NCBI RefSeq assembly: GCF_011045215.1
Contig: NZ_CP049201.1
DNA length: 64,000 bases
Reading direction: 5' to 3' (one strand)
From: Escherichia coli
Lineage (GTDB): Bacteria > Pseudomonadota > Gammaproteobacteria > Enterobacterales > Enterobacteriaceae
Positions 1 to 64,000 of the stretch are shown piece by piece. The notes under the pieces were generated by a model that worked only from the letters and a program-made list of their open reading frames with translations, did not search any database and was not told where the DNA came from. How positions within the stretch are numbered: the first letter of the stretch is position 1; each line of letters opens with the position of its first letter. Position numbers and translations under genes: made by a program.

Positions 1-1
1 T

Positions 2-733
2 GTCACCGACAGCGTCCATTGCCACGGTTCTGCGACCCTCATCGCCCAGGAAATCCGCCAGACGATTTTCAACGAGCTGCAACTGACGGCGTCTGCGGGC
101 GTGGCACCAGTAAAGTTTCTCGCCAAAATCGCCTCCGACATGAATAAACCCAACGGCCAGTTTGTGATTACGCCGGCAGAAGTTCCGGCATTTTTACAAA
201 CCTTACCACTGGCAAAAATCCCCGGCGTCGGCAAAGTCTCGGCGGCAAAACTGGAAGCGATGGGGCTGCGGACCTGCGGTGATGTACAAAAGTGTGATCT
301 GGTGATGCTGCTTAAACGCTTTGGCAAATTTGGCCGCATTTTGTGGGAGCGTAGTCAGGGGATTGACGAACGCGATGTTAACAGCGAACGGTTGCGAAAA
401 TCCGTCGGCGTGGAACGCACGATGGCGGAAGATATTCATCACTGGTCTGAATGTGAAGCGATTATCGAGCGGCTGTATCCGGAACTTGAACGCCGTCTGG
501 CAAAGGTAAAACCTGATTTACTGATTGCTCGACAGGGGGTGAAATTAAAATTCGACGATTTTCAGCAAACCACCCAGGAGCACGTCTGGCCGCGGCTGAA
601 TAAAGCTGATCTAATCGCCACCGCGCGTAAAACCTGGGATGAACGCCGCGGCGGGCGCGGTGTGCGTCTGGTGGGGCTGCATGTGACGTTGCTGGATCCG
701 CAAATGGAAAGACAACTGGTGCTGGGATTATGA
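2..733 (+). CDS. dinB: DNA polymerase IV, C-terminal part (gene starts upstream of window)
   Basis: Open frame from window edge; translation matches recalled DinB C-terminus ending ERQLVLGL. Confidence 0.85.
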   Translation, partial: VTDSVHCHGSATLIAQEIRQTIFNELQLTASAGVAPVKFLAKIASDMNKPNGQFVITPAEVPAFLQTLPLAKIPGVGKVSAAKLEAMGLRTCGDVQKCDLVMLLKRFGKFGRILWERSQGIDERDVNSERLRKSVGVERTMAEDIHHWSECEAIIERLYPELERRLAKVKPDLLIARQGVKLKFDDFQQTTQEHVWPRLNKADLIATARKTWDERRGGRGVRLVGLHVTLLDPQMERQLVLGL

Positions 734-1182
734 ATAACATACAAATAAGAAACTATCAGCCTGGCGATTTTCAGCAACTATGCGCTATTTTCCTTAGAGC
801 GGTTACGATGACCGCCAGTCAGCATTATTCACCACAACAAATTGCTGCCTGGGCGCAGATTGACGAATCTCGCTGGAAGGAGATACTCGCGAAATCACAA
901 GTGCGGGTTGCAGTCATTAATGCACAACCGGTTGGTTTTATTTCCCGCATTGAACATTATATCGATATGTTATTTGTTGACCCTGAATACACCCGCCGTG
1001 GGGTTGCCAGCGCTTTGTTAAAACCTTTGATTAAGTCTGAATCCGAACTTACGGTGGACGCCAGCATAACCGCAAAACCCTTTTTTGAACGTTATGGTTT
1101 TCAGACAGTTAAGCAGCAGCGCGTTGAATGCCGTGGAGCTTGGTTTACTAATTTTTATATGCGATATAAACCGCAACATTAA
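730..1182 (+). CDS. yafP: GNAT-type acetyltransferase YafP
   Basis: 150 aa ORF, ATGA overlap with dinB stop, matches recalled dinB operon position. Confidence 0.75.
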   Translation: MNNIQIRNYQPGDFQQLCAIFLRAVTMTASQHYSPQQIAAWAQIDESRWKEILAKSQVRVAVINAQPVGFISRIEHYIDMLFVDPEYTRRGVASALLKPLIKSESELTVDASITAKPFFERYGFQTVKQQRVECRGAWFTNFYMRYKPQH

Positions 1183-1415
1183 ATCCAGCTTGCAATGAAA
1201 ATAACGCCCGCCTGGTATGTGCGCGTTTTCTTATTCCACAAACTGCAAGGAGGTAAATCATGACAAATCCTTTATCAATGACTCTTTGCAGACCTTTCCA
1301 GGATTAATTCTTTTTTTCTTGCCCTGGATTCGTCTGCCATTTCCTGATTTTTATATTTATATACTCTAAATAATTCGAGTCGCAGTACATGCAACTTGAA
1401 GTATGACGAGTATAA

Positions 1416-1682
1416 ATGGAATGGTACATGGGCAAATATATTCGTCCCTTATCCGATGCGGTATTTACCATCGCATCTGATGACCTGTGGATCGAGAGTT
1501 TAGCGATCCAACAATTACACACCACGGCAAATTTACCCAACATGCAGCGCGTAGTGGGGATGCCAGATTTACACCCCGGACGCGGCTACCCGATTGGCGC
1601 AGCGTTCTTCTCTGTTGGTCGTTTTTACCCGACAAGACGTCGCTGTAACGGTGCTGGAAACAGAAACGGGCCGCTACTCTGA
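1416..1682 (+). pseudogene. RtcB-like RNA ligase fragment (ykfJ-like remnant)
   Basis: 88 aa ORF with RtcB-like N-terminal motif ([16 protein letters not shown]), far too short for intact RtcB; overlaps prfH frame. Confidence 0.4.
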
Positions 1683-2151
1683 CACGCTGCGTTCGGCGCT
1701 GGTTTCTCTGGATGGCGATAACGCATGGGCATTAAGCGAAAGCTGGTGTGGCACTATTCAGTGGATTTGTCCGAGTCCGTATCGGCCTCATCATGGGCGC
1801 AAAAACTGGTTTCTGGGCATTGGGCGTTTTACCGCTGATGAGCAGGAGCAATCCGATGCGATCCGGTATGAGACGCTGCGTTCGTCGGGGCCGGGTGGTC
1901 AACATGTCAATAAAACCGACTCGGCGGTACGCGCCACGCATTTGGCATCCGGTATTAGCGTGAAGGTTCAGTCAGAGCGTAGTCAGCATGCTAACAAGCG
2001 GCTGGCACGATTGCTGATTGCCTGGAAGCTGGAGCAACAGCAACAGGAAAATAGCGCAGTGCTGAAATCGCAGCGGCGAATGTTCCATCACCAGATTGAA
2101 CGTGGCAACCCGCGACGAACGTTCACAGGGATGGCTTTTATCGAAGGATAA
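1594..2151 (+). CDS. prfH: Peptide chain release factor homolog PrfH (GGQ motif)
   Basis: [16 protein letters not shown] motif typical of class I release factor family; position between yafP and pepD. Confidence 0.65.
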
Positions 2152-2163
2152 TGAAGGATGAAA

Positions 2164-2195
2164 CTGCCGGAAGGCGATTAAACGCCATCCGGCAG
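2164..2195. terminator. Bidirectional hairpin terminator between convergent prfH and pepD
   Basis: Perfect inverted repeat CTGCCGGA...TCCGGCAG with nested GGCG/CGCC stem. Confidence 0.45.
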
Positions 2196-2207
2196 CAAAT
2201 CAAATAA

Positions 2208-3665
2208 TTACTTCGCCGGAATTTCTTTCAGCAGTTCAGTCAGCAGTGTCCAGTAATGACCTACGCTTTCGATGTGAACTTGCTCATCCGGAGAGTGTGG
2301 ACCGGTGATTGTTGGCCCGATAGAAACCATGTCCATTTCCGGATACGGTTTTTTGAACAGACCACATTCCAGGCCCGCGTGGATAATCTGGATGTTCGGC
2401 GTCTTGTTGAACAGGCGCTGATAGGTTTCACGTACCAGATGCATCACCGGAGAATTAGCGTCCGGCTGCCAGCCAGGATATGCGCCTTTTGCTTCGGTTT
2501 TCGCGCCAGCCAGTTTACCCAGCGAATCCAGCATGCTCACCACGTAGTCTTTACCGCTGTCGATCAGAGAACGGATCAGGCAGTGAATTTCTACGTTATT
2601 GTCAGTCATGGTCACCACACCGACGTTCAGGGAGGTTTCGACCACACCTTTTGCCACGTCGGAATTGCGGATCACACCGTTCGGGGTGGCGTTCAGCAGA
2701 CGAATAAAGGTATCGCGAGATTTCGCAATCAGGGCAGCTTTATCGTTCGCTACAGAGTCCAGCAACAAGGCCAGATTTTTCTCTTTCTCTGCCAGCTCGT
2801 TTTTCAGGATCTCCTGATAGGTATTCACCAGAGATTTCAGGGTGTCGACTTTATCAGCTGCGACAGCAATGGTCGCAAAGGCTTCACGCGGGATGGCGTT
2901 ACGCAGTGTGCCGCCGTTGAAATCAATAAGACGCAGATCCAGTTCTTCTGCATGACCCGCCAGGAAGCGCACCAGCAGTTTGTTGGCATTACCGAGGCCA
3001 ACGTGGATTTCACCGCCGGAGTGACCGCCTTTCAGACCTTTTAAGGTTAACTTGAAGGTTTCAAAACCAGCTGGAACCGCTTCACGATCTAAATGCAGGT
3101 TGGAGGTGAAGTCGATACCCCCCGCGCAACCCATGTAGATTTCACCTTCTTCTTCGGAGTCGGTGTTAATCAGAATATCAGCCTGCAACCAGTTGCTCTG
3201 TAAGCCGAACGCACCGTCCATACCGGCTTCTTCGGTCATGGTCAGCAGCACTTCCAGCGGGCCGTGAACCACGTTTTCGTCAGCCAGAACCGCCAGCGCA
3301 GAGGCCATACCAATGCCGTTATCCGCACCCAGCGTGGTGCCGCGCGCTTTAACCCATTCGCCATCAATATAAGGCTGGATAGGATCTTTCGTGAAGTCAT
3401 GCACAGTGTCGTTATTTTTCTGCGGCACCATATCGAGGTGGGCCTGCAAGACGACCGGTTTACGATTTTCCATACCTGCGGTAGCAGGTTTACGAATCAG
3501 GATATTACCTACCTGATCGCGTTCGACATGGAAACCTTTCTCTTTTGCCCAACCAACAATGTATTCAGCGAGTTGCTCTTCATGATAGGACGGGTGAGGA
3601 ATAGAACAGATTTTGGCAAAAATATCCCACAGCGGCTGTGGAGATAATTGAGACAGTTCAGACAC
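2208..3665 (-). CDS. pepD: Cytosol non-specific dipeptidase (aminoacyl-histidine dipeptidase)
   Basis: 485 aa ORF, M20 peptidase-like sequence, conserved position next to gpt. Confidence 0.85.
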   Translation of the reverse strand: MSELSQLSPQPLWDIFAKICSIPHPSYHEEQLAEYIVGWAKEKGFHVERDQVGNILIRKPATAGMENRKPVVLQAHLDMVPQKNNDTVHDFTKDPIQPYIDGEWVKARGTTLGADNGIGMASALAVLADENVVHGPLEVLLTMTEEAGMDGAFGLQSNWLQADILINTDSEEEGEIYMGCAGGIDFTSNLHLDREAVPAGFETFKLTLKGLKGGHSGGEIHVGLGNANKLLVRFLAGHAEELDLRLIDFNGGTLRNAIPREAFATIAVAADKVDTLKSLVNTYQEILKNELAEKEKNLALLLDSVANDKAALIAKSRDTFIRLLNATPNGVIRNSDVAKGVVETSLNVGVVTMTDNNVEIHCLIRSLIDSGKDYVVSMLDSLGKLAGAKTEAKGAYPGWQPDANSPVMHLVRETYQRLFNKTPNIQIIHAGLECGLFKKPYPEMDMVSIGPTITGPHSPDEQVHIESVGHYWTLLTELLKEIPAK

Positions 3666-3925
3666 GTTAAGTCTCCTTGTCGATCACCCGCAAAACAGTA
3701 TTGCAGGTCACAGGGTTAGCAGAAAATGTTGTCAACACAAGACATGCTTGCGAGATATGTTTGAGAATACCACTTTATCCCGCGTCAGGGAGAGGCAGTG
3801 CGTAAAAAGACGCGGACTCATGTGAAATACTGGTTTTTAGTGCGCCAGATCTCTATAATCTCGCGCAACCTATTTTCCCCTCGAACACTTTTTAAGCCGT
3901 AGATAAACAGGCTGGGACACTTCAC

Positions 3926-4384
3926 ATGAGCGAAAAATACATCGTCACCTGGGACATGTTGCAGATCCATGCACGTAAACTCGCAAGCCGACTGATGCCT
4001 TCTGAACAATGGAAAGGCATTATTGCCGTAAGCCGTGGCGGTCTGGTACCGGGTGCGTTACTGGCGCGTGAACTGGGTATTCGTCATGTCGATACCGTTT
4101 GTATTTCCAGCTACGATCACGACAACCAGCGCGAGCTTAAAGTGCTGAAACGCGCAGAAGGCGATGGCGAAGGCTTCATCGTTATTGATGACCTGGTGGA
4201 TACCGGTGGTACTGCGGTTGCGATTCGTGAAATGTATCCAAAAGCGCACTTTGTCACCATCTTTGCAAAACCGGCTGGTCGTCCGCTGGTTGATGATTAT
4301 GTTGTTGATATCCCGCAAGATACCTGGATCGAACAGCCGTGGGATATGGGCGTCGTATTCGTCCCGCCAATCTCCGGTCGCTAA
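3926..4384 (+). CDS. gpt: Xanthine-guanine phosphoribosyltransferase
   Basis: 152 aa ORF with PRTase motif [11 protein letters not shown]. Confidence 0.9.
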
Positions 4385-4390
4385 TCTTTT

Positions 4391-4423
4391 CAACGCCTGG
4401 CACTGCCGGGCGTTGTTCTTTTT
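4391..4423 (+). terminator. Rho-independent terminator after gpt
   Basis: GC stem CAACGCC...GGCGTTG followed by TTCTTTTT. Confidence 0.5.
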
Positions 4424-4475
4424 AACTTCAGGCAGGTTACAATAGTTTCCAGTAAGTATTCTGGAGGCTGCATCC

Positions 4476-5720
4476 ATGACACAGGCAAACCTGAGCGAAA
4501 CCCTGTTCAAACCCCGCTTTAAACATCCTGAAACCTCGACGCTAGTCCGCCGCTTTAATCACGGCGCACAACCGCCTGTGCAGTCGGCCCTTGATGGTAA
4601 AACCATCCCTCACTGGTATCGCATGATTAACCGTCTGATGTGGATCTGGCGCGGCATTGACCCACGCGAAATCCTCGACGTCCAGGCACGTATTGTGATG
4701 AGCGATGCCGAACGTACCGACGATGATTTATACGATACGGTGATTGGCTACCGTGGCGGCAACTGGATTTATGAGTGGGCCACCCAGGCGATGGAGTGGC
4801 AACAAAAAGCCTGTGCGGAAGAAGATCCGCAACTCAGTGGTCGTCACTGGCTGCATGCGGCTACGTTGTACAACATTGCCGCCTATCCTCATCTGAAAGG
4901 AGATGACCTGGCCGAGCAAGCGCAGGCTTTGTCAAACCGCGCCTATGAAGAGGCCGCTCAGCGTCTACCGGGCACGATGCGGCAGATGGAGTTTACCGTA
5001 CCTGGCGGTGCGCCCATCACCGGCTTTTTGCATATGCCGAAAGGCGATGGCCCGTTCCCGACGGTATTAATGTGTGGTGGTCTGGATGCGATGCAGACGG
5101 ACTATTACAGCCTGTATGAACGTTATTTTGCGCCGCGCGGCATTGCGATGCTGACTATTGATATGCCGTCGGTGGGCTTTTCTTCAAAATGGAAGCTCAC
5201 CCAGGACTCCAGCCTGTTGCATCAGCACGTCTTAAAGGCACTGCCTAACGTACCGTGGGTGGATCACACTCGCGTCGCGGCCTTTGGTTTCCGTTTCGGC
5301 GCTAACGTTGCCGTGCGTCTGGCATACCTTGAATCGCCGCGTCTGAAAGCGGTTGCCTGTCTTGGTCCGGTAGTTCATACCCTGTTGAGTGATTTTAAGT
5401 GCCAGCAACAGGTGCCGGAAATGTATCTTGACGTTCTGGCGAGTCGTTTGGGGATGCATGATGCTTCCGATGAAGCGTTGCGCGTGGAGCTGAATCGCTA
5501 TTCATTAAAAGTGCAAGGATTGCTGGGACGTCGCTGCCCAACGCCAATGTTATCAGGCTACTGGAAGAACGATCCGTTCAGCCCGGAAGAGGACTCACGC
5601 TTAATCACCTCATCATCTCATGACGGTAAATTATTAGAGATCCCATTTAACCCGGTGTATCGGAATTTTGACAAAGGTCTTCAGGAAATCACCGACTGGA
5701 TCGAAAAACGCTTGTGTTAA
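4476..5720 (+). CDS. frsA: Esterase FrsA (fermentation/respiration switch protein)
   Basis: 414 aa ORF, alpha/beta hydrolase-like, conserved gpt-frsA-crl order. Confidence 0.8.
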
Positions 5721-6179
<459 letters not shown>

Positions 6180-6188
6180 GTGAAATGT

Positions 6189-6209
6189 GCCGGATGCATC
6201 ACATCCGGC
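6189..6209. terminator. Bidirectional terminator between crl and phoE
   Basis: Inverted repeat GCCGGATG-catca-CATCCGGC. Confidence 0.5.
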
Positions 6210-6217
6210 AATAATCA

Positions 6218-7273
6218 TTAAAACTGATAGGTCATGCCAACCGCGACAATATCATCATTATTAATATTCAATTTGTTATCGCTATCCAGTTGGTTGATTT
6301 TATAATCAACAAACGCTGACATATTTTTGTTGAAATAATACGTAGCACCGACGTCGATATAATTGACCAGATCTTCATCACCGATACCTTCAATATCTTT
6401 CCCTTTCGATAAGACATAACCCAGCGATGGACGCAGACCAAAGTCAAACTGGTATTGAGCGACCGCTTCAAAGTTCTGTGTCTTATTGGCAAAGCCGCCA
6501 GTTATTGGCGTCATTTTGCGAGTTTCAGAATAGAAAGTTGCCAGATAAATATTATTGGCATCGTATTTCAGACCTGTTGCCCATGCTTCTGCTCGCTTGC
6601 CTGTGCCACGGCTTTGCAGGTTCTGCTCGTTGGTGCGATCTGAGTTGGTATAGGCCCCACTAATGGCGAAATCGCTGCCGCCAAAGTCATATGTCAATGA
6701 CGTGCCGAAGCCATCGCCGTTTTGCTTTTTAACGTCGCGGTTTTCGTTTTTCCCTTGATATTGCAGGGTTAAGTTCAGACCATCGATAACGCCGAAGAAG
6801 TCGGTGTTCCTATACGTCGCCAGACCGCTGGCGCGTTTGGTCATAAAGTTGTCGGTCTGCGCCGAGGAGTCGCCACCAAATTCCGGGAACATATCGGTCC
6901 AGGCTTCCACGTCATACAACGCGCCCAGGTTACGGCCATAGTCGAAAGAACCCAAATCTTTATACTTCAATCCGGCAAAAGCGAGACGCGTTTTTTGCTG
7001 TGCAGTATCACTCTCCGCTTTATTTCCGGCAAACTCCGCTTCCCAACGACCATAACCAGTCAGTTGATCGTTAATTTGTGTTTCGCCTTTAAAACCAAAA
7101 CGGATATAACTCTGGTCGCCATCTTTACTGTCGTTATCACTCATATAATGCATGGCTTTAACTTTGCCATAGACATCCAGTTTATTACCGTCTTTGTTAT
7201 ATATTTCTGCGGCCTGTACGGATGCAGATGCCACAATGCCCATCACCACTAATGCCAGAGTGCTCTTTTTCAT
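6218..7273 (-). CDS. phoE: Outer membrane phosphoporin PhoE
   Basis: Signal peptide [21 protein letters not shown], porin C-terminal F; start placed at MKK rather than ORF-track MKM. Confidence 0.9.
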
Positions 7274-7346
7274 TTTCATTCCTGATTTTAATTAACGCGC
7301 GAATATTCTGCGGGAGAGCCCCGTTGAAAACAGGAAAGTTTTTAAC

Positions 7347-7373
7347 CTGAGATTGTTAAAGATATATTACAGA
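7347..7373 (-). promoter_or_regulatory. Pho box (PhoB binding site) upstream of phoE
   Basis: Reverse complement reads CTGTAATATATCTTTAACAATCTC, matching recalled phoE Pho box. Confidence 0.55.
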
Positions 7374-7560
7374 TTAATGATATTCTTAAAATGTGGTAAT
7401 TTAGTAAATCTGTAATAAAAGCGTAAACAACTGCCGCTACGCTTGCTGATCCCGCGCAACAAAACACCATGCTTTGCTCGCAGATGGTTGGCAACCGACG
7501 ACAGTCCTGCTAAAACGTTCGTTTGATATCATTTTTCCTAAAATTGAATGGCAGAGAATC

Positions 7561-8664
7561 ATGAGTGACAGCCAGACGCTGGTGGTAAAACTCGGCACCA
7601 GTGTGCTAACAGGCGGATCGCGCCGCCTGAACCGTGCCCATATCGTTGAACTTGTTCGCCAGTGCGCGCAGTTACATGCCGCCGGGCATCGGATTGTTAT
7701 TGTGACGTCGGGCGCGATCGCCGCCGGACGTGAGCACCTGGGTTACCCGGAACTGCCAGCGACTATCGCCTCGAAACAACTGCTGGCGGCGGTAGGGCAG
7801 AGTCGACTGATTCAACTGTGGGAACAGCTGTTTTCGATTTATGGCATTCACGTCGGGCAAATGCTGCTGACTCGTGCTGATATGGAAGACCGTGAACGCT
7901 TCCTGAACGCCCGCGACACCCTGCGTGCGTTGCTCGATAACAATATCGTTCCGGTAATCAATGAGAACGATGCTGTCGCTACGGCAGAGATTAAAGTCGG
8001 CGATAACGACAACCTTTCTGCACTGGCGGCGATTCTGGCGGGTGCCGATAAACTGTTGTTACTGACCGATCAAAAAGGTTTGTATACCGCTGACCCGCGC
8101 AGCAATCCGCAGGCAGAACTGATTAAAGATGTTTACGGCATTGATGACGCACTGCGCGCGATTGCCGGTGACAGCGTTTCAGGCCTCGGAACTGGCGGCA
8201 TGAGTACCAAATTGCAGGCCGCGGACGTGGCTTGCCGTGCGGGTATCGACACCATTATTGCCGCGGGCAGCAAGCCGGGCGTCATTGGTGATGTGATGGA
8301 AGGCATTTCCGTCGGTACGCTGTTCCATGCCCAGGCGACTCCGCTTGAAAACCGTAAACGCTGGATTTTCGGTGCGCCGCCTGCGGGTGAAATCACGGTA
8401 GATGAAGGGGCAACTGCCGCCATTCTGGAACGCGGCAGCTCCCTGTTGCCGAAAGGCATTAAAAGCGTGACTGGCAATTTCTCGCGTGGTGAAGTCATCC
8501 GCATTTGCAACCTCGAAGGCCGCGATATCGCCCACGGTGTCAGCCGTTACAACAGCGATGCATTACGCCGTATTGCCGGACACCACTCGCAAGAAATTGA
8601 TGCAATACTGGGATATGAATACGGCCCGGTTGCCGTTCACCGTGATGACATGATTACCCGTTAA
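7561..8664 (+). CDS. proB: Glutamate 5-kinase
   Basis: Starts [16 protein letters not shown]; PUA domain at C-terminus; ORF-track start 7474 is an upstream in-frame extension. Confidence 0.9.
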
Positions 8665-8675
8665 GGAGCTGGCCG

Positions 8676-9929
8676 ATGCTGGAACAAATGGGCATTGCCG
8701 CGAAGCAAGCCTCGTATAAATTAGCGCAACTCTCCAGCCGCGAAAAAAATCGCGTGCTGGAAAAAATCGCCGATGAACTGGAAGCACAAAGCGAAATCAT
8801 CCTCAACGCTAACGCCCAGGATGTTGCTGACGCGCGAGCCAATGGCCTTAGCGAAGCGATGCTTGACCGTCTGGCACTGACGCCCGCACGGCTGAAAGGC
8901 ATTGCCGACGATGTACGTCAGGTGTGCAACCTCGCCGATCCGGTGGGGCAGGTAATCGATGGCGGCGTACTGGACAGCGGCCTGCGTCTTGAGCGTCGTC
9001 GCGTACCGCTGGGGGTTATTGGCGTGATTTATGAAGCGCGCCCGAACGTGACGGTTGATGTCGCTTCGCTGTGCCTGAAAACCGGTAATGCGGTGATCCT
9101 GCGTGGTGGCAAAGAAACCTGTCGCACTAACGCGGCAACGGTAGCGGTGATTCAGGACGCCCTGAAATCCTGTGGCTTACCGGCGGGTGCCGTGCAGGCG
9201 ATTGATAATCCTGACCGTGCGCTGGTCAGTGAAATGCTGCGTATGGATAAATACATCGACATGCTGATCCCGCGCGGCGGGGCTGGTTTGCATAAACTGT
9301 GCCGCGAACAGTCGACGATCCCGGTGATCACAGGTGGTATAGGCGTATGCCATATTTACGTTGATGAAAGTGCAGAGATCGCTGAAGCCCTGAAAGTAAT
9401 CGTCAATGCGAAAACTCAGCGTCCGAGCACATGTAATACGGTAGAAACGTTGCTGGTGAATAAAAACATCGCCGATAGCTTCCTGCCCGTATTAAGCAAA
9501 CAAATGGCGGAAAGCGGCGTGACATTACACGCAGATGCAGCTGCGCTGACACAGTTGCAGGCAGGCCCCGCGAAGGTGGTGGCGGTTAAAGCCGAAGAGT
9601 ATGACGATGAGTTTCTGTCATTAGATTTGAACGTCAAAATCGTCAGCGATCTTGACGATGCCATCGCCCATATTCGTGAACACGGCACGCAACACTCCGA
9701 TGCGATCCTGACCCGCGATATGCGCAACGCCCAGCGTTTTGTTAACGAAGTGGATTCGTCCGCTGTTTACGTTAACGCCTCTACGCGTTTTACCGACGGC
9801 GGCCAGTTTGGACTGGGTGCGGAAGTGGCGGTAAGCACACAAAAACTCCACGCGCGTGGCCCAATGGGGCTGGAAGCACTGACCACTTACAAGTGGATCG
9901 GCATTGGTGATTACACCATTCGTGCGTAA
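8676..9929 (+). CDS. proA: Gamma-glutamyl phosphate reductase
   Basis: 417 aa ORF immediately after proB, aldehyde dehydrogenase-like. Confidence 0.9.
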
Positions 9930-10043
9930 ATAAAACCGGGTGATGCAAAAGTAGCCGTTTGATTCACAAGGCCATTGACGCATCGCCCGGTTAGTTTTAA
10001 CCTTGTCCACCGTGATTCACGTTCGTGAACATGTCCTTTCAGG

Positions 10044-10119
10044 GCCGATATAGCTCAGTTGGTAGAGCAGCGCATTCGTAATGCGAAGGTCGTAGGTTCG
10101 ACTCCTATTATCGGCACCA
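10044..10119 (+). tRNA. thrW: tRNA-Thr (anticodon CGT)
   Basis: 76 nt GCCGATATAGCTCAGTTGGTAGAGCAGCGCATTCGTAATGCG...TCGGCACCA with anticodon loop tCGTa. Confidence 0.9.
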
Positions 10120-10122
10120 TTT
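10074..10122. repeat. attL: 49-bp tRNA 3-prime segment, directly repeated at 50070-50118
   Basis: Exact 49-bp match ATTCGTAATGCGAAGGTCGTAGGTTCGACTCCTATTATCGGCACCATTT at both positions. Confidence 0.75.
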
Positions 10123-10133
10123 AAATCAATAAG

Positions 10134-11297
10134 TTACACATCATTAGTACCTTCCTTATTTTTTGACTGGGACAAATTTGGGACCGATGGGTTCAGGATC
10201 GAGTCTATTTGCCGTGCGTGTTCGGTAAGGTGATTAGGTGCAAGGTGAGCATATCGACGAACCATTTCGATAGACTCCCAGCCTCCCATTTCCTGTAACA
10301 CTGACAACGGGACTCCGGCTTGAACCAGCCAACTTGCCCAGGTGTGTCTCAAGTCGTGAAATCTGAAATCATCAATACCAGCCCGTCTCAGCGCCGCTTT
10401 CCAGGCTGTGTTTGCGTCATACCGCATCTTCCTTACTGTTGGCGCTTTCGTTCCGTCTGGTTTGGTACAGCTTTCCTTGTACACAAATACCCAACGGTGA
10501 TGATTCCCGATTTGTTTTTTCAAAACGCGACATGCAGTATCATTCAGCGCAACGCCAATTGCGCGGTTTGATTTACTCTCTTCCGGGTTTATCCATGCCA
10601 CCCGGCGCTGCATGTCTATTTGTTGCCATTCAAGGTTGATGATGTTCGAGCGTCTTAAGCCTGTTGCCAGTGCAAATTCAACAACAGACTTTAATGGCTC
10701 CGGACATTCATCAATCAGCCTTTGTGCTTCATGGGGCTCCAGCCAGCGGATCCGTTTATTCTTTGGTTGAGGCACTTTAATAATTGGTGCCTTATCCAGC
10801 ATTTTCCATTCACGCTCTGCGGCTCTTAGTAGGGCCTTTATAAATGAAAGATGCGTAGCCTTCGTTGCAACGGACGCTGGTTTTGGCGTGTATTCTGGAA
10901 CAGGTTTCCCTTTTTTTCTGCATGCTTCTGCCCTGAGTCTCCAGTTTTCCTCATGACGCCGGTTCGTCATTTTCTGCATTGCTGAATAAATTTTTGATTC
11001 AGTAATGTCTCTTAGTTGCATTCCTGCGAAATGTTGAAGCCAGAATCCGATCCGGCTTTTGTCATCGTCCAGTGATTTTTTATGTGCTTTCTCTTCAAGC
11101 CACCTGACACACGCTTCCTCGAACGTTATATCAGGTATTTCACCAAGTTTGCTGACCCGCCATGCTTCAGCCTTTAGCTTGTCATGGAGTTCTGTCGCCT
11201 GCCTTTTGTCCTTTGTTCCAAGAGACTGTTTAAATCTTTTACCGTTCGGCAATGTGAAACTGGCGTACCATATTTCACCTCTGCGGAAGAGTGACAT
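10134..11297 (-). CDS. Phage integrase (tyrosine recombinase)
   Basis: C-terminal catalytic motif [10 protein letters not shown]...RRYAHL; adjacent to tRNA. Confidence 0.85.
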
Positions 11298-11527
11298 TTT
11301 CTTTCCTCTGTTATGCCATCACCCGCGCTCACCTGGACAGTATGCAGCGGAGACTGAAGAGCCGCAATGCAGGCTTGTCGTGTTGTGAGGTAAGGAGATT
11401 TATTCTTAGTGGGATCTTTGCGTGTTGCCTGAAGACGCCCTGTGCGTATCCAGTTGGTGGCAGTCGGTCTGGATATCTTGAGAAAATGACAGGCCTCATC
11501 GAGTGTGAGGCTGTATGGCTCCATTAT
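11174..11527 (-). CDS. Putative excisionase (HTH)
   Basis: HTH-like [26 protein letters not shown]; overlaps integrase start as in lambda xis-int; start uncertain. Confidence 0.4.
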
Positions 11528-11829
11528 TTCACCTCTTGCTGTGACATTGTTGAAAAATGGATACCAGCTCGTTGCTGCCAGACGATCCAACCGAGAGTCA
11601 TATCCCATGCCATGTATTCGTTATTGCCGTTTTTTGCTCTCCGACGATCTACTAAGTCACCGAAACGCTTTTCCATGAATAATTCATAAGCTTCGCGTTC
11701 ATCTGGTTCTACTTCCAGAGATAGGAGTGCGATTTCATAAGCACGGCGCTCAATATCGTCTCGCACGTCAAGGCTGCTGATACGCTCTTTAATTTCTTTA
11801 ATCAGTTCTTTGTCGGTAAAAGTGGTCAT
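11524..11829 (-). CDS. Hypothetical phage early-left protein
   Basis: ORF in co-directional gene string. Confidence 0.35.
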   Translation of the reverse strand: MTTFTDKELIKEIKERISSLDVRDDIERRAYEIALLSLEVEPDEREAYELFMEKRFGDLVDRRRAKNGNNEYMAWDMTLGWIVWQQRAGIHFSTMSQQEVK

Positions 11830-12191
11830 TATGCTCCAGCCTCCGGTGCTTTTGGCATTACTGCCCAGTGAGTGATATTGACGTTTTCAAGGTCCCCGAC
11901 CTGAAATGTCCACTGCCATTCTCCGGTTTCTTTTTGTCCCCAGGTGTACCAGAGAGAACGCCAGCCAATTAGCCAGCCTTCTCCGTTAGCATCGAATAAC
12001 AAAACACTTTCATTTGCTGGTGGCAGTTCAGTTGACACTGGTATTACTTTGTTTTCCTGTGCTGCACATTTAGCTTCAAGCGCATCGAATTTACGCACCA
12101 GGTATTCAGCATCTGTTTCATTTACTTTCAGATCTCGCGGTACACATCTCCCACGAAGAAACCCTTCCATTTCGAAAACATTCATGCGCAT
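11829..12191 (-). CDS. Hypothetical phage early-left protein
   Basis: ORF, start/stop overlap with neighbours. Confidence 0.35.
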   Translation of the reverse strand: MRMNVFEMEGFLRGRCVPRDLKVNETDAEYLVRKFDALEAKCAAQENKVIPVSTELPPANESVLLFDANGEGWLIGWRSLWYTWGQKETGEWQWTFQVGDLENVNITHWAVMPKAPEAGA

Positions 12192-12730
12192 TTGCGTAAC
12201 TCCGATAACTCGTTAAAGCGTTCCATAAACATCCCGTAGGCATGGCCCGGTGCCAGTGGAATCACGTTGAACATCTCTGTTGCCGGGATACCTTCCAGTA
12301 CAGGCCAGAAAGAGCCATCATCAAGCCCGAGATCGCGGCGTTCGGTTGCCAGCATGATGAGATCGGCATATTTCACGGGTGTACTCATAACTGGGGGTAA
12401 CCCGTATTTCTCACGGATTACGGCGTCTATTTTTTCTTCCATCCGTTTATAGTCAGGAAGAAGGCGTTTCAGTGGTGCGGGAATGTCCTGGCAATACGCT
12501 TCTGTTGCATCATGCATTAACGCTTCAAAAGCAAATTCCTGCGGCACCAGCTGGCTGCAAAGAACCGCATGTTGGGCGACGCTGTAGAAGTGCGAAAGAT
12601 GACCGGCAAAGCGACAGATATTTGAAAGGGAAACCGCGATATCGTTAATATCGATGTCGTCTTTATTTATCTTGTCATAATAAAAATGCTTCCCGGAAAA
12701 AGTTTTAATAAATGACATTTTGTTCTCCAC
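12182..12730 (-). CDS. HD-domain phosphohydrolase (YfdR-like)
   Basis: H...HD motif (HFYSVAQHAV ... LMHDATEAY). Confidence 0.5.
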   Translation of the reverse strand: MENKMSFIKTFSGKHFYYDKINKDDIDINDIAVSLSNICRFAGHLSHFYSVAQHAVLCSQLVPQEFAFEALMHDATEAYCQDIPAPLKRLLPDYKRMEEKIDAVIREKYGLPPVMSTPVKYADLIMLATERRDLGLDDGSFWPVLEGIPATEMFNVIPLAPGHAYGMFMERFNELSELRKCA

Positions 12731-12845
12731 GTATATGCACTACACCGCGCTGAATTCTGGTAAAAGGAAGCCCTCACCATCCGGTGATTATTGAGTTAAT
12801 TACGTTTCCATAAATGCCCCCGCAGGGGCATTTGCAGTAATGAAA

Positions 12846-13670
12846 TCAGGCGGTGAAAGTACCAATAAAGGTTTCTACTTTGCTGTCCTTGAATTTCTCA
12901 ACAAGCAGATCACGAAATTCGTTAGCCATTTCTTCCTGCACCGCCTCCAGCTGAATAATGCGCAGAACCAGTACCGGACGATCGCCAGTGATAATGCTGA
13001 GGCGTAATTTAAACGGACGTTCTTTCAGACCTTCAAACGGAATGCATTTAAATTCAAATGCCACTGGCATAATGTCTTTGGTCTTCGCTTCGACAGACTC
13101 CATCAGGGAGCGTTTGCCGCTGAAGTCATTATCTTCAAAATCAGCGGTCTGGTTTGCTTCAATCGTGATTTTACGGACCGCCGCAGCCGCTTTTGTTGCC
13201 TGAATGGTGTCACCATTAGCATCAAAGCCCACAAGGTAGTCGGCCCAGTCTTCAATCCATTCTGCCAGTGATTTCTGGGAGTTACGCTCGCCATTAACAG
13301 ACAACAGAGCAGAGAACGGTGCTGTCTTTTTCAGTTTGAGAGTGGCGGTGTTATCTGCGTGACCTGGTTCATCAATAGTACCCAGGTTAAGCACACTGAC
13401 GGCACGCATATTATCAGCATCGATAAAGCAGCGGGTGCCTTCATCTGCAAGATCTTTAGAATAACGGGTAAAGTCATCGATGCTGGCAGTGGAAAGCGCA
13501 CCACGGAAACGGAAGCGATTTAAATTAAATTTTTCCAGATCATGAATGCGGAAATTCTCAGGCAATGCCACAGCATCGGCACCAATCTTACTGATAATTT
13601 CATTAACACCCTGAGCAGAAATAAGGGCATGGATTTGATTAATTGCGGTTGCGTCTAAGTTCTGAGACAT
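12846..13670 (-). CDS. Phage protein, YfdQ-like (DUF)
   Basis: 274 aa ORF; size and neighbourhood resemble recalled CPS-53 yfdP-yfdQ-yfdR block. Confidence 0.4.
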
Positions 13671-13735
13671 AATAAGTCCTCACTATATAAAGATATTCAG
13701 TGATGAGATAAATAATCAGTTTATTACGAACGATA

Positions 13736-14098
13736 TTAACGACCTGCTGCGCGGAGTTTTCCGTCAGGTTCACCGGCAAGAGTCAGTAATTGTCCCTGGT
13801 CTTCCTGCAGAATAGTCAGGCGACCACCGCGATTGACATACATCGGCGTTTCGGTGGTGTCTTCTTCGGAAATTTTCCCGCGGTTAGTTGGGCGAACATA
13901 TGAGAGTTTGTGTTTGATTTTCACACGGTTCTCATCAAACGGTTCGATTTCCAGATTGAGTGAGACCTTCCCTTTGGTTTTCGTGTTCATCACACCGGAA
14001 GCGACCTCACTGAGAACTGCGCCGATTTTGGTTTCAAATACGCCGCCGTCCAGCTCCCCGATAAATGCCTGCACATCAGTACTGCGTTCGCTAGCCAT
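13736..14098 (-). CDS. Phage protein, YfdP-like
   Basis: Start placed at MASERSTD with GAGGAG RBS; ORF track extends upstream. Confidence 0.4.
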   Translation of the reverse strand: MASERSTDVQAFIGELDGGVFETKIGAVLSEVASGVMNTKTKGKVSLNLEIEPFDENRVKIKHKLSYVRPTNRGKISEEDTTETPMYVNRGGRLTILQEDQGQLLTLAGEPDGKLRAAGR

Positions 14099-14536
14099 TT
14101 TGCTGCTCCTCATCATATCGACCCTGCAAGGTCGGTTGGTTTCTCCACAAAACAGAGAAGAACACCTGCGGTGGCAGCCGCCCGGATGGATTGGGTTATG
14201 AGCCCGTCGTCCGGTGATGCTCTTCTCTGTTTTGCAAAAAAGGACGGTACCAGCCGGAAGCAAGGGTACAAACTGGTACCGCCAGGACTACACACAGCAT
14301 AAAGTTGTGGTGCCGGGTGCCTCCCGGTGCCTGGCGAAGGTTGCACACCAGGCGGGTGGGTATCCACAGAAGGTCGACTGTCAGCCTCAACCTTAACCCG
14401 CGTGCGCTGAGCCGCATTCACCACAACGCTAAGGATTCTCTTTGGTTGAAAATACTTAGCTGTTATGTGCCTGTCTTTTCACCACTTCAGGCTCGGTGGT
14501 ATCCTTTTAAGCCCGTATACATAAAAGGAAAATCAA

Positions 14537-14782
14537 ATGACTTTTGATGAAAAAGAACTTGATAATGCAATTAATAAAATCATCGTAACGTCGCTCTTTT
14601 CCTGTCTCAGCGACACTCAGCAGAAACAGTTCTACGAATCGGCTTTCAACATGATCGAGCGTTGTTGTTTCTGCGATGCCGACGAGTTACCTGAAAAAAT
14701 CAGGAAACAGTTGGCTGATGCTCTTCGAGTGCGACTTTCTGACCAATTTTCTGAAATGTGCTCTCCGAATTTGGACAAATAG
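14537..14782 (+). CDS. Hypothetical small protein
   Basis: 81 aa ORF with AAAAGGAAAA RBS-like sequence. Confidence 0.35.
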   Translation: MTFDEKELDNAINKIIVTSLFSCLSDTQQKQFYESAFNMIERCCFCDADELPEKIRKQLADALRVRLSDQFSEMCSPNLDK

Positions 14783-14975
14783 AAAAAGGCCATTTCCATT
14801 CAGGGTCTGATGGAAATACTTCAGCCTGTTCCAAAGCACGGCGTAAAGAGAACACAACTCCAGCCATAATCTGATGTTTCCCATTGGTCCAGCTATCGCC
14901 GCTCTGATCTACAGGGGCGGCTATGTCGTATGACCAAACGACTTCACAGTTATTGTTTAAAATCTGGACTTTCAT
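14700..14975 (-). CDS. Hypothetical small protein
   Basis: ORF convergent with previous; start uncertain. Confidence 0.25.
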   Translation of the reverse strand: MKVQILNNNCEVVWSYDIAAPVDQSGDSWTNGKHQIMAGVVFSLRRALEQAEVFPSDPEWKWPFSICPNSESTFQKIGQKVALEEHQPTVS

Positions 14976-15123
14976 TTCATACACCTGCTTTAACATGAGT
15001 GCCTAGTGGCACAACATGACTCAACGAATCATCCTGGATTTCATATGCCCCAGGCGGCTACTTCGTGGGCGTCCTGCCTGTTCGTTGTTTCTTTTGGGTA
15101 CATTATGTATCTCAAAGGTACAT

Positions 15124-15146
15124 TGTCAAGTATAAAAAAACCTGCC
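15124..15146 (-). terminator. Terminator downstream of cI-like repressor gene
   Basis: Stem AACCTGC-cgaa-GCAGGTT followed by T-run on minus strand. Confidence 0.45.
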
Positions 15147-15168
15147 GAAGCAGGTTCATAAACATTGA

Positions 15169-15843
15169 TTAGGCTTTGATTTTGTATCTTCTTGGTTTTC
15201 CTGAGAAAATCACTGTACCAATTATAGAGCAATTACCGTTGATCTTAATGTAAGGCTCAGGCCAGTTTGGGTTTAACGCTTTGAGATAACGCTGTGTCCC
15301 ATCTTCTATCAACCTTTTGAAGGTGGTTTCGCCTGTATCGTGCATCAATGCAATAACGTCGTCACCGTGGCAGGCAGGTACTTCAGGATCGACAAAAATC
15401 ATGTCTCCCGGGCGGTACTCATCAATCATTGAATCACCTATCACCCGCAAGATATAAGTCATTTCCCCACAGGGTACAGGGCAGGGATACGTTTCTGCTG
15501 TGCTCAAATCAACCTCAGAATATCCAACTTCTTTCCATGCTCCGGCCTGTACCCATGATATGACAGGGACTAATGTGATTTGTTTATTAGTGATTGAAAC
15601 ATCAGGTTTTTTTGTGATGTTCGTTGTCTGGTGTTCTTGATCGAGCCATCCGACAGGCAGGTCGAAACATTTTTCGATGTGTCGTGCCATGCTGTCACCG
15701 ATATTTTTAGTAGCACCATCTCCCATAAACCTGCTGGTCTGGGTTGGCTCGCGATCAATCATAGTGGCAAAGGAAGAATTCCCGCCAACACCATCTCTCA
15801 GTTTTCTGGCGTTAGACCGCCGGATGTCATGGATTGTTTTCAT
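15169..15843 (-). CDS. CI-like repressor (HTH plus LexA-like S24 autopeptidase domain)
   Basis: N-terminal HTH-like region and C-terminal S24-like region; divergent from cro-like gene. Confidence 0.75.
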   Translation of the reverse strand: MKTIHDIRRSNARKLRDGVGGNSSFATMIDREPTQTSRFMGDGATKNIGDSMARHIEKCFDLPVGWLDQEHQTTNITKKPDVSITNKQITLVPVISWVQAGAWKEVGYSEVDLSTAETYPCPVPCGEMTYILRVIGDSMIDEYRPGDMIFVDPEVPACHGDDVIALMHDTGETTFKRLIEDGTQRYLKALNPNWPEPYIKINGNCSIIGTVIFSGKPRRYKIKA

Positions 15844-15858
15844 AACGAAATTAAAACC

Positions 15859-15928
15859 CTTGTACCGTTAAGGTACAAGTATCTTGAAGGTTCATTTCAA
15901 TCATGTAATATGTACACCGGAGGTACAT
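15859..15928. promoter_or_regulatory. Immunity-region operators with GTAC-core palindromes
   Basis: CTTGTACCgttaaGGTACAAG and ATGTACaccggagGTACAT between divergent cI and cro. Confidence 0.55.
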
Positions 15929-15933
15929 ATTGT

Positions 15934-16134
15934 ATGAAAGCGTATTGGGACTCTTTAACCAAAGAACAGCAGGGCGAGTTGGCCGGAAAAGTTGGCTCAA
16001 CACCTGGCTACTTACGGCTGGTTTTCAATGGCTATAAAAAAGCCAGTTTTGTGCTGGCTAAAAAACTTGAGCAATGCACGTCAGGTGCAATTACGAAATC
16101 TGACTTAAGACCGGATATCTATCCGAAAGATTAG
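15934..16134 (+). CDS. Cro-like regulator
   Basis: 66 aa ORF divergent from repressor with good RBS; ORF track begins further upstream. Confidence 0.55.
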   Translation: MKAYWDSLTKEQQGELAGKVGSTPGYLRLVFNGYKKASFVLAKKLEQCTSGAITKSDLRPDIYPKD

Positions 16135-16165
16135 CAGAACACTTTCAATTTTTAACCACAGAACG

Positions 16166-16729
16166 ATGAGGCTAACCGTGGGTAAGCATCACTGGAAAAT
16201 AGAAAAACAGCCTGAGTGGTACGTGAAAGCTGTCAGAAAAACTATCGCGGCGTTGCCGGGTGGTTACGCTGAAGCGGCTGACTGGCTCGATGTAACAGAA
16301 AACGCTTTATTCAACCGCCTTCGTGCAGATGGCGATCAGATTTTCCCGCTGGGATGGGCAATGGTTTTACAGCGTGCTGGTGGCACTCACTTCATTGCTG
16401 ATGCTGTGGCGCAGTCTGCAAATGGCGTCTTTGTGTCTCTTCCTGACGTCGAGGATGTGGACAACGCCGATATCAACCAACGCCTGCTGGAAGTCATTGA
16501 ACAGATCGGCAGTTATTCAAAACAGATTCGTTCAGCAATTGAAGACGGTGTAGTGGAACCGCATGAGAAGACAGCAATTAACGACGAGCTGTACCTCTCA
16601 ATTTCGAAGCTGCAGGAGCATGCAGCACTGGTCTACAAAATTTTTTGCATTTCAGAAAGTAATGACGCCCGCGAGTGTGCAGCTCCGGGCGCCGTGGCGT
16701 GTCGTGACTGTGGAGAAACTAACGCATGA
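16166..16729 (+). CDS. Putative CII-like regulatory protein
   Basis: Position after cro; family assignment tentative. Confidence 0.35.
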
Positions 16730-17064
16730 ACAGTTTAACAACACACTACCGTCGCTCGCAACTGATTGCGCTTCCTGTACCGGGTGGAAAAGCGAAGGTG
16801 GAGTATTGCTATGCAGTAAATGTACCAGGTGACAGGGAAATTGTAACCCACAGCTTTGCAGAGTGGGCTGTGGGTGATTTCAACCGGCAGAAGGAGACAG
16901 TCCTTTGCGACAAGTTAACCGCTGGTTCAAAGATCACTACGGAGTGCCCGTCAGAGTCATTCGTTGGGAGCCGGAAACACAACGTGTTATCTACCTCCGC
17001 GAAGGCTATGAGCATGAGTGCTTCAGCCCGCTCGAACAGTTTCGTCGTAAATTCAGGGAAATAG
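16726..17064 (+). CDS. Hypothetical phage protein
   Basis: 112 aa ORF with overlapping start. Confidence 0.35.
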
Positions 17065-17073
17065 AGGTCGGTC

Positions 17074-18015
17074 ATGAGCACTAAATTAACCGGCTATGTA
17101 TGGGATGGTTGCGCTGCATCAGGCATGAAATTATCCAGCGTGGCAATTATGGCCCGCCTGGCTGATTTCAGTAATGACGAAGGTGTGTGCTGGCCATCAA
17201 TTGAAACCATTGCCCGCCAGATTGGCGCGGGAATGAGTACCGTCAGAACGGCTATCGCACGGCTGGAAGCAGAAGGCTGGTTAACGCGTAAGGCGCGTCG
17301 CCAGGGTAACCGCAATGCGTCGAATGTTTATCAGCTTAACGTTGCGAAGCTTCAGGCAGCGGCATTTTCTCAACTGTCAGATTCTGACCCGTCAAAATCT
17401 GACGCATCAAAATCTGACCCGTCAAAATTTGATGCGTCGAAATCTGGCAAAAAAGCGGGTTTTCACCCGTCAGAATCTGGCGGGGATCCGTCAGTAAAAT
17501 CAAAACATGATCCGTCAGATAAAAAAACTTCTCGTCCGGACGCTTCGCAACCGGACACGCAGACGGCTGAACAGGAGTTTTTAACTCGCCATCCTGATGC
17601 GGTTGTATTCAGCCCTAAAAAGCGCCAGTGGGGAACGCAGGATGATTTGACCTGCGCACAGTGGCTCTGGAAAAAAATCATCGCCCTGTACGAGCAGGCC
17701 GCCGAATGTGACGGCGAGGTGGTTCGTCCCAAAGAACCGAACTGGACAGCCTGGGCAAACGAAATTCGCCTGATGTGTGTGCAGGATGGTCGTACTCATA
17801 AACAAATCTGCGAGATGTACAGCCGCGTCAGTCGCGATCCGTTCTGGTGCCGTAACGTGCTCAGCCCGTCGAAGCTGCGGGAAAAATGGGATGAGCTTTC
17901 CCTGCGCTTATCGCCGTCCGTCAGCACGTACACCGAAAAACGCGAAGACCCGTACTTCAAAGCCAGTTACGACAACGTGGACTACAGCCAGATCCCGGCA
18001 GGATTCAGGGGGTGA
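17074..18015 (+). CDS. Replication initiation protein (lambda O-like)
   Basis: N-terminal HTH region, internal low-complexity repeats encoded by iteron DNA. Confidence 0.55.
   Translation: MSTKLTGYVWDGCAASGMKLSSVAIMARLADFSNDEGVCWPSIETIARQIGAGMSTVRTAIARLEAEGWLTRKARRQGNRNASNVYQLNVAKLQAAAFSQLSDSDPSKSDASKSDPSKFDASKSGKKAGFHPSESGGDPSVKSKHDPSDKKTSRPDASQPDTQTAEQEFLTRHPDAVVFSPKKRQWGTQDDLTCAQWLWKKIIALYEQAAECDGEVVRPKEPNWTAWANEIRLMCVQDGRTHKQICEMYSRVSRDPFWCRNVLSPSKLREKWDELSLRLSPSVSTYTEKREDPYFKASYDNVDYSQIPAGFRG
17377..17520. repeat. Putative phage replication origin iterons inside O-like gene
   Basis: Repeated TCAAAATCTGAC / CCGTCAGAATCTG units followed by A-rich tract. Confidence 0.5.
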
Positions 18016-18506
18016 GCATGAGTCTTTTGAATGACGTTCAGAAATTCATTGAAGCCCATCCGGGCTGTACTTCCGGAGATATTGCGGATGCTTTTGCCGG
18101 TTACTCACGGCAGCGCGTTCTGCAGTCAGCAAGCAAGTTACGTCAGAGTGGGCGTGTGGCTCACCGTTGTGAAGGAGATACACGCAGACATTTCCCGCGC
18201 CTGACTGAGAGAGCGCAGGAACCGGAACCACAACCAGTTCGTGAAACCAGACCTGTGCGCAATTTCTATGTCGGCACTAACGATCCCCGTGTGATTTTGT
18301 GCCTGACCCGCCAGGCGGAAGAACTGGAGTCCAGGGGCTTATACCGTCGTGCTGCAACCGTGTGGATGGCGGCATTCCGTGAAAGCCACTCCCAGCCAGA
18401 ACGAAACAATTTTCTGGCGCGTCGTGAGCGGTGCTTACGGAAAAGCAGCAAGCGCGCTGCATCGGGTGAAGAGTGGTATCTGTCAGGGAATTACGTGGGG
18501 GCTTAA
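18012..18506 (+). CDS. Hypothetical phage protein (possible PerC-like C-terminal region)
   Basis: 164 aa ORF; weak motif resemblance only. Confidence 0.35.
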   Translation: MSMSLLNDVQKFIEAHPGCTSGDIADAFAGYSRQRVLQSASKLRQSGRVAHRCEGDTRRHFPRLTERAQEPEPQPVRETRPVRNFYVGTNDPRVILCLTRQAEELESRGLYRRAATVWMAAFRESHSQPERNNFLARRERCLRKSSKRAASGEEWYLSGNYVGA

Positions 18507-19159
18507 TGAGTAATAAATATTGCCAGGCGCTGGTGGAACTGCGGAACAAACCAGCCCATGAACTGAAGGAAGTGGGCGATCAGTGGCGCACGCCGGACAA
18601 CATTTTCTGGGGAATTAACACCCTGTTTGGCCCGTTTGTTCTGGATCTGTTCACTGACGGTGATAACGCCAAATGTGCCGCGTATTACACGGCGGAAGAC
18701 AACGCGCTGGCGCATGACTGGTCAGAACGTCTTGCGGAGCTTAAAGGTGCTGCCTTTGGTAATCCCCCATACAGCCGCGCCAGTCAGCATGAGGGGCAAT
18801 ACATCACCGGCATGCGTTACATCATGAAACATGCCAGTGCCATGCGTGATAAGGGCGGGCGCTATGTTTTCCTGATCAAAGCTGCCACCAGCGAAGTGTG
18901 GTGGCCGGAAGATGCAGATCATATTGCTTTTATTCGCGGGCGTATTGGTTTTGAACTGCCTGTCTGGTTTATCCCGAAAGACGAGAAGCAGGTACCGACA
19001 GGAGCTTTTTTCGCTGGTGCTATTGCTGTTTTTGACAAGACCTGGAAGGGACCGGCAATCAGCTACATCGGGCGCGATGAACTTGAGGCATGTGGTGAGG
19101 CGTTTCTGGCGCAGGTTCGCCAGCAGGCGGAAAAACTGGTCAGGGAGATGGCGGCATGA
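18506..19159 (+). CDS. Phage DNA N6-adenine methyltransferase (Dam-like)
   Basis: NPPY motif (FGNPPYS); TAATG start overlap with previous gene. Confidence 0.7.
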   Translation: MSNKYCQALVELRNKPAHELKEVGDQWRTPDNIFWGINTLFGPFVLDLFTDGDNAKCAAYYTAEDNALAHDWSERLAELKGAAFGNPPYSRASQHEGQYITGMRYIMKHASAMRDKGGRYVFLIKAATSEVWWPEDADHIAFIRGRIGFELPVWFIPKDEKQVPTGAFFAGAIAVFDKTWKGPAISYIGRDELEACGEAFLAQVRQQAEKLVREMAA

Positions 19160-19482
19160 CGACGTTAACTCAATGCCAGCAGCAGGTGCTGGATATGCTG
19201 ATTTCTTATCAGAAAGAACGTGGCTTCCCGCCAACCAATCAGGAGGTGGCAACCATGCTGGGATACCGTTCGGTGAATGCAGCGGTGGAGCATCTTCGCG
19301 CACTGGAGAAAAAAGGCGTCATCACGATAAAGCGTGGCGTGGCCCGGGGGATAACGCTTCATACCGCGGTGAAGGACGACGACAGCGAGGCGGTCGGGAT
19401 TATCCGCGCACTGCTTGCCGGTGAGGAAAACGCAAGGCTGCGTGCAACCCACTGGTTACATGAGAGGGACCTGAAAGTATGA
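19156..19482 (+). CDS. LexA DNA-binding-domain-like protein
   Basis: N-terminal winged-helix-like region without peptidase domain. Confidence 0.4.
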   Translation: MTTLTQCQQQVLDMLISYQKERGFPPTNQEVATMLGYRSVNAAVEHLRALEKKGVITIKRGVARGITLHTAVKDDDSEAVGIIRALLAGEENARLRATHWLHERDLKV

Positions 19483-19868
19483 AGCTGATCCTGCCTTTTC
19501 CGCCCAGCGTGAACACGTACTGGCGACACCCCAACAAAGGGGCGTTTGCTGGTAAGAGCCTGATAAGCGCGGCGGGGCGAAAATTCCAGAGCGCGGCGTG
19601 CGCAGCAATAGTTGAGCAGTTACGTCGTCTGCCGAAACCAACGTCGGCACCTGCTTCAGTGGAGATCGTGTTGTTTCCTCCGGATAACCGGATCCGCGAT
19701 CTGGACAACTATAACAAGGCGCTGTTTGACGCCCTGACCCACGCGGGTGTGTGGGAAGACGACAGTCAGGTGAAAAGAATGCTGGTGGAGTGGGGGCCGG
19801 TTATCCCGGAAGGGAAGGTCGAGATCACTATCAGTAAGTACGAGAAAACGGCGGGTGCAGCCGCCTGA
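19479..19868 (+). CDS. rusA: Holliday junction resolvase RusA
   Basis: 129 aa ORF with RusA-like sequence; typical nin-region position. Confidence 0.65.
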   Translation: MKLILPFPPSVNTYWRHPNKGAFAGKSLISAAGRKFQSAACAAIVEQLRRLPKPTSAPASVEIVLFPPDNRIRDLDNYNKALFDALTHAGVWEDDSQVKRMLVEWGPVIPEGKVEITISKYEKTAGAAA

Positions 19869-19887
19869 TTAAGAGGAGAAACGAAGT

Positions 19888-20685
19888 ATGAATAATCTGA
19901 TGGTCATTGATGGTATTGAAGTTCGTCGTGATGCTTATGGGCGTTACAGCCTGAACGATCTGCACAGGGCTGCCGGTTCTCAGGATAAGCATAAGCCTGC
20001 ATTCTGGCTCCGCAATGAGCAAACCGAACGTTTAATAAGCGAGTTGCAGATTTGCAACTCGGTCAATATAGAGCCAGTTAACGTTAGTCGTGGCGGAAAT
20101 AACCAGGGGACGTATGTCTGCAAAGAACTGGTGTATGCCTATGCAATGTGGATCAGCCCGTCATTCCATCTGAAGGTGATCCGTACTTTCGATATGGTAA
20201 CCAGCGCACCGGAAAAATTATCCGGGCAGGCTGCTGACAAGATGCAGGCTGGCGTGATTCTGCTGGACTTTATGCGCCGGGAGTTAAACCTGTCTAACTC
20301 ATCTGTGCTTGGGGCCTGTCAGAAACTCCAGGAGGCTGTTGGCTTACCGAATCTGGCACCACGCTATGCCATTGATGCTCCTGCTGACGCGCCTGATGGC
20401 TCAAGTCGCCCTACGCTGTCGCTGAGTGCACTGCTGAAACAGTATGGTATCCGCCTGACAGCTAATCAGGCATATCACCAGATGGCGAAGCTGGGGATCG
20501 TTGAACAACGCGAACGATACAGCCGTACCGCGATTAACAACATCAAAAAATTCTGGTCGCTGACGGCGAAAGGCTGCATGTTCGGCAAGAACATTACCAG
20601 TCCTGCAAATCCGCGCGAGACGCAGCCGCATTTCTTCGAATCCCGATTCCCTGAGCTGTTAAAGCTGCTCGATACCGTTCATTGA
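19888..20685 (+). CDS. KilA-N domain protein (antirepressor-like)
   Basis: N-terminal KilA-N-like region. Confidence 0.55.
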   Translation: MNNLMVIDGIEVRRDAYGRYSLNDLHRAAGSQDKHKPAFWLRNEQTERLISELQICNSVNIEPVNVSRGGNNQGTYVCKELVYAYAMWISPSFHLKVIRTFDMVTSAPEKLSGQAADKMQAGVILLDFMRRELNLSNSSVLGACQKLQEAVGLPNLAPRYAIDAPADAPDGSSRPTLSLSALLKQYGIRLTANQAYHQMAKLGIVEQRERYSRTAINNIKKFWSLTAKGCMFGKNITSPANPRETQPHFFESRFPELLKLLDTVH

Positions 20686-20686
20686 G

Positions 20687-21682
20687 GTGACCGTGAGAGC
20701 ACTACTGACCCCTGAAATTGCCCCGCGTATGGGGATCGTATTGTTCAGACCAGGTTCAGAGCTGATGCCCCTGTTTATGCAGGGGCGTGTACTGCTGGAG
20801 CCTGAGCCGGAACGTTATTCATCTTTCGCCAGTGGTGCCGTTCCCGCGGCATCACAACCGCTGGCGGATGATCCTGCTGTTCGGGCCGTGTTCCGCAATG
20901 AGGCAGTGATCCGTCGTGCTGGTGGCGTGGAATGTCTTGAAAGCTGGTTACTTCGTGAAAAAGGCTGCCAGTGGCCTCATTCCGACTGGCACAGCGAGAA
21001 CATGACCACAATGCGACACGCTCCGGGCGCAATCCGTCTGTGCTGGCACTGTGATAACCAGCTGCGCGATCAGTTCACGGAACGGCTGGAATCAATGGCA
21101 ACGGATAACTGTGCCCGCTGGGTGTTGTCTGTTGTGCGTCGGGATCTCGGTTTTGATGATAGTCACGTTGTGACAATGCCGGAACTGTGCTGGTGGCTGA
21201 TTCGTAATGACCTGGCGGATGCCTTACCGGAAAGTGCAGCCCGTAAGGCACTGAGATTACCAAAGCCTGTTGTGCCGTCTGTCACCCGGGAAAGTGACCT
21301 TGTGCCTTCGGTTCCTGCCACCAGCATCATCCAGGATAAGGCAAAAAAGGTGCTGGCGCTGAAAGTGGATCCGGAGTCGCCGGAGTCTTTTATGTTACGC
21401 CCAAAACGTCGCCGCTGGGTTAATGAGAAGTACACGCGCTGGGTTAAGACACAGCCGTGTGCATGTTGTGGAAAGCCCGCTGATGATCCCCACCACCTGA
21501 TAGGCCACGGTCAGGGGGGAATGGGTACAAAAGCGCATGACCTCTTTGTGTTGCCTTTGTGCAGAAAGCATCACGACGAGCTGCATGCGGATACCGTGGC
21601 ATTTGAAGAGAAGTATGGCTCCCAGCTGGAGCTGATATTTCGTTTTATCGATCGTGCGCTGGCAATTGGCGTGCTGGCCTGA
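20687..21682 (+). CDS. Phage protein with C-terminal Cys/His cluster (NinG/DUF-like)
   Basis: CCGKPADDPHHLIGHG...CRKHHDELH motif; family uncertain. Confidence 0.4.
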   Translation: MTVRALLTPEIAPRMGIVLFRPGSELMPLFMQGRVLLEPEPERYSSFASGAVPAASQPLADDPAVRAVFRNEAVIRRAGGVECLESWLLREKGCQWPHSDWHSENMTTMRHAPGAIRLCWHCDNQLRDQFTERLESMATDNCARWVLSVVRRDLGFDDSHVVTMPELCWWLIRNDLADALPESAARKALRLPKPVVPSVTRESDLVPSVPATSIIQDKAKKVLALKVDPESPESFMLRPKRRRWVNEKYTRWVKTQPCACCGKPADDPHHLIGHGQGGMGTKAHDLFVLPLCRKHHDELHADTVAFEEKYGSQLELIFRFIDRALAIGVLA

Positions 21683-21696
21683 TTTGGTGGAGAAAG

Positions 21697-22065
21697 TTGA
21701 TGCGTGATATTCAGATGGTTCTTGAGCGTTGGGGAGCATGGGCGGCGAGTGATAGTTCAGGCGTTGACTATTCACCTATAGCTGCTGGGTTTAAGGGACT
21801 TCTTCCCTATACCAGCAAGAAACGCTTGGCTTGTTCGGATAGTGATGCATTAATTATTGAAGGTTGTCTTGCTCGTCTAAAGCAAAAAAGACCTTATGAG
21901 CATTCGCTTCTTGTGGCACATTATTTATACAGAATATCCAAGCGTAAGATTGCAAAGGCGCGTGGAAAGGATGAGAAATTGATACGTATAGAAATACAGC
22001 TAGCCGAAGGATTTATTGATGGCTGCCTTTCCATGCTAGATCTAACATTAGATTTGGACGTTTAA
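21697..22065 (+). CDS. Putative late-gene antiterminator (Q-like)
   Basis: 122 aa ORF immediately upstream of the lysis region. Confidence 0.45.
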   Translation: MMRDIQMVLERWGAWAASDSSGVDYSPIAAGFKGLLPYTSKKRLACSDSDALIIEGCLARLKQKRPYEHSLLVAHYLYRISKRKIAKARGKDEKLIRIEIQLAEGFIDGCLSMLDLTLDLDV

Positions 22066-22067
22066 TA

Positions 22068-22090
22068 ATACGCCCCATGCAGGGGCGTAT
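22068..22090. terminator. Hairpin between Q-like gene and convergent KAP NTPase gene
   Basis: Perfect 9-bp stem ATACGCCCC-atgca-GGGGCGTAT. Confidence 0.55.
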
Positions 22091-22093
22091 TAT

Positions 22094-23425
22094 TTACTGG
22101 ATGAATGACATTTGATTAATATATTTTATCAATAACTCTCTGGGTGTAGTACTCCAAAAATTTAGGTGTTCATAATCAGTATAAACATTGGTGAATTTTT
22201 TAAGTTCTTCATCACTTTTAGGGGCAAATCGCTCATTAAGAGTAATACTGTCTTTAATTATTCCGAAGAATACAATAGATATTTCAGGAATTTGCGATCT
22301 TCTCTCATAAGAATAAGGTATTTCTTTTATGTTAAGCAGATCTGCTAAATGAGATATAGATTCTGCGGTAATTTCTTGTTTTAGTTTTTCCTTGTCACCA
22401 AAGCAATGTATGAAGACAGCTACGACAAAGATCTTATTTATTAAAGGATCACTGCTTTTGTACTCATCGTCGTTTAATAGTTGAAAAATGTTAAGATTGC
22501 GTGAAAAAGTTTGTGTTTCACGTAAGGATAAGTTGGTTCGTTGAATTAAATCACGGATAAATCTACCAGATAAACTATTAATTTCATTTAATGATTTTGT
22601 CTTGTCTACAAGGTAATTCCAATATATAACAGATGTTTTACATACGACGTGACCATTTATTAAACATGTGTCTGGAAGCGTGATGGTATATTTTATAAAC
22701 TTGTCAAGATACTTTTGTGAGTTAATACTATAACCATAAATATGATTTATCGATGCTTTTAATTGTTCTGTGTTTGTAACTAAAATAAAAAAGACATTAT
22801 TGATGTCAAAAATGTGTTTTATTGTTTCAATGACATTTGTTGAAAAACTCGGCTTACATCGGTCTAATTCATCAATTATAATTACTATCTTTTGACTTTC
22901 TGAAATGCTTTCGATGCAAGATTTAAGTGAATTTATGTTTTTCTCTGATTCCATATGGTCTTCAAGCAAATTTTCAATAGTCCCATCTATTGCTGCATTG
23001 CTTGCTTTCTTCATCGCATCTTGGAATTCTTCGGAAACTTCACTAGCCTCCTGTCGTAAAAACCAACCTGCACCAGCTTTTAGTACCGTTTTTAAACCAA
23101 AGCGAATTGCAGGAAGAGATCTCTTAATGAAGTGTTGTTTTTCTTCCTCAGGTAAAATGCTGGCAATTGCAGAGGTTATGAGAAGTAATGGAGATTCTGC
23201 ATGATCCCCTTTAAAGGCATCAATATAAACAACTTTAGATTCAGTTTCTTGCTCAATAATGAGATTTTTCAGTTTGATACTAAATTCTGTTTTCCCTGTT
23301 CCCCATGCGCCGTCTATTACCAGTGGTGAAATGTCTGCCTCTGGTTTTAGCAACTTGATGATATTTTCAGCGATGTTTCTGCGTTGGAACTCGTCACGTT
23401 CAGTGAAAGATAGTGTATCTAACAT
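22094..23425 (-). CDS. KAP-family P-loop NTPase (candidate phage-exclusion/abortive-infection protein)
   Basis: Walker A GAWGTGKT, Walker B IIIDELDRC; AT-rich; opposite strand in Q-to-lysis moron slot. Confidence 0.75.
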   Translation of the reverse strand: MLDTLSFTERDEFQRRNIAENIIKLLKPEADISPLVIDGAWGTGKTEFSIKLKNLIIEQETESKVVYIDAFKGDHAESPLLLITSAIASILPEEEKQHFIKRSLPAIRFGLKTVLKAGAGWFLRQEASEVSEEFQDAMKKASNAAIDGTIENLLEDHMESEKNINSLKSCIESISESQKIVIIIDELDRCKPSFSTNVIETIKHIFDINNVFFILVTNTEQLKASINHIYGYSINSQKYLDKFIKYTITLPDTCLINGHVVCKTSVIYWNYLVDKTKSLNEINSLSGRFIRDLIQRTNLSLRETQTFSRNLNIFQLLNDDEYKSSDPLINKIFVVAVFIHCFGDKEKLKQEITAESISHLADLLNIKEIPYSYERRSQIPEISIVFFGIIKDSITLNERFAPKSDEELKKFTNVYTDYEHLNFWSTTPRELLIKYINQMSFIQ

Positions 23426-23548
23426 AATATAAACCTATTAACTCCTACAGTAAAAAACGAATAATACGACTTTGGGATTAAAAATCATTAACGCGGTCCG
23501 CAAAAATTCTTGTAATCTGTTAAGAGTGGTTACTTCGCCACACAGCTT

Positions 23549-23580
23549 AAACCCGCCGTCGAGCGGGTTTTGTCGTTTTT
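23549..23580 (+). terminator. Candidate tR-prime-like terminator upstream of lysis genes
   Basis: Stem AAACCCGC-cgtcga-GCGGGTTT followed by TGTCGTTTTT. Confidence 0.4.
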
Positions 23581-23721
23581 GTTGCTGGGGATTCGTTGGG
23601 CCTGGCCTATCCAGCAGTTATCCATTGGTTCGGCTCTTTGACGTTTCCGCTTCTGATTTGCGGTACATGATGTTCCCTCAATTTGCACCTGCTGTATCAG
23701 CGAGGTGAGAGATAACTACAA

Positions 23722-24048
23722 ATGCCTCATAACCCAAATACTTGGCTGGACTTGGTCCAGAGCTGGTGGCGTGGAGACACACCGCTGGGCGCAGTGATTA
23801 TGTCGATTGTTATGGCTGGTTTGCGTATCGCCTACTTTGGTGGTGGTGGCGGCTGGAAGCGAAAAACGCTCGAGATTTTGCTCTGTGGCGCTCTGACTCT
23901 GACTTTTGCATCCGCGCTTGAGTATGTCGGATGGCCTAAATCACTTTCTGTTGCCATTGGTGGTGGCGTTGGGTTGATCGGTGTCGATGCTATTCGTGGG
24001 GCTGCAATGAGAGTAATCGGTAATAAGTTTGGTGGCTCTAAGGAGTAA
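23722..24048 (+). CDS. Putative holin
   Basis: Small hydrophobic protein directly upstream of endolysin. Confidence 0.6.
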   Translation: MPHNPNTWLDLVQSWWRGDTPLGAVIMSIVMAGLRIAYFGGGGGWKRKTLEILLCGALTLTFASALEYVGWPKSLSVAIGGGVGLIGVDAIRGAAMRVIGNKFGGSKE

Positions 24049-24051
24049 TTT

Positions 24052-24528
24052 ATGCAGGTACTAAATTCCCAGCGTAAAGCTTTCCTCGATATGGTGGCAT
24101 GGTCAGAAGGAACGGATAACGGGCGACAACCGACACGTAACCACGGTTATGATGTTATTGTTGGCGGCGAACTGTTCACTGATTACTCCGATCACCCTCG
24201 CAAACTTGTCACGCTAAACCCCAAACTCAAATCAACAGCCGCCGGGCGTTATCAGCTTCTTTCACGCTGGTGGGATGCTTACCGTAAACAGCTTGGTTTG
24301 AAAGACTTCTCCCCCAAAAGCCAGGACGCAGTGGCATTGCAGCAGATTAAAGAGCGTGGCGCTTTACCGATGATTGATCGCGGTGATATCCGTCAGGCTA
24401 TCGATCGTTGCAGCAATATCTGGGCGTCATTACCCGGCGCTGGTTACGGTCAGTATGAACATAAAATCGGTGACCTGATTGCCCGATTCAAAGAGGCTGG
24501 CGGGGTGGTAAATGAAGTTGAGCTATAA
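24052..24528 (+). CDS. Endolysin, lambda R-like lytic transglycosylase
   Basis: Near-identical to recalled lambda R (NQRKAFLDM.AWSEGTDNGRQ.TRNHGYDVIVGGELFTDYSDHPRKLV). Confidence 0.9.
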   Translation: MQVLNSQRKAFLDMVAWSEGTDNGRQPTRNHGYDVIVGGELFTDYSDHPRKLVTLNPKLKSTAAGRYQLLSRWWDAYRKQLGLKDFSPKSQDAVALQQIKERGALPMIDRGDIRQAIDRCSNIWASLPGAGYGQYEHKIGDLIARFKEAGGVVNEVEL

Positions 24529-24973
24529 GCTGGTTATCGTTGCTTTCTTCGTTACTGTCATTGGTTCTTTCATCTGTTCAGTGAATCGTTACCACAATAA
24601 AGCCATTGAATACAAAATGCAGCGTGATGAGAATGCTATGGCATTAGATTCGGCTATGGCGACCATCTTTGATATGCAGAAGCGTCAACGTGACGTAGCA
24701 GAACTTGACGCCAGATACACAAAGGAGCTTGCTGATGCTAATGCGACTATCGAAAGTCTCCGTGCTGATGTTTCTTCTGGGCGTAAGCGCCTGCAAGTCG
24801 CCGCCACCTGTGCAAAATCAACGACCAGAGCCAGCGGCATGGGCGATGGAGAAAGCCCAGGACTTACAGCAGATGCTGAATTCAATTATTACCGTCTCCG
24901 AAGTGGAATCGACAGGATAACCGCACAGGTTAATTACCTACAGGAATACATCAGAACTCAATGCATGAATTAA
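24512..24973 (+). CDS. Spanin inner-membrane subunit Rz
   Basis: N-terminal TM segment, lambda Rz-like (QRDVAALDAKYTKELADA-type motif). Confidence 0.8.
   Translation: MKLSYKLVIVAFFVTVIGSFICSVNRYHNKAIEYKMQRDENAMALDSAMATIFDMQKRQRDVAELDARYTKELADANATIESLRADVSSGRKRLQVAATCAKSTTRASGMGDGESPGLTADAEFNYYRLRSGIDRITAQVNYLQEYIRTQCMN
24735..24920 (+). CDS. Spanin outer-membrane lipoprotein Rz1 (embedded in Rz, +1 frame)
   Basis: Lipobox-like LLGVSAC followed by proline-rich region. Confidence 0.55.
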   Translation: MLMRLSKVSVLMFLLGVSACKSPPPVQNQRPEPAAWAMEKAQDLQQMLNSIITVSEVESTG

Positions 24974-25582
24974 AAGAGGCAGATTGATCGTGTTTTCGAA
25001 GTGTTATACCACGCCCGTTCTGTTAATTTGGCAAAATCTGTTCTGATGCAATGAGTATCGAAAGATTTATTGGACTGGTTGCTTTGGTTATCACTGTTAT
25101 CGCTGGAGTTGTTGGCCTAGGGCGTATCCGTGGCACTAGTAAAAGAAGAGGTTAAAACTGCTCTGTTATACACTGAAGTTAACGCAGCGGCTAAGCACTC
25201 AGCAGCAGGACACCGTGTAGAGGCAACGGAAGAGGCCAGAAATATACAGCAGACTATTAACCATATTCCTGGTGACTCTGTTGAGCGCGGTATGCATAAG
25301 AAATACAAACGTACAATTTGAAGTGGTATATTTTTCTTGTTAGTAGATGAATATAATATACCACACAGAATACGATATAATTATTGCTCATGCTTACCTA
25401 AATATGAAAAACAATAAAGTTATAAGTAGACAAGTGTTTTGTTACTTTTAATAATTGATGTGATGTATATATTAAGATTGAAAAATTTAATCATTCTTTC
25501 CACATATAAATTAAGTGGTTCCCTTAGCTTGTCATTTTTGATGATAAGTGAGAGAATATGAACATTATATGATGGAGATAAT

Positions 25583-25894
25583 ATGTCAAACATAAAAATC
25601 AAACAAGCTATTGAAAAGATTGCGGAGTTCAGAGCAGCATCTGCTGCGATGGCTGATGCTCACATGGTTCTTATTACAGAGCTATTGAACTCAATTGAGG
25701 ATATCCGCAAAAACTCTGGTGATAATCTCTCTGAGTTTGAAAAAGGACAGGTTGCTCTCTACATAAAAATTAGCCCAGTTGTGAAAAATGGAATTTCGAG
25801 TATTGAAAAATATAATGAGTCTTTAAGTTCAGACTATGTTGAGGCTATGAACTCCTTATCTAAAATTGCGGGAGGGAATTCAAATGTCGATTGA
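25583..25894 (+). CDS. Hypothetical protein A of AT-rich cassette
   Basis: 103 aa ORF with GGAG RBS. Confidence 0.45.
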   Translation: MSNIKIKQAIEKIAEFRAASAAMADAHMVLITELLNSIEDIRKNSGDNLSEFEKGQVALYIKISPVVKNGISSIEKYNESLSSDYVEAMNSLSKIAGGNSNVD

Positions 25895-26270
25895 AGATGT
25901 TGGAAGCATCCTTGATAGATTAAAAGTAGCCAGGATCGAAAATAAAAAAATTGAAGAGTCAGCTGGAAAAGCAGAGGAAAATGCTGTTAACTCTAAGCAT
26001 ACTGATGGTAAAACACGAAGCGCCTTAACTATTACGTTTCTCTGGTTCTTTTTTTGCCTTCTTATTTTTAGCTGTCTTTTTGTTCTTTGGTATAATAATT
26101 CTGTTGTGAATTGGGCTTTAGAGTTAAAGAGCAAAGGTGTTGATGATTACGTTCAATATTTAAAGCCACTCGAGCTGGAAAAGGTATTGTCAATAATGAT
26201 TACTGCCCTTGGTACTTCATTAGGATTTATAATTGGGTATTATTTTAAGGATAAAGAAAATCATTCTTAA
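25884..26270 (+). CDS. Hypothetical membrane protein B of AT-rich cassette
   Basis: Hydrophobic segment ITFLWFFFCLLIFSCLFVLWY; start overlaps stop of A. Confidence 0.45.
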   Translation: MSIEDVGSILDRLKVARIENKKIEESAGKAEENAVNSKHTDGKTRSALTITFLWFFFCLLIFSCLFVLWYNNSVVNWALELKSKGVDDYVQYLKPLELEKVLSIMITALGTSLGFIIGYYFKDKENHS

Positions 26271-26315
26271 TATAGAGTTATCTCTAAAGATAACGAATTT
26301 TAATAGGAGGGTAGA

Positions 26316-26618
26316 ATGTCTGAACTGAATTATGAAGCAATAGGTCGCTGCAAAATCCTTAATGAAAAGATCAAAGATCTTCATGCTGAACGAATGAAAG
26401 CTATTGGTGATTTACGTACTGCTGTCTATGCCCTTCATCAGAAAGGGAATGTAAACCTCATCCCACCAGAAATTGTTGAATTCAACCCCCAATCGCTTAC
26501 ATCCCTTGTAGAGAAGGTTGGTCACTATGATGGTGAGCTGATGCGAGCTGTACATGAGTACAACAACTGGTGTGTAGAAGCAGGCGAGAAACCCGTAAAA
26601 CTTATAAAGCTAGACTGA
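26316..26618 (+). CDS. Hypothetical protein C of AT-rich cassette
   Basis: 100 aa ORF with AGGAGG RBS. Confidence 0.45.
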   Translation: MSELNYEAIGRCKILNEKIKDLHAERMKAIGDLRTAVYALHQKGNVNLIPPEIVEFNPQSLTSLVEKVGHYDGELMRAVHEYNNWCVEAGEKPVKLIKLD

Positions 26619-26643
26619 AACAACAAATTTATGCAAATCATTA

Positions 26644-26667
26644 GCCTCGCACATGCGGGGCTTTTTT
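26644..26667 (+). terminator. Rho-independent terminator after AT-rich cassette
   Basis: GCCTCGCA-ca-TGCGGGGC stem followed by TTTTTTAT. Confidence 0.5.
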
Positions 26668-26703
26668 ATGCGCACCACACATGCACATCAAAGAGAGTCT
26701 TCA

Positions 26704-27054
26704 ATGCCGCCACGAATCCCAAAAGCCTGCCGTGTTCGCGGTTGCCGCCATACCACGACTGACCCGTCAGGCTACTGCGAAAGCCACAAAAGCGAAGGCT
26801 GGAAGCAATACAAACCTAGACAATCCCGTCATCAGCGCGGCTACGGTTCGAAGTGGGACAGTATCCGCGCGCGTGTCCTGAAGCGTGACAAAGGCCTGTG
26901 TCAGTTATGTCTGCGTGCCGGTGTGGTGCGTGAGGCGAAAGCCGTTGACCACATCATCCCTAAAGCGCATGGCGGCACTGATGCCGACTGTAATCTGCAG
27001 AGTCTGTGCTGGCCGTGTCATAAGGCGAAGACGGCCCGTGAACGGCTGAAGTGA
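26704..27054 (+). CDS. HNH endonuclease (packaging-associated)
   Basis: HNH motif HIIPKAHGG...CNLQSLCWPCHKAK; start placed after terminator. Confidence 0.75.
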   Translation: MPPRIPKACRVRGCRHTTTDPSGYCESHKSEGWKQYKPRQSRHQRGYGSKWDSIRARVLKRDKGLCQLCLRAGVVREAKAVDHIIPKAHGGTDADCNLQSLCWPCHKAKTARERLK

Positions 27055-27170
27055 TAATAATTCTCAACTGTCTGAGGGGAGGGGCGGGTCAAATCCCTGT
27101 GACCTGACGTCTTCCGGACTGCCCGCCCCATCGTTTTTTTATACCCGCGAAAAATGAAATTTAACCAGGA

Positions 27171-27674
27171 GTGCCGCATATGGCTGGAACGGCGGGGCGT
27201 TCCGGGCGTCGCCCCAAGCCAACGGCGCGCAAGGCGCTGGCCGGAAACCCCGGCAAGCGAGCCCTGAACAAAGATGAACCTGTTTTTACGCCCATCAAAG
27301 GTGTTGAGCCACCGGAGTGGTTCGCAGAAGAAGATCTCCCTCTCGCCACGATCATGTGGCAACTGACAACCAAAGAACTCTGCGGTCAGGGCCTGCTGTG
27401 CGTGACTGACCTGGCGGTACTTGAGCGGTGGTGCGTGGCCTATGAGTTCTGGCGACGTGCCGTGAAAAATATTGCCAGCCAGGGCAACACCATCACCGGT
27501 GCAATGGGCGGCAGGGTCAAAAACCCGGAGCTGACCGCCAAGAAAGAACAGGAGTCCGAGATGAGCAGCACGGGGGCAATGCTCGGACTCGACCCCAGCA
27601 GCCGCCAGCGTCTGATAGGCCTGGCGGGGCAGAAGAAAGCCACTAACCCGTTTCTGAAAATCATCGAATCATGA
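27171..27674 (+). CDS. Terminase small subunit (P27-family-like)
   Basis: N-terminal [19 protein letters not shown] motif. Confidence 0.65.
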
Positions 27675-29404
27675 GCCGGAAATCTTACCCCAACGTAAAT
27701 GCTGCCAATCAGTATGCCCGTGATGTCGTGCGGGGAAAGATTGTGGCCTGCCATTTTGTGATTCAGGCCTGCCAGCGCCATCTTGATGACCTGATGGCGG
27801 AAAAAAGTAAGTCGTTTCGTTACCGCTTCGACAAGGACCTGGCTGAACGGGCCGCCAAATTTATTCAGCTGTTGCCGCACACCAAGGGTGAGTGGGCATT
27901 TAAGAGGATGCCCATCACGCTGGAGCCGTGGCAGCTCTTTGTGATCTGCTGCGCGTTTGGCTGGGTCAATAAAGGCTCCCGGCTGCGCCGCTTCCGTGAG
28001 GTGTATACCGAAATCCCCCGTAAGAACGGCAAATCGGCAATCTCTGCCGGTGTCGCCCTGTATTGTTTTGCCTGTGATAACGAGTTTGGCGCGGAAGTGT
28101 ATTCCGGTGCCACGACAGAGAAACAGGCGTGGGAAGTCTTTCGCCCGGCGCGACTGATGTGTAAACGCACACCCATGCTGACGGAAGCGTTCGGGATTGA
28201 GGTTAACGCCTCAAACATGAACCGTCCGGAGGATGGCGCGCGGTTTGAACCGCTGATCGGTAACCCCGGTGATGGATCATCACCCCACTGTGCGGTGGTG
28301 GATGAATATCACGAGCACGCCACCGATGCGCTTTACACCACGATGCTTACCGGGATGGGGGCGCGACGTCAGCCACTGATGTGGGCCATTACTACTGCCG
28401 GGTACAACATTGAGGGGCCGTGCTACGACAAACGGCGGGAAGTTATCGAGATGCTCAACGGTTCGGTACCCAACGATGAACTGTTCGGGATCATCTATAC
28501 CGTTGACGAAGGTGACGACTGGACCAACCCACAGGTGCTGGAAAAAGCCAACCCGAATATCGGGGTGTCGGTTTACCGTGAGTTTTTGTTAAGTCAGCAA
28601 CAGCGTGCGAAAAATAACGCCCGTCTGGCAAACGTCTTTAAAACAAAACACCTCAATATCTGGGTGTCGGCGCGTTCGGCGTATTTCAACCTGGTGAGCT
28701 GGCAGAGCTGCGAGGATAAATCACTGACTCTTGAGCAATTCGAGGGGCAGCCGTGCATTCTGGCCTTTGACCTGGCGCGTAAACTGGATATGAACAGCAT
28801 GGCGCGACTTTATACCCGCGAGATTGACGGTAAAACGCATTACTACAGTGTGGCCCCGCGTTTCTGGGTACCGTATGACACGGTGTACAGCGTCGAGAAA
28901 AATGAAGATCGCCGGACAGCCGAACGCTTTCAGAAATGGGTGGAAATGGGCGTCCTGACCGTTACCGATGGTGCAGAGGTGGATTATCGCTACATCCTCG
29001 AAGAGGCCAAAGCGGCGAACAAAATCAGCCCGGTCAGCGAGTCACCCATCGACCCCTTCGGGGCGACCGGGCTGTCACATGACCTTGCTGATGAAGACCT
29101 GAATCCCGTCACTATCTTCCAGAACTTCACCAATATGTCCGATCCGATGAAAGAGCTGGAAGCAGCGATTGAATCGGGACGTTTTCATCATGACGGCAAT
29201 CCCATCATGACCTGGTGTATCGGCAACGTGGTCGGCAAAAACATGCCGGGTAACGATGATGTGGTGAAACCCGTCAAAGAGCAGGCGGAAAACAAAATTG
29301 ACGGTGCAGTTGCGCTGATTATGGCGGTTGGCAGAGCCATGCTGTACGAGAAAGAAGACACGCTGTCTGATCACATTGAGTCCTACGGGATCCGCTCGCT
29401 TTAA
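27671..29404 (+). CDS. Terminase large subunit
   Basis: 577 aa ORF following small subunit, ATPase/nuclease-sized. Confidence 0.75.
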
Positions 29405-29415
29405 CTGAGGTAATT

Positions 29416-29598
29416 ATGATCATGCTGATTCTCGCGCCTCTGGTGGGCGTGCTGGGGGTGCTTTTGCTGGCGTATGGTGCCTGGCTGATTTATCCCCCTG
29501 CGGGGTTTGTTGTTGCCGGGGCGTTGTGCCTGTTCTGGTCGTGGCTGGTGGCGCGATATCTCGACCGTACACAGCTGTCTGTTGGTGGAGGTAAATAG
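29416..29598 (+). CDS. Small hydrophobic protein
   Basis: 60 aa ORF with two hydrophobic segments. Confidence 0.3.
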
Positions 29599-30839
29599 TG
29601 TTCTTTTCGGGATTATTTCAACGAAAAAGTGACACACCGGTGACCACGCCAGCAGAGCTGGCGGATGCTATCGGGCTGTCATACGACACCTATACCGGAA
29701 AGCAGATCAGCAGCCAGCGGGCCATGCGACTGACGGCGGTTTTTTCCTGCGTCAGGGTGCTGGCAGAGTCGGTCGGGATGTTGCCCTGCAATCTGTATCA
29801 CCTGAACGGCAGCCTGAAGCAGAGAGCCACTGGCGAACGTCTGCATAAGCTGATCTCCACGCATCCCAATGGCTATATGACGCCGCAGGAGTTCTGGGAG
29901 TTGGTGGTCACCTGTCTGTGCCTGCGGGGAAACTTTTACGCCTACAAAGTGAAAGCATTTGGCGAAGTGGCTGAATTGCTGCCCGTCGATCCCGGCTGTG
30001 TGGTACCGAAGCTTAACAGTAGCTGGGAGCCGATCTATCAGGTCACATTCCCGGATGGCTCCACGGATGTACTGAGCCAGGAGGATATCTGGCATGTGCG
30101 TACGCTGACGCTGGACGGACTGGTGGGGCTGAATCCCATCGCCTATGCCCGCGAGGCAATATCGCTGGCAGCTGCGACCGAAGAGCACGGGGCCAGACTG
30201 TTCAGCAATGGCGCGGTGACGTCGGGTGTGTTGCGTACAGAGCAGACGCTGTCAGATCAGGCTTATGAGCGCCTGAAGAAAGATTTTGAGGAGCGTCACA
30301 CCGGGCTTGGCAATGCTCACCGCCCGATGATCCTTGAGATGGGGCTGGACTGGAAGTCGATGGCGCTGAACGCCGAGGACAGCCAGTTCCTGGAAACCCG
30401 CAAGTTTCAGCTTGAAGAAATCTGTCGTCTGTTCCGTGTGCCATTGCACATGGTGCAGAACACCGATCGTGCCACCTTCAACAATATCGAAGAACTGGGG
30501 CTGGGATTTATCAACTATTCACTGGTGCCGTATCTGACCCGCATTGAGCAGCGGATCAACACCGGACTGGTACGAAAAAGTAAGCAGGGCGTTTATTACG
30601 CCAAATTTAACGCCGGGGCGTTACTGCGCGGGGATATGAAGTCCCGTTTTGAAGCCTACGCCACCGGGATTAACTGGGGAATTTACTCTCCCAATGACTG
30701 CCGCGACCTGGAAGATATGAATCCGCGTCCCGGTGGTGATGTCTATCTCACACCGATGAACATGACCACGAAACCCTCCGATGGCAGTAAAGCCGGTAAG
30801 CAGAAGGATAACGCCAATGCAGACGAAACAACGTCTTGA
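29598..30839 (+). CDS. Portal protein (HK97-family-like)
   Basis: 413 aa ORF after terminase; position and size. Confidence 0.7.
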   Translation: MFFSGLFQRKSDTPVTTPAELADAIGLSYDTYTGKQISSQRAMRLTAVFSCVRVLAESVGMLPCNLYHLNGSLKQRATGERLHKLISTHPNGYMTPQEFWELVVTCLCLRGNFYAYKVKAFGEVAELLPVDPGCVVPKLNSSWEPIYQVTFPDGSTDVLSQEDIWHVRTLTLDGLVGLNPIAYAREAISLAAATEEHGARLFSNGAVTSGVLRTEQTLSDQAYERLKKDFEERHTGLGNAHRPMILEMGLDWKSMALNAEDSQFLETRKFQLEEICRLFRVPLHMVQNTDRATFNNIEELGLGFINYSLVPYLTRIEQRINTGLVRKSKQGVYYAKFNAGALLRGDMKSRFEAYATGINWGIYSPNDCRDLEDMNPRPGGDVYLTPMNMTTKPSDGSKAGKQKDNANADETTS

Positions 30840-31467
30840 TGTACCGCTGAGTCTGAAATCTGTCAGTGACTCCGGTGAGTTTGAAGGGTATGGCTCCGTC
30901 TTTGGTGTAAAGGACAGCCACGATGATGTGGTGATGTCCGGGGCATTTGCTGCTTCCCTGCGGGCGTGGAGTGACAGAAAAGCGTTACCTGCGCTGCTCT
31001 GGCAGCACCGCATGGATGAACCCATCGGTGTTTACACCGAAATGAAGGAAGACGATGTCGGGCTTTACGTCAGGGGACGGTTGCTTATTGATGATGATCC
31101 CCTCGCAAAACGCGCACATGCACACATGAAGGCCGGTTCGTTAACCGGCCTTTCTATTGGGTACGTCCTGAAAGACTGGGAATACGACCGGAGCAAAGAA
31201 GCCTTTCTGCTGAAAGAAATCGACCTCTGGGAAGTCAGCCTGGTGACGTTCCCGTCTAACGACGAGGCGCGGATCAGCGACGTCAAGAACGCACTGGCCC
31301 GCGGGGAAATCCCCGAACAGAAAAAAATCGAAAGAGTCCTGCGTGATGTCGGACTCTCCCGTACCCAGGCCAAAGCATTCATGGCCGGGGGCTATGGCGC
31401 ACTGTCCCTGCGCGACGCTGAGGATGTGGGCTCTGCACTGAATGCACTGAAAAATCTGAACTTCTAA
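30817..31467 (+). CDS. Prohead protease
   Basis: Position between portal and capsid; start placed at MQTKQRL. Confidence 0.6.
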   Translation: MQTKQRLDVPLSLKSVSDSGEFEGYGSVFGVKDSHDDVVMSGAFAASLRAWSDRKALPALLWQHRMDEPIGVYTEMKEDDVGLYVRGRLLIDDDPLAKRAHAHMKAGSLTGLSIGYVLKDWEYDRSKEAFLLKEIDLWEVSLVTFPSNDEARISDVKNALARGEIPEQKKIERVLRDVGLSRTQAKAFMAGGYGALSLRDAEDVGSALNALKNLNF

Positions 31468-31481
31468 TCAGGAGAAATACG

Positions 31482-32687
31482 ATGGCGGTTGATATTAAAG
31501 ATGTCGAACAGGTCGCGCAGGAGCTGCAGCAGAAGTTTGACGACTTCAAAGCAAAGAACGACAAGCGCGTGGATGCGATTGAGCAGGAAAAAGGCAAGCT
31601 TGCCGGGCAGGTGGAAACCCTGAACGGGAAACTCAGCGAGCTGGAAAATCTCAAAAGCGACCTTGAAAAAGAGCTGCTTGAGCTGAAACGTCCGGCTGGT
31701 GGAGCGCAAAATAAACTGGCCACCGAGCATAAAGAGGCGTTTGTGGGCTTCCTGCGTAAAGGCCGTGAAGACGGTCTGCGCGATCTGGAGCGTAAGGCAT
31801 TGCAGGTGGGTACCGATGAAGACGGTGGCTACGCCGTGCCGGAAGAACTGGATCGCAACATTCTTAACCTGCTGAAAGATGAAGTGGTGATGCGTCAGGA
31901 AGCCACGGTGATCACCGTTGGCGGTTCCGACTACAAAAAACTGGTGAATCTGGGCGGTACGGCTTCCGGATGGGTGGGGGAAACGGATACGCGATCCCAG
32001 ACTGCCACCTCCAGACTGGAGCTGATTGAACCTCTCATGGGGGAAATTTACGGCAACCCGCAGGCTACCCAGAAAATGCTGGACGATGCCTTCTTCAACG
32101 TGGAGGCCTGGATCAACAGCGAGCTGGCAACCGAATTTGCCGAACAGGAAGAAATTGCCTTTACCTCAGGCGATGGCACCAAGAAGCCGAAAGGGTTCCT
32201 GGCGTATGAATCCACTGATGAAACCGATAAGGTTCGTGCGTTCGGTAAACTTCAGCATATTGTATCCGGTGAAGCGACGACGGTGACCGCAGACGCCATT
32301 ATCAAACTGATTTACACGCTGCGTAAGGCACACCGCACTGGCGCGAAGTTCATGATGAACAACAACAGCCTGTTTGCCATCCGTCTGCTGAAAGACAGCG
32401 AGGGTAACTATCTGTGGCGTCCGGGGCTGGAACTGGGGCAGCTGTCCTCTCTGGCGGGTTACGGTATCGCTGAAAACGAACAGATGCCGGATATCGCTGC
32501 TGATGCGAAAGCCATTGCATTTGGTAACTTCAAACGGGGTTACACCATCGTTGACCGTATCGGCACCCGCATTCTGCGTGACCCGTACACCAATAAACCG
32601 TTTGTCGGTTTTTATACCACCAAGCGCACCGGCGGGATGCTGGTCGATTCGCAGGCCATCAAACTGCTGAAGATTGCAGCGGCGTAA
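31482..32687 (+). CDS. Major capsid protein (HK97 fold with N-terminal coiled-coil delta domain)
   Basis: N-terminal coiled-coil region followed by capsid-sized domain. Confidence 0.7.
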   Translation: MAVDIKDVEQVAQELQQKFDDFKAKNDKRVDAIEQEKGKLAGQVETLNGKLSELENLKSDLEKELLELKRPAGGAQNKLATEHKEAFVGFLRKGREDGLRDLERKALQVGTDEDGGYAVPEELDRNILNLLKDEVVMRQEATVITVGGSDYKKLVNLGGTASGWVGETDTRSQTATSRLELIEPLMGEIYGNPQATQKMLDDAFFNVEAWINSELATEFAEQEEIAFTSGDGTKKPKGFLAYESTDETDKVRAFGKLQHIVSGEATTVTADAIIKLIYTLRKAHRTGAKFMMNNNSLFAIRLLKDSEGNYLWRPGLELGQLSSLAGYGIAENEQMPDIAADAKAIAFGNFKRGYTIVDRIGTRILRDPYTNKPFVGFYTTKRTGGMLVDSQAIKLLKIAAA

Positions 32688-32736
32688 TCACTCAGGGGCG
32701 CGGAACCGCGCCCCCTGTTCTGACGGGTGAAGAATC

Positions 32737-32937
32737 ATGATCCTGAAACAAGATCTGAAATGGTCACCGGACGGTATGCGTGTTGAGGTCATTCGGGCCG
32801 GTGAGTATGACGACGGGGCGCTTCCTGCCCGGGTGCAGGAGATTGCACTTCAGGCCGGGTTAGCAGAGCGCGGAATCAGTGCAAAAAGCAGTAAAGCGGC
32901 AAAAGAGAAAAAAGCCACGACCAGTAAAGAGGGCTGA
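32737..32937 (+). CDS. Hypothetical head protein
   Basis: 66 aa ORF after capsid gene. Confidence 0.3.
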   Translation: MILKQDLKWSPDGMRVEVIRAGEYDDGALPARVQEIALQAGLAERGISAKSSKAAKEKKATTSKEG

Positions 32938-32939
32938 GT

Positions 32940-33263
32940 ATGCTTCTGACAATGGAAGAGATTAAAGCCCAACTCCGGCTGGATGAGGATTTCGATACTG
33001 ATGACCGCCATCTGCAACTGCTGGCCTGTGCGGCACAAAAGCGGACGGAAACGTATCTGAACCGGAAGCTCTATGCACCGGATGAAACCATTCCGGACAG
33101 CGATCCGGACGGGCTGCACCTGCCGGATGATATTCGTCTGGGGATGCTGATGCTTATCAGCCATTTTTACGAAAACCGCTCGTCGGTTACTGAAGTGGAG
33201 AAACTCGACATGCCGCAGAGTTTTGGCTGGCTTGTCGGCCCGTACAGGTACTTTCCGCAATGA
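32940..33263 (+). CDS. Head-tail connector protein
   Basis: Position and size. Confidence 0.45.
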   Translation: MLLTMEEIKAQLRLDEDFDTDDRHLQLLACAAQKRTETYLNRKLYAPDETIPDSDPDGLHLPDDIRLGMLMLISHFYENRSSVTEVEKLDMPQSFGWLVGPYRYFPQ

Positions 33264-33670
33264 AAATTCGTCAGGCGCAGACCAGCGCAACCTACATTCT
33301 GCCGGACCCCGGTGAACTGAATAAACGCGTCCTGATCCGCCAGCGGGTGGATATGCCCGCGGATAACTTTGGCGTGGAGCCTCAATACCCGGTTACGTTC
33401 CGGACATGGGCGAAGGTTATCCAGACCAGTGCCACCACCTGGCAGGAAACCGCGCAGACCGGGGACGCCATCACCCATTACATCACCATTCGTTACCGCC
33501 GGGGGATCACTGCTGATTATGAGGTGGTCTGTGATGACAGTGTGTACCGGGTGAAACGTCAGCGTGATCTGAACGGGGCGCGGCGCTTTCTGCTGCTGGA
33601 GTGTACGGAGCTGGGCGAATGTAGGCAGAGTCACGGAGGCAGCAATGGCGACTCCCTTTTTTCACGTTGA
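33260..33670 (+). CDS. Head closure/adaptor protein
   Basis: Position and size. Confidence 0.4.
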   Translation: MKIRQAQTSATYILPDPGELNKRVLIRQRVDMPADNFGVEPQYPVTFRTWAKVIQTSATTWQETAQTGDAITHYITIRYRRGITADYEVVCDDSVYRVKRQRDLNGARRFLLLECTELGECRQSHGGSNGDSLFSR

Positions 33671-34151
33671 TGTTCAGCAGCCCGCCGAGATGCGCTTTAA
33701 CCGCGCCCGTGTCCGGCGGGCGTTTGTCACGATTGGGCAGCGTCATATGCGTGATGCCCGTCGGCTGGTGATGCGCCGTGCGCGGTCGGTACCAGGTGAA
33801 AACCCCGGTTATCAGACCGGACGCCTGGCTCGTTCGATTGGTTATATGGTGCCGAGAGCCAGTAAAAAGCGAGCCGGTTTTATGACACGCATTGCCCCTA
33901 ACCAGCGCAACGGGAAGGGGAACCGGATGATCTCTGGTGACTTCTATCCGGCATTTCTGTTTTTTGGTGTCCGGGGAGGAGCAAAACGTCGTCGTAGTCA
34001 TCATCGTGGTGCATCCGGTGGCAGCGGCTGGCGACTGGCTCCACGTAATAACTTCATGGTGGAAACTCTTGAAAAGAACCGCAGCTGGACACGCTATTTT
34101 CTGGCGCGGGAATTGCGTAAATCACTGAAGCCGGAGCGACGACACAGATGA
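33645..34151 (+). CDS. Neck/tail completion protein
   Basis: Position and size. Confidence 0.35.
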   Translation: MATPFFHVDVQQPAEMRFNRARVRRAFVTIGQRHMRDARRLVMRRARSVPGENPGYQTGRLARSIGYMVPRASKKRAGFMTRIAPNQRNGKGNRMISGDFYPAFLFFGVRGGAKRRRSHHRGASGGSGWRLAPRNNFMVETLEKNRSWTRYFLARELRKSLKPERRHR

Positions 34152-34708
34152 AACTGACGCCTGTTATTGCTGCACTGCGTGCCCGCTGTCCGTATTTTGA
34201 AAACCGGGTTGCAGGCGCGGCCCAGTTCAAAAATCTGCCGGAGGTCGGAAAGCTGAAACTCCCGGCGGCATATGTTGTACCGGGTGATGATTCTCCGGGA
34301 GAAAACAAAAGCCAGACCGACTACTGGCAGGAGCTGAAAGAGGGTTTCTCCGTGGTTGTCATACTGAGTAACGGGCGTGATGAGCGCGGTCAGTTTGCCT
34401 CGTATGATGTGGTGGACGATGTCCGGCAGATGCTCTTTAAGGCTCTGCTGGGCTGGAACCCGGAGGCGTGCGGTAACCCGATTACCTATGACGGCGGCAC
34501 GCTGCTGGATCTGAATCGTCATGAGCTGATTTATCAGTTCGATTTTTCGGTCATCAGCGAGCTGACTGAAGACGATACCCGCCAGCAGGATGACCTGAAC
34601 AGTCTGGATGAACTGCGAACGCTGGCGATTGATGTTGATTATCTCGATCCCGGTAACGGGCCTGACGGCGATATCGAACATCACACCGAAATAACCCTTC
34701 CTTCCTGA
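34148..34708 (+). CDS. Tail terminator/completion protein
   Basis: Position upstream of sheath. Confidence 0.35.
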   Translation: MKLTPVIAALRARCPYFENRVAGAAQFKNLPEVGKLKLPAAYVVPGDDSPGENKSQTDYWQELKEGFSVVVILSNGRDERGQFASYDVVDDVRQMLFKALLGWNPEACGNPITYDGGTLLDLNRHELIYQFDFSVISELTEDDTRQQDDLNSLDELRTLAIDVDYLDPGNGPDGDIEHHTEITLPS

Positions 34709-34716
34709 GAATCTTC

Positions 34717-34887
34717 ATGTTTGTGAAACCTGTTAAAGGGCGGTCAGTTCCTGACCCTGCCCGCGGCGACCTTTTGCCCGCCGAAGGGCGAAATGTTGAC
34801 GAGAACAACTACTGGCTGCGCCGTGAAGCAGCGGGTGATATCCGGCGCGTGAATAAAAAGGTGAATACCGATGACGATAAGCTTTAA
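34717..34887 (+). CDS. Small protein upstream of sheath
   Basis: 56-codon ORF found by manual translation; not in ORF track. Confidence 0.25.
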   Translation: MFVKPVKGRSVPDPARGDLLPAEGRNVDENNYWLRREAAGDIRRVNKKVNTDDDKL

Positions 34888-36367
34888 CACCATTCCGTCG
34901 AATACGCTGGTTCCGTTGTTTTATGCGGAAATGGATAACTCGGCGGCGAATACTGCACAGGACAGCGGAGCATCGCTGCTGATTGGTCATGCCAATAACG
35001 GTGCAGAGATTGTTGCCAACAGTCTGGTACTGATGCCGTCGGCAGACTATGCACGCCAGATTTGTGGTGCGGGAAGTCAGCTGGCGCGTATGGTCGAGGC
35101 TTATCGCCAGACCGACCCGTTTGGTGAGCTGTATGTGATTGCCGTTCCTGAATCCACAGGCGCGGCGGCAACGGTTACGCTGACGGTGACCGGGGCGGCA
35201 ACCGAAACCGGCACGGTGAATGTCTATGTGGGACGTACCCGCGTGCAGGCTCCGGTGACCAACGGCGATAACGTCACGACGATTGCCAGCAGTATCAAAG
35301 ATGCCATCAATGCCGTTCCGGCCCTGCCGTTTACGGCTTCATCTTCGGCAGGCGTGGTCACACTGACCGCGCGTCATAAGGGGCTTTGCGGGAATGAAAT
35401 TCCTGTCAGCCTCAATTACTACGGCTTTGGTGGGGGCGAAGTGCTGCCAGCGGGCGTACAGATTGCCGTGGCGACGGGTACCGCCGGAACGGGTGCTCCG
35501 GTTCTCACCGGCGCGGTGGCTGCAATGGCGGATGAGCCGTTTGATTATATCGGCCTGCCGTTCAACGACACGGCCTCCGTTAACACGCTGATGACCGAGA
35601 TGAACGATACCAGCGGTCGCTGGAGCTATGCGCGTCAGCTGTATGGTCATGTGTATACGGCAAAGATCGGCACGCTGTCAGAACTGGTGACCGCAGGTGA
35701 CCAGTTTAACCAGCAGCACATTACCCTGGCGGGGTACGAAAAAGAGACCCAGACGCCTGCCGACGAACTGGCGGCAAGCCGTACCGCCCGCGCAGCGGTG
35801 TTTATTCGCAACGATCCGGCACGTCCCACGCAGACCGGTGAGCTGGTGGGTATGCTGCCTGCGCCGAAGGGGAAACGGTTCACGATGACCGAACAACAGA
35901 CCCTGCTGTCTCATGGCGTGGCAACGGCGTATGTCGAAAGCGGGGTACTGCGCATTCAGCGTGATGTCACCACGTACAGGAAAAACGCTTACGGGGTTGC
36001 GGATAACAGCTACCTAGACAGTGAGACTCTGCATACCAGCGCGTATGTACTGCGCAAACTGAAATCCGTCATTACCAGTAAGTACGGGCGTCACAAGCTT
36101 GCCAGTGACGGTACCCGCTTTGGTCCCGGTCAGGCGATTGTCACCCCGGCGGTGATCAAAGGGGAACTGCTGGCAACCTACCGTCAGCTTGAGCGTGCGG
36201 GGATCGTGGAAAACTACGCACTGTTTAAGCAGTACCTAGTTGTGGAGCGTGATGCCAGCGATCCGAACCGCCTGAACACGCTGTTCCCGCCTGACTATGT
36301 TAACCAGTTGCGTGTCTTTGCCGTGGTTAACCAGTTCCGTCTTCAGTATTCAGAGGAGTCCGCATAA
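34871..36367 (+). CDS. Tail sheath protein (Mu gpL-like)
   Basis: 498 aa ORF at head of contractile-tail module. Confidence 0.7.
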   Translation: MTISFNTIPSNTLVPLFYAEMDNSAANTAQDSGASLLIGHANNGAEIVANSLVLMPSADYARQICGAGSQLARMVEAYRQTDPFGELYVIAVPESTGAAATVTLTVTGAATETGTVNVYVGRTRVQAPVTNGDNVTTIASSIKDAINAVPALPFTASSSAGVVTLTARHKGLCGNEIPVSLNYYGFGGGEVLPAGVQIAVATGTAGTGAPVLTGAVAAMADEPFDYIGLPFNDTASVNTLMTEMNDTSGRWSYARQLYGHVYTAKIGTLSELVTAGDQFNQQHITLAGYEKETQTPADELAASRTARAAVFIRNDPARPTQTGELVGMLPAPKGKRFTMTEQQTLLSHGVATAYVESGVLRIQRDVTTYRKNAYGVADNSYLDSETLHTSAYVLRKLKSVITSKYGRHKLASDGTRFGPGQAIVTPAVIKGELLATYRQLERAGIVENYALFKQYLVVERDASDPNRLNTLFPPDYVNQLRVFAVVNQFRLQYSEESA

Positions 36368-36723
36368 TGGCCCGTATCGGGGGAACCTGTTATTTCAAAA
36401 TTGACGGTCAGCAGCTATCGCTGACCGGCGGCATTGAGGTGCCCATGAACAGGACGGTCAATGATGACATCATCGGCCTGGACGGTTCAGTGGACCGCAA
36501 GGAAACTCACCGTGCGCCTTATGTCAAAGGGACCTTCAAGGTGCCGAAGAATTTTCCGGTGAGCAAAATCACCTCGTCTGATGAGATGACCATCACTGCC
36601 GAGCTGGCGAACGGTCAGGTCTATGTACTGTCGTCTGCCTGGCTGCACGGCGAAGCGAACCATAATGCCGAAGAAGGCACGGTCGATCTTGAGTTCCACG
36701 GTGAAGAAGGGGATTACCAGTGA
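36367..36723 (+). CDS. Tail tube protein
   Basis: 118 aa ORF directly after sheath. Confidence 0.6.
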   Translation: MARIGGTCYFKIDGQQLSLTGGIEVPMNRTVNDDIIGLDGSVDRKETHRAPYVKGTFKVPKNFPVSKITSSDEMTITAELANGQVYVLSSAWLHGEANHNAEEGTVDLEFHGEEGDYQ

Positions 36724-37043
36724 TTGAGCTTGTACTTAAAAAACCGATCATCGCCCACAAAGAAACACTGCATGTGCTGGAAATACGTGAGCCTACGTAT
36801 GACGAGATTGAGGCGCTGGGGTTCCCTTTCTCTGTTTCGCCTGATGGTGGTATGAAAATGGACAGTCAGGTGGCGCTGAAATATATCCCGCTTCTGGCCG
36901 GGATCCCGCGCTCGTCTGCAGCGCAGATGACGAAGCTGGATATTTTCAAGGCAGGCATGATTGTAATGCGTTTTTTTACCGGCTTGGAGACGGAAGAGAC
37001 CTCCGGAAGCGATTCTACAATGTCGCGTGGTTCTGGAAATTAA
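36720..37043 (+). CDS. Tail assembly chaperone
   Basis: Small ORF between tube and tape measure. Confidence 0.45.
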   Translation: MIELVLKKPIIAHKETLHVLEIREPTYDEIEALGFPFSVSPDGGMKMDSQVALKYIPLLAGIPRSSAAQMTKLDIFKAGMIVMRFFTGLETEETSGSDSTMSRGSGN

Positions 37044-37127
37044 ACCCCCTTGAACTTCGCCGGACGGCTATTTCCCACTTTGCTGATCTGGAGGCAGAGG
37101 CCGTCCGTATAAATGAGGAGATGAAGC

Positions 37128-39035
37128 ATGGCTGATAATTTTCAGCTGAAAGCCATCATCACCGCCGTTGACAGGCTATCCGGCCCGCTTAAAGGTATGC
37201 AGCGTCAGCTTAAGGGATTTCAGAAAGAAGTCTCCAGCCTTGCTCTGGGCGCTGCCGGGGCGGGTACTGCAATAATGGGGGCACTGGTACTCCCTGTAAA
37301 ATCAGCCATCACCCTTGAATCGAAGATGGCTGATGTCCGCAAAGTGGTGGACGGTCTGGATACGCCGGATGCGTTTAAGGCCATGACGGAGCAGGTGCGT
37401 GACCTGTCAACCGAACTGCCTATGTCGGCGGAAGGTATCGCTGAAATCGTGGCGGCGGGTGGTCAGGCCGGGATTGCACGTGATGAACTGATGCAGTTTG
37501 CCACTGATGCGGTGAAGATGGGCGTGGCCTTTGATACCACGGCTGAAGAGTCCGGGCAGATGATGGCCCAGTGGCGTACTGCGTTTAATATGACGCAGGA
37601 TGAAGTGGCCGGGCTGGCTGACAAAATCAACTACCTTGGTAATACCGGCCCGGCGAACGCGAAGAAAATCTCCGATATTGTTACGCGTATTGGTCCTTTA
37701 GGTGGTGTTGCAGGTGTGGCTTCCGGCGAAATCGCGGCAATGGGGGCAACCATTGCCGGGATGGGCGTGGAGTCAGAAATTGCCGCCACAGGGATCAAGA
37801 ACTTCATGCTTTCCCTGACCGCGGGAAATTCTGCGACAAAATCGCAGAAACAGGCATTGCGTTTTCTGCGGATCAATCCGAAGAAATTAGCTGCTGATAT
37901 GCAGAAAGATGCCCGGGGCACCATGCTATCTGTACTGGATGCGATGGCTAAAGTGCCTAAAGAAAAACGGGCAGCTGTGCTGAATGCCCTGTTCGGGAAA
38001 GAGTCTCTGGGCGCGATAGCACCTCTGCTGACTAACCTTGATTTGTTGCGTACCAACTTCAGGCGGGTTGCGGATTCCCAGCAGTATGGCAGTTCGATGC
38101 AGAAGGAATATGCTTCGAGGGCAGCGACGACGGAAAACCAGCTTTTACTTCTGCAAAATCAACTTGATGCCATTTCTTCCACGCTGGGGGAAACGTTTCT
38201 TCCTGAGGTTAATGATGGTCTTGAAGCGGTAAAACCGCTCCTTGAGGAAGTGAGAACGTTTGTCCGTGAAAACCCGGAGCTCGTTAAGACCATTGCTAAA
38301 ATCGGTCTGGCCTTACTGACGGTGGGAGCCGCTGCAGGCTCTTTGTCCAGAATTATGAAAGTTCTCGGCGGTGTGATGAATATGACGCCTGCTAAGGGGC
38401 TGATTGCTCTTCTGGTTGGTGGCGCTTACCTCATTATTGATAACTGGGAAACCGTAGGTCCTGTCATAAAAAAAGTCTGGCACGTGATGGATGAAACGGC
38501 GCAGGCGATGGGGGGATGGGAAACTGTTCTGAAAGCGATTGCCCTGTTTATGGCAACCAAATGGGTTGCTGACGTTACCAAATCCATTACCGCAGTGACC
38601 AGAGAGATGCGTACGCTGGGGAAGGTATCGGCAGAAACGGGATTGATGGGGAAAGGCCGCGGCTTTATCGGGAAGGCCGGGGTATATGGTTTTCTGGGAA
38701 CCCTGATGTATGAGCCGGTTAAAGATACTCTGGAAAGTGTTGTTCCTGAAGATACGGTTAACTGGCTGGATAATAAAGGGCTGTTTCTGGCTTCAGACTG
38801 GACGCCTTTTTTTGATCGTAAAGAGTACGAGCAATATCAGGCCAGCCTGAGTCAGTACAAACCCAATGTTCCGCTGTTGAATCCATCTTCTTCCATGACA
38901 CAGCACAGCGAGCTGAAAGTCACGTTCGAGAATGCTCCGCCAGGTATGAAGATAATTGATGTACCGGACAAAGCCGATCCCCTGATGAAAATCACGCACG
39001 ATGTGGGGTATTCCCCTTTTCGTTTTCCACGATAA
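37128..39035 (+). CDS. Tail tape measure protein
   Basis: 635 aa, Ala/Gly-rich with hydrophobic segments. Confidence 0.75.
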   Translation: MADNFQLKAIITAVDRLSGPLKGMQRQLKGFQKEVSSLALGAAGAGTAIMGALVLPVKSAITLESKMADVRKVVDGLDTPDAFKAMTEQVRDLSTELPMSAEGIAEIVAAGGQAGIARDELMQFATDAVKMGVAFDTTAEESGQMMAQWRTAFNMTQDEVAGLADKINYLGNTGPANAKKISDIVTRIGPLGGVAGVASGEIAAMGATIAGMGVESEIAATGIKNFMLSLTAGNSATKSQKQALRFLRINPKKLAADMQKDARGTMLSVLDAMAKVPKEKRAAVLNALFGKESLGAIAPLLTNLDLLRTNFRRVADSQQYGSSMQKEYASRAATTENQLLLLQNQLDAISSTLGETFLPEVNDGLEAVKPLLEEVRTFVRENPELVKTIAKIGLALLTVGAAAGSLSRIMKVLGGVMNMTPAKGLIALLVGGAYLIIDNWETVGPVIKKVWHVMDETAQAMGGWETVLKAIALFMATKWVADVTKSITAVTREMRTLGKVSAETGLMGKGRGFIGKAGVYGFLGTLMYEPVKDTLESVVPEDTVNWLDNKGLFLASDWTPFFDRKEYEQYQASLSQYKPNVPLLNPSSSMTQHSELKVTFENAPPGMKIIDVPDKADPLMKITHDVGYSPFRFPR

Positions 39036-39059
39036 CGCAGTCCTTTTTGAGGTCAGTCT

Positions 39060-40436
39060 ATGGATTTATCCTCATTTCCCACCCGACCTTCATTACTTTC
39101 GTCGTCTTCAGGCTGGCGTGACAGACTTCAGGACGCGTCATTTCGCGGCGTATCGTTTAAGGTTGAAGAAGAAAGTGCGGGAACCGGTCGCCGTGTGGAA
39201 ACACACGAATACCCGAACCGCGACAAGCCCTATACCGAAGATCTGGGAAAAGTTACTTTCCGCCCGTCCATCACGGCTTATGTGGTGGGAGATGACTGCT
39301 TTGACCAGCGCGATCGCCTGATTGATGCGCTGAATAAACCCGGTCCCGGCACGCTTGTCCATCCGACATACGGTGAGCTGAAAGTCTGTGTTGACGGGGA
39401 AGTTCGGGTCAGCACATCGAAAAGTGAAGGGCGTATTGTCCGCTTTGACCTGAAGTTTGTCGAAGCGGGAGAACTCTCTTACCCCACATCAGGTGCGGCG
39501 ACGGCGCAGACGCTGATGTCATCCTGTTCTGCACTGGATGACTGCATCAGTGACAGTTTCAGTGGTTTCAGTATCGATGGCGTGGCGGATTTTGTGCAGA
39601 ACGACGTCGTCGGTAATGCCAGCACAATGCTGGGGTATGTTTCTGATGCGATGAAAGTGGTGGATTCTGCCGTATCGGATGCTGCCAGGCTGTTGCAGGG
39701 GGATATCTCGGTACTTCTGCCGCCGCCATCGTCAGGAAAAAATTTCGTTGAGCAGGTGCAGAAAATGTGGCGTACCGGGAAACGCCTTTATGGTAACGCC
39801 AGCGACCTGGTCACCATGATCAAAACGCTTTCCGGTGTCAGCCTCGGCAGCGATCTGCAACCGCGCGGCGTCTGGAAAACGGACAGTAAAACCACCGCCA
39901 CGGCGACGCAGCAGCGTAACGTGGTTGCCAGCATCCTTCGTACGACCGCAATCAGCGAAGCGGCGTATGCCGTCACCCGATTGCCTGCGCCAACAACTTC
40001 TGCGGTGATGCAGAATGCCGCAGTGGGGCAGTCAACAACACCCGCGCAGAGCTCCGGCTGGCCTTCCGTCACGCATCCGGCACTGAACAATGCACCGGCG
40101 GTGAAAAACACGGTTGACCTGCCAACGTGGGAAGAACTGACCGACATTCGCGACACACTGAATACGGCAATTGATAAGGAGTTGTCCCGTACAACCAGTG
40201 ATGCGCTGTTTCTGGCGCTGCGCCGGGTGAAAGCAGATCTGAATGCGGATATCAACACGCGCCTTGAACAGTCTGCTCGGATCATTCAGCGCACACCGGA
40301 TGAGGTTTTACCCGCGCTGGTGCTGGCGGCGACCTGGTTTGATAACGCGGCGCGTGACGCGGACATTATCCGGCGTAATGCCATTACGCATCCCGGCTTT
40401 GTGCCGGTGATCCCTCTGAAGGTGCCAGTGCAATGA
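39060..40436 (+). CDS. DNA circularisation protein (Mu N-like)
   Basis: Position after tape measure in Mu-like tail order. Confidence 0.55.
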   Translation: MDLSSFPTRPSLLSSSSGWRDRLQDASFRGVSFKVEEESAGTGRRVETHEYPNRDKPYTEDLGKVTFRPSITAYVVGDDCFDQRDRLIDALNKPGPGTLVHPTYGELKVCVDGEVRVSTSKSEGRIVRFDLKFVEAGELSYPTSGAATAQTLMSSCSALDDCISDSFSGFSIDGVADFVQNDVVGNASTMLGYVSDAMKVVDSAVSDAARLLQGDISVLLPPPSSGKNFVEQVQKMWRTGKRLYGNASDLVTMIKTLSGVSLGSDLQPRGVWKTDSKTTATATQQRNVVASILRTTAISEAAYAVTRLPAPTTSAVMQNAAVGQSTTPAQSSGWPSVTHPALNNAPAVKNTVDLPTWEELTDIRDTLNTAIDKELSRTTSDALFLALRRVKADLNADINTRLEQSARIIQRTPDEVLPALVLAATWFDNAARDADIIRRNAITHPGFVPVIPLKVPVQ

Positions 40437-41512
40437 ACGACAATGTCACGCTACGGGTAAATGGCCGGGAGTGGAATGGCTGGACATCGGTGCGCATCGG
40501 TGCCGGTATTGAACGGCTGGCGCGGGATTTCAGTGTGGAGATCACCCGCCAGTGGCCGGGTGATGAGGGTATCACCACGCTTCAGCCGCGCATTAAAAAC
40601 GGTTCAAAAGTGGAGGTGCTGATTGGTGATGAGCTGGTGATCACCGGCTGGGTGGAGGCGACGCCCGTTCGTTACGATGCCCGTTCGGTCAGCACCGGTA
40701 TTGCCGGACGTAGTCTGACGGCTGACCTGATTGACTGTGCAGCCGAACCGACACAGTTTAACGGACGCTCGCTGGTGCAGATTGCGCAGGCGCTTGCTGC
40801 GCCTTTCGGCATTGAGGTGGTGAACAGCGGTGCGCCGTCGGGTGTTATTCCTGATGTTCAGCCTGATCACGGTGAAACGGTGATTGAGGTAATCAACAAA
40901 ATACTCGGTCAGCAGCAGGCACTGGCTTACGACGATCCGCACGGCAGGCTGGTGATTGGCGGTATTGGCTCAACGCGGGCACATACCGCGCTGGTACTTG
41001 GGGAAAACATCCTTTCCTGCGATACGGAGAAGAGTATCCGGGAGCGGTTTTCAGTTTACCAGGTGGCGGGGCAGCGTGCCGGAAACGACGATGATTTCGG
41101 TGAGGCCACCACCACCGCGCTGCGGGCCCGCACAGAGGACGCATTTATTGCCCGTTACCGTCCGATGTATATCAGGCAGACAGGGCAGGCCACGGGGGCT
41201 GGCTGTATTGCGCGTGCTGACTTTGAAGCCCGGCAACGGGCGGCGCGGACGGATGAAACCACCTATGTGGTGCAGGGCTGGCGACAGGGTAACGGTACGC
41301 TGTGGCAGCCCAACCAGCGGGTGATTGTCTTTGATCCGGTCTGTGGTTTTGACAATACCGAACTGCTTGTTTCGGAAGTCACGTTTACTCAGGACCAGAA
41401 CGGCACCCTGACGGAAATCCGTGTCGGCCCGCCTGATGCTTATCTGCCTGAACCCGATGCCCCCGGCGCGCAGAAAAAGAAAAAAGCCAGAGTACAGGAG
41501 GACCCGTTCTGA
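40433..41512 (+). CDS. Baseplate hub protein (Mu P-like)
   Basis: Position and size in Mu-like module. Confidence 0.55.
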   Translation: MNDNVTLRVNGREWNGWTSVRIGAGIERLARDFSVEITRQWPGDEGITTLQPRIKNGSKVEVLIGDELVITGWVEATPVRYDARSVSTGIAGRSLTADLIDCAAEPTQFNGRSLVQIAQALAAPFGIEVVNSGAPSGVIPDVQPDHGETVIEVINKILGQQQALAYDDPHGRLVIGGIGSTRAHTALVLGENILSCDTEKSIRERFSVYQVAGQRAGNDDDFGEATTTALRARTEDAFIARYRPMYIRQTGQATGAGCIARADFEARQRAARTDETTYVVQGWRQGNGTLWQPNQRVIVFDPVCGFDNTELLVSEVTFTQDQNGTLTEIRVGPPDAYLPEPDAPGAQKKKKARVQEDPF

Positions 41513-42060
41513 TGAGGACGATTGAAGCCATGCAGCGACAACTTCTCGGCCTGATTGGGCGGGCAGTGGTGAAAAGTATCAGCGCCGCCACGAAATGTCA
41601 GACCGTGGATGTGTCCCTGATTGCCGGTGAACCCAAAGCCGGGGTTGAACATCTTGAACCCTACGGTTTTACCGCAAGGGCAAACAGCGGTGCGGAAGCG
41701 GTGGTGTTGTTTCCGGATGGCGACCGTTCTCATGCGGTGGTTGTTACGGTGTCGGACCGGCGCTACCGCCTGAAAGGGCTGCAGACGGGTGAGGTGGCTG
41801 TCTATGACGATCAGGGGCAGTCTGTGACGCTGACCCGGGAGGGGATCGTGGTGGACGGTGCAGGTAAAACGATCACGTTTCGCAATGCGCCCAGAGCACG
41901 TTTTGAAATGGACCTTGAAGTGACCGGACAGGTGAAAGACCTGTGCGACTCCGGCGGCACTACCATGTCAGCGATGCGGCTTGCCTATAACGGGCATCGT
42001 CACAGAGAGAACGGTCAGGGCAGTAACACCGACAAACCTGATAAAGCGATGGAGGCATGA
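41512..42060 (+). CDS. Baseplate assembly protein (Mu gp45-like)
   Basis: Position and size. Confidence 0.5.
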   Translation: MRTIEAMQRQLLGLIGRAVVKSISAATKCQTVDVSLIAGEPKAGVEHLEPYGFTARANSGAEAVVLFPDGDRSHAVVVTVSDRRYRLKGLQTGEVAVYDDQGQSVTLTREGIVVDGAGKTITFRNAPRARFEMDLEVTGQVKDLCDSGGTTMSAMRLAYNGHRHRENGQGSNTDKPDKAMEA

Positions 42061-42485
42061 TGGAACTGTGGCTGACGGTGAACGGTAAACGCACCTGCGC
42101 CAGCGCACCGCTGGATCCGCTGACCCGCGCCGTGGTGATTTCCATGTTTACCTGGCGGCGGGCGGAGCCTGATGACAACGCCGACGTCCCGATGGGATGG
42201 TGGGGGGATACCTGGCCTGCGGTACAGAATGACCGTTACGGCTCCCGACTGTGGCTGCTTCAGCGCAGCAAACTGACCAATCAGCTGGTGCAGACGGTAA
42301 GGGGGTATATCCGCGAATGCCTGCAATGGATGATTGATGACGGCGTGGTGTCCCGTATTGATCTGGATATCCGCCGCACCGGGATTAATGAGCTGGGTAA
42401 CAGTATCACCCTCTGGCGTCGTGACGGACCGATAATGATTTCTTTTGATGATCTGTGGAGTGCGATAACGCATGGCGGACAGTGA
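42057..42485 (+). CDS. Baseplate protein (Mu gp46-like)
   Basis: Position and size. Confidence 0.45.
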   Translation: MMELWLTVNGKRTCASAPLDPLTRAVVISMFTWRRAEPDDNADVPMGWWGDTWPAVQNDRYGSRLWLLQRSKLTNQLVQTVRGYIRECLQWMIDDGVVSRIDLDIRRTGINELGNSITLWRRDGPIMISFDDLWSAITHGGQ

Positions 42486-43530
42486 ATTTCAGCGCCCGAC
42501 GCTGGCAGAAAATATCAGTATGCTCCGTAACGATTTATTCGCCAGGCTGGACGTCAGCGACACGCTCCGGCGCATGGATGAAGACGTGCGGGCAAAGGTG
42601 TATGCGGCGGCGCTGCATACGGTTTACGGTTACATCGATTATCTGGCAATGAACATGCTGCCTGACCTGTGCGATGAGTCCTGGCTGGCGCGACATGCTG
42701 CGATGAAACGGTGTCCGCGCAAGGGGGCCACGGCTGCCAGCGGGTATATGCGCTGGGAAGGTGTCAGCGATGGCCTGAAGGTGACCGCCGGGAGCGTGAT
42801 TCAGCGCGCTGACCTGGTTCAGTACACGGCAACTGCTGATGCAACCAGCTCCGGTGGTGTCCTGCGCGTGCCGATCACTTGCTCAAGTGCAGGCGCGGTC
42901 GGTAACGCTGACGACGGTACGGCATTAATCCTGGTCACGCCGGTGAATGGTCTGCCGTCTTCCGGTGTTGCAGATACCCTGACTGGCGGATTCGATACTG
43001 AAGATCTGGAAACGTGGCGCGCCCGCGTCATTGAGCGGTATTACTGGACGCCTCAGGGCGGGGCTGACGGGGACTATGTCGTCTGGGCTAAAGAAGTGCC
43101 CGGCATTACCCGCGCATGGACATACCGTCACTGGATGGGAACGGGAACTGTCGGTGTGATGATTGCCAGCAGTGACCTGATTAATCCCATTCCGGAAGAA
43201 TCAACGGAAACGGCGGCAAGACAACATATCGGGCCACTGGCCCCGGTGGCAGGCTCTGATTTGTATGTGTTCAGGCCGGTGGCACATACGGTGGATTTTC
43301 ATATCCGCGTGACGCCGGACACACCGGAAATACGGGCTGCCATCACCGCGGAGTTGCGTTCGTTCCTGCTGCGTGATGGTTATCCGCAGGGAGAACTGAA
43401 GGTATCGCGTATCAGTGAGGCGATTTCCGGTGCGAACGGGGAATACAGCCATCAGTTGCTTGCACCGGCAGACAATATCTCCATTGCAAAAAATGAACTG
43501 GCGGTTCTGGGGACGATTTCATGGACGTGA
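42472..43530 (+). CDS. Baseplate J-like protein (Mu gp47-like)
   Basis: Position and size. Confidence 0.6.
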
Positions 43531-44105
43531 CAAACGATGATTACATCCGTCTGTTGTCGGCACTGTTGCCCCCCGGTCCGGCGTGGTCAGCCAGCGATCC
43601 GGCGATTGCCGGTGCGGCACCGTCATTAACCCGTGTTCATCAGCGTGCGGATGCCCTGATGCGGGAGCTGGATCCGCGCACAACCACCGAACTGATAAAC
43701 CGCTGGGAGCGTCTGTGCGGCCTGCCGGATGAATGTATTCCGGCAGGGACGCAGACCCTTCGCCAGCGTCAGCAACGGCTGGATGCGAAGGTTAATCTGG
43801 CGGGCGGCATCAATGAGGATTTTTACCTTGCACAGCTTGCTGCCCTGGGCAGACCAGACGCCACCATCACGCGATACGACAAAAGCACGTTCACCTGCTC
43901 ATCTGCCTGTACTGACGCGGTGAATGCGCCGGAATGGCGGTATTACTGGCAGGTCAACATGCCAGCCGCCACCAACACCACCTGGATGACATGTGGCGAT
44001 CCCTGTGATTCCGCACTGCGTATCTGGGGCGACACCGTAGTCGAGTGTGTGCTTAACAAACTCTGCCCGTCGCATACCTACGTAATTTTTAAATATCCGG
44101 AGTAA
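43521..44105 (+). CDS. Tail protein (Mu gp48-like)
   Basis: Position and size. Confidence 0.45.
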
Positions 44106-44108
44106 TCC

Positions 44109-44642
44109 ATGCATCGTATAGACACGAAAACCGCGCAGAAGGATAAGTTCGGCGCGGGTAAGAACGGTTTTACCCGTGGTAACCCCCAGACCGGCACACC
44201 TGCCACCGATCTGGATGATGACTACTTTGACATGTTGCAGGAGGAGCTTTGCAGCGTGGTGGAGGCATCCGGTACCAGCCTGGAGAAGGGGAGGCATGAC
44301 CAGTTGCTTACCGCACTTCGCGCGCTGCTGTTAAGCCGCAAGAATCCGTTTGGCGATATCAAATCGGACGGCACGGTGAAAACGGCTCTCGAAAACCTTG
44401 GTTTGGGAGAAGCGGCAAAACGGGATGTGGGGACAGGGGAAAATCAGATACCGGACATGGCCTCTTTTGCCAGTGGTGATGGATGGATGAAATTACCCAA
44501 CGGGAAAATCCTGCAATATGGTCGTGGTGCGGTTACGCCGACATTATCGACGCAAACAATGAGAATTACATTCAGCATCCCTTTTCCTAAAAAGTGGACT
44601 GCGCCATGCTTACTCATTCTGGTGATGGTGGTGCGCCTTTAG
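44109..44642 (+). CDS. Tail fibre protein, constant N-terminal part
   Basis: Gly-rich N-terminus; ORF ends abruptly at start of putative invertible segment. Confidence 0.55.
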
Positions 44643-44835
44643 GTGCTGGGCGGGGATTCGTGATGACCGCAGAAGGCCCAACATTAACCTGTTTTTAATT
44701 CCGCTTACAGAACTGCATCAACCAGTTCCACAGTATCGATGAATTACAGTTGGTGGGCTGTTGGTGAGTAATTTTATTCAGGGTGATTTATATGAACGAA
44801 TATGTTTATAGCGCAAGGAATAATGCTTTTTCCCT

Positions 44836-45093
44836 GTGGATATGATTGATAAATATAAATCAGAGGGATGGGATTTATCAGATGCAAAGGAGGTGAATCA
44901 AAATATTATCAGTGAGTTTATGGCTGAACCGCCACAAGGAAAAATCCGTATTGCCGGAGATGATGGGATGCCTGCGTGGGCAGATATTCCTCCACCCACG
45001 CATGAAGAGCTTATTGAAATTACTGAATCAGAAAGACAGCTACTAATTAACCGGGCCAACGAATACATGAACAGTAAATCTGTGGCCCGGTAA
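44836..45093 (+). CDS. Tail fibre assembly protein
   Basis: 85 aa ORF with tail fibre assembly-like sequence. Confidence 0.45.
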   Translation: MDMIDKYKSEGWDLSDAKEVNQNIISEFMAEPPQGKIRIAGDDGMPAWADIPPPTHEELIEITESERQLLINRANEYMNSKSVAR

Positions 45094-45206
45094 AGCCGCT
45101 ATTGGTCGTCTGAAAGATGATGAACTGGCGCAATATAATTTGTGGCTGGATTATCTGGACGCACTGGAGCTGATCGATACTTCCGGTGCGCCAGATATTG
45201 AATGGC

Positions 45207-45449
45207 CTACGCCTCCGGCAGTTCAGGCCAGATGACATCCGGCGCGGTGCTGGTATCTGTTGCCGTCACCGCGTCAATGTAATCCAGCACAGCGTTAAGG
45301 CGGGTTGTTTCTGCCTGCGTCAGATTCCGTCCGGCCTGTAATTTCAGTTGAATCAGACTGATGGAGGCCATTGCAGTATGAATCAGCGACTGGCGCAGTG
45401 CTTCTGCTGCATCTACTGCTGCGCCGTGCTGTGCCTCGGTATCTGTCAC
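45207..45449 (-). CDS. Tail fibre assembly-like protein (alternative orientation)
   Basis: Small ORF on opposite strand within segment. Confidence 0.3.
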   Translation of the reverse strand: MTDTEAQHGAAVDAAEALRQSLIHTAMASISLIQLKLQAGRNLTQAETTRLNAVLDYIDAVTATDTSTAPDVIWPELPEA

Positions 45450-45927
45450 CCATTTCTCACCATTCCATTTATCGTATGGCGTTAACGGGGCGATAGTGGT
45501 TGTATTTTCAGGATAATCACCCGGAGCTGTGATTTTTTCGATTCTCCTGTTTCGGTGCTATAGACGATTTCACCACGATGATCTGGCACATATTCCCATG
45601 AATTTAAATCTACAGAGCGACAGATTGCATAACCAGCTTTATGTGTAATAAGCATCCAAACAAGAACATGCCGGGATACCGACGCCGACAGCGAGATATT
45701 CAGTTGATGTAGAAATATATTCACGCGTTTCACCATCATAATTATAAATGATAATGTCTCCCGCTTTTATGGCAATGAGTTCACTATTTAATACAGCTTT
45801 ATTCATCATGCAGCCCTCACAATATAATTAAAGGCGATGTTACGTGGACGATTTTCATTTGCTGTTGGAACAACATTTGCCGCCGAGAAGTGAACATCTT
45901 GTCGGATTTTTCGGTCATTAGCGTATG

Positions 45928-46341
45928 TCATAGACACATTGATGTTATTCCGGACTGAGGTACCTCCGTAAAAGCCCCACTCACACTTTGAACATCGACA
46001 ATTGCATTAATTTCGCTGTTTACGCGCAACTGACCAAAACCGCCAGTAATGTTTCGAATAGCATCTCCTTGCGATGAAAGCAGAGTTCGCCCACTATCCA
46101 CACCACGTTCATCATCCCATCCACGAATAAATTCACCGCGTAAATCAGGCAATTTATTTGTCGGGTAAGCCTTTGCCAGTTCCGGGTATTCTTCAGCAGA
46201 AAAAGCCGCACCATTGCATTTCAGCCAGCCTGTTGGCGGAGTGGCTGAAGGCCACGGAACAGGCACCCCAACCCCACATGCTGAGCCTTCTCCCAAACCA
46301 ACGTTTATGAAAATGCAGAAATAACGAGCAAATGGCATCAT
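45928..46341 (-). CDS. Alternative tail fibre C-terminal segment
   Basis: Gly-rich ORF on minus strand facing the fibre gene. Confidence 0.35.
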   Translation of the reverse strand: MMPFARYFCIFINVGLGEGSACGVGVPVPWPSATPPTGWLKCNGAAFSAEEYPELAKAYPTNKLPDLRGEFIRGWDDERGVDSGRTLLSSQGDAIRNITGGFGQLRVNSEINAIVDVQSVSGAFTEVPQSGITSMCL

Positions 46342-46367
46342 TCCTGCTTTTGTCAGGGAGATCTACC

Positions 46368-47850
<1,483 letters not shown>

Positions 47851-47930
47851 CTAACCCTTTGAATTTACATAGCGCAAAAAGATACCTTTCCTCATAATGT
47901 GAGCTAATTTTATGTTTCGTTTGATGATCG

Positions 47931-47993
47931 GGTCGGTCTCGAAAACCGGAGTAGGGGCAACTCTACCGGGGTTCAAATCCCCCTCTCTCGCCA
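47931..47993 (+). other. tRNA-Ser-like 3-prime fragment (degenerate)
   Basis: GGTCTCGAAAACCGGAGTAGGGGCAACTCTACCGGGGTTCAAATCCCCCTCTCTCGCCA resembles 3-prime two-thirds of a serine tRNA; 5-prime part missing. Confidence 0.4.
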
Positions 47994-48570
47994 CTTTATC
48001 AATGACTTATCTCCCGACTTCCCGTCTTGCTTTTCCTAAACAGAACAATCGTAGAATATTCTTGAAGGGTTAGATCGTCACTGTTTTCTGTTCGATACTG
48101 TGACATTCAGCACTTGATTCGCTATGGATCTGACAGGAAGGTTTTGAGCGAAAATCTGCAGTTATTCAGTCGTTTTCTTATCGGTCACCATTATTCTTTT
48201 AGACATTGATCCTACAAAGCTGCCGCAAAGTTGGTGGTGGGAACTGAAGTTGCGTAGAGAAGGGGTCAATACCCGGAGGCAAACATGGGCTGGCAAAAGT
48301 GTAGCGGTATTAGGCGCAGCTATTTAGCCTAGTTATGTTTTATGAAAACTTGATATCATATAAGTGTCTTACTTATTGGCTGTAAATAAGTTTTTCTAAG
48401 GAATTGTTTCTTGAGTATCATTTGTAACTGTAACGGAATTTATAATCCTTTGCTTTATTGTTACGGTATTTTTATCACACCCTATTTTTAGTGGTTTTTA
48501 TACTGAAGTTTGGCAAAGTGAACTTTATATACATATACTTCATCCTGTTTCAGTTAAATTGGGTGGATGA

Positions 48571-49315
48571 TATGGCAACTACATGTTCAGTTATATTGAT
48601 TTTGGAGTCCTTTGATGTTTATTTCGGAAAAGAGAGTGTGTTTCTGGAGAGAGGTTCATCTGTACTTGTCGACTCTAGCTCTAGAGATTTTTTCCTGACA
48701 TATCCTGAAAGAGTGATAGTGGCGGATTTTGGCGCTGAGTTTATTAGTCGCTATTTGAAAGCTAATAACTTAAGGGATATTTCTGATTGTAGGGAATATC
48801 CATCTTATTTAAAAATAAACTTTGCTGACTTCAGTTTAATTAAAGGATTAATTAGTTGGGCTAATCACTGTGCTGAATACATAGAAATTTTTGATGAGTC
48901 TATTGCTTTTACATGTCTCTCTGCATTTTCTTCTGAAAAACAATTTGGAGTATTTCTGTTTGGATGTTTGAAAAGCACAGGGGCTAAAGTTAAAACGATT
49001 ATTCATACGGATTTATCTGCACCATGGCGTCTTAAGGATATATCATCAAGATTATATCTCAGCGAAAGTTTACTAAAGAGGAAATTGAAAGAAGAGGGGG
49101 TATCATTCAGTAAGATCATACTTGATGAGAGGATGCAAATGGCTGAATATTTACTCAGCACTCGTTGTTATCCTATTAGTAAAGTAGCTAAGGTCTGTGG
49201 TTATGCCAGTGTCTCATACTTTACTTATGTATTTAGACGTTATTTTGGTGTTTCTCCAAGTCAATACTCTCAGAGGAGTTCAGAAAGTAAAATTCTTACT
49301 CACCAGGGAATCTGA
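48571..49315 (+). CDS. AraC/XylS-family transcriptional regulator (Rns/AggR/AppY-like)
   Basis: C-terminal dual-HTH pattern WRLKDISSRLYLSESLLKRKLK...ILDERM...YFGVSP; AT-rich; start uncertain. Confidence 0.65.
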
Positions 49316-49356
49316 TCATTGTTCTTGCCCCCTTATTTCCAGACAGGGGGTGTATC

Positions 49357-49722
49357 TTAAGTTAACGTTACCCGCTGACGTCGATATTCTCGCGGAGAGC
49401 GATAACCCAACGCACTGTGCGGATGGTTTTCATTGTAATGTTCGATCGCCACTGCAAGATTATGCAATGCCGTTCTTACATTCGGTTTCGGCATGAACGC
49501 GATGTAGTCTTCCTTCATCGTTTTCACGAACCTTTCTGCAATTCCATTACTCTGAGGACTGCTGATTGCCGTTGTGCAGGGCTCCAGATTCAACTCTCTG
49601 GCGAACTGCCGTGTTTCATGCGCTCTATACGCTGAACCGTTATCTGTCAGCCACTGGATGGACTGTTCCGGTACTTTATCGCCAAAGCGTTTTTCTATCG
49701 CTCCTAACATGACATCCTGCAC
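49357..49722 (-). pseudogene. IS3-family transposase, C-terminal fragment (IS2-like)
   Basis: rve integrase-core motif WLTDNGS...[16 protein letters not shown]; only the last ~120 aa present. Confidence 0.6.
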
Positions 49723-50069
49723 TGTCGCTTTATCGTAACCTCCCGTGCTTGCGGCCCAGTCTATGGCTTCACGATCGCAACAGTCCAGGGCGATTCATCT
49801 GGGCCAATCCTCGCTCATAACAGGCATTCACTTCAGTCATGGCAGAAAGGTATGCATGCTGGAGAAGTCGTGAAAGAAAAGAAGACTGCTGCGCCGTTTG
49901 TCGTCACGTTTATCTTCATTGGCTATGCAAGTCGTAATACAAGGTGGGACAAAACTGAGACACATAAGGCCTCGCAATGGCTTGCAAGGCTTTACATGTT
50001 TTGATGTGGTGGGACGTGTGAGCGCAGTGTTGATGGGGTAATGCTTTGAATTAGAAGCGGATTCTTATA

Positions 50070-50118
50070 ATTCGTAATGCGAAGGTCGTAGGTTCGACTC
50101 CTATTATCGGCACCATTT
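50070..50118. repeat. attR of prophage / attL of downstream element: second copy of 49-bp tRNA-Thr 3-prime segment
   Basis: Exact repeat of 10074-10122. Confidence 0.75.
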
Positions 50119-50280
50119 CAACGTCTTTTCCCGTCTATTAAAATCCAAAAAACCCGCATATACTCTAGCTTTGAGCGCCCCCGATAGTGTTTTAACGTCT
50201 ATCAATATCTCCTAAAATCCACGTCTTTTGGGGGTATATTCGGGGGTATATGCTGTGTGGGCTACTGGAGATACCCCCAA

Positions 50281-51471
50281 ATGAAACTAAATGCCCGTCA
50301 GGTCGATACGGCCAAACCGAAAGAAAAACCCTATAAACTGGCCGATGGTGGTGGGCTTTATCTGCTTGTTAATCCCAATGGTTCCCGGTACTGGCGTTTA
50401 AAGTACCGGGTAGCCGGAAAAGAAAAGCTGTTGGCGCTGGGGGTATATCCCGATGTAACCCTGGCTGATGCCAGGGCGAAACGAGATGAGGCCAAAAGGG
50501 GTATGGCTGGGGGGATCGACCCGAACGAAGCGAAGCGGGAAGAAAAATTGAACCGCGAAGCGCAAATCAAAAACACCTTCGAAGAAATCGCCAGAGAGTG
50601 GCATACAGAACGGCAGAAGAAATGGTCTGAGGGGTACGCCTCGGACATTCTGGAAGCATTCAGTAAAGACATATTCCCTTGGATTGGAAAACGCCCCATC
50701 ACGGAAATAAAGCCCCTTGATTTGCTGAATACGCTTAAACGCATCGAGAATAGGGGAGCGACTGAAAAGGCCCGTAAGGTTCGCCAGTGGTGCGGGGAGG
50801 TCTGGAAGTATGCGATCGTTACCGCCCGCGCAGAATATAACCCCGCCCCTGATCTATCTGTGGCTATGGAAGGACACGAAGGGGAGCACTTCCCCCATCT
50901 GGAAGCCGAAGAGTTACCCGAATTTTTCCAGACGCTGGCGACGGCAAAAAGTAACGTTCAGGTTATTTTGGGGCTGCGTCTGCTTATTCTTGTGGGGTTA
51001 CGTCCGGTTGAATTACGCGCGGCCCCGTGGTCAGAGATTGATTTTGATAATGCCTTGTGGGAGATCCCCAAAGAGCGAATGAAGAAAAGACGTCCGCACG
51101 TTGTCCCGCTTTCTCGCCAGGCTATGGTTATTCTCGGGCAATTAAAAGAGTTGTCGGGCCGCAATCCTTTCATTTTTCCGGGCCGGAACGACCCGCGAAA
51201 GCCAATGAGTGAAGGAGCAATTAATCAGCTAATAAAGCGACTCGGGTATAAGGGCAAAGCTTGCGGGCATGGTTTCCGACATACCATGAGCACAATTTTG
51301 TATGAGAAAGGGTATAACACCGAATGGATCGAAACCCAGCTTGCACATGTTGATAAAAATACCATCCGTGGCACATATAATCATGCCCGCTATCTGGATG
51401 GACGCCGGGAAATGCTTCAATGGTATGCCGACTATATGGAATCGCTGGCGAGTGGCAGGGTAAAAGATTAG
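50281..51471 (+). CDS. P4-type integrase (tyrosine recombinase)
   Basis: N-terminal MKLNARQVDTAKPKEKPYKLADGGGLYL typical of P4-family integrases; catalytic HGFRHT... Confidence 0.85.
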   Translation: MKLNARQVDTAKPKEKPYKLADGGGLYLLVNPNGSRYWRLKYRVAGKEKLLALGVYPDVTLADARAKRDEAKRGMAGGIDPNEAKREEKLNREAQIKNTFEEIAREWHTERQKKWSEGYASDILEAFSKDIFPWIGKRPITEIKPLDLLNTLKRIENRGATEKARKVRQWCGEVWKYAIVTARAEYNPAPDLSVAMEGHEGEHFPHLEAEELPEFFQTLATAKSNVQVILGLRLLILVGLRPVELRAAPWSEIDFDNALWEIPKERMKKRRPHVVPLSRQAMVILGQLKELSGRNPFIFPGRNDPRKPMSEGAINQLIKRLGYKGKACGHGFRHTMSTILYEKGYNTEWIETQLAHVDKNTIRGTYNHARYLDGRREMLQWYADYMESLASGRVKD

Positions 51472-52020
51472 AGAAGGTCTAAGACGGGAATACCGCTAAA
51501 TTAGATGTTAGGCGTGGACACTCAGCATCCACGCTTAAACTTTTTATTATCATTTTCAATGAATTATGATTTTGGAAATTTTATAAAAAACACCAAGATT
51601 ACTAATCTATTGATTAATATGAAATATTTCTTTTTTTGATTATTAATTGTGCTCTTGATTGTTGTTTTTATGGTGTTAATTTATAAAAATCTTATTTATA
51701 GGAATTAACATTATATAGTTGGCACTTTTTGCTAAAATCTGTTTTTATTGTGTTTTATTTTTATTTCATTTTTGTTGTTGTTTGTTTGATTTTTAGTGTC
51801 TTTATATCTGGCTAATTGATTTCACTCAAACCATAAATCCTTTCAGAGGCTTCTAGAGTCTTCCTGAGGCTTAAATTGACTTAACTAAAAGTCAAGCCCC
51901 ACATCCCACATACATCTTTTTGACATGCACTTATGGCGTGAATAACAATGACTTCATCCAATCTACAGGCATCCTATAAAGTCAATGTCTGTATATAGAA
52001 AGATATTACATAACGTTTGA

Positions 52021-52260
52021 ATGTTAATAGCGGGTGTGAATATGAGAAATGATGCAATGCAGCTTTTAAACCAGGGAAAAAGATTGATCCGCCTGCCTGA
52101 AGTTATGATGCTTACGGGGCGGTGTCGCGCCAGTATTTATAAAGATATCAATGCAAATGTCTTTCCAAAGCCGATTAAAACCGGCCCGCGTTCTGTCGCA
52201 TGGGTTGAGGGTGAGATCAGCGACTGGATCGACAACAAAATCAAAGAGCGCAAAGTGTAA
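52021..52260 (+). CDS. AlpA-family transcriptional regulator
   Basis: RLIRLPEVMMLTGRCRASIYKDI...FPKPIK.GPRSVAWVEGEISDWI; start may be 52057. Confidence 0.7.
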   Translation: MLIAGVNMRNDAMQLLNQGKRLIRLPEVMMLTGRCRASIYKDINANVFPKPIKTGPRSVAWVEGEISDWIDNKIKERKV

Positions 52261-52459
52261 ATCTGATTTTATTCAGAGATGAATATGATTTATTTGAATG
52301 CTAAGGATTTTGTGTATTCTTTTTGTTGTAAATACTCGTAGCATGGGGAGTTGGCAGTATTTATTCAGTATTAGGTTAAGTAGTGATAAAATACCAGGTA
52401 ATGCCGGTTTATGCAGTGTTTAATATATTTGTTGCTGGCGAAAATTTACGGAAAATTAA

Positions 52460-53332
52460 ATGAACATTACTGATATTATCAGCCATCGCGTATATCGTGA
52501 TGCGGATCTTGCTGTCATTAATAACACGGCATTTATTCAGCCTTATGACGGTTGTCACCGTGGGTTGTATGAAATGCGCGTTATTGAACTTTATCGCCTG
52601 AATAAAATGATGCACCTTACCCACGAATATAAATCTATTTCCGGGGAAAGCGTAGGCATTCCGGCGACTAAAGAGGAACTGTTTACACTGGTTAATAAAG
52701 GGCATGAACTTTGCCAGTCTGAACGGGAAAAGCTGGCGGCACTTGAAGCAGAATTGCAGCGTCTGCCAAGCCCGGCTGTAATTCCTGCGCCGCAGACGAT
52801 TAAAGAAGCACAGCAGGCCCGTAAATCACTAGAAGATGAAAGATACAGACTGCATCACGCAGCAATTAAAAATCAAGTCAAAGCACAGCAGGAAGAGTTA
52901 TCCATCAGACAAAACATTCTGGAATTGCTCGCGCCGGTTATTGATGTGTTGTTGGCCGTGGAAGATGTGGAACTGCTCGATCTGCGCCGTTCCCTGCCTA
53001 AGTCATCCCTCGATGCTAAGGCATTCAAAAAGGCGATTTCTGAAATTGAGTGTGCTGACCTTGCCTGGCAGAAAATGGATAAACTGGAGATTGCCCTTAA
53101 CAAGGTGGTGAACAACTGCACATATCGCCCGGAAGGAAGCATTAATCCCCGTTTTGTTAACCCTCTTAATGAAGATAAGCGGGAACGCGCCGAAATATCA
53201 CGCGATTATTACAGCTCTGAAATGGCCTTTATTCATACGGTGATGAGTGCAGATGAATATTTAAATTATATGTTGCCGATCCGTCACCAGCAGCGCGCGC
53301 AACGACTCACATTAGAAAGAAATATCAACTAA
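52460..53332 (+). CDS. Coiled-coil protein (possible scaffold or capsid-size factor)
   Basis: 290 aa with long predicted helical/coiled-coil central region; immediately upstream of capsid-like gene. Confidence 0.4.
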   Translation: MNITDIISHRVYRDADLAVINNTAFIQPYDGCHRGLYEMRVIELYRLNKMMHLTHEYKSISGESVGIPATKEELFTLVNKGHELCQSEREKLAALEAELQRLPSPAVIPAPQTIKEAQQARKSLEDERYRLHHAAIKNQVKAQQEELSIRQNILELLAPVIDVLLAVEDVELLDLRRSLPKSSLDAKAFKKAISEIECADLAWQKMDKLEIALNKVVNNCTYRPEGSINPRFVNPLNEDKRERAEISRDYYSSEMAFIHTVMSADEYLNYMLPIRHQQRAQRLTLERNIN

Positions 53333-53341
53333 GGAAGAATT

Positions 53342-54349
53342 ATGTCTTATGTAACACCAGATTATTTAACGCAGTATCACGAAAACCTGATTAAGTCTTT
53401 TAATATTAAATATAAAAACGAAGATACGGGGTATTTCACCATATCACAGCCGGAAAAAGCATCTCCGGATGCATGGGGATGTTCCACGCTTGATGTTAAA
53501 GGCTCGTCCTGGCTGATTGATAATATTTCATTACTGGACATTATCGGTGCGGATGGCACGACGATCACCATCGGTGATGGTTCCCTTTATACAGGCCGTG
53601 CAAAGGAAGGTCGCTTTCATAAGAAACTAAAAACCAACGGAACACCTTTTTTATTATCAGAAACGGATTCCTGCGCCTCATTGACTTATGAAGAAATGGC
53701 GGTAATGGCAAACGCGAAAAATTTCAGTAATGAAATGATCATTTTTTTCAAGAAGGCCGTGGTGCGGGATATGCTCCGTATTGGATTTAACGGCAAGATG
53801 ATTGCCGAAAATACCAACCCGGAACAATATAAAAACGGCGAAGATATCAATATTGGCTGGCACTCGCTGGCAAAAACATTCAATAACGGTTCACAAATTA
53901 TTTCTGATGCTTTCGCACTGGGGAAAGGCGGTGATTTTGCCGATGTTCACGATCTGGCTGATTGCCTCATCACGTCAAAAATCCCCGAAGGTCAGCGCGA
54001 AGATCCGGGCCTTGTGGTGATGGTTGGCGCGCAACTTGCCGCCCGCGAACGACTGAAACTGTTCAACATGGCCGATCAACCACTGACGCTGACGGCGGGG
54101 GATATGCTGACAAGCAGTGTCGCCGGTCGCTTTGCTTTTATCCCGCCGTTTATGCCGGGTAAGCGCCTGGCTGTTACGACGCTGAAAAATTTGCAGATCC
54201 TGACGCTGAAACACAGCCAACGCTACCGCGCGGAGGATATCCCGCAACGAGGTGTTTATGAGCATGGCTATTTACGTGAGGAAGGTTACGCGCTGGGGGA
54301 TGGCTATCTTTACGCGGCCAGCGATGAGAACGCCGTAACGCTGGTTTAA
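53342..54349 (+). CDS. P2 gpN-family major capsid-like protein
   Basis: Motifs GFNG, GKGGDFA and EDPGLVVMVGAQLAA resemble recalled P2 gpN; needs search confirmation. Confidence 0.5.
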   Translation: MSYVTPDYLTQYHENLIKSFNIKYKNEDTGYFTISQPEKASPDAWGCSTLDVKGSSWLIDNISLLDIIGADGTTITIGDGSLYTGRAKEGRFHKKLKTNGTPFLLSETDSCASLTYEEMAVMANAKNFSNEMIIFFKKAVVRDMLRIGFNGKMIAENTNPEQYKNGEDINIGWHSLAKTFNNGSQIISDAFALGKGGDFADVHDLADCLITSKIPEGQREDPGLVVMVGAQLAARERLKLFNMADQPLTLTAGDMLTSSVAGRFAFIPPFMPGKRLAVTTLKNLQILTLKHSQRYRAEDIPQRGVYEHGYLREEGYALGDGYLYAASDENAVTLV

Positions 54350-54561
54350 GTATCGAGTACAGCCAGCTTTGACAGTGATGGCCAGATAAAAGAAAACCCT
54401 CTCACCGGAACGAACAAGAAACGATAAGAGGGTTTATCAGGAAGATGATTCTACGTGATGAATTATACCGAGAAACAACCGATGCTTACCAGCAAAAACG
54501 CGTCACTGTTTGTGCAGCTGGCACCGTCCGATCTGACGGTGTTTTCCGGAATGGTAAGGAG

Positions 54562-54753
54562 CTATTCCTTTGCCTTTTTGCGCTGTTCTGCTTTCAGCTT
54601 GCGCCCGCAGGCATCCAGCACCCAAGCGGAAAAACTTGAACCCGGATTATCGACTTTTTCGCGTTCTACGCAGGCATCAATTTCTGCGATCATTTCATGC
54701 GGGAAGCGTATTCCCTTGTATGTTGTTTTGCTGTTTATGTGGTTTTTAGTCAT
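54562..54753 (-). CDS. Putative ribbon-helix-helix repressor
   Basis: 64 aa; start placed at MTKNH; divergent from operator array. Confidence 0.45.
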   Translation of the reverse strand: MTKNHINSKTTYKGIRFPHEMIAEIDACVEREKVDNPGSSFSAWVLDACGRKLKAEQRKKAKE

Positions 54754-54769
54754 GCTGGAAACTCTTAAG

Positions 54770-54870
54770 TGTTTAAACATCAGTAAAGATACAGTAAAGC
54801 CGGACATAACAAAACTGTTTAAACAAAATCTGTTGACTTGTTTAAACACTCAGCATAATGTGTTTAAACA
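54770..54870. promoter_or_regulatory. Operator array: four copies of palindrome TGTTTAAACA overlapping a rightward promoter
   Basis: Copies at 54770, 54816, 54839, 54861; TTGACT at 54834. Confidence 0.55.
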
Positions 54871-54960
54871 GTTTGCTACGTTGCAAACTGAAAAAACGAA
54901 GCCCGGCAGTGTTGACGCACTAACCGGGCCTCTGACCAACACGTTATTAGGAGTAACGCT

Positions 54961-55164
54961 ATGGCTAGCCATCAGTGTAACCAAACTCGCCCTAAAAATC
55001 GCCTATTTCTCTTTCTCGCGGTATCACGGGCCGACATGCAGGACAAACCACACCGCGAACAAATCACCGCGTACAGCGAACAGGAAGCCCGTTCCATGCT
55101 GGCCGGTCGCTTTATCCTCTGCTTTGCTGGCCGTCTGCCGGTTCAGGAGGTGCACCATGTTTAA
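54961..55164 (+). CDS. Hypothetical small protein
   Basis: 67 aa ORF with AGGAG RBS. Confidence 0.4.
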   Translation: MASHQCNQTRPKNRLFLFLAVSRADMQDKPHREQITAYSEQEARSMLAGRFILCFAGRLPVQEVHHV

Positions 55165-55405
55165 CCCACTGGACAACCGCAAAGCGGCGGCGCTTAACCC
55201 GTTCCACGATGACTGTTACGATCCGCCAGCCTTTATTAAACCGGGTTCAAAAGTAGTGGTTGAAATTGATTCCCGGGAAATGGAGGTCGCTATTCTAGCC
55301 GCTTATGACTACGGACTGGACGCGCTGAACGACGATGGCCGGGAAGAGCTTAACCGCTTAATTGCTGACCTGAAAGACAAGATAACGGAGGCGCGGTATG
55401 CATAA
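55157..55405 (+). CDS. Hypothetical small protein
   Basis: 82 aa with CAGGAGG RBS; C-terminal part of a longer ORF-track entry. Confidence 0.4.
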   Translation: MFNPLDNRKAAALNPFHDDCYDPPAFIKPGSKVVVEIDSREMEVAILAAYDYGLDALNDDGREELNRLIADLKDKITEARYA

Positions 55406-55823
55406 TCTGCTTAATTCACCGTTGCCAGTGTCTATGGATCTCTTTCAGGCTGGCGAGATGTGCGGGCATTTTGTCGCGCGGTTAACGGATGAAAGTTGTG
55501 TTGACGAGACTGAACGCGTCGCACTTTGCGGACGTCTGGCTTTTGCCCTGCGTTCTCTTTCATCTCTTTGTGATACAGACTATCCATCGCATATCCAGGC
55601 GCAATTAACCGCGACTGCTATTCCTGCTCCCTGCGTACCTGATGAGTGGATCGACGCGACGATCATGACGGGCTATTGCACCGCCTTAAATGATGCGCTG
55701 CTTAGTCGCTCCCTTCGTATGGACGTTGAAACACAATTACGCTGGCTTTTGCATGACATGATTAATTTACTTGTCAGATATCTGAAACAGCCTTGTATTA
55801 AGGCGGGAGTAGATCATGTCTGA
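55398..55823 (+). CDS. Hypothetical protein
   Basis: 141 aa ORF in operon string. Confidence 0.4.
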   Translation: MHNLLNSPLPVSMDLFQAGEMCGHFVARLTDESCVDETERVALCGRLAFALRSLSSLCDTDYPSHIQAQLTATAIPAPCVPDEWIDATIMTGYCTALNDALLSRSLRMDVETQLRWLLHDMINLLVRYLKQPCIKAGVDHV

Positions 55824-56214
55824 AATTATGCTCACACCGTTTCACGTTGACCGCCATTTTTACGATCTGGTTTACGGTGCTTCATTTTTTGCGGATGCAT
55901 TACCTGCAATGAATGATATCAAGCAGCAGCGGCTTTATTGTCGATTATTGCAATTAAATCTGGTTGTTTTATTTGAAAAACGGTCGCGGGATATTCCCCC
56001 AATTCAGTCGAGTAAAATAAAAATCGCTGATGAGGTTATATTTCTTAATGTCGATAATATTTATCATGCGCTTTCCCTGACTGCCGGGCTGATAAGTCAG
56101 GATATCAGTAAGGGGATGGAAAAAGAACTGGCTGAATATATCAGGGATATTATTAGTATTATTTTTAATGAAATGCGAATGCAGATGGTTGATTATGATC
56201 CATATGAAATGTGA
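55816..56214 (+). CDS. Hypothetical protein
   Basis: 132 aa ORF in operon string. Confidence 0.4.
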   Translation: MSEIMLTPFHVDRHFYDLVYGASFFADALPAMNDIKQQRLYCRLLQLNLVVLFEKRSRDIPPIQSSKIKIADEVIFLNVDNIYHALSLTAGLISQDISKGMEKELAEYIRDIISIIFNEMRMQMVDYDPYEM

Positions 56215-56310
56215 GACGAATAAAACAATAATCGATTTATAAGAACTGAAAAATATTTAATTATAACCGTATTTTAACGGGGGATAATTACGCCCCTGTA
56301 AGGAAAATAT

Positions 56311-56580
56311 ATGTCTGATTTGAATACCATTGCTGTTAATAGTGCTGAAAAATATCTTAGCCTTGAGTGCTTCCATAAACTCAACCGCGCAAGGAATGTT
56401 TCATTCCAGATGCATTTACAGATCCGTCAGTGTGAGATAAACGGCCTGCCACTTTTATGGATTCCAGATATTTTCAGCTATATCAGCGAAGACATATCCG
56501 CCGTTCTGGAAGAAGCCAAAGTACTTGGCCTTTGCGATAAGTTCACAGGCGAAGCCCGGATCGGTCAGGTCAGTCTTTAA
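56311..56580 (+). CDS. Hypothetical protein
   Basis: 89 aa ORF upstream of primase. Confidence 0.35.
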   Translation: MSDLNTIAVNSAEKYLSLECFHKLNRARNVSFQMHLQIRQCEINGLPLLWIPDIFSYISEDISAVLEEAKVLGLCDKFTGEARIGQVSL

Positions 56581-56613
56581 TTTTTTGTATTCCGCGCCGC
56601 CCGCTGCGGCGCA

Positions 56614-59376
56614 TTGTCTTACCCATTAATAAAGGTCATACCGATGCAAGGTAAAAAAGTTTCACAGACAGCAGGACGCGCGGCGGGCCAGTGGGAAAAT
56701 ATTCTTGAACACCTGGGGATTACTGTTCCTGCGGGTGGTCTTCATGGCCCCTGCCCGATCTGCGGCGGTAAAGATCGTTTTCGCTTTGATAATAAAAAAG
56801 GGCGTGGAACCTGGTTCTGCAACCAGTGCGGCCACGGTGACGGGCTGGATCTGGTCAAACTGGCGCTTTCGCTGGACACCGGGCCAGCCGCTGATCGAGT
56901 TGCTGAATTACTTCCGGCCCTTCCTCCGCCTGCGGTCATGCAGCCTGCCAGAAAAGAAGCCAGTGACGAAGGTCGCCCACATGACTACTGGCAACGCCTC
57001 TTTGCCCGTACTCAGCCGGGGGAAAGCCCTTACCTTACGGCGCGGGGGCTGACAGGTTTTGAACTGCCGCTGACCGTTCAGGAGATGAAAACCGCTGGCG
57101 GTGTTTTTCCGGCTGGTTCGCTTTTATTACCGATCACGGACACCGAAGGACGGATGACCGGTGCACAGCTTATCGGCCCGGACAAGGTAAAAGGCTTATG
57201 TGCTGGCACCAGGAAAAAAGGGCGTTTTATCTCTGTCGGGCCGTTCCCGGAGAAAATGCCCGCGCGGATCATTATCTCGGAAGGCTTTGCCACTGCGTTA
57301 AGCGCATCCCTGCTTTCAGAGGGCTGGAGTATTGCGGCGCTGGATAAAGGCAACCTGAAAGACGTTGCGGAGCAAATCCGCCAGAAATGGCCGGACGTGC
57401 AGATCGTTATTGCCGGTGATAATGACTTTTCTGACGGTAAACCCAATCAGGGGAAAGAGTCTGCGATCAAAGCTGCACTGGCCGTTAAGGGATGGATGAC
57501 CATTCCTCCCGGACGGATCAAAGTTGACTGGGATGATTACCGCCGTGAATTTGGCCTCCAGCGCGCCCGTGACGCATTCGCGGAAGAACTGCTTAACCCG
57601 GCAGACACCGAAACGCGTTTACCGCATGGTTTCCGCCTGACGAAGGATTATCTTTGGTTTGATCGCCCGCTCAGTGACGGTAGCGAAAGCGGCCAGACTC
57701 GCCAGGTGAAGATATGTAGCCCGCTCAAAGTGACGGCCATCACCAGCGACGGCGAAGGCGGTAAATTCGGGCGTCTGCTTGAGTGGGAAGACTCCAGCGG
57801 ATTACGGCATGAATGGGCGATGCCAATGACAGTGCTTGCCGGAAGCGGTCAGGAGCTGCGGGAGGTTCTGCTTGATAACGGAATGCACTTTATCAGCGTG
57901 AACGGCGCGGCGCGTAGCTATCTGATGGAATACATTTCTAACTGTCGCCCGGTTCGCCGCGTCACCTGCGTTGAAAAAACAGGCTGGTTTAGCGGTGCGT
58001 ATGTTCTCCAGGATGAGGTGATCGGCAGCGATGCCGGATCGGTCATCCTCCAGTCTGCTATGTCGTCTAAAAATGACTTCCGGGTGAGCGGAACGGTGGC
58101 GGAATGGGCGCAACACGTCGGGCGCTATTGTGCCGGAAATTCCCGCCTGGTGTTCTGCGTCAGTCTGGCGCTGGCCGCGCCGTTACTGAATATTATTGGT
58201 GTTGGCGGCGGCGGTTATCACCTTAAGGGCGAATCCACGGACGGCAAGACAACCACAATGAAGGTAGCGGCGTCTGTCTGCGGCGGGCCTGATTTCTGGA
58301 AAACGTGGCGGGCAACCGGAAACGCGCTGGAAGGTATTGCGCTACGCCGTAATGATGCCGCCCTGATGCTGGATGAAATCAGCGAAGTTGACGGCAGAGA
58401 GGCTAGCCGGATCGCCTATATGCTGGGGAACGGGCAGGGCAAAGCAAGGGGGCGCGTTGATGGCAGCGTCCGCGATCCGGTGACCTGGACATTGCTTTAC
58501 CTGTCCACCGGGGAAATCTCTATTGCGGAACATGCCGCCGAAGCCGGAGAAAAGCGAACCGGCGCGGGTGTCGGTGTGCGTATGGTGCAAATCCCCAGCG
58601 ATACCGGAAAACATGGCGCTTTCGAAAATCTCCACGGCATGGAAGGCGGTAAAGCGTTTGCGGAATACCTTGAACAGACCTGTAAACAATATTACGGCGC
58701 GCCGTTCCGCGAATGGTTGCGCTGGCTGGCGGCAAATCTGACGGAAACCGCGAACCGGGCGCGGGCAATGAAAAAAGAGTATGAACGGACATTATTACCC
58801 GAAGATTCCGGCAAGCAGGTTGGGCGCATTGTGGATCGCTTTGCACTGTTGGCCGTTGCGGGGGAACTGGCGAGTGAAGCGGGGATCACAGGCTGGCAAC
58901 CAGGAGAAGCGTATAACGCTGCAAGAAGCTGTCTGGCGGCATGGCTTAACGATCGTGGACATGCGGCCAACCAGGAAGAAGCCGACGCGCTGGAGAAGGT
59001 GCGGCGCTTTATTACGGCCAATCAGTACACACGCTTTGCTGACTGGTATGACGAGAAAAACCGCCCGTCAAATATGGTTGGCTTTCGCCGGGTGGAGAAA
59101 GGCGGGAACGGTATTGGCATGAGCAAAAAGGAGAACAGCGGCGATACTGTTAAAGACGGGGACGCCACTAAAGAGCCGGAAACCACATTTTATATCCTGC
59201 CCAGCGGATGGAAGGAAATTTGCGGGACGTCGGACAGCGTTAAAACGGCGAGACTATGCGACGAGGCTGGATGGCTTGTAAAGGATGAAGATCGCCAGCG
59301 CCTACAACGTACAGTAAGACTACCGGAAATTGGCTTAAAGAAAGTGTATGTGTTCAGCGGCGAAGTGATCGGATAA
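56614..59376 (+). CDS. P4 alpha-like primase-helicase
   Basis: Zinc-binding CPICGG...CNQCGHGDG, TOPRIM-like IISEGFATA...AGDND, P-loop GESTDGKTT. Confidence 0.8.
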   Translation: MSYPLIKVIPMQGKKVSQTAGRAAGQWENILEHLGITVPAGGLHGPCPICGGKDRFRFDNKKGRGTWFCNQCGHGDGLDLVKLALSLDTGPAADRVAELLPALPPPAVMQPARKEASDEGRPHDYWQRLFARTQPGESPYLTARGLTGFELPLTVQEMKTAGGVFPAGSLLLPITDTEGRMTGAQLIGPDKVKGLCAGTRKKGRFISVGPFPEKMPARIIISEGFATALSASLLSEGWSIAALDKGNLKDVAEQIRQKWPDVQIVIAGDNDFSDGKPNQGKESAIKAALAVKGWMTIPPGRIKVDWDDYRREFGLQRARDAFAEELLNPADTETRLPHGFRLTKDYLWFDRPLSDGSESGQTRQVKICSPLKVTAITSDGEGGKFGRLLEWEDSSGLRHEWAMPMTVLAGSGQELREVLLDNGMHFISVNGAARSYLMEYISNCRPVRRVTCVEKTGWFSGAYVLQDEVIGSDAGSVILQSAMSSKNDFRVSGTVAEWAQHVGRYCAGNSRLVFCVSLALAAPLLNIIGVGGGGYHLKGESTDGKTTTMKVAASVCGGPDFWKTWRATGNALEGIALRRNDAALMLDEISEVDGREASRIAYMLGNGQGKARGRVDGSVRDPVTWTLLYLSTGEISIAEHAAEAGEKRTGAGVGVRMVQIPSDTGKHGAFENLHGMEGGKAFAEYLEQTCKQYYGAPFREWLRWLAANLTETANRARAMKKEYERTLLPEDSGKQVGRIVDRFALLAVAGELASEAGITGWQPGEAYNAARSCLAAWLNDRGHAANQEEADALEKVRRFITANQYTRFADWYDEKNRPSNMVGFRRVEKGGNGIGMSKKENSGDTVKDGDATKEPETTFYILPSGWKEICGTSDSVKTARLCDEAGWLVKDEDRQRLQRTVRLPEIGLKKVYVFSGEVIG

Positions 59377-59469
59377 GACCTGCTGACACCGCTATAACTA
59401 ACGGTGTTGGCCAGCTTCCGGCCCTGGAAACATAGCCAGCCAGGAAGAAGTGATCGCACGTATCATATT

Positions 59470-59690
59470 TTTTAGTGGAAACAGTGGGAACATAGGGAAC
59501 AGACTTGATTTATAAAGGTTTTATTTGTTCCCAATTACTGTTCCCATATGGTAACAGGTGGTAATGTATTTTAAATCATATGGTTATGTTGATATGCAAA
59601 GCGTTGTTCCCAGTTGTAAAAGAGAGATGGGAACAGGAAAAAGGTATAAATATCAACACTGTTACCATTGTTCCCACTGTTTCCACCATT
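59470..59690. repeat. Iteron cluster (TGTTCCCA / TGGGAACA), crr/ori-like
   Basis: At least 9 copies in both orientations directly downstream of primase. Confidence 0.6.
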
Positions 59691-59724
59691 TTTGACAATA
59701 ACAATATTTAATTTCGGGGAAAAT

Positions 59725-59741
59725 GCTTTTCCCTGGCTGGC
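59725..59741. repeat. 17-bp direct repeat GCTTTTCCCTGGCTGGC (copy 1)
   Basis: Perfect match to 62005-62021. Confidence 0.6.
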
Positions 59742-59760
59742 TAACATCAAAGGTAAAGAA

Positions 59761-60726
59761 ATGAGCATTAAGAAACGTCCTGATGGAAAATGGCTGGTAG
59801 ATATGCGGCCCGCAGGTCGTAAAGGAAAACGTATTCGCAGGGTTTTTAACAGGAAATCGGAGGCCCTGGCATTTGAGATGTATTACCTGGTCCGTTCTCA
59901 ATCGCCGGAATGGGCAACGAACTTCACAGACCGCAGATTATTAAGCGATTTGCGTAAAACATGGTGGGACCTGTTTGGACACGCCAGAAATAACGCAGAA
60001 ACTGAAAAGCGCCAGCTTGATAAAACCATCCGGCAGATGGGAGATCCACCAGTTAACCGGCTTACAATCCGCTTCATTCTGGAATTCAGAGCAGGCCGTG
60101 TTTCAGGGAAATTAAAGGCATCCACGATAAATCGCGATATGTACCGGTTATCAGGCATGTTTACCGAATTAATTAAAGCAGGTGAGTGTAAAAATAATCC
60201 GTTCCGTAGTCTTGAACCGTTAAAGGAAGAACCTTCCGCAGTAACGTTTCTGACCCACGAAGAAATTAGCATGTTACTGGAAAAACTGGAGGGAGATTCG
60301 CGTAAGCTGGCGTTACTGTGTCTTAATACTGGGGCGCGTTTCAGTGAAGCCGCGAATCTAACGGCTGAAATGGTTAACAACCGTCGTGTAACGTTTATTA
60401 AGACAAAGAACGGGAAGCAGCGGACAATACCCATTTCATCTGAACTCGAAAAGGAAATAAAAACAAAAAATTCAGGTCAACTTTTCACGGTGGATTATAA
60501 ATGGTTTTCCCGCAGGTTGAAGGCAATCAAACCGGATTTACCGGATGGACAGGCAACGCATGTATTACGACATACTTTCGCCAGTCATTTCATTATGAAT
60601 GGGGGAAATATTGTTGTATTAAAAGAGATTCTTGGACATGCCAATATTCAGCAAACTATGATTTATGCACACTTTGCGCCTGAATTTCTGGCGCAGGCTG
60701 TAACATTGAATCCATTTAGTAAGTAA
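59761..60726 (+). CDS. Tyrosine integrase (second integrase of the region)
   Basis: N-terminal MSIKKRPDGKWLVD arm-binding-like region; C-terminal HVLRHTFASH... Confidence 0.8.
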   Translation: MSIKKRPDGKWLVDMRPAGRKGKRIRRVFNRKSEALAFEMYYLVRSQSPEWATNFTDRRLLSDLRKTWWDLFGHARNNAETEKRQLDKTIRQMGDPPVNRLTIRFILEFRAGRVSGKLKASTINRDMYRLSGMFTELIKAGECKNNPFRSLEPLKEEPSAVTFLTHEEISMLLEKLEGDSRKLALLCLNTGARFSEAANLTAEMVNNRRVTFIKTKNGKQRTIPISSELEKEIKTKNSGQLFTVDYKWFSRRLKAIKPDLPDGQATHVLRHTFASHFIMNGGNIVVLKEILGHANIQQTMIYAHFAPEFLAQAVTLNPFSK

Positions 60727-60754
60727 CTGCGGATTTTCTTTTGAATGTACAAAA

Positions 60755-61012
60755 CTAACGTTGAAGTAATTCTTTCATGACCGTTTTTTGTTCCGGCGTC
60801 ATCATGTCAATCATTGTTTTTACTGCTTTATCCCCAGTCAGAGCGCTGGGGCTTAGCGTATGGGAGAACGTCATATTCATAACGAAGGTATGCCCACATT
60901 CAACATTATTACAGGCACAATACATATCAGACAGGTGGGGATGCTTGCGCACTGTCTTTTTTGTTGTTGAATTACTTCCACACTCAGGACAAACAATTTT
61001 ATGGCTGCGCAT
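60755..61012 (-). CDS. Ogr/Delta-family zinc-finger late-gene activator-like protein
   Basis: CPEC...CACNNVEC zinc-finger spacing resembling P2 Ogr; start uncertain. Confidence 0.5.
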   Translation of the reverse strand: MRSHKIVCPECGSNSTTKKTVRKHPHLSDMYCACNNVECGHTFVMNMTFSHTLSPSALTGDKAVKTMIDMMTPEQKTVMKELLQR

Positions 61013-61432
61013 AATAATCACCACTCGTAAAAGGCGCATTATTATACCACTATTTGCATTAAACAAAAAAAAGAAATTGATATAAATTATCAATAATATC
61101 ATCGTGTTATGTCATTCCATTCTTTCTTTGCTTTTAACTTAGTGTCACGCAATTTGATTTTTTTTGTTTTAATTTTCATATGGTTACGTTATTTTGATTA
61201 AAGATTGAATTTTACGATGACTGTAATTATTGAAATCCTTTTCAACTGATTGCATTTTTTTCAGTCTCAAATTTCATGTAAAACCCCGTTTAACGCCTGT
61301 TCTGGCGCTTCTTTCCTGCAATTTTCCAAACTGAAAAAATTCTCACTACGTAAACACCGTGGGCGTGCGGGTGAGCGCGGTTTTGGTCCCGCTGGCGTTT
61401 GCGTCGTAACAAGTCAGAAACATACAACCACA

Positions 61433-61450
61433 TGTACAACTAGCTGTACA
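61433..61450. promoter_or_regulatory. Putative TA operator: two TGTACA palindromes
   Basis: TGTACAactagcTGTACA upstream of yefM-like start. Confidence 0.5.
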
Positions 61451-61495
61451 TATGCAATACTTACGACGTAATAACTTGGCGGACGGAAAAACACT

Positions 61496-61741
61496 ATGCA
61501 ACACGTAAACTATACCGATGCTCGACAGCATTTAGCTGACCTGATGCAGCAGGCTAATGATGATCGTGCGCCAATCCTGGTTACGCGTAAGGGTGCTAAA
61601 AGCGTAGTAATGATCGATGCGGAAGAGTTCGCATCGATTCAGGAAACGTTACACCTGTTCAGTAACCCGGCGAACGCCGCACACATTGAAGCCAGCCTTG
61701 CATCGCTCGAACGCGGCGATTATGAGGAACTGGACATTTAA
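61496..61741 (+). CDS. YefM/Phd-family antitoxin
   Basis: 81 aa; ATGA overlap with toxin gene. Confidence 0.7.
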   Translation: MQHVNYTDARQHLADLMQQANDDRAPILVTRKGAKSVVMIDAEEFASIQETLHLFSNPANAAHIEASLASLERGDYEELDI

Positions 61742-62001
61742 TGAAAGTCAGGATATCCCCGCAGGCAAAAGGCGATCTTCAGTACTGGGCTGAGAATGAC
61801 CCAAAGACGTATAACAAGGTAATGGAGCTAATCAAATCGGCTAAGGAAAGCCCCTTCAAGGGGATAGGGAAGCCGGAGGCGCTAAAGCATCGTAAGCCGC
61901 TTTGGTCACGTCGAATCACGAAAGAACATCGCCTGGTGTATTACGTTGAGCAAGGCGATCTGTACATTGTTGCGTGTCGCTATCACTACACCACGATTTA
62001 A
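61741..62001 (+). CDS. YoeB/Txe-family toxin (mRNA interferase)
   Basis: KGKPE.LKH...WSRRIT.EHRLVY...ACRYHY motif. Confidence 0.75.
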   Translation: MKVRISPQAKGDLQYWAENDPKTYNKVMELIKSAKESPFKGIGKPEALKHRKPLWSRRITKEHRLVYYVEQGDLYIVACRYHYTTI

Positions 62002-62004
62002 ACA

Positions 62005-62021
62005 GCTTTTCCCTGGCTGGC
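62005..62021. repeat. 17-bp direct repeat GCTTTTCCCTGGCTGGC (copy 2)
   Basis: Perfect match to 59725-59741. Confidence 0.6.
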
Positions 62022-62320
62022 GGGTTTACCTTAACTTTGCCAGCACTGTTTAAACGCCCGCCGCTCTCTCCCAAATACAGTATAAAAAGCAATCAATTAT
62101 TGTGGACGTAAAAGCGCATGGGGGTACAATTGGGGGTACGTTGGTTATCCATTATGTAATAAATTCATAATAAACATGGTGTTATATTGCATGTTTAACT
62201 CTTATTATCTACCCCATATTCAAATACACCACGTTTCCTCCTGTGCCGTATTTATGCCATTGTAACCCTGGCAATTAATCAAAATACTGTTCTGACATCA
62301 GGCAATGCAGGTGCAGACAT

Positions 62321-63220
62321 TTAAGCCAATTGCTGCCGCCATTCCTTAACGTGGTCAATCAGAGCGCGGAGCTTTGGTGCAATATTGCGACGCTGTGGGA
62401 AATACAGATAGAAGCCCGGAAATTGTGGAAGAAAGTCATCAAGCAGAGATACAAGCTTACCGCTTTCAATATATGGCCTGAAAGTTTCCTGAGTGGCAAT
62501 TGTTATTCCTCCGCCGGCAAGAGCCAGCCTCAACATCAGACGCAGATCATTAGTCGTAATCTGTGGTTCAATCGCAAGGTCGAAAGCTCTCCCGTTTTCT
62601 TCAAATGGCCAGCGATAAGGCGCAACATCCGGGGATTGACGCCAGCCGATACACTTATGATTCACAAGTTCACGCGGATGAACAGGTGTGCTGTTGGCTG
62701 CGAGATAGGAGGGAGAGGCAACGACCATTTCACGCTGACTGCCGGTAAGGGGCACAGCAATCATGTCTTTTTCAATGACCTCTCCGAGCCTTACGCCAGC
62801 ATCGTAACCTGCGGCCACGATATCGAATTCCTCATCCGTGACAACAATATCAAGCGTAACGGCTGGATTGGCTGCTGCAAACGAAGCGATTAGCGGACCT
62901 GAAAGAAATTCTTCAGCTATTGACGTCACTGCGATTCTGAGAAGTCCACGTGGTACATGATCAGAAACCATCTCTTCGAACGCTGTCTCAATACCGGATA
63001 AAGGTAATGACAGCGATTTATGCAGCCGTTCTCCTGCTTCTGTCAAATTAACTGAGCGCGTGGTCCGCATTACAAGCATTGTCCCGAATGCATCTTCAAG
63101 GCGTCTTATTCCCTGACTGACCGCTGAACGGGTAACGCCCAGCCGTGCGGCGGCTTTACTGAAATTACTCTCTTCTGCTACCGCGATAAAAATGGGTAAA
63201 AGATTAAGATCGATTTTCAT
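62321..63220 (-). CDS. LysR-family transcriptional regulator
   Basis: N-terminal HTH, LysR substrate-binding-sized C-terminus; divergent from dehydrogenase gene. Confidence 0.8.
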   Translation of the reverse strand: MKIDLNLLPIFIAVAEESNFSKAAARLGVTRSAVSQGIRRLEDAFGTMLVMRTTRSVNLTEAGERLHKSLSLPLSGIETAFEEMVSDHVPRGLLRIAVTSIAEEFLSGPLIASFAAANPAVTLDIVVTDEEFDIVAAGYDAGVRLGEVIEKDMIAVPLTGSQREMVVASPSYLAANSTPVHPRELVNHKCIGWRQSPDVAPYRWPFEENGRAFDLAIEPQITTNDLRLMLRLALAGGGITIATQETFRPYIESGKLVSLLDDFLPQFPGFYLYFPQRRNIAPKLRALIDHVKEWRQQLA

Positions 63221-63318
63221 TGTTTAATGCCGCTAACCACTGAGTACATTGAAAGCAGGATACTGGAACCAATCATAAAGTTCTATTCTCTCTCCGAACA
63301 CATTTGAAGGAGAACGTA

Positions 63319-63999
63319 ATGGATAAGGTCATATTAATTACCGGCGCATCAAGTGGTATTGGGGAAGGTATTGCCAGAGAGCTTGGACCGACAGGTGCAA
63401 AGGTTTTACTGGGAGCACGCAGAGTTGAGCGTATCGAAGCCATTGCAACCGAAATTTGCCGCGCAGGAGGAATTGCTAAAGCGCGGGAGTTGGATGTCAC
63501 AGACCGACAGTCCATGGCAGATTTCGTGCAAGTAGCGCTGGATAGCTGGGGGCGAGTTGATGTTCTTATCAATAATGCGGGCGTTATGCCGCTTTCACCG
63601 CTTGCAGCAGGAAAACAGGATGAATGGGAGCTCACTATTGACGTGAATATCAAAGGTGTACTGTGGGGAATTGGCGCTGTACTTCCGGTGATGGAAGCAC
63701 AGGGTTCCGGTCAGATAATCAATCTTGGTTCTATTGGTGCCCTTTCTGTTGTGCCCACAGGCGCAGTCTATTGTGCATCAAAATTTGCAGTACGGGCTAT
63801 TTCTGATGGCTTACGGCAGGAAAGCTCGAAAATCCGTGTGACCTGCGTAAATCCTGGCGTTGTCGAAAGTGAACTGGCTTCAACCATTACCCATGTGGAA
63901 ACCATGAAGGCAATGGACGCCTACCGTTCTGTTGCACTTCAACCTGCGGATATTGCCCGTGCGGTAAGGCATATTATTGAATCTCCCGAAAGCGTTGAT
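63319..63999 (+). CDS. Short-chain dehydrogenase/reductase (partial, continues beyond window)
   Basis: TGASSGIGEGIA Rossmann motif and YCASK active-site motif; no stop in window. Confidence 0.75.
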   Translation, partial: MDKVILITGASSGIGEGIARELGPTGAKVLLGARRVERIEAIATEICRAGGIAKARELDVTDRQSMADFVQVALDSWGRVDVLINNAGVMPLSPLAAGKQDEWELTIDVNIKGVLWGIGAVLPVMEAQGSGQIINLGSIGALSVVPTGAVYCASKFAVRAISDGLRQESSKIRVTCVNPGVVESELASTITHVETMKAMDAYRSVALQPADIARAVRHIIESPESVD

Positions 64000-64000
64000 A

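Follow-up and report, generated by a model that had tools for sequence, protein, structure and literature searches.

We propose that YlcI, the product of a small divergent gene, is a ribbon-helix-helix (RHH) repressor and that four palindromes beside its gene are its operators, an arrangement that would keep the replication operon of a phage satellite silent; from sequence comparison and structural models we put the probability of this reading at roughly 0.8. The window, the whole 64,000-nucleotide stretch of Escherichia coli DNA analysed here, had previously been described from its letters alone (hereafter the sequence-only reading) as carrying an operator array that belongs with an adjacent RHH-like protein and lies on the promoter leading toward a primase operon. 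That claim is now supported computationally by the predicted fold of the protein, the conserved overlap of the sites with a promoter, the co-variation of protein and sites, a natural swap of the cassette that holds both and a retrieval of loci by site pattern.

The element is a phage satellite that starts from a copy of a tRNA-Thr 3' end at 50100. Its left part holds, in this order, the integrase gene, alpA, a 290-aa ORF and a P2-family capsid gene; the primase gene is followed by TGTTCCC iterons, a gene for an Ogr/Delta-like zinc-finger protein and a YefM/YoeB pair. The regulatory gene and the operon are laid out as follows.

54393-54440, minus strand: intrinsic terminator downstream of ylcI, in which a hairpin precedes UUUUCUUUU (-21.3 kcal/mol, z -4.33)
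54562-54753, minus strand: ylcI-like gene, 63 aa, for a predicted RHH repressor
54961-55164, plus strand: first gene of the operon, for an Icd-like host cell division inhibitor (NCBIfam NF033153, E 6.8e-19)
56311-56580, plus strand: gene for a derepression protein, P4 epsilon-like (Pfam PF25738, E 3e-22)
56614-59376, plus strand: gene for a primase/helicase, P4 alpha-like, 920 aa, the last large gene of the operon
59486-59675: candidate replication origin, where seven TGTTCCC iterons, in both orientations, immediately follow the primase gene

Three small ORFs lie between the Icd-like and epsilon-like genes. Homologues of the primase are annotated as a DUF927 protein in one related locus (L001) and as a toprim domain-containing protein in another (L002). 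Because a strong hairpin with a U-tract, its own terminator, follows it on its strand, ylcI is monocistronic. Seven of the 12 TGTTCCC matches in the window fall within 59486-59675, and this cluster is probably the replication origin of the satellite.

Several other features of the element deserve mention in their own right. In the stretch 52460-54349 the satellite has a major capsid gene of its own, of the P2 family (335 aa, Pfam E 1e-54), and before it the 290-aa ORF, which is without a family match and possibly encodes a scaffold; P4, in contrast, encodes no capsid protein. The 16-base 3' end (10104-10119) of the tRNA-Thr gene at 10044-10119 is repeated exactly at 50100-50115, immediately before the integrase gene, suggesting that an island of about 40 kb and the satellite are integrated in tandem at one tRNA gene; a third copy was sought at the right end of the satellite and none was found. 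A second tyrosine-recombinase-like ORF (352 aa, 59668-60726) lies inside the satellite past the origin. It is absent from the E. coli locus L001, which is otherwise 97.6% identical, with the homology breaking between 59848 and 60761.

An exact search returned four copies of the self-complementary 10-mer TGTTTAAACA in the 64-kb window (54770-54779, 54816-54825, 54839-54848 and 54861-54870), at all four positions originally reported. No other 10-mer in the window reaches three non-overlapping copies within 120 bp, and 10-mer clusters of that kind arose in 0 of 200 dinucleotide-preserving shuffles; the four-site cluster is non-random. Allowing one mismatch adds two scattered matches in the 64 kb, at 36222 and 62047, which are unremarkable since the shuffles average 2.83 matches in all at the same stringency. 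The start-to-start distances are 46, 23 and 22 bp, so that the even spacing originally described holds only approximately: the sites stand on a roughly 23-bp lattice with one position vacant. With their flanking bases the sites are 12-mers near GTGTTTAAACAC, and all of them lie inside the 207-bp gap that separates two divergent transcription units, together with the promoters predicted there.

54769-54780: site 1 (O_L), GTGTTTAAACAT, 17 bp upstream of the ylcI ATG
54783-54799, minus strand: zone with the candidate -10 of P_L, the leftward promoter: either TATCTT (54786-54791) or one of the two TTTACT copies
54815-54826: site 2, CTGTTTAAACAA, between the two divergent promoters
54833-54861, plus strand: predicted rightward promoter P_R, with -35 TTGACT at 54833-54838, a 17-bp spacer and -10 TAATGT at 54856-54861
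54838-54849: site 3 (O_R1), TTGTTTAAACAC, beginning at the final -35 base and occupying the promoter spacer
54860-54871: site 4 (O_R2), GTGTTTAAACAG, overlapping the last two -10 bases and the predicted +1

The start point of P_R, as read from the sequence, would be near 54868. A palindrome had been said to overlap TTGACT; the 10-mer of site 3 in fact abuts this hexamer, and it is the 12-mer that shares its last base. A consensus promoter scan of 54300-55100 called no promoter. It missed P_R because the -10 is weak, matching TATAAT at 3 of 6 positions, and the assignment of P_R was therefore built on positional conservation in relatives. For P_L, no convincing -35 hexamer was seen in the sequence and its placement is tentative; relatives have TATGGT or TATAGT directly adjoining O_L on the leftward strand. 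Site 1 is predicted to lie at or just past the start of leftward transcription. Between sites 1 and 2 (54781-54799) there is also a direct repeat, two copies of CAGTAAAG with an 11-bp spacing; each reads TTTACT on the minus strand, a possible -10 hexamer in the zone expected for P_L.

A related half-site had also been reported near 62036. What stands there is TGTTTAAACG, at 62047-62056 in the DNA that separates yoeB from the element's right end, and it is unrelated to the system. It is unchanged in the L053/L054 satellite, which has another specificity type, and the region of L054 equivalent to 62047 showed no enrichment of that satellite's own site type. We reject it as a part of the system on account of this preservation in a satellite of different specificity, and regard it as a chance near-match within conserved flanking DNA.

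To compare the array among relatives, about 50 loci encoding YlcI relatives were gathered, 13 of them contributed by a scan of a genome collection. The layout and the outer GTG-N6-CAC bases are kept in about 30 distinct relatives, but the inner six bases vary and are type-specific. Nearly all of 25 distinct architectures have a site (O_R1) beginning at the last base of a -35 of the form TTGAC[GAT], and O_R2 follows it by 22-26 bp (mostly 23), overlapping the last two bases of a TAnnGT -10. Most relatives also have an O_L-type site 18-29 bp from the ylcI start codon, with the next site 46-47 bp away. Site 2 is additional and belongs to the TTTAAA-specificity group (L001, L017, L018, L023, L072, L074 and L077); the three-site relatives are without it. 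In 1 viral contig (L039), the 23-bp operator unit is duplicated, so that three ATGTGCGCACA-type units stand in tandem past the -35, and in another (L047), a unit is deleted and one is left. From this duplication and this deletion, the number of sites would appear to change by unit slippage.

The protein itself is slightly shorter than the 64 residues first assigned to it, as the ORF comprises 63 codons and a stop codon. It belongs to the YlcI/YnfO family NF041551 of NCBIfam (49.4 bits against a cutoff of 30, E 3.5e-13) and just reaches Pfam PF13132 (DUF3950; 25.1 bits against a cutoff of 25). The identical product in L001 bears the PGAP name YlcI/YnfO family protein, and the homology to YlcI of E. 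coli K-12 is clear, including the RFP motif and NFSAWV. Among curated RHH families such as RHH_1, Arc, MetJ and CopG there was no match, Pfam giving DUF3950 alone at E ≤0.1; a profile search of PDB sequences with YlcI found no RHH match, and Foldseek returned no matches. By our models, the relationship of YlcI to RHH proteins is detectable at the level of fold only. Because the RHH strand forms solely in the dimer, YlcI was modelled with AF2 as a linked pair, two copies joined by a Gly-Ser linker with a matched alignment. The dimer model (pTM 0.66; pLDDT 86-92 in the structured parts) has a strand at residues 10-18 in both copies, followed by helices at 19-35 and about 41-63; in the monomer model, both helices are present and the N-terminus is extended. 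Thus the predicted models contain an N-terminal strand followed by two helices, as well as an antiparallel two-stranded ribbon dimer that resembles solved RHH dimers. They support an RHH fold for YlcI, and the original description of the small divergent protein as RHH-like agrees well with them. Our literature searches found no functional description of YlcI, YnfO or DUF3950, and none of RHH repressors in PICI or P4-like satellites or in cf-PICI regulation.

The inner six bases of the operators fall into at least ten types, each accompanied by its own strand residues in YlcI. Examples of strand motifs with their inner bases are:

x-Y-K-G: TTTAAA or TTTACA
T-T-K-G: TATATG
A-T-K-G: CCCCAA
A-T-K-K: TGGCCG
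A-Q-K-K: TACCCC

Across 28 distinct protein-site pairs, inner-base identity correlated with identity in the N-terminal 15 residues (rho 0.43) and in the five strand residues 10-14 (rho 0.36; 0 of 2000 permutations as high), and for the remaining 43 residues rho was 0.08 (284 of 2000 permutations as high); these values are partly confounded, being inflated by shared ancestry. For this reason, three other comparisons matter: the cassette swap, the pair L003/L026 and the site-pattern fetch.

The region that is swapped comprises the following.

54498-54898 (401 bp): exchangeable specificity cassette, holding ylcI, the four sites, both promoters and a 5' hairpin
54869-54890, plus strand: hairpin near the 5' end of the rightward transcript, variable in sequence but retained as a hairpin in relatives

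L053, a satellite from E. coli, matches the window at 99.1% identity over 50831-54497 and at 97.0% over 54899-58965. Across 54498-54898 it has no detectable similarity to the window and carries another YlcI allele, of the RIPHEV type and 61 aa long, with three sites of the GTGTATTTCAC type. The homology with L002 breaks similarly, at 54585 and 54889, and its sites are GTGTTCAACAC. In the second comparison, the YlcI proteins of L003 and L026 differ by four residues, including Q12T in the strand, and their operators differ as well (GTGTACCCCCAC in L003, GTGTGGCCGCAC in L026). As a test of prediction, viral contigs were fetched by pattern alone, requiring two TTTAAACA sites 11-15 bp apart. The pattern was too permissive, and the at least 120 loci obtained were mostly chance matches in AT-rich DNA. 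Among the matches listed, four loci had an adjacent YlcI-like ORF, and all four ORFs carried the x-Y-K-G strand motif; three of them (L072, L074 and L077) are new, more divergent and have the same promoter layout. These comparisons indicate that YlcI and its adjacent sites are a cognate pair. As in an immunity module, repressor and operators would be exchanged as a unit, here a 401-bp cassette with at least ten site types, and the operators overlap the core of the predicted promoter P_R of the replication operon.

A different owner of the palindromes was considered: they could be bound by AlpA, the Icd-like protein, another product of the operon or a host factor, with the adjacency of ylcI incidental. 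The sites could in principle serve whichever DNA-binding protein the element encodes, and we found nothing specific in favor of this idea. It is highly improbable in view of L053: the genes for AlpA, the capsid protein, the Icd-like and epsilon-like proteins and the primase keep 97-99% identity there despite the replaced sites, and because they are nearly identical where the sites differ, their products cannot specify the sites. Only ylcI changes together with them, and site sequence follows the strand residues of YlcI. The same comparison bears on whether the palindromes are origin iterons for the P4 alpha-like primase, which their repetition at regular spacing might suggest, as might the P4 annotation, in which origin repeats lie between divergent early and late genes. 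Yet L053 has other sites in place of the palindromes and a primase conserved at 97%, the sites are fixed relative to the -35 and -10 in nearly all relatives, and the TGTTCCC cluster at 59486-59675 is separate from them; this makes an origin function scarcely credible. We give next to no weight to a toxin-antitoxin reading, in which YlcI would be an RHH antitoxin that regulates its own gene through the palindromes as operator. An antitoxin of this kind would be expected beside its toxin, but ylcI is followed by a terminator with no further ORF and no co-transcribed toxin, most of the sites are on the divergent promoter and not on that of ylcI itself, and the element already has the separate YefM/YoeB pair.

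Based on these results, we suggest a plausible mechanism for YlcI action. YlcI would dimerize through its residues 10-18, with those of the two subunits pairing as an antiparallel ribbon, and one dimer would occupy each 12-bp GTG-N6-CAC site. The variable ribbon residues 12 and 14, here Tyr and Gly, may read the inner TTTAAA, and conserved residues such as Arg16 may read the conserved outer GTG/CAC. With sites 3 and 4 bound, RNA polymerase would be excluded from P_R, because these sites cover the spacer and the -10/+1 region of the promoter; the Icd-like/epsilon-like/primase operon would thereby be off in the integrated satellite. Site 1, at the start of the ylcI transcript, could provide negative autoregulation, and site 2, on the approximately 23-bp lattice, would probably contribute cooperativity. 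Exchange of cassettes between satellites would give them different repression specificities, and repression could be relieved by an anti-repressor of a helper phage. In all this, we infer DNA binding, the direction of regulation, the stoichiometry and the role in maintenance or immunity.

The rightward transcript has a second conspicuous feature.

54898-54958, plus strand: structured leader between P_R and the Icd-like gene (-36.9 kcal/mol, z -4.55)

This leader consists of a hairpin at 54898-54932, a single-stranded TCTGACCA at 54931-54938 and a hairpin at 54942-54958 that contains the Shine-Dalgarno sequence AGGAG. It starts exactly where the swapped cassette ends on the right and is conserved across satellites of all YlcI specificity types; in an alignment of 24 loci, 8 of the 13 predicted pairs have compensatory changes. 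Rfam gave no match in the whole window at the gathering threshold, and for 54400-55200 at E ≤10, it gave weak microRNA-model matches only, which arise because the palindromes pair with one another; neither C4 nor isrK was among them and the leader is without a family. The leader's stem and its ACCA resemble P4 CI and P1 C4, both of which are RNase P substrates, and its apical stem itself has the form GTG-N6/7-CAC.

The leader enters into the one alternative in which YlcI does bind the sites. YlcI might not be the maintenance or immunity repressor but a Cro-like or feedback regulator that acts after induction, or a homeostatic autoregulator, with quiescence set by, for example, the conserved leader RNA or dependence on AlpA; the leader RNA could even be the main control element and YlcI secondary. 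The position of a conserved structured leader between P_R and the first gene is in line with this, as is the fact that Gram-negative PICIs use AlpA as an activator, with helper-dependent expression driving induction (PMC6092414). We nevertheless consider it unlikely, since two operators lie on the core of P_R against one at P_L, the pattern expected of a repressor of the replication operon; the many swapped specificity types also resemble immunity regions, and other candidate repressor genes were not found in the element.

The repressor model that we favor recalls the immI region of phage P22, in which the RHH repressors Mnt and Arc act at O_mnt and O_arc on the divergent promoters P_ant and P_mnt and control an anti-repressor operon. 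Of known systems this is functionally the closest, and the predicted fold of YlcI matches that of Arc. Homology to the P22 proteins, however, is not detectable in sequence, there is one repressor gene here instead of two, and three to four 12-bp sites on a 23-bp lattice take the place of a single 17-21-bp operator. Moreover, P22 is a phage, whereas the YlcI system is found in a satellite and has many exchangeable specificity types. In satellite P4, immunity is exerted by the CI RNA through seqA, seqB and seqC and transcription termination in the P_LE leader. As in P4, a gene of the Icd region, epsilon and the alpha primase lie downstream of a constitutive-looking promoter and a structured leader, and the shared task would be to hold the replication operon off in the lysogen; the repressor is an RNA in P4, whereas for the window we propose a protein. 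A search of the P4 genome found no homologous leader and no divergent RHH gene, and gave one short match inside the Icd region. RNA immunity of the P4 type, with a C4 or isrK RNA in the leader, was not recognized in the window.

Among satellites, Gram-positive PICIs and SaPIs have the master repressor Stl/Rpr (PMC6092414). The arrangement described here is similar in that a divergent repressor gene stands beside the replication module, at a candidate control point for helper phages. Stl proteins, however, are larger helix-turn-helix proteins unrelated to RHH, and their derepression by helper proteins is demonstrated, whereas for YlcI it is conjecture. For Gram-negative PICIs, the founding paper leaves the global repressor unclear and describes AlpA as an activator (PMC6092414); a survey notes C4/isrK-type immunity RNAs in some of them and no protein repressor of the YlcI kind (PMC10111431). 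The omega repressor of pSM19035 (compare the CopG/ParG-type RHH proteins) binds 7-bp heptads that are in contact with one another and is also centromere-binding, whereas the sites in the window are 12-bp units 22-46 bp apart; no partition ATPase was found among the annotated or scanned genes of the element.

The 2 namesakes of the family in E. coli K-12 are YlcI and YnfO (Qin). The K-12 ylcI gene (DLP12; L055, 6252-6446) is divergent and lies next to a lambda-type cos/nohD in a lambdoid prophage, a setting different from that of the window. A repeated palindrome array was looked for in its upstream region and none was found, so that the function proposed here may not extend across the family; in lambdoid prophages, family members may have a different role or unrecognized sites. 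The swapped cassettes themselves are analogous to the immunity regions of lambdoid phages. YlcI-type cassettes occur in three types of satellite: P4-like elements with a P2-type capsid gene (L001, L002 and L053), the capsid-forming PICI vB_KppS-Ant (L003, LR881103.1) and a tRNA-Pro PICI that has primase and SSB (L052). Among complete E. coli genomes they are rare (6 of 5426). The homologue search yielded 111 clusters at 90% identity, whose members come from genera that include Salmonella, Klebsiella, Serratia, Yersinia, Pectobacterium and Dickeya. The annotation of LR881103.1 is without the 67-aa ylcI gene at 8979-9182; in its place a 324-aa ORF is called on the other strand (8575-9549), spanning ylcI, the operators and the Icd-like gene. 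From its position, this ORF is very likely a mis-annotation; its counterpart in the window is 54455-55405.

The switch proposed here is of an ordinary kind, an RHH repressor whose operators overlap a promoter, carried by an uncharacterized family in elements that lack a known repressor. A bolder interpretation, to which we would give slightly less than an even chance, is that YlcI cassettes are the missing master repressor of Gram-negative satellites, replacing the CI RNA, with a recognition code at positions 12 and 14 and the leader as a second checkpoint; Y-K-G with TTTAAA and the Q12T switch between L003 and L026 would be examples of such a code. Our findings offer a testable function for DUF3950 (YlcI/YnfO), a family widespread in Enterobacterales. 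The swapped cassettes, together with near-identical proteins that have different sites, form a natural set for the study of DNA recognition by RHH proteins, and YlcI cassettes could provide orthogonal repressor-operator pairs for engineering. A divergent repressor acting on the promoter of the replication and derepression genes would fill the Gram-negative role for at least one large subgroup of satellites.

Follow-up and report, generated by a model that had tools for sequence, protein, structure and literature searches.

A dyad iteron cluster 3′ of a primase-helicase gene as the probable SaPI/PICI-type replication origin of a P4-like satellite in Escherichia coli

Introduction

In SaPIs, replication is initiated by the Rep helicase itself, which recognises iterons by means of a C-terminal winged helix; the origin, which is located immediately 3′ of rep, contains six to twelve iterons around an AT-rich centre, and the two or more iterons on one side are oriented opposite to those on the other (PMC9371898). 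In SaPI5, Rep is fused to a primase (PMC9371898). The same origin layout has been reported for the PICIs of E. coli and other Gram-negative bacteria; four variants of Pri-Rep are known in E. coli PICIs, and a pri-rep-ori clone of EcCICFT073 drives plasmid replication (PMC6092414). In P4, according to its GenBank annotation (the source of the P4 facts used here), replication needs two sites separated by about 4.7 kb, crr (4291-4590) and ori (9086-9809), which carry the same octamer, and crr, which consists of two 120-bp direct repeats, adjoins the alpha gene on its 3′ side.

Here, we have analysed a window of 64 kb from E. coli, in which a dense cluster of iterons follows a gene for a primase-helicase. 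Based on its anatomy, on the modelled structure of the encoded protein and on analogy with the systems mentioned above, this cluster is probably the single replication origin of a P4-like satellite of approximately 12 kb, of the SaPI/PICI type and read by the adjacent initiator.

The satellite and its surroundings

The window covers the proA-thrW region of E. coli, with tRNA-Thr at 10044-10119. An exact 25-nt copy of the 3′ end of this tRNA at 50091-50115 divides a prophage of about 40 kb (approximately 10.1-50.1 kb) from the ~12-kb satellite (approximately 50091-62216), both of which occupy the tRNA-Thr site in tandem. The right boundary of the satellite was placed from arm-type repeats near 62119 together with a degenerate core close to 62200. 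Arm repeats of the TGGGGGTA type were observed at both satellite ends (50229-50248 and 62119-62138).

The satellite begins with genes for an integrase, an alpA/vis-like regulator, a 290-aa protein of unknown function and a homologue of the P2-family major capsid protein, continues with an icd/cI-like gene, two genes of unknown function and genes for an epsilon-like derepression protein and the primase-helicase, and ends with the iteron block, a gene for an Xer-like tyrosine recombinase (59761-60726), ogr/delta on the minus strand and phd/yoeB. The element resembles P4 in being a satellite that carries epsilon and delta/ogr genes, whereas its epsilon-like, ogr/delta, icd/cI-like and P2-type capsid genes are not the usual set of a PICI. 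When positions 56000-61000 were used as a megablast query, matches were found in only three of 5426 complete E. coli genomes and none in the phage and plasmid collections, so that no annotated origin could serve as a guide. This allele of the primase-helicase and origin is rare in E. coli.

The primase-helicase initiator

The gene upstream of the cluster and the part of it that encodes the C-terminal domain of the protein are as follows.

56644..59376, plus strand: primase-helicase initiator of 910 aa, 'alpha-like' and of the PriRep type, assigned by Pfam and homology
58684..59373, plus strand: C-terminal domain of the initiator (aa 681-910), assigned by an AF2 model and Foldseek

Pfam domains in the protein include Zn_Ribbon_Prim (aa 34-68), Toprim_3 (aa 209-304) and the DUF927 helicase (aa 330-611). 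A Walker-A GKT motif is located at aa 534-536. Homologues of the protein are named 'DUF927 domain-containing protein' in RefSeq. In BLASTP, the alignment with P4 alpha was limited to residues 1-322 (37% identity), which comprise the homologous Zn-ribbon/Toprim primase. The helicase of P4 alpha is of the D5/SF3 type, whereas the helicase part of the window protein matched 5DGK (SCCmec Cch, E 1e-13) and 8TCH (SaPI Rep, E 1e-12) in phmmer searches, as well as the NCBIfam Cch model at a score under the model cutoff.

An AlphaFold (AF2) model of the C-terminal domain, built with 37 homologues in the alignment, reached a pLDDT of 87. The best Foldseek matches in the PDB were the C-terminal regions of 8TCH (SaPIbov1 Rep) and 5DGK (Cch), with E values of 3e-5 to 3e-4 over approximately 215-230 columns, and the terminal ~65 residues also matched the wHTH protein TcpK bound to oriT DNA (5VFX). 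These last ~65 residues are thus predicted to form a winged helix, the putative reader of the iterons. When the sequence profile of the C-terminal domain was compared with PDB sequences, a colinear but only weakly suggestive match to 8TCH (E 0.17) was obtained. Homology of this domain to the DNA-binding domain of P4 alpha was also considered and rejected: 1KA8 was absent from the fold matches, and hhalign of the C-terminal profile with the C-terminus of P4 alpha gave a probability of 0.04%. Comparison of homologues revealed that the most variable stretch of the initiator is its last ~100 residues, within the C-terminal domain.

Since only its N-terminus is P4-like and its helicase and C-terminal domain resemble those of SaPI Rep and Cch, the protein is a chimera, in which, judging from the sequence comparisons and the model, a P4-type primase is fused to a helicase and C-terminal domain of the SaPI-Rep/Cch type. 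Its designation as an alpha-like primase in the first-pass annotation is appropriate for aa 1-322 but not for the DUF927 helicase and the C-terminal domain; beyond the primase domain, P4 alpha, including its C-terminal 1KA8 domain, is unrelated to the window protein. SCCmec Cch has a helicase of the DUF927 type and a similar C-terminal region, but it lacks a fused primase and its host element is of a different kind. Homology of the helicase and C-terminal domain to 8TCH and 5DGK, as well as a primase fusion as in some SaPIs, is shared with the SaPI/PICI systems, from which the window protein differs in that its primase module is of the P4-alpha type.

Anatomy of the iteron cluster

The octamer TGTTCCCA/TGGGAACA has seven exact matches in the 64-kb window when both strands are considered. 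Six of them are located in the cluster (59485, 59526, 59539, 59605, 59628 and 59669) and the seventh in proB (7819), outside the satellite. If one mismatch is allowed, 12 copies are found in 59425-59685, 11 of which lie inside 59470-59690; the main block (59476-59685) comprises the six exact iterons and five with one mismatch, present on both strands, and alignment with related loci revealed an additional decayed iteron at 59559-59566. The densest 261-bp stretch elsewhere in the window contains two such matches, and the background of 0.14 per 261 bp corresponds to a Poisson P of ~1e-19 for 12 copies. As the primase-helicase gene ends at 59376, the first iteron of the main block is situated 100 bp 3′ of it. 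No second cluster was detected in the element or in the 64-kb window with one mismatch allowed. The earlier description of at least nine octamer copies in both orientations within about 220 bp, directly 3′ of the primase gene and with no counterpart elsewhere in the element, therefore holds, and the count over the entire window indicates that the cluster is unique there.

The features of the cluster, from left to right, are listed below.

59425..59432, plus strand: outlying iteron TGGAAACA with one mismatch, 51 bp left of the main block
59433..59450, unstranded: left arm of an outer inverted repeat, TAGCCAGCCAGGAAGAAG, 18 nt, 89% complementary to 59726-59743
59476..59501, plus strand: left outer iteron triplet TGGAAACA, TGGGAACA and AGGGAACA, at 9-bp spacing
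59526..59566, mixed strands: left inner iterons, on the minus strand at 59526 and 59539, on the plus strand at 59549 (TGGTAACA), and the decayed copy at 59559-59566
59557..59604, unstranded: central spacer between the palindrome arms, 48 nt, 69% AT
59605..59635, mixed strands: right inner iterons, on the minus strand at 59605 and on the plus strand at 59628
59660..59685, minus strand: right outer iteron triplet at 9-bp spacing, mirroring the left triplet
59726..59743, unstranded: right arm of the outer inverted repeat, overlapping a 22-nt direct repeat (59720-59741)

A repeat search identified the cluster as an imperfect palindrome, whose arms of 82 nt (59475-59556 and 59605-59686) are 71% complementary and carry oppositely oriented sets of iterons on the two sides of the AT-rich centre, the core of which (59564-59598) is 77% AT. 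As read from the sequence, the two outermost iterons of the left triplet and those of the right one constitute a perfect inverted repeat of 18 nt (GTGGAAACAGTGGGAACA at 59475-59492 and its reverse complement at 59669-59686). The outer inverted repeat (59433-59450 and 59726-59743) encloses the entire iteron block. In three related loci from the survey described below, L005, L007 (a MAG of Enterobacteriaceae) and L030 (Klebsiella spallanzanii), its left arm is partly kept at the same position, and all three slots of the left outer triplet are kept as well. Long direct repeats of the kind seen in P4 crr (2 x 120 bp) were not found in the cluster region by the repeat search.

An IHF-like element, AATCATATGGTTA, was noticed in the AT-rich centre at 59574-59586; it is one mismatch away from WATCAANNNNTTR, to which the aligned position in L007 and L030 is an exact match. 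We rejected it as evidence, as the pattern is too common (83 matches versus ~63 expected).

Conservation of the cluster in homologous loci

Among the candidates scored, 875 homologues of the initiator were obtained at E<=1e-10. A scan with one genome per species yielded 80 loci with initiator homologues (32-75% identity), 75 of which could be evaluated. A cluster was defined as at least 6 copies of a 7-mer, on both strands, within one 300-bp stretch and no more than 1.6 kb past the stop codon. Such a cluster, with 6-14 copies, is present 3′ of the gene in 60 of the 75 loci, which range from Enterobacterales and Aeromonas to Desulfovibrio, Zoogloeaceae and Acidobacteria. It usually begins 20-110 bp past the stop codon and is 180-230 bp long, and the 7-mer of each locus is nearly missing from the flanks of +-6 kb. 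In the control regions, which were several times longer, other repeats with at least six copies per 300 bp were found in 11/75 (upstream) and 6/75 (far downstream) loci. A clear cluster was not found in the remaining 15 of the 75 loci, most of which are distant relatives (32-43% identity). A single cluster is the rule in approximately 55-60 related loci, with no partner site.

In about 20 loci, a homologue of ogr/delta starts 280-310 bp past the initiator stop codon, directly behind the cluster, and a regulatory side-role of the repeats is thus possible. It might even be supposed that the repeats are an operator array with no role in replication, through which the genes 3′ of them would be controlled, namely the Xer-like recombinase gene in the window and ogr/delta in most relatives, and initiators do often autoregulate via their iterons. 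We consider this highly unlikely. The gene 3′ of the cluster varies (ogr, recombinase and others), whereas the linkage between cluster and initiator is constant; a scan for promoters and terminators in 59250-59850 did not exceed what was expected from shuffled sequence, and no convincing plus-strand promoter was seen; and 11 sites in two mirrored sets with an AT-rich core have the layout of an origin. The iterons could still have an additional regulatory role at such an origin.

Iteron types and co-variation with the initiator

More than 12 iteron types occur across the 60 loci, including GGTAACA, GGGAACA, GTGTAACA, GTGGAACA, GGCTACA, AGGTAACC, TGGTACA, GGTTACA, GCGTAACA, ACACGTAAG and GGAGCCA. 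When the origins are aligned, the iteron slots are fixed and the base changes are concerted over all slots: GGGAACA is used in the window, L007 and L030, and GGTAACA at every slot in L005. Even very similar initiators may differ in their iterons. The proteins of L022 and L027 are 97.6% identical and are associated with GTGTAACA and GGGTAACA, respectively, i.e., a one-base change at all ~11 iterons alongside as few as 22 amino-acid changes in the initiator, four of them C-terminal, and those of L028 and L026 (96.4% identical) are associated with GTGTAACA and TGGTAACA.

In three of four such near-identical pairs with different iterons, more substitutions than expected fall in the last ~55 residues (P 0.005-0.04); the fourth pair has no enrichment there. 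Among close relatives, identity of the winged helix separated pairs with the same iterons from pairs with different iterons with an AUC of 0.66, compared with 0.54 for the rest of the protein. These sequence comparisons suggest that the iteron type is only modestly linked to the winged helix. Comparison of initiators by iteron type allowed no single specificity residue to be assigned; the alternation of 'QR' (window) and 'QK' (L005) before the final beta-strands was examined as a candidate and discarded, since L007 has QK together with GGGAACA.

In addition, six Aeromonas loci (L040, L043-L045, L052 and L053) encode proteins with ~41% identity and share the same GGGAACA core in 12-13 copies, whereas closer relatives, 75% identical to the window protein, use GGTAACA. 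The iteron type is thus not simply tracking the relatedness of the proteins, and a shared core at ~41% identity implies that the recognition code is not simple.

A more drastic change was observed in E. coli Eco_24-2013 (L003), which shares the backbone of the satellite (capsid protein 97.6%, epsilon 79% and downstream recombinase 98.8%). Between epsilon and the recombinase it has an unrelated Toprim/P-loop protein, followed at the same intergenic site by a dyad cluster of GGTTACA/TGTAACC. With an unrelated protein and different iterons on the same backbone, the initiator and its iterons have been swapped together as one cassette. Iterons that co-vary with their own initiator are a feature by which an origin of the SaPI/PICI type is recognised.

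Comparison with L003 also bears on the tyrosine recombinase (59761-60726), whose gene starts 76 bp past the last iteron. P4 has a comparable order of alpha, crr, attP and int, and the repeats might in principle be arm-type or core sites for this enzyme. This reading is extremely improbable. A recombinase homologue is located just 3′ of the initiator in 5 loci only, in comparison with clusters in ~60; L003 combines a nearly identical recombinase with different iterons, whereas L001 and L004 have the same iterons and a shorter, divergent recombinase (50% identity over 160 aa). Furthermore, in L007 (8718-10110) and L030 (8667-10100) the recombinase gene lies between the primase-helicase gene and the GGGAACA origin, i.e., on the side of the cluster opposite to that in the window. 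These comparative data led us to reject arm-type sites for the recombinase encoded 3′ of the cluster.

Comparison with P4 crr and with SaPI/PICI origins

The first-pass annotation had regarded the cluster as the analogue of P4 crr with a different octamer, which would make it an auxiliary cis region bound by the initiator, with a separate and unrecognised origin elsewhere in the element. It had correctly placed crr next to alpha, as the GenBank annotation indicates, and the position of the window cluster directly 3′ of a primase-helicase gene with a P4-like N-terminal primase domain is a true likeness. The octamers do differ: TGTTCCCA agrees with the P4 type I octamer TGTTCACC at 6/8 positions, with TGTTC-C in common. 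A multi-site layout that recalls ori and crr was also observed in one distant relative, L070 (a Proteobacteria MAG), which has, besides the copies near the gene, two further GGGGACA clusters at ~10940-11480, 3.0-3.6 kb past the helicase stop codon.

An auxiliary role of this kind is nevertheless very unlikely. P4 has two sites with the same octamer, whereas neither the element nor the window contains a second cluster, and about 55 related loci are single-cluster as well; an 82-nt imperfect inverted repeat with an AT-rich centre takes the place of the two 120-bp direct repeats; and the protein is not P4-like in its helicase and DNA-binding parts. Because there is no partner ori, there are no 120-bp direct repeats and the helicase and C-terminal domain are of a non-P4 kind, the equation with crr is not supported. 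What stands of the earlier claim is that, by analogy, the cluster very probably acts in cis in replication and is recognised by the primase-helicase encoded next to it; it is most likely the origin itself and not an auxiliary region.

The better analogue of the cluster is the SaPI/PICI origin, as in SaPI1, SaPIbov1, SaPI5 and EcCICFT073, where the initiator is a self-loading helicase. In both cases, the site is located directly 3′ of the initiator gene, and sets of iterons flank an AT-rich centre in opposed orientation. The features by which such origins are recognised were found in the window, namely the position, the mirrored arms with an AT-rich centre and a Rep-type helicase with a predicted winged helix. 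One difference from SaPIs is the iteron itself, which is an 8-9-mer at 9-bp spacing in the window and a 5-6-mer in SaPIs.

Proposed mechanism of initiation

Binding of the initiator, melting of the DNA and origin activity of the cluster may be proposed from the likeness to SaPI and PICI origins. The product of the adjacent gene would be an initiator that loads itself, with a P4-type primase joined to a DUF927 helicase of the SaPI-Rep/Cch type and a winged helix at the C-terminus. Upon induction of the satellite, the winged helices would bind the GG(G/T/A)AACA iterons, which are opposed on the two arms, and helicase rings would assemble there head to head. The AT-rich centre (~59557-59604) is the presumed melting site, at which the built-in primase could then start bidirectional synthesis.

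Significance

Origins of this kind are already known, and the cluster in the window opens no new category. Its identification would nevertheless place the origin of a widespread, uncharacterised satellite replicon, represented by the 875 homologues among the scored candidates and the 60 loci with the same layout, and would imply that a replication module of the SaPI/PICI type can serve an element whose genes are of the P4 type. A simple annotation rule may be derived for such islands, in which an iteron cluster just 3′ of a gene for a DUF927 primase-helicase would be taken as the origin. In addition, the natural pairs of initiator and iterons, some of which are one base and a handful of residues apart, may be useful for understanding how winged helices read DNA and how the specificity of replicons diverges.

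A broader and more tentative idea, which we regard as possible but do not favour, is that the DUF927 primase-helicase and its dyad origin form a self-contained, exchangeable and quickly re-programmable replicon cassette that occurs across several phyla and has replaced ori/crr in P4-like satellites. A P4-like satellite lineage would then have swapped the two-site ori/crr system for a single-site system of the SaPI kind. If so, near-identical satellites, such as those in the window and L003, would trade whole cassettes, and these swaps would perhaps avoid cross-talk or incompatibility between co-resident satellites.

Other features of the satellite and the prophage

The capsid region of the satellite (52460-54349) encodes a P2-family major capsid homologue of 335 aa, which matches TIGR01551 below the cutoff, and the 290-aa protein encoded 5′ of it has no family match. 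Homologues of P4 Sid (capsid-size protein) or Psu were not found in the annotations or by family searches. A capsid gene is located 4-5.5 kb upstream of the primase-helicase stop codon in 24 loci from many enterobacterial genera, including L005, L010-L017, L021-L022, L026-L028, L031, L033, L037, L041, L047 and L059.

Between a YlcI/YnfO-like small gene (minus strand) and the icd/cI-like gene (plus strand), the 10-bp palindrome TGTTTAAACA occurs four times within 54770-54870 (at 54770, 54816, 54839 and 54861), which looks like an operator array in a divergent control region of the satellite.

The 22-nt direct repeat (AAA..GCTTTTCCCTGGCTGGC) that overlaps the right arm of the outer inverted repeat is present at 59720-59741 and 62000-62021, with an imperfect inverted copy at 59433-59450. 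The two direct copies flank a 2.28-kb segment containing the Xer-like recombinase, the inverted ogr/delta and phd/yoeB. Both copies are found in L001 and L004 and only the right one in L003, whose similarity to the window, beyond its other origin cassette, starts 15 bp past the left repeat. Such repeats may represent the scar of a past recombination or, alternatively, sites belonging to a nested module.

Finally, islands of low GC content were observed in or at the edge of the prophage at 22001-23000 (31%), 25001-26000 (36%) and 48001-49000 (36%). One of them contains a 443-aa ORF (22094-23425, minus strand) and another an AraC/YdeO-like regulator (48458-49315), and these islands may represent cargo or defence genes.

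Follow-up and report, generated by a model that had tools for sequence, protein, structure and literature searches.

Two exact copies of the 17-mer GCTTTTCCCTGGCTGGC are found at 59725-59741 and 62005-62021, both on the + strand, and there are no others in the window, the whole 64,000-nucleotide stretch of E. coli contig NZ_CP049201.1 that we have analysed. On balance we lean towards the view that these are two copies of a short cis motif that would be part of the standard architecture of P4-like satellites, marking the ends of a block of genes next to the replication origin. As judged by comparison with related elements, the 17-mer is an instance of a motif, TTTTYCCTGGCTGGC, that is found in P4-like satellites at two syntenic positions, denoted (a) and (b) in what follows, with copy 1 in the window at position (a) and copy 2 at position (b). 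A previous, sequence-only reading of this DNA had described perfect 17-bp direct repeats flanking an integrase, a minus-strand Ogr-like gene and a YefM/YoeB pair, and this description is borne out both for the repeats, exact at each position, and for the gene content, which is supported by protein family matches.

The pair of 17-mers is located inside a P4-like satellite, 50.07-62.21 kb, that is integrated at thrW. Its left end, attL, is a 52-bp repeat of the thrW 3' end (50070-50121, + strand; repeat 10074-10125 / 50070-50121, 98%) and is followed by int1, the P4-type integrase of the satellite (50257-51471, +; NF007246, E = 3e-91; PF13356/PF22022/PF00589 in relatives), and further on by an alpha-type primase-helicase with Zn-ribbon, Toprim and DUF927 regions (56614-59376, +; phrog_1139, E = 3.5e-167; Pfam PF08273/PF13362/PF06048 on an identical protein). 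The right att arm (62022-62209, +) ends with a truncated attR core at ∼62209 and core E. coli homology resumes at ∼62210; GGGGGTA repeats at 62119-62138 in this arm match those at 50229-50248 beside int1, and the attR remnant aligns with relatives. The element has a P4-type integrase at a tRNA-derived att site (int1 and the thrW repeat), and in addition alpha with an iteron origin, an epsilon-type derepression protein, AlpA and a delta/Ogr-type activator, with PF25738, PF05930, PF04606 and PF06048 found on identical or near-identical proteins in relatives. No sid or psu homologues emerged when 9 satellite ORFs were searched against PHROGs and when the capsid-like and 290-aa ORFs were compared with P4 Sid and Psu by blastp, and the sid/psu functional slot is taken by a P2-family major capsid homologue (PF05125, phrog_70) together with the 290-aa ORF. 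Nor does the satellite contain a match to the P2-type cos (GGCGAGGCGGGG...) with up to 2 mismatches to the 12-mer or up to 5 to the full 19-mer, although a divergent cos is possible; candidates in the GC-rich stretch 61365-61400 and after copy 2 were rejected as neither matches P2/P4 cos, and an apparent match at 52174 falls within the alpA coding sequence. The window satellite works like a P4-like element, yet is a non-canonical member of the group.

Between the two 17-mers are four genes. The ATG of int2 (59761-60726, +) lies 19 bases beyond the end of copy 1, and its product is a 321-aa P2-family tyrosine integrase (PF24624 + PF00589) that has 53% identity with P2 Int along its whole length and 60% with the Int proteins of SEN4/SEN5 and phiT5282H; alignment with the SEN5 and phiT5282H integrases establishes that the catalytic residues (R, K, HxxR, H/W, Y) are intact, in the form GAR, KTKNGK, HVLRH and IYAH. 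The Ogr/Delta-like zinc-finger transcription activator gene on the minus strand (60755-61012; phrog_603, E = 5e-31; PF04606) encodes a protein with 53% identity to the product of the Ogr-like gene directly after the origin in a group of satellites including L151, and 27% to P2 Ogr, and on this comparison it is the satellite's own delta equivalent. The yefM antitoxin gene (61496-61741, +; TIGR01552, 47.9 bits, cutoff 20.8) and the yoeB toxin gene (61741-62001, +; TIGR02116, 94 bits, cutoff 51.8) overlap by one base and both models score above their curated cutoffs, as for a type II toxin-antitoxin pair. The TGTACA-N6-TGTACA palindrome noticed in the earlier reading is indeed present upstream of yefM, at 61433-61450, and from what is established for E. 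coli yefM-yoeB we take it to be the putative YefM-YoeB operator. The window pair therefore resembles E. coli YefM-YoeB in its family models, overlap and upstream palindrome and differs in being satellite-borne, with stabilisation or defence as putative roles. Copy 2 starts 3 bases past the yoeB stop codon and forms the junction with the right att arm.

Copy 1 has a place in the replication origin, where the repeat structure just 3' of alpha makes it the outer arm, on the right, of a quasi-palindrome. The iteron-bearing origin (59452-59724), the only iteron cluster in the window satellite, is in the position of P4 crr and contains seven GGGAACA/TGTTCCC copies as well as GGTAACA/GGAAACA variants, laid out as 82-nt inverted arms about an AT-rich centre. 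It is enclosed, as a 275-bp iteron region, by an 18-nt inverted repeat (59433-59450 / 59726-59743, 16/18 complementary), and the outer left arm includes an inverted copy of the 17-mer with 3 mismatches (59435-59451, minus strand) that is the partner of position (a), the latter matching TTTTYCCTGGCTGGC with 0 mismatches at 59727-59741. The single-strand DNA fold of the origin has z = -6.0, with copy 1 at its base, paired with 59433-59450.

The presence of an inverted copy raises the possibility of RNA control in the style of P4 immunity, where seqA and seqC are paired by seqB. Here the inverted copy (59435-59451, read on the + strand) would pair at 16 of 17 positions, G-U allowed, with the 17-mer, both in the leader of int2 and in a read-through RNA 3' of yoeB, and so modulate expression or termination, and two direct copies plus one complementary copy do resemble the seqA/seqB/seqC layout of P4. 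We consider this explanation very improbable. No Rfam match was obtained anywhere in the satellite at E ≤ 1, C4/CI-type RNAs included; the elements are 3' of alpha, away from the replication operon leader; local RNA folding is not exceptional (61990-62075, z = -2.1 for the + strand and -1.0 for the minus strand; 59700-59765, z = -0.55); the palindrome is adequately explained as origin DNA; and in canonical satellites copy (b) comes after the T-run of a terminator, so that it would be mostly untranscribed.

A shared motif is supported by its recurrence in other satellites. Motif-matching arms occupy the same post-alpha position in L149, L151, L197/198, L229, L243 and others. In L149, where alpha is 74% identical to that of the window and the iterons differ (GGTAACA), the left arm GCCCGCCAGGAAAGAAGT and the right arm GCTTCTTTCCTGGCTGGC form an inverted pair at 6467 (-) and 6756 (+), and homology with the window ends right after the motif, beyond which L149 carries sid/psu/delta-like genes and a P2-type cos, without int2. 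A third copy in this satellite, GCTTTTTCCTGACAGGC, lies on the same strand 2.17 kb onward, just past a delta-like terminator. L151 likewise has the motif at the right of its iterons together with an inverted partner at the left. In a set of 65 alpha-bearing loci + strand matches cluster 136-354 bp and ∼1.5-2.6 kb past the alpha stop, with values near zero in the other distance bins and few minus strand matches in both cluster bins. Position (a) is filled in ∼37 of the 65 loci (≤3 mismatches, for a background of 0.10 matches per kb per strand), over alpha identity classes from 99% down to 32%, and TTTTYCCTGGCTGGC is found on the alpha strand 136-354 bp past the alpha stop in at least 12 alpha lineages; many of the sampled loci are closely related, so that independent lineages are fewer than loci. 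Position (b), defined as 0-200 bp past the delta/ogr stop with up to 3 mismatches allowed, is filled in 12/12 canonical alpha-ori-sid-(psu)-delta satellites from IMG/VR with enough flank. The motif does not co-vary with iteron sequence or alpha type, and the notion that copy 2 is an alpha iteron or crr equivalent was rejected, the motif being constant across the iteron types GGGAACA, GGTAACA, GGTTACA and GAACCAAC.

The same arrangement is seen in canonical E. coli P4-like satellites, organized as alpha-ori-sid-(psu)-delta-cos-hotspot-int (the EDL933 island, 312-319 kb of NZ_CP008957.1, L204, L198, L257 and L258), where a same-strand motif at the right edge of the origin, TTTTATCTGGCTGGC or TTTTTTCTGGCTGGC, and a second, TTTTCCCTGGCTGGC, directly past the delta terminator and identical to the window 17-mer at 16/17 positions, bracket the origin-adjacent block. 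Three E. coli P4-like islands, fetched independently, all have (b) just past the delta terminator; in EDL933 (633 of 5426 complete E. coli genomes have this region) it reads CTTTTCCCTGGCTGGC, with 16/17 bases of the window 17-mer, and the canonical satellite L204 has a 16/17-identical sequence past its own delta terminator. The canonical block is the sid-(psu)-delta late operon whereas that of the window consists of int2, the inverted ogr-like gene and yefM-yoeB; past (b), canonical satellites have a GCATG-rich conserved stretch close to cos and a defence hotspot, whereas the window has the att arm. P4 itself (NC_001609; alpha 26% identical to that of the window) also has alpha followed by an iteron cluster, in the position of crr, and carries CTTTTCCTGGCTTGC at 9458, with the last type-1 iteron of ori on one side and, on the other, the TGT-N12-ACA site that precedes sid. 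It differs from the window satellite in having two iteron clusters (ori and crr) rather than one, in its divergent alpha and sid genes, and in having no homologous second copy past psu; we had considered TTTTCCTGCC, past psu, as copy (b) but withdrew it, as alignment puts this sequence elsewhere.

The apparent significance of these matches is inflated because the motif consensus was refined after the data had been seen, and an unbiased 17-mer scan of L149 gives p ∼ 0.03-0.05 only. In canonical satellites the whole stretch from the terminator through (b) to the GCATG-rich sequence is well conserved, and the motif is not specially constrained relative to its flanks. The exact duplication is particular to the family of the window, with recurrence elsewhere visible only at the motif level: long exact repeats shared between origin and downstream regions were not found above control levels in 64 other satellites, with the exception of one 16-mer in L235.

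Could the pair be a coincidence? We regard this as practically negligible. The earlier reading had called a perfect repeat of this length very unlikely by chance, and this stands as far as unlikely goes, but not as astronomically unlikely: 12% of first-order Markov simulations contain some exact 17-mer direct pair in 64 kb, whereas none of 300 has such a pair ≤3 kb apart, and ≥2 matches to this particular 17-mer occur in 0/100 shuffles. Apart from this pair, the window has just one exact repeat of ≥17 bases, the thrW att repeat. Beyond these figures, both copies are at module junctions, both are kept across about 30 loci, and the motif is at syntenic sites in distant satellites; it is because of this recurrence in relatives, and not of chance statistics alone, that we judge the repeat to be real. 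The 17-mer is no dispersed repeat. The possibility that it is common at many unrelated loci, which the earlier reading had put forward as a check, was examined in 100,044 species genomes, where there are >120 exact single matches in unrelated taxa, about the chance level, and no empty sites among the matches listed. A scan of IMG/VR for the 17-mer gave one further copy of the window satellite, the remaining matches being unrelated.

The sequence-only reading had further proposed that the repeats delimit a nested mini integrative element. In this scenario int2 would recombine the 17-mers as attL and attR, the 2.28-kb int2-ogr-yefM-yoeB block would excise and reinsert, and the toxin-antitoxin pair would stabilise it; the sequences expected would be TTTAAACAGCTTTTCCCTGGCTGGCTAACATC for the circle junction and GGGGAAAATGCTTTTCCCTGGCTGGCGGGTTTACC for the empty site. 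Such an element would be in keeping with an int2 that is full length, has its catalytic residues in place and adjoins one of the repeats, with the direct orientation of the repeats, and with their length, 17-22 bp being within the size range of P2-family att cores, for which 21-27 nt have been described (PMC3448106). By sequence comparison, however, the proposal is largely refuted, since related satellites carry the block contiguous with the satellite in the absence of the upstream repeat, the very result that the earlier reading had named as decisive against it, and we now hold it to be quite improbable. All seven family loci with a Toprim_2-type alpha/origin have copy 2 only, whatever the state of int2, so that a core repeat is not found at both ends wherever the block occurs; each keeps int2-ogr-yefM-yoeB contiguous with the satellite, int2 is full length in 5 of the 7, and at the upstream position there is a degenerate TATTTTTTCTG--TTAAC. 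Conversely, both copies are present in 25/25 family loci with the window-type origin irrespective of int2, which is intact in the window and truncated in most relatives; in 17 of the 25 it lacks the catalytic domain, and the repeat spacing is constant nonetheless. Arms like copy 1 occur, moreover, in relatives without int2.

Deletion products are likewise missing from the 24 contigs read for one alpha allele, from the 25 scanned loci with the origin type of the window, and from 3 complete E. coli genomes and the sole metagenome match. No empty sites, excised forms or other contexts were found in 5426 E. coli genomes, phage and plasmid collections and a metagenome scan, no empty or excised forms were present in contigs identified through int2, yoeB, ogr or alpha, and the block was never seen outside the satellite family of the window. 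The surroundings of int2 also speak against a working attachment site. Arm-type Int sites are expected to flank the core as at least 2 direct repeats per side, of tgTGGaCa or tgccGCCActt (PMC3448106); SEN5 and phiT5282H have TGTCTACA doublets beside int and P2 has annotated P and P' arms, whereas the window satellite has no P2-type arm repeats, a single TGTGGAC at 62101 being the sole tgTGGaCa-type match in it, and 186-type arm sites (tgccGCCActt) were not seen by eye in the repeat and its flanks. Further, int2 points away from copy 1, and the gap between int2 and ogr, where P2 has attP, is only 28 bp. The likeness to the P2-type integration module of Peduoviridae (Int, attP with arm repeats, IHF, Cox) is that int2 is convergent with an Ogr-family gene, and besides attP and arms the window is without cox and the C gene and its Ogr-like gene is of the satellite subfamily, not that of phage. 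Finally, one of the genes in the block is the Ogr/Delta activator of the satellite itself, which related satellites have as a core gene.

How copy 2 came to its present location is a separate question. In the window it follows yoeB and not a delta terminator, its flanks are unrelated to those of canonical (b), and a metagenome scan for the arm beside it gave one locus, with yoeB again preceding. Because the L151 group of satellites, which have their own capsid gene and the same Ogr subfamily and are closest by gene content, have copy (a) without copy (b), copy 2 in the lineage of the window may be a secondary acquisition or a duplicate of copy 1, rather than inherited. In another explanation, which we consider possible, if rather unlikely, copy 2 is a non-functional duplicate and the pair an inert evolutionary scar of an old junction, left by insertion of the int2/ogr/TA block or by short-homology recombination of two satellites beside the origin. 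The identity of the copies, perfect over 17 bases and 20/22 when extended (59720-59741 versus 62000-62021) as compared with the 1-2 bases by which (a) and (b) differ in canonical satellites, fits with a duplicate, as does the missing (b) of the L151 group; the family is clearly mosaic, with alpha/origin modules and int2 alleles assorted in all four combinations, and in P4 crr abuts the att arm, making an ancestral adjacency of origin and arm plausible. Less easily accommodated is the same motif at the distal end of the block in canonical satellites of unrelated block content. Further, copy 2 is present in every family locus reaching that point and has stayed the same where copy 1 has been lost and where the arms otherwise differ by up to 9%, and three junctions fall exactly at motif edges, which is easier to understand if the motif is selected or is itself a recombination point.

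The explanation that we favor, two copies of a cis motif marking block ends, would have copy 1 serve as the outer right arm of the origin, with 59435-59451 as its inverted partner, and copy 2 as the counterpart of the canonical copy immediately past the late-operon terminator. The pair would then delimit the origin-adjacent block, which in canonical satellites is the delta-controlled late operon and which in the lineage of the window would have been replaced by a P2-type integrase, an inverted Ogr/Delta-like activator and yefM-yoeB. From its position and recurrence, we infer that a host factor, or one common to P4-like satellites, recognises the motif as its DNA site; the role of the motif may lie in the architecture of the origin at copy 1 and in delimiting or insulating the neighbouring block at copy 2, and it may also be a junction for module exchange, because rearrangement breakpoints sit at its edges. 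More tentatively, we put forward TTTTYCCTGGCTGGC as a candidate unannotated cis site of P4-like satellites that might be bound, at the origin edges and at the distal block end, by a protein of the host or a conserved one of the satellites, couple or insulate replication and late/accessory expression, and define a swappable cassette. The earlier suggestion of paired regulatory sites is compatible with a motif at two syntenic positions, but recognition by the Ogr-like protein has no support in the sequence. The Ogr/Delta-type site TGT-N12-ACA is found neither in the 17-mer nor near either copy, and binding of the 17-mer by Ogr/Delta was rejected accordingly. Some activator sites of sid promoters do contain GCCAGCC or GGCTGGC, a resemblance only. 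A limited search of the literature on the motif sequence or the sid promoter gave nothing relevant, and the motif may have been described.

Overall, the satellite is of ordinary architecture, with a conserved cis motif that seems not to have been annotated. Variable cargo and defence hotspots have been described in P4-like satellites (Rousset et al. 2022, PMC9122126; Moura de Sousa and Rocha 2022, PMC8628076), and the window toxin-antitoxin pair, between the delta side and the att/int side, is similar to these, with modular swapping clear in the family; the cargo described is, however, after cos and downstream of (b), whereas the window pair is inside (a)-(b). For annotation this means that when an integrase within a satellite is flanked by short, perfect direct repeats, these are not necessarily the ends of a nested mobile element. 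A large fraction of Enterobacterales genomes harbor P4-like satellites, which carry anti-phage cargo, and our understanding of how the modules of these satellites are bounded and swapped is still partial. Should the motif be a functional boundary or origin site, it would provide an easily mutated handle on origin architecture, block delimiting and the sites of cargo swaps, and the lineage of the window would be a natural experiment in which the entire late operon between two such sites has been swapped.

The satellite that carries both 17-mers is integrated at tRNA-Thr (thrW, 10044-10119), as are all of the ~40 loci of its family that we collected from complete E. coli genomes, draft assemblies, IMG/VR and one metagenome. 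A 52-bp repeat of the thrW 3′ end at 10074-10125 and 50070-50121 bounds a ~40-kb prophage, with an integrase-sized ORF (10134-11297, minus strand) adjoining the tRNA gene, so ordered that the prophage lies immediately upstream of the satellite in a tandem array (window 10044-50121); in L019 and L020, two of the comparison loci, the satellite precedes the prophage, and in L012, L015 and L016 another island follows. The satellite, P4-like, spans 50.07 to ~62.21 kb and consists, in order, of a P4-type int1, AlpA, a 290-aa ORF, a P2-family capsid homologue, small ORFs, an epsilon-type derepression protein, the alpha primase-helicase (56614-59376), iterons, a second integrase gene int2, an ogr-like gene, yefM-yoeB and a 190 bp right arm with GGGGGTA repeats resembling those by int1. 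Its only iteron cluster is of the GGGAACA type (59477-59690). Core E. coli sequence, a LysR regulator gene, restarts at ~62210, so that both 17-mers are internal to the satellite, with the second ~190 bp from its right end. At the attR core (window 62197-62215) ~24 bp (GCACCATTTAAATCAA...) are missing relative to L013, L003 and L018, a deletion shared with L007, and int1 may in this strain be less able to excise the satellite precisely.

Equipped with int, AlpA, epsilon, alpha and an activator of the delta/Ogr type, the satellite works in the manner of P4-like elements, yet two defining features of canonical members are missing: no sid or psu was found among the ORFs checked, a P2-family capsid homologue being present instead, and no P2-type cos is recognisable. 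The capsid homologue (53342-54349; phrog_70 E = 4e-72, PF05125) is 24% identical to P2 gpN, the 290-aa ORF upstream of it (region 52460-54349) gave no family match, and a capsid gene of their own is also found in L151-L166, L006 and L012-L021. Where P4-type replication and regulation are combined in a satellite with a capsid gene of its own, the way in which capsid size is redirected may differ from that of P4. The sequence CAAACTGAAAAA occurs twice in the satellite, at 54884-54895 and 61327-61338, the second occurrence being followed by a GC-rich block (61365-61400) conserved with the L151 group of capsid-encoding satellites (L151 9383-9535); the block was considered as a cos site and dropped, as it does not match P2 or P4 cos.

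A search of the whole window with GCTTTTCCCTGGCTGGC returned two exact matches, both on the + strand, at 59725-59741 (copy 1) and 62005-62021 (copy 2), confirming the direct repeats noted in the sequence-only reading. Similarity extends beyond the 17-mer to 20/22 bases, and an inverted third copy with 3 mismatches lies at 59435-59451; the thrW attachment repeat is the sole other exact repeat of such length within the window. That such a pair is very unlikely to arise by chance holds for its spacing, with none within 3 kb in 300 simulations, but not for the window as a whole, since exact direct pairs of 17-mers turned up, at any distance within 64 kb, in 12% of first-order Markov simulations.

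The enclosed genes are those originally described: a 321-aa tyrosine integrase (int2, 59761-60726), a minus-strand Ogr/Delta zinc-finger gene (60755-61012), a TGTACA-N6-TGTACA palindrome (61433-61450), yefM (61496-61741) and yoeB (61741-62001). Both members of the toxin-antitoxin pair exceed curated cutoffs and the pair is an ordinary YefM-YoeB. Int2 is a true member of the P2 integrase family; its catalytic residues are present, and it shares 53% identity with P2 Int and 60% with the integrases of SEN4/SEN5 and phiT5282H. The ogr-like gene is no cargo picked up from a phage: its product is 53% identical to that of an Ogr-like gene directly 3′ of the origin in the L151 group, versus 27% to P2 Ogr. 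Within the family int2 has two alleles of ~50% amino acid identity, a full-length P2-type and a commoner, divergent truncated ORF of 182 or 173 aa (for example L001 4462-5010 and L012 8455-8976) that matches only Pfam Int_N, the N-terminal arm-binding and core-binding part; sharp mosaic breakpoints fall at window 59811/59812 and 60760/60761. Conceivably, the truncated form is the N-domain of a helper-type Int that was domesticated to serve as decoy or regulator.

The sequence-only reading had suggested that the repeats flank a nested mini integrative element, a proposal to be abandoned should related genomes carry these genes contiguous with the satellite without the flanking repeats. All seven loci with a Toprim_2-type alpha and GGTTACA iterons do so, having int2-ogr-yefM-yoeB and copy 2 without copy 1 (int2 is full-length in 5/7), and the proposal is thereby refuted on its own terms. 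Both repeats are present in 25/25 loci that have the window-type alpha/origin and reach both ends, and in 17 of these int2 is truncated to Int_N with no catalytic domain. Excision of a nested element would leave a deletion junction GGGGAAAAT-GCTTTTCCCTGGCTGGC-GGGTTTACC (origin, one 17-mer, arm) and a circle junction TTTAAACA-GCTTTTCCCTGGCTGGC-TAACATC; the deletion product was found neither in any collected locus nor in 24 contigs selected by a single alpha allele, independently of the block; the 6 of these that were fetched as loci all have both repeats. Searches of phages, plasmids and contigs showed the int2-ogr-yefM-yoeB block in no other context. P2-type arm repeats, tgTGGaCa, occur at least twice per side of the core (PMC3448106); around int2 there are none, with a single TGTGGAC in the satellite. 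Int2 resembles P2 Int but is without the P2 att architecture: P2 has annotated att arms, the nearest phage relatives of int2 have obvious arm doublets beside int, and P2 attP sits between int and ogr, whereas the int2-ogr gap here is only 28 bp. A nested element is therefore not supported, its integrase being genuine and every other expectation failing.

The alpha gene and origin are swapped as a unit within the family (window 56614-59743 versus L003 753-3990), one version pairing GGGAACA iterons with an alpha of the DUF927 type, the other pairing GGTTACA iterons, flanked by an inverted repeat of their own, with an alpha of the Toprim_2 type, and each origin type occurs with each int2 allele. 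In a 47.5-kb metagenomic viral contig (L150 8682-10080) the gene directly after an alpha homologue of 69% identity encodes a P2-type integrase that shares 48% identity with int2, and the GGGAACA iteron origin comes only after the integrase, so that the association of alpha with a P2-type integrase recurs in a different order.

Copy 1 is accounted for by the origin. The iteron region forms a large quasi-palindrome with 82-nt arms (single-strand DNA fold z = -6.0), and since its outermost pairs, 59433-59450 with 59726-59743, include copy 1, the outer arm on the right of the origin is formed by this copy. The same layout is seen in L149, a canonical P4-like satellite whose iterons are GGTAACA and whose alpha is 74% identical: GCCCGCCAGGAAAGAAGT stands to the left and GCTTCTTTCCTGGCTGGC to the right of the iterons. 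Its similarity to the window ends directly after the right arm, beyond which L149 has genes resembling sid, psu and delta as well as a P2-type cos. In the L151 group, where alpha is 59% identical, the equivalent place holds CCCTTTTTCTGGCGGGC, with an inverted partner. As judged from these comparisons, the arms in both make copy 1 part of the origin architecture, independent of int2.

A further same-strand copy in L149, GCTTTTTCCTGACAGGC, lies 2.17 kb downstream, directly after the delta-like gene terminator, and led us to scan alpha-bearing loci for the motif. We sampled 80 such loci from IMG/VR, many of them close relatives of each other, and scanned 64 together with the window satellite. Matches on the alpha strand concentrate at 136-354 bp and ~1.5-2.6 kb past the alpha stop; other bins are nearly empty, and the opposite strand has few matches in these two. 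Occupancy was counted with the consensus TTTTYCCTGGCTGGC, refined after inspection of the data, at ≤3 mismatches, for which the background is 0.10 matches per kb per strand. The first position, (a), at the right edge of the origin, is filled in ~37/65 loci over alpha identity classes from 99% to 32%. The second, (b), 0-200 bp past the delta/ogr stop, is filled in 12/12 canonical alpha-ori-sid-(psu)-delta satellites whose flank was long enough, in most cases without a mismatch; the entire region around (b) is conserved in these, so that no stronger constraint on the motif than on its flanks can be made out. EDL933 has CTTTTCCCTGGCTGGC, matching 16/17 window bases, directly after the delta terminator, two other independently fetched E. 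coli islands have both (a) and (b) with 2 mismatches each, and the terminator-(b) region is present in 633/5426 complete E. coli genomes. In P4 itself CTTTTCCTGGCTTGC is found at 9458, between the last of its type-1 iterons and the TGT-N12-ACA site preceding sid; a candidate (b) copy failed in alignment and was rejected. P2 (NC_001895 8412-8426, minus strand) has TTTTACCTGGCTGGC, one mismatch from the motif, where it overlaps a putative attenuator annotated for the O operon and adjoins a GCTGGCAC/GTGCCAGC hairpin; this may be coincidence. The motif is unchanged across iteron sequences and alpha types and is therefore not an alpha iteron, and the 17-mer contains no TGT-N12-ACA.

The window copy 2 could instead be a scar, a recent duplicate of copy 1, as the nearest relatives by gene content are without (b). 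Three junctions, (a)/int2, yoeB/(b) and (b)/arm, fall exactly at motif edges, and the sequence around these edges is unrelated to the canonical flanks. Searches of the accessible literature turned up no account of the motif, a weak sign of novelty. In the reading that we prefer, the 17-mers would be the (a) and (b) copies of a P4-like satellite motif that together bracket an origin-adjacent block, the late operon in canonical satellites, which in the window lineage appears to have been replaced by int2, an inverted activator gene and the toxin-antitoxin pair. The earlier alternative of paired cis sites is compatible with the findings and now extends to the family as a whole, the regulatory role itself being conjectural: the motif would be a candidate cis site recognised by a factor of the host or by one conserved among the satellites, or possibly a module junction. 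Tentatively, and as a rather doubtful possibility, it may be a site so far undescribed in P4-like satellites, either a functional boundary or one associated with the origin.
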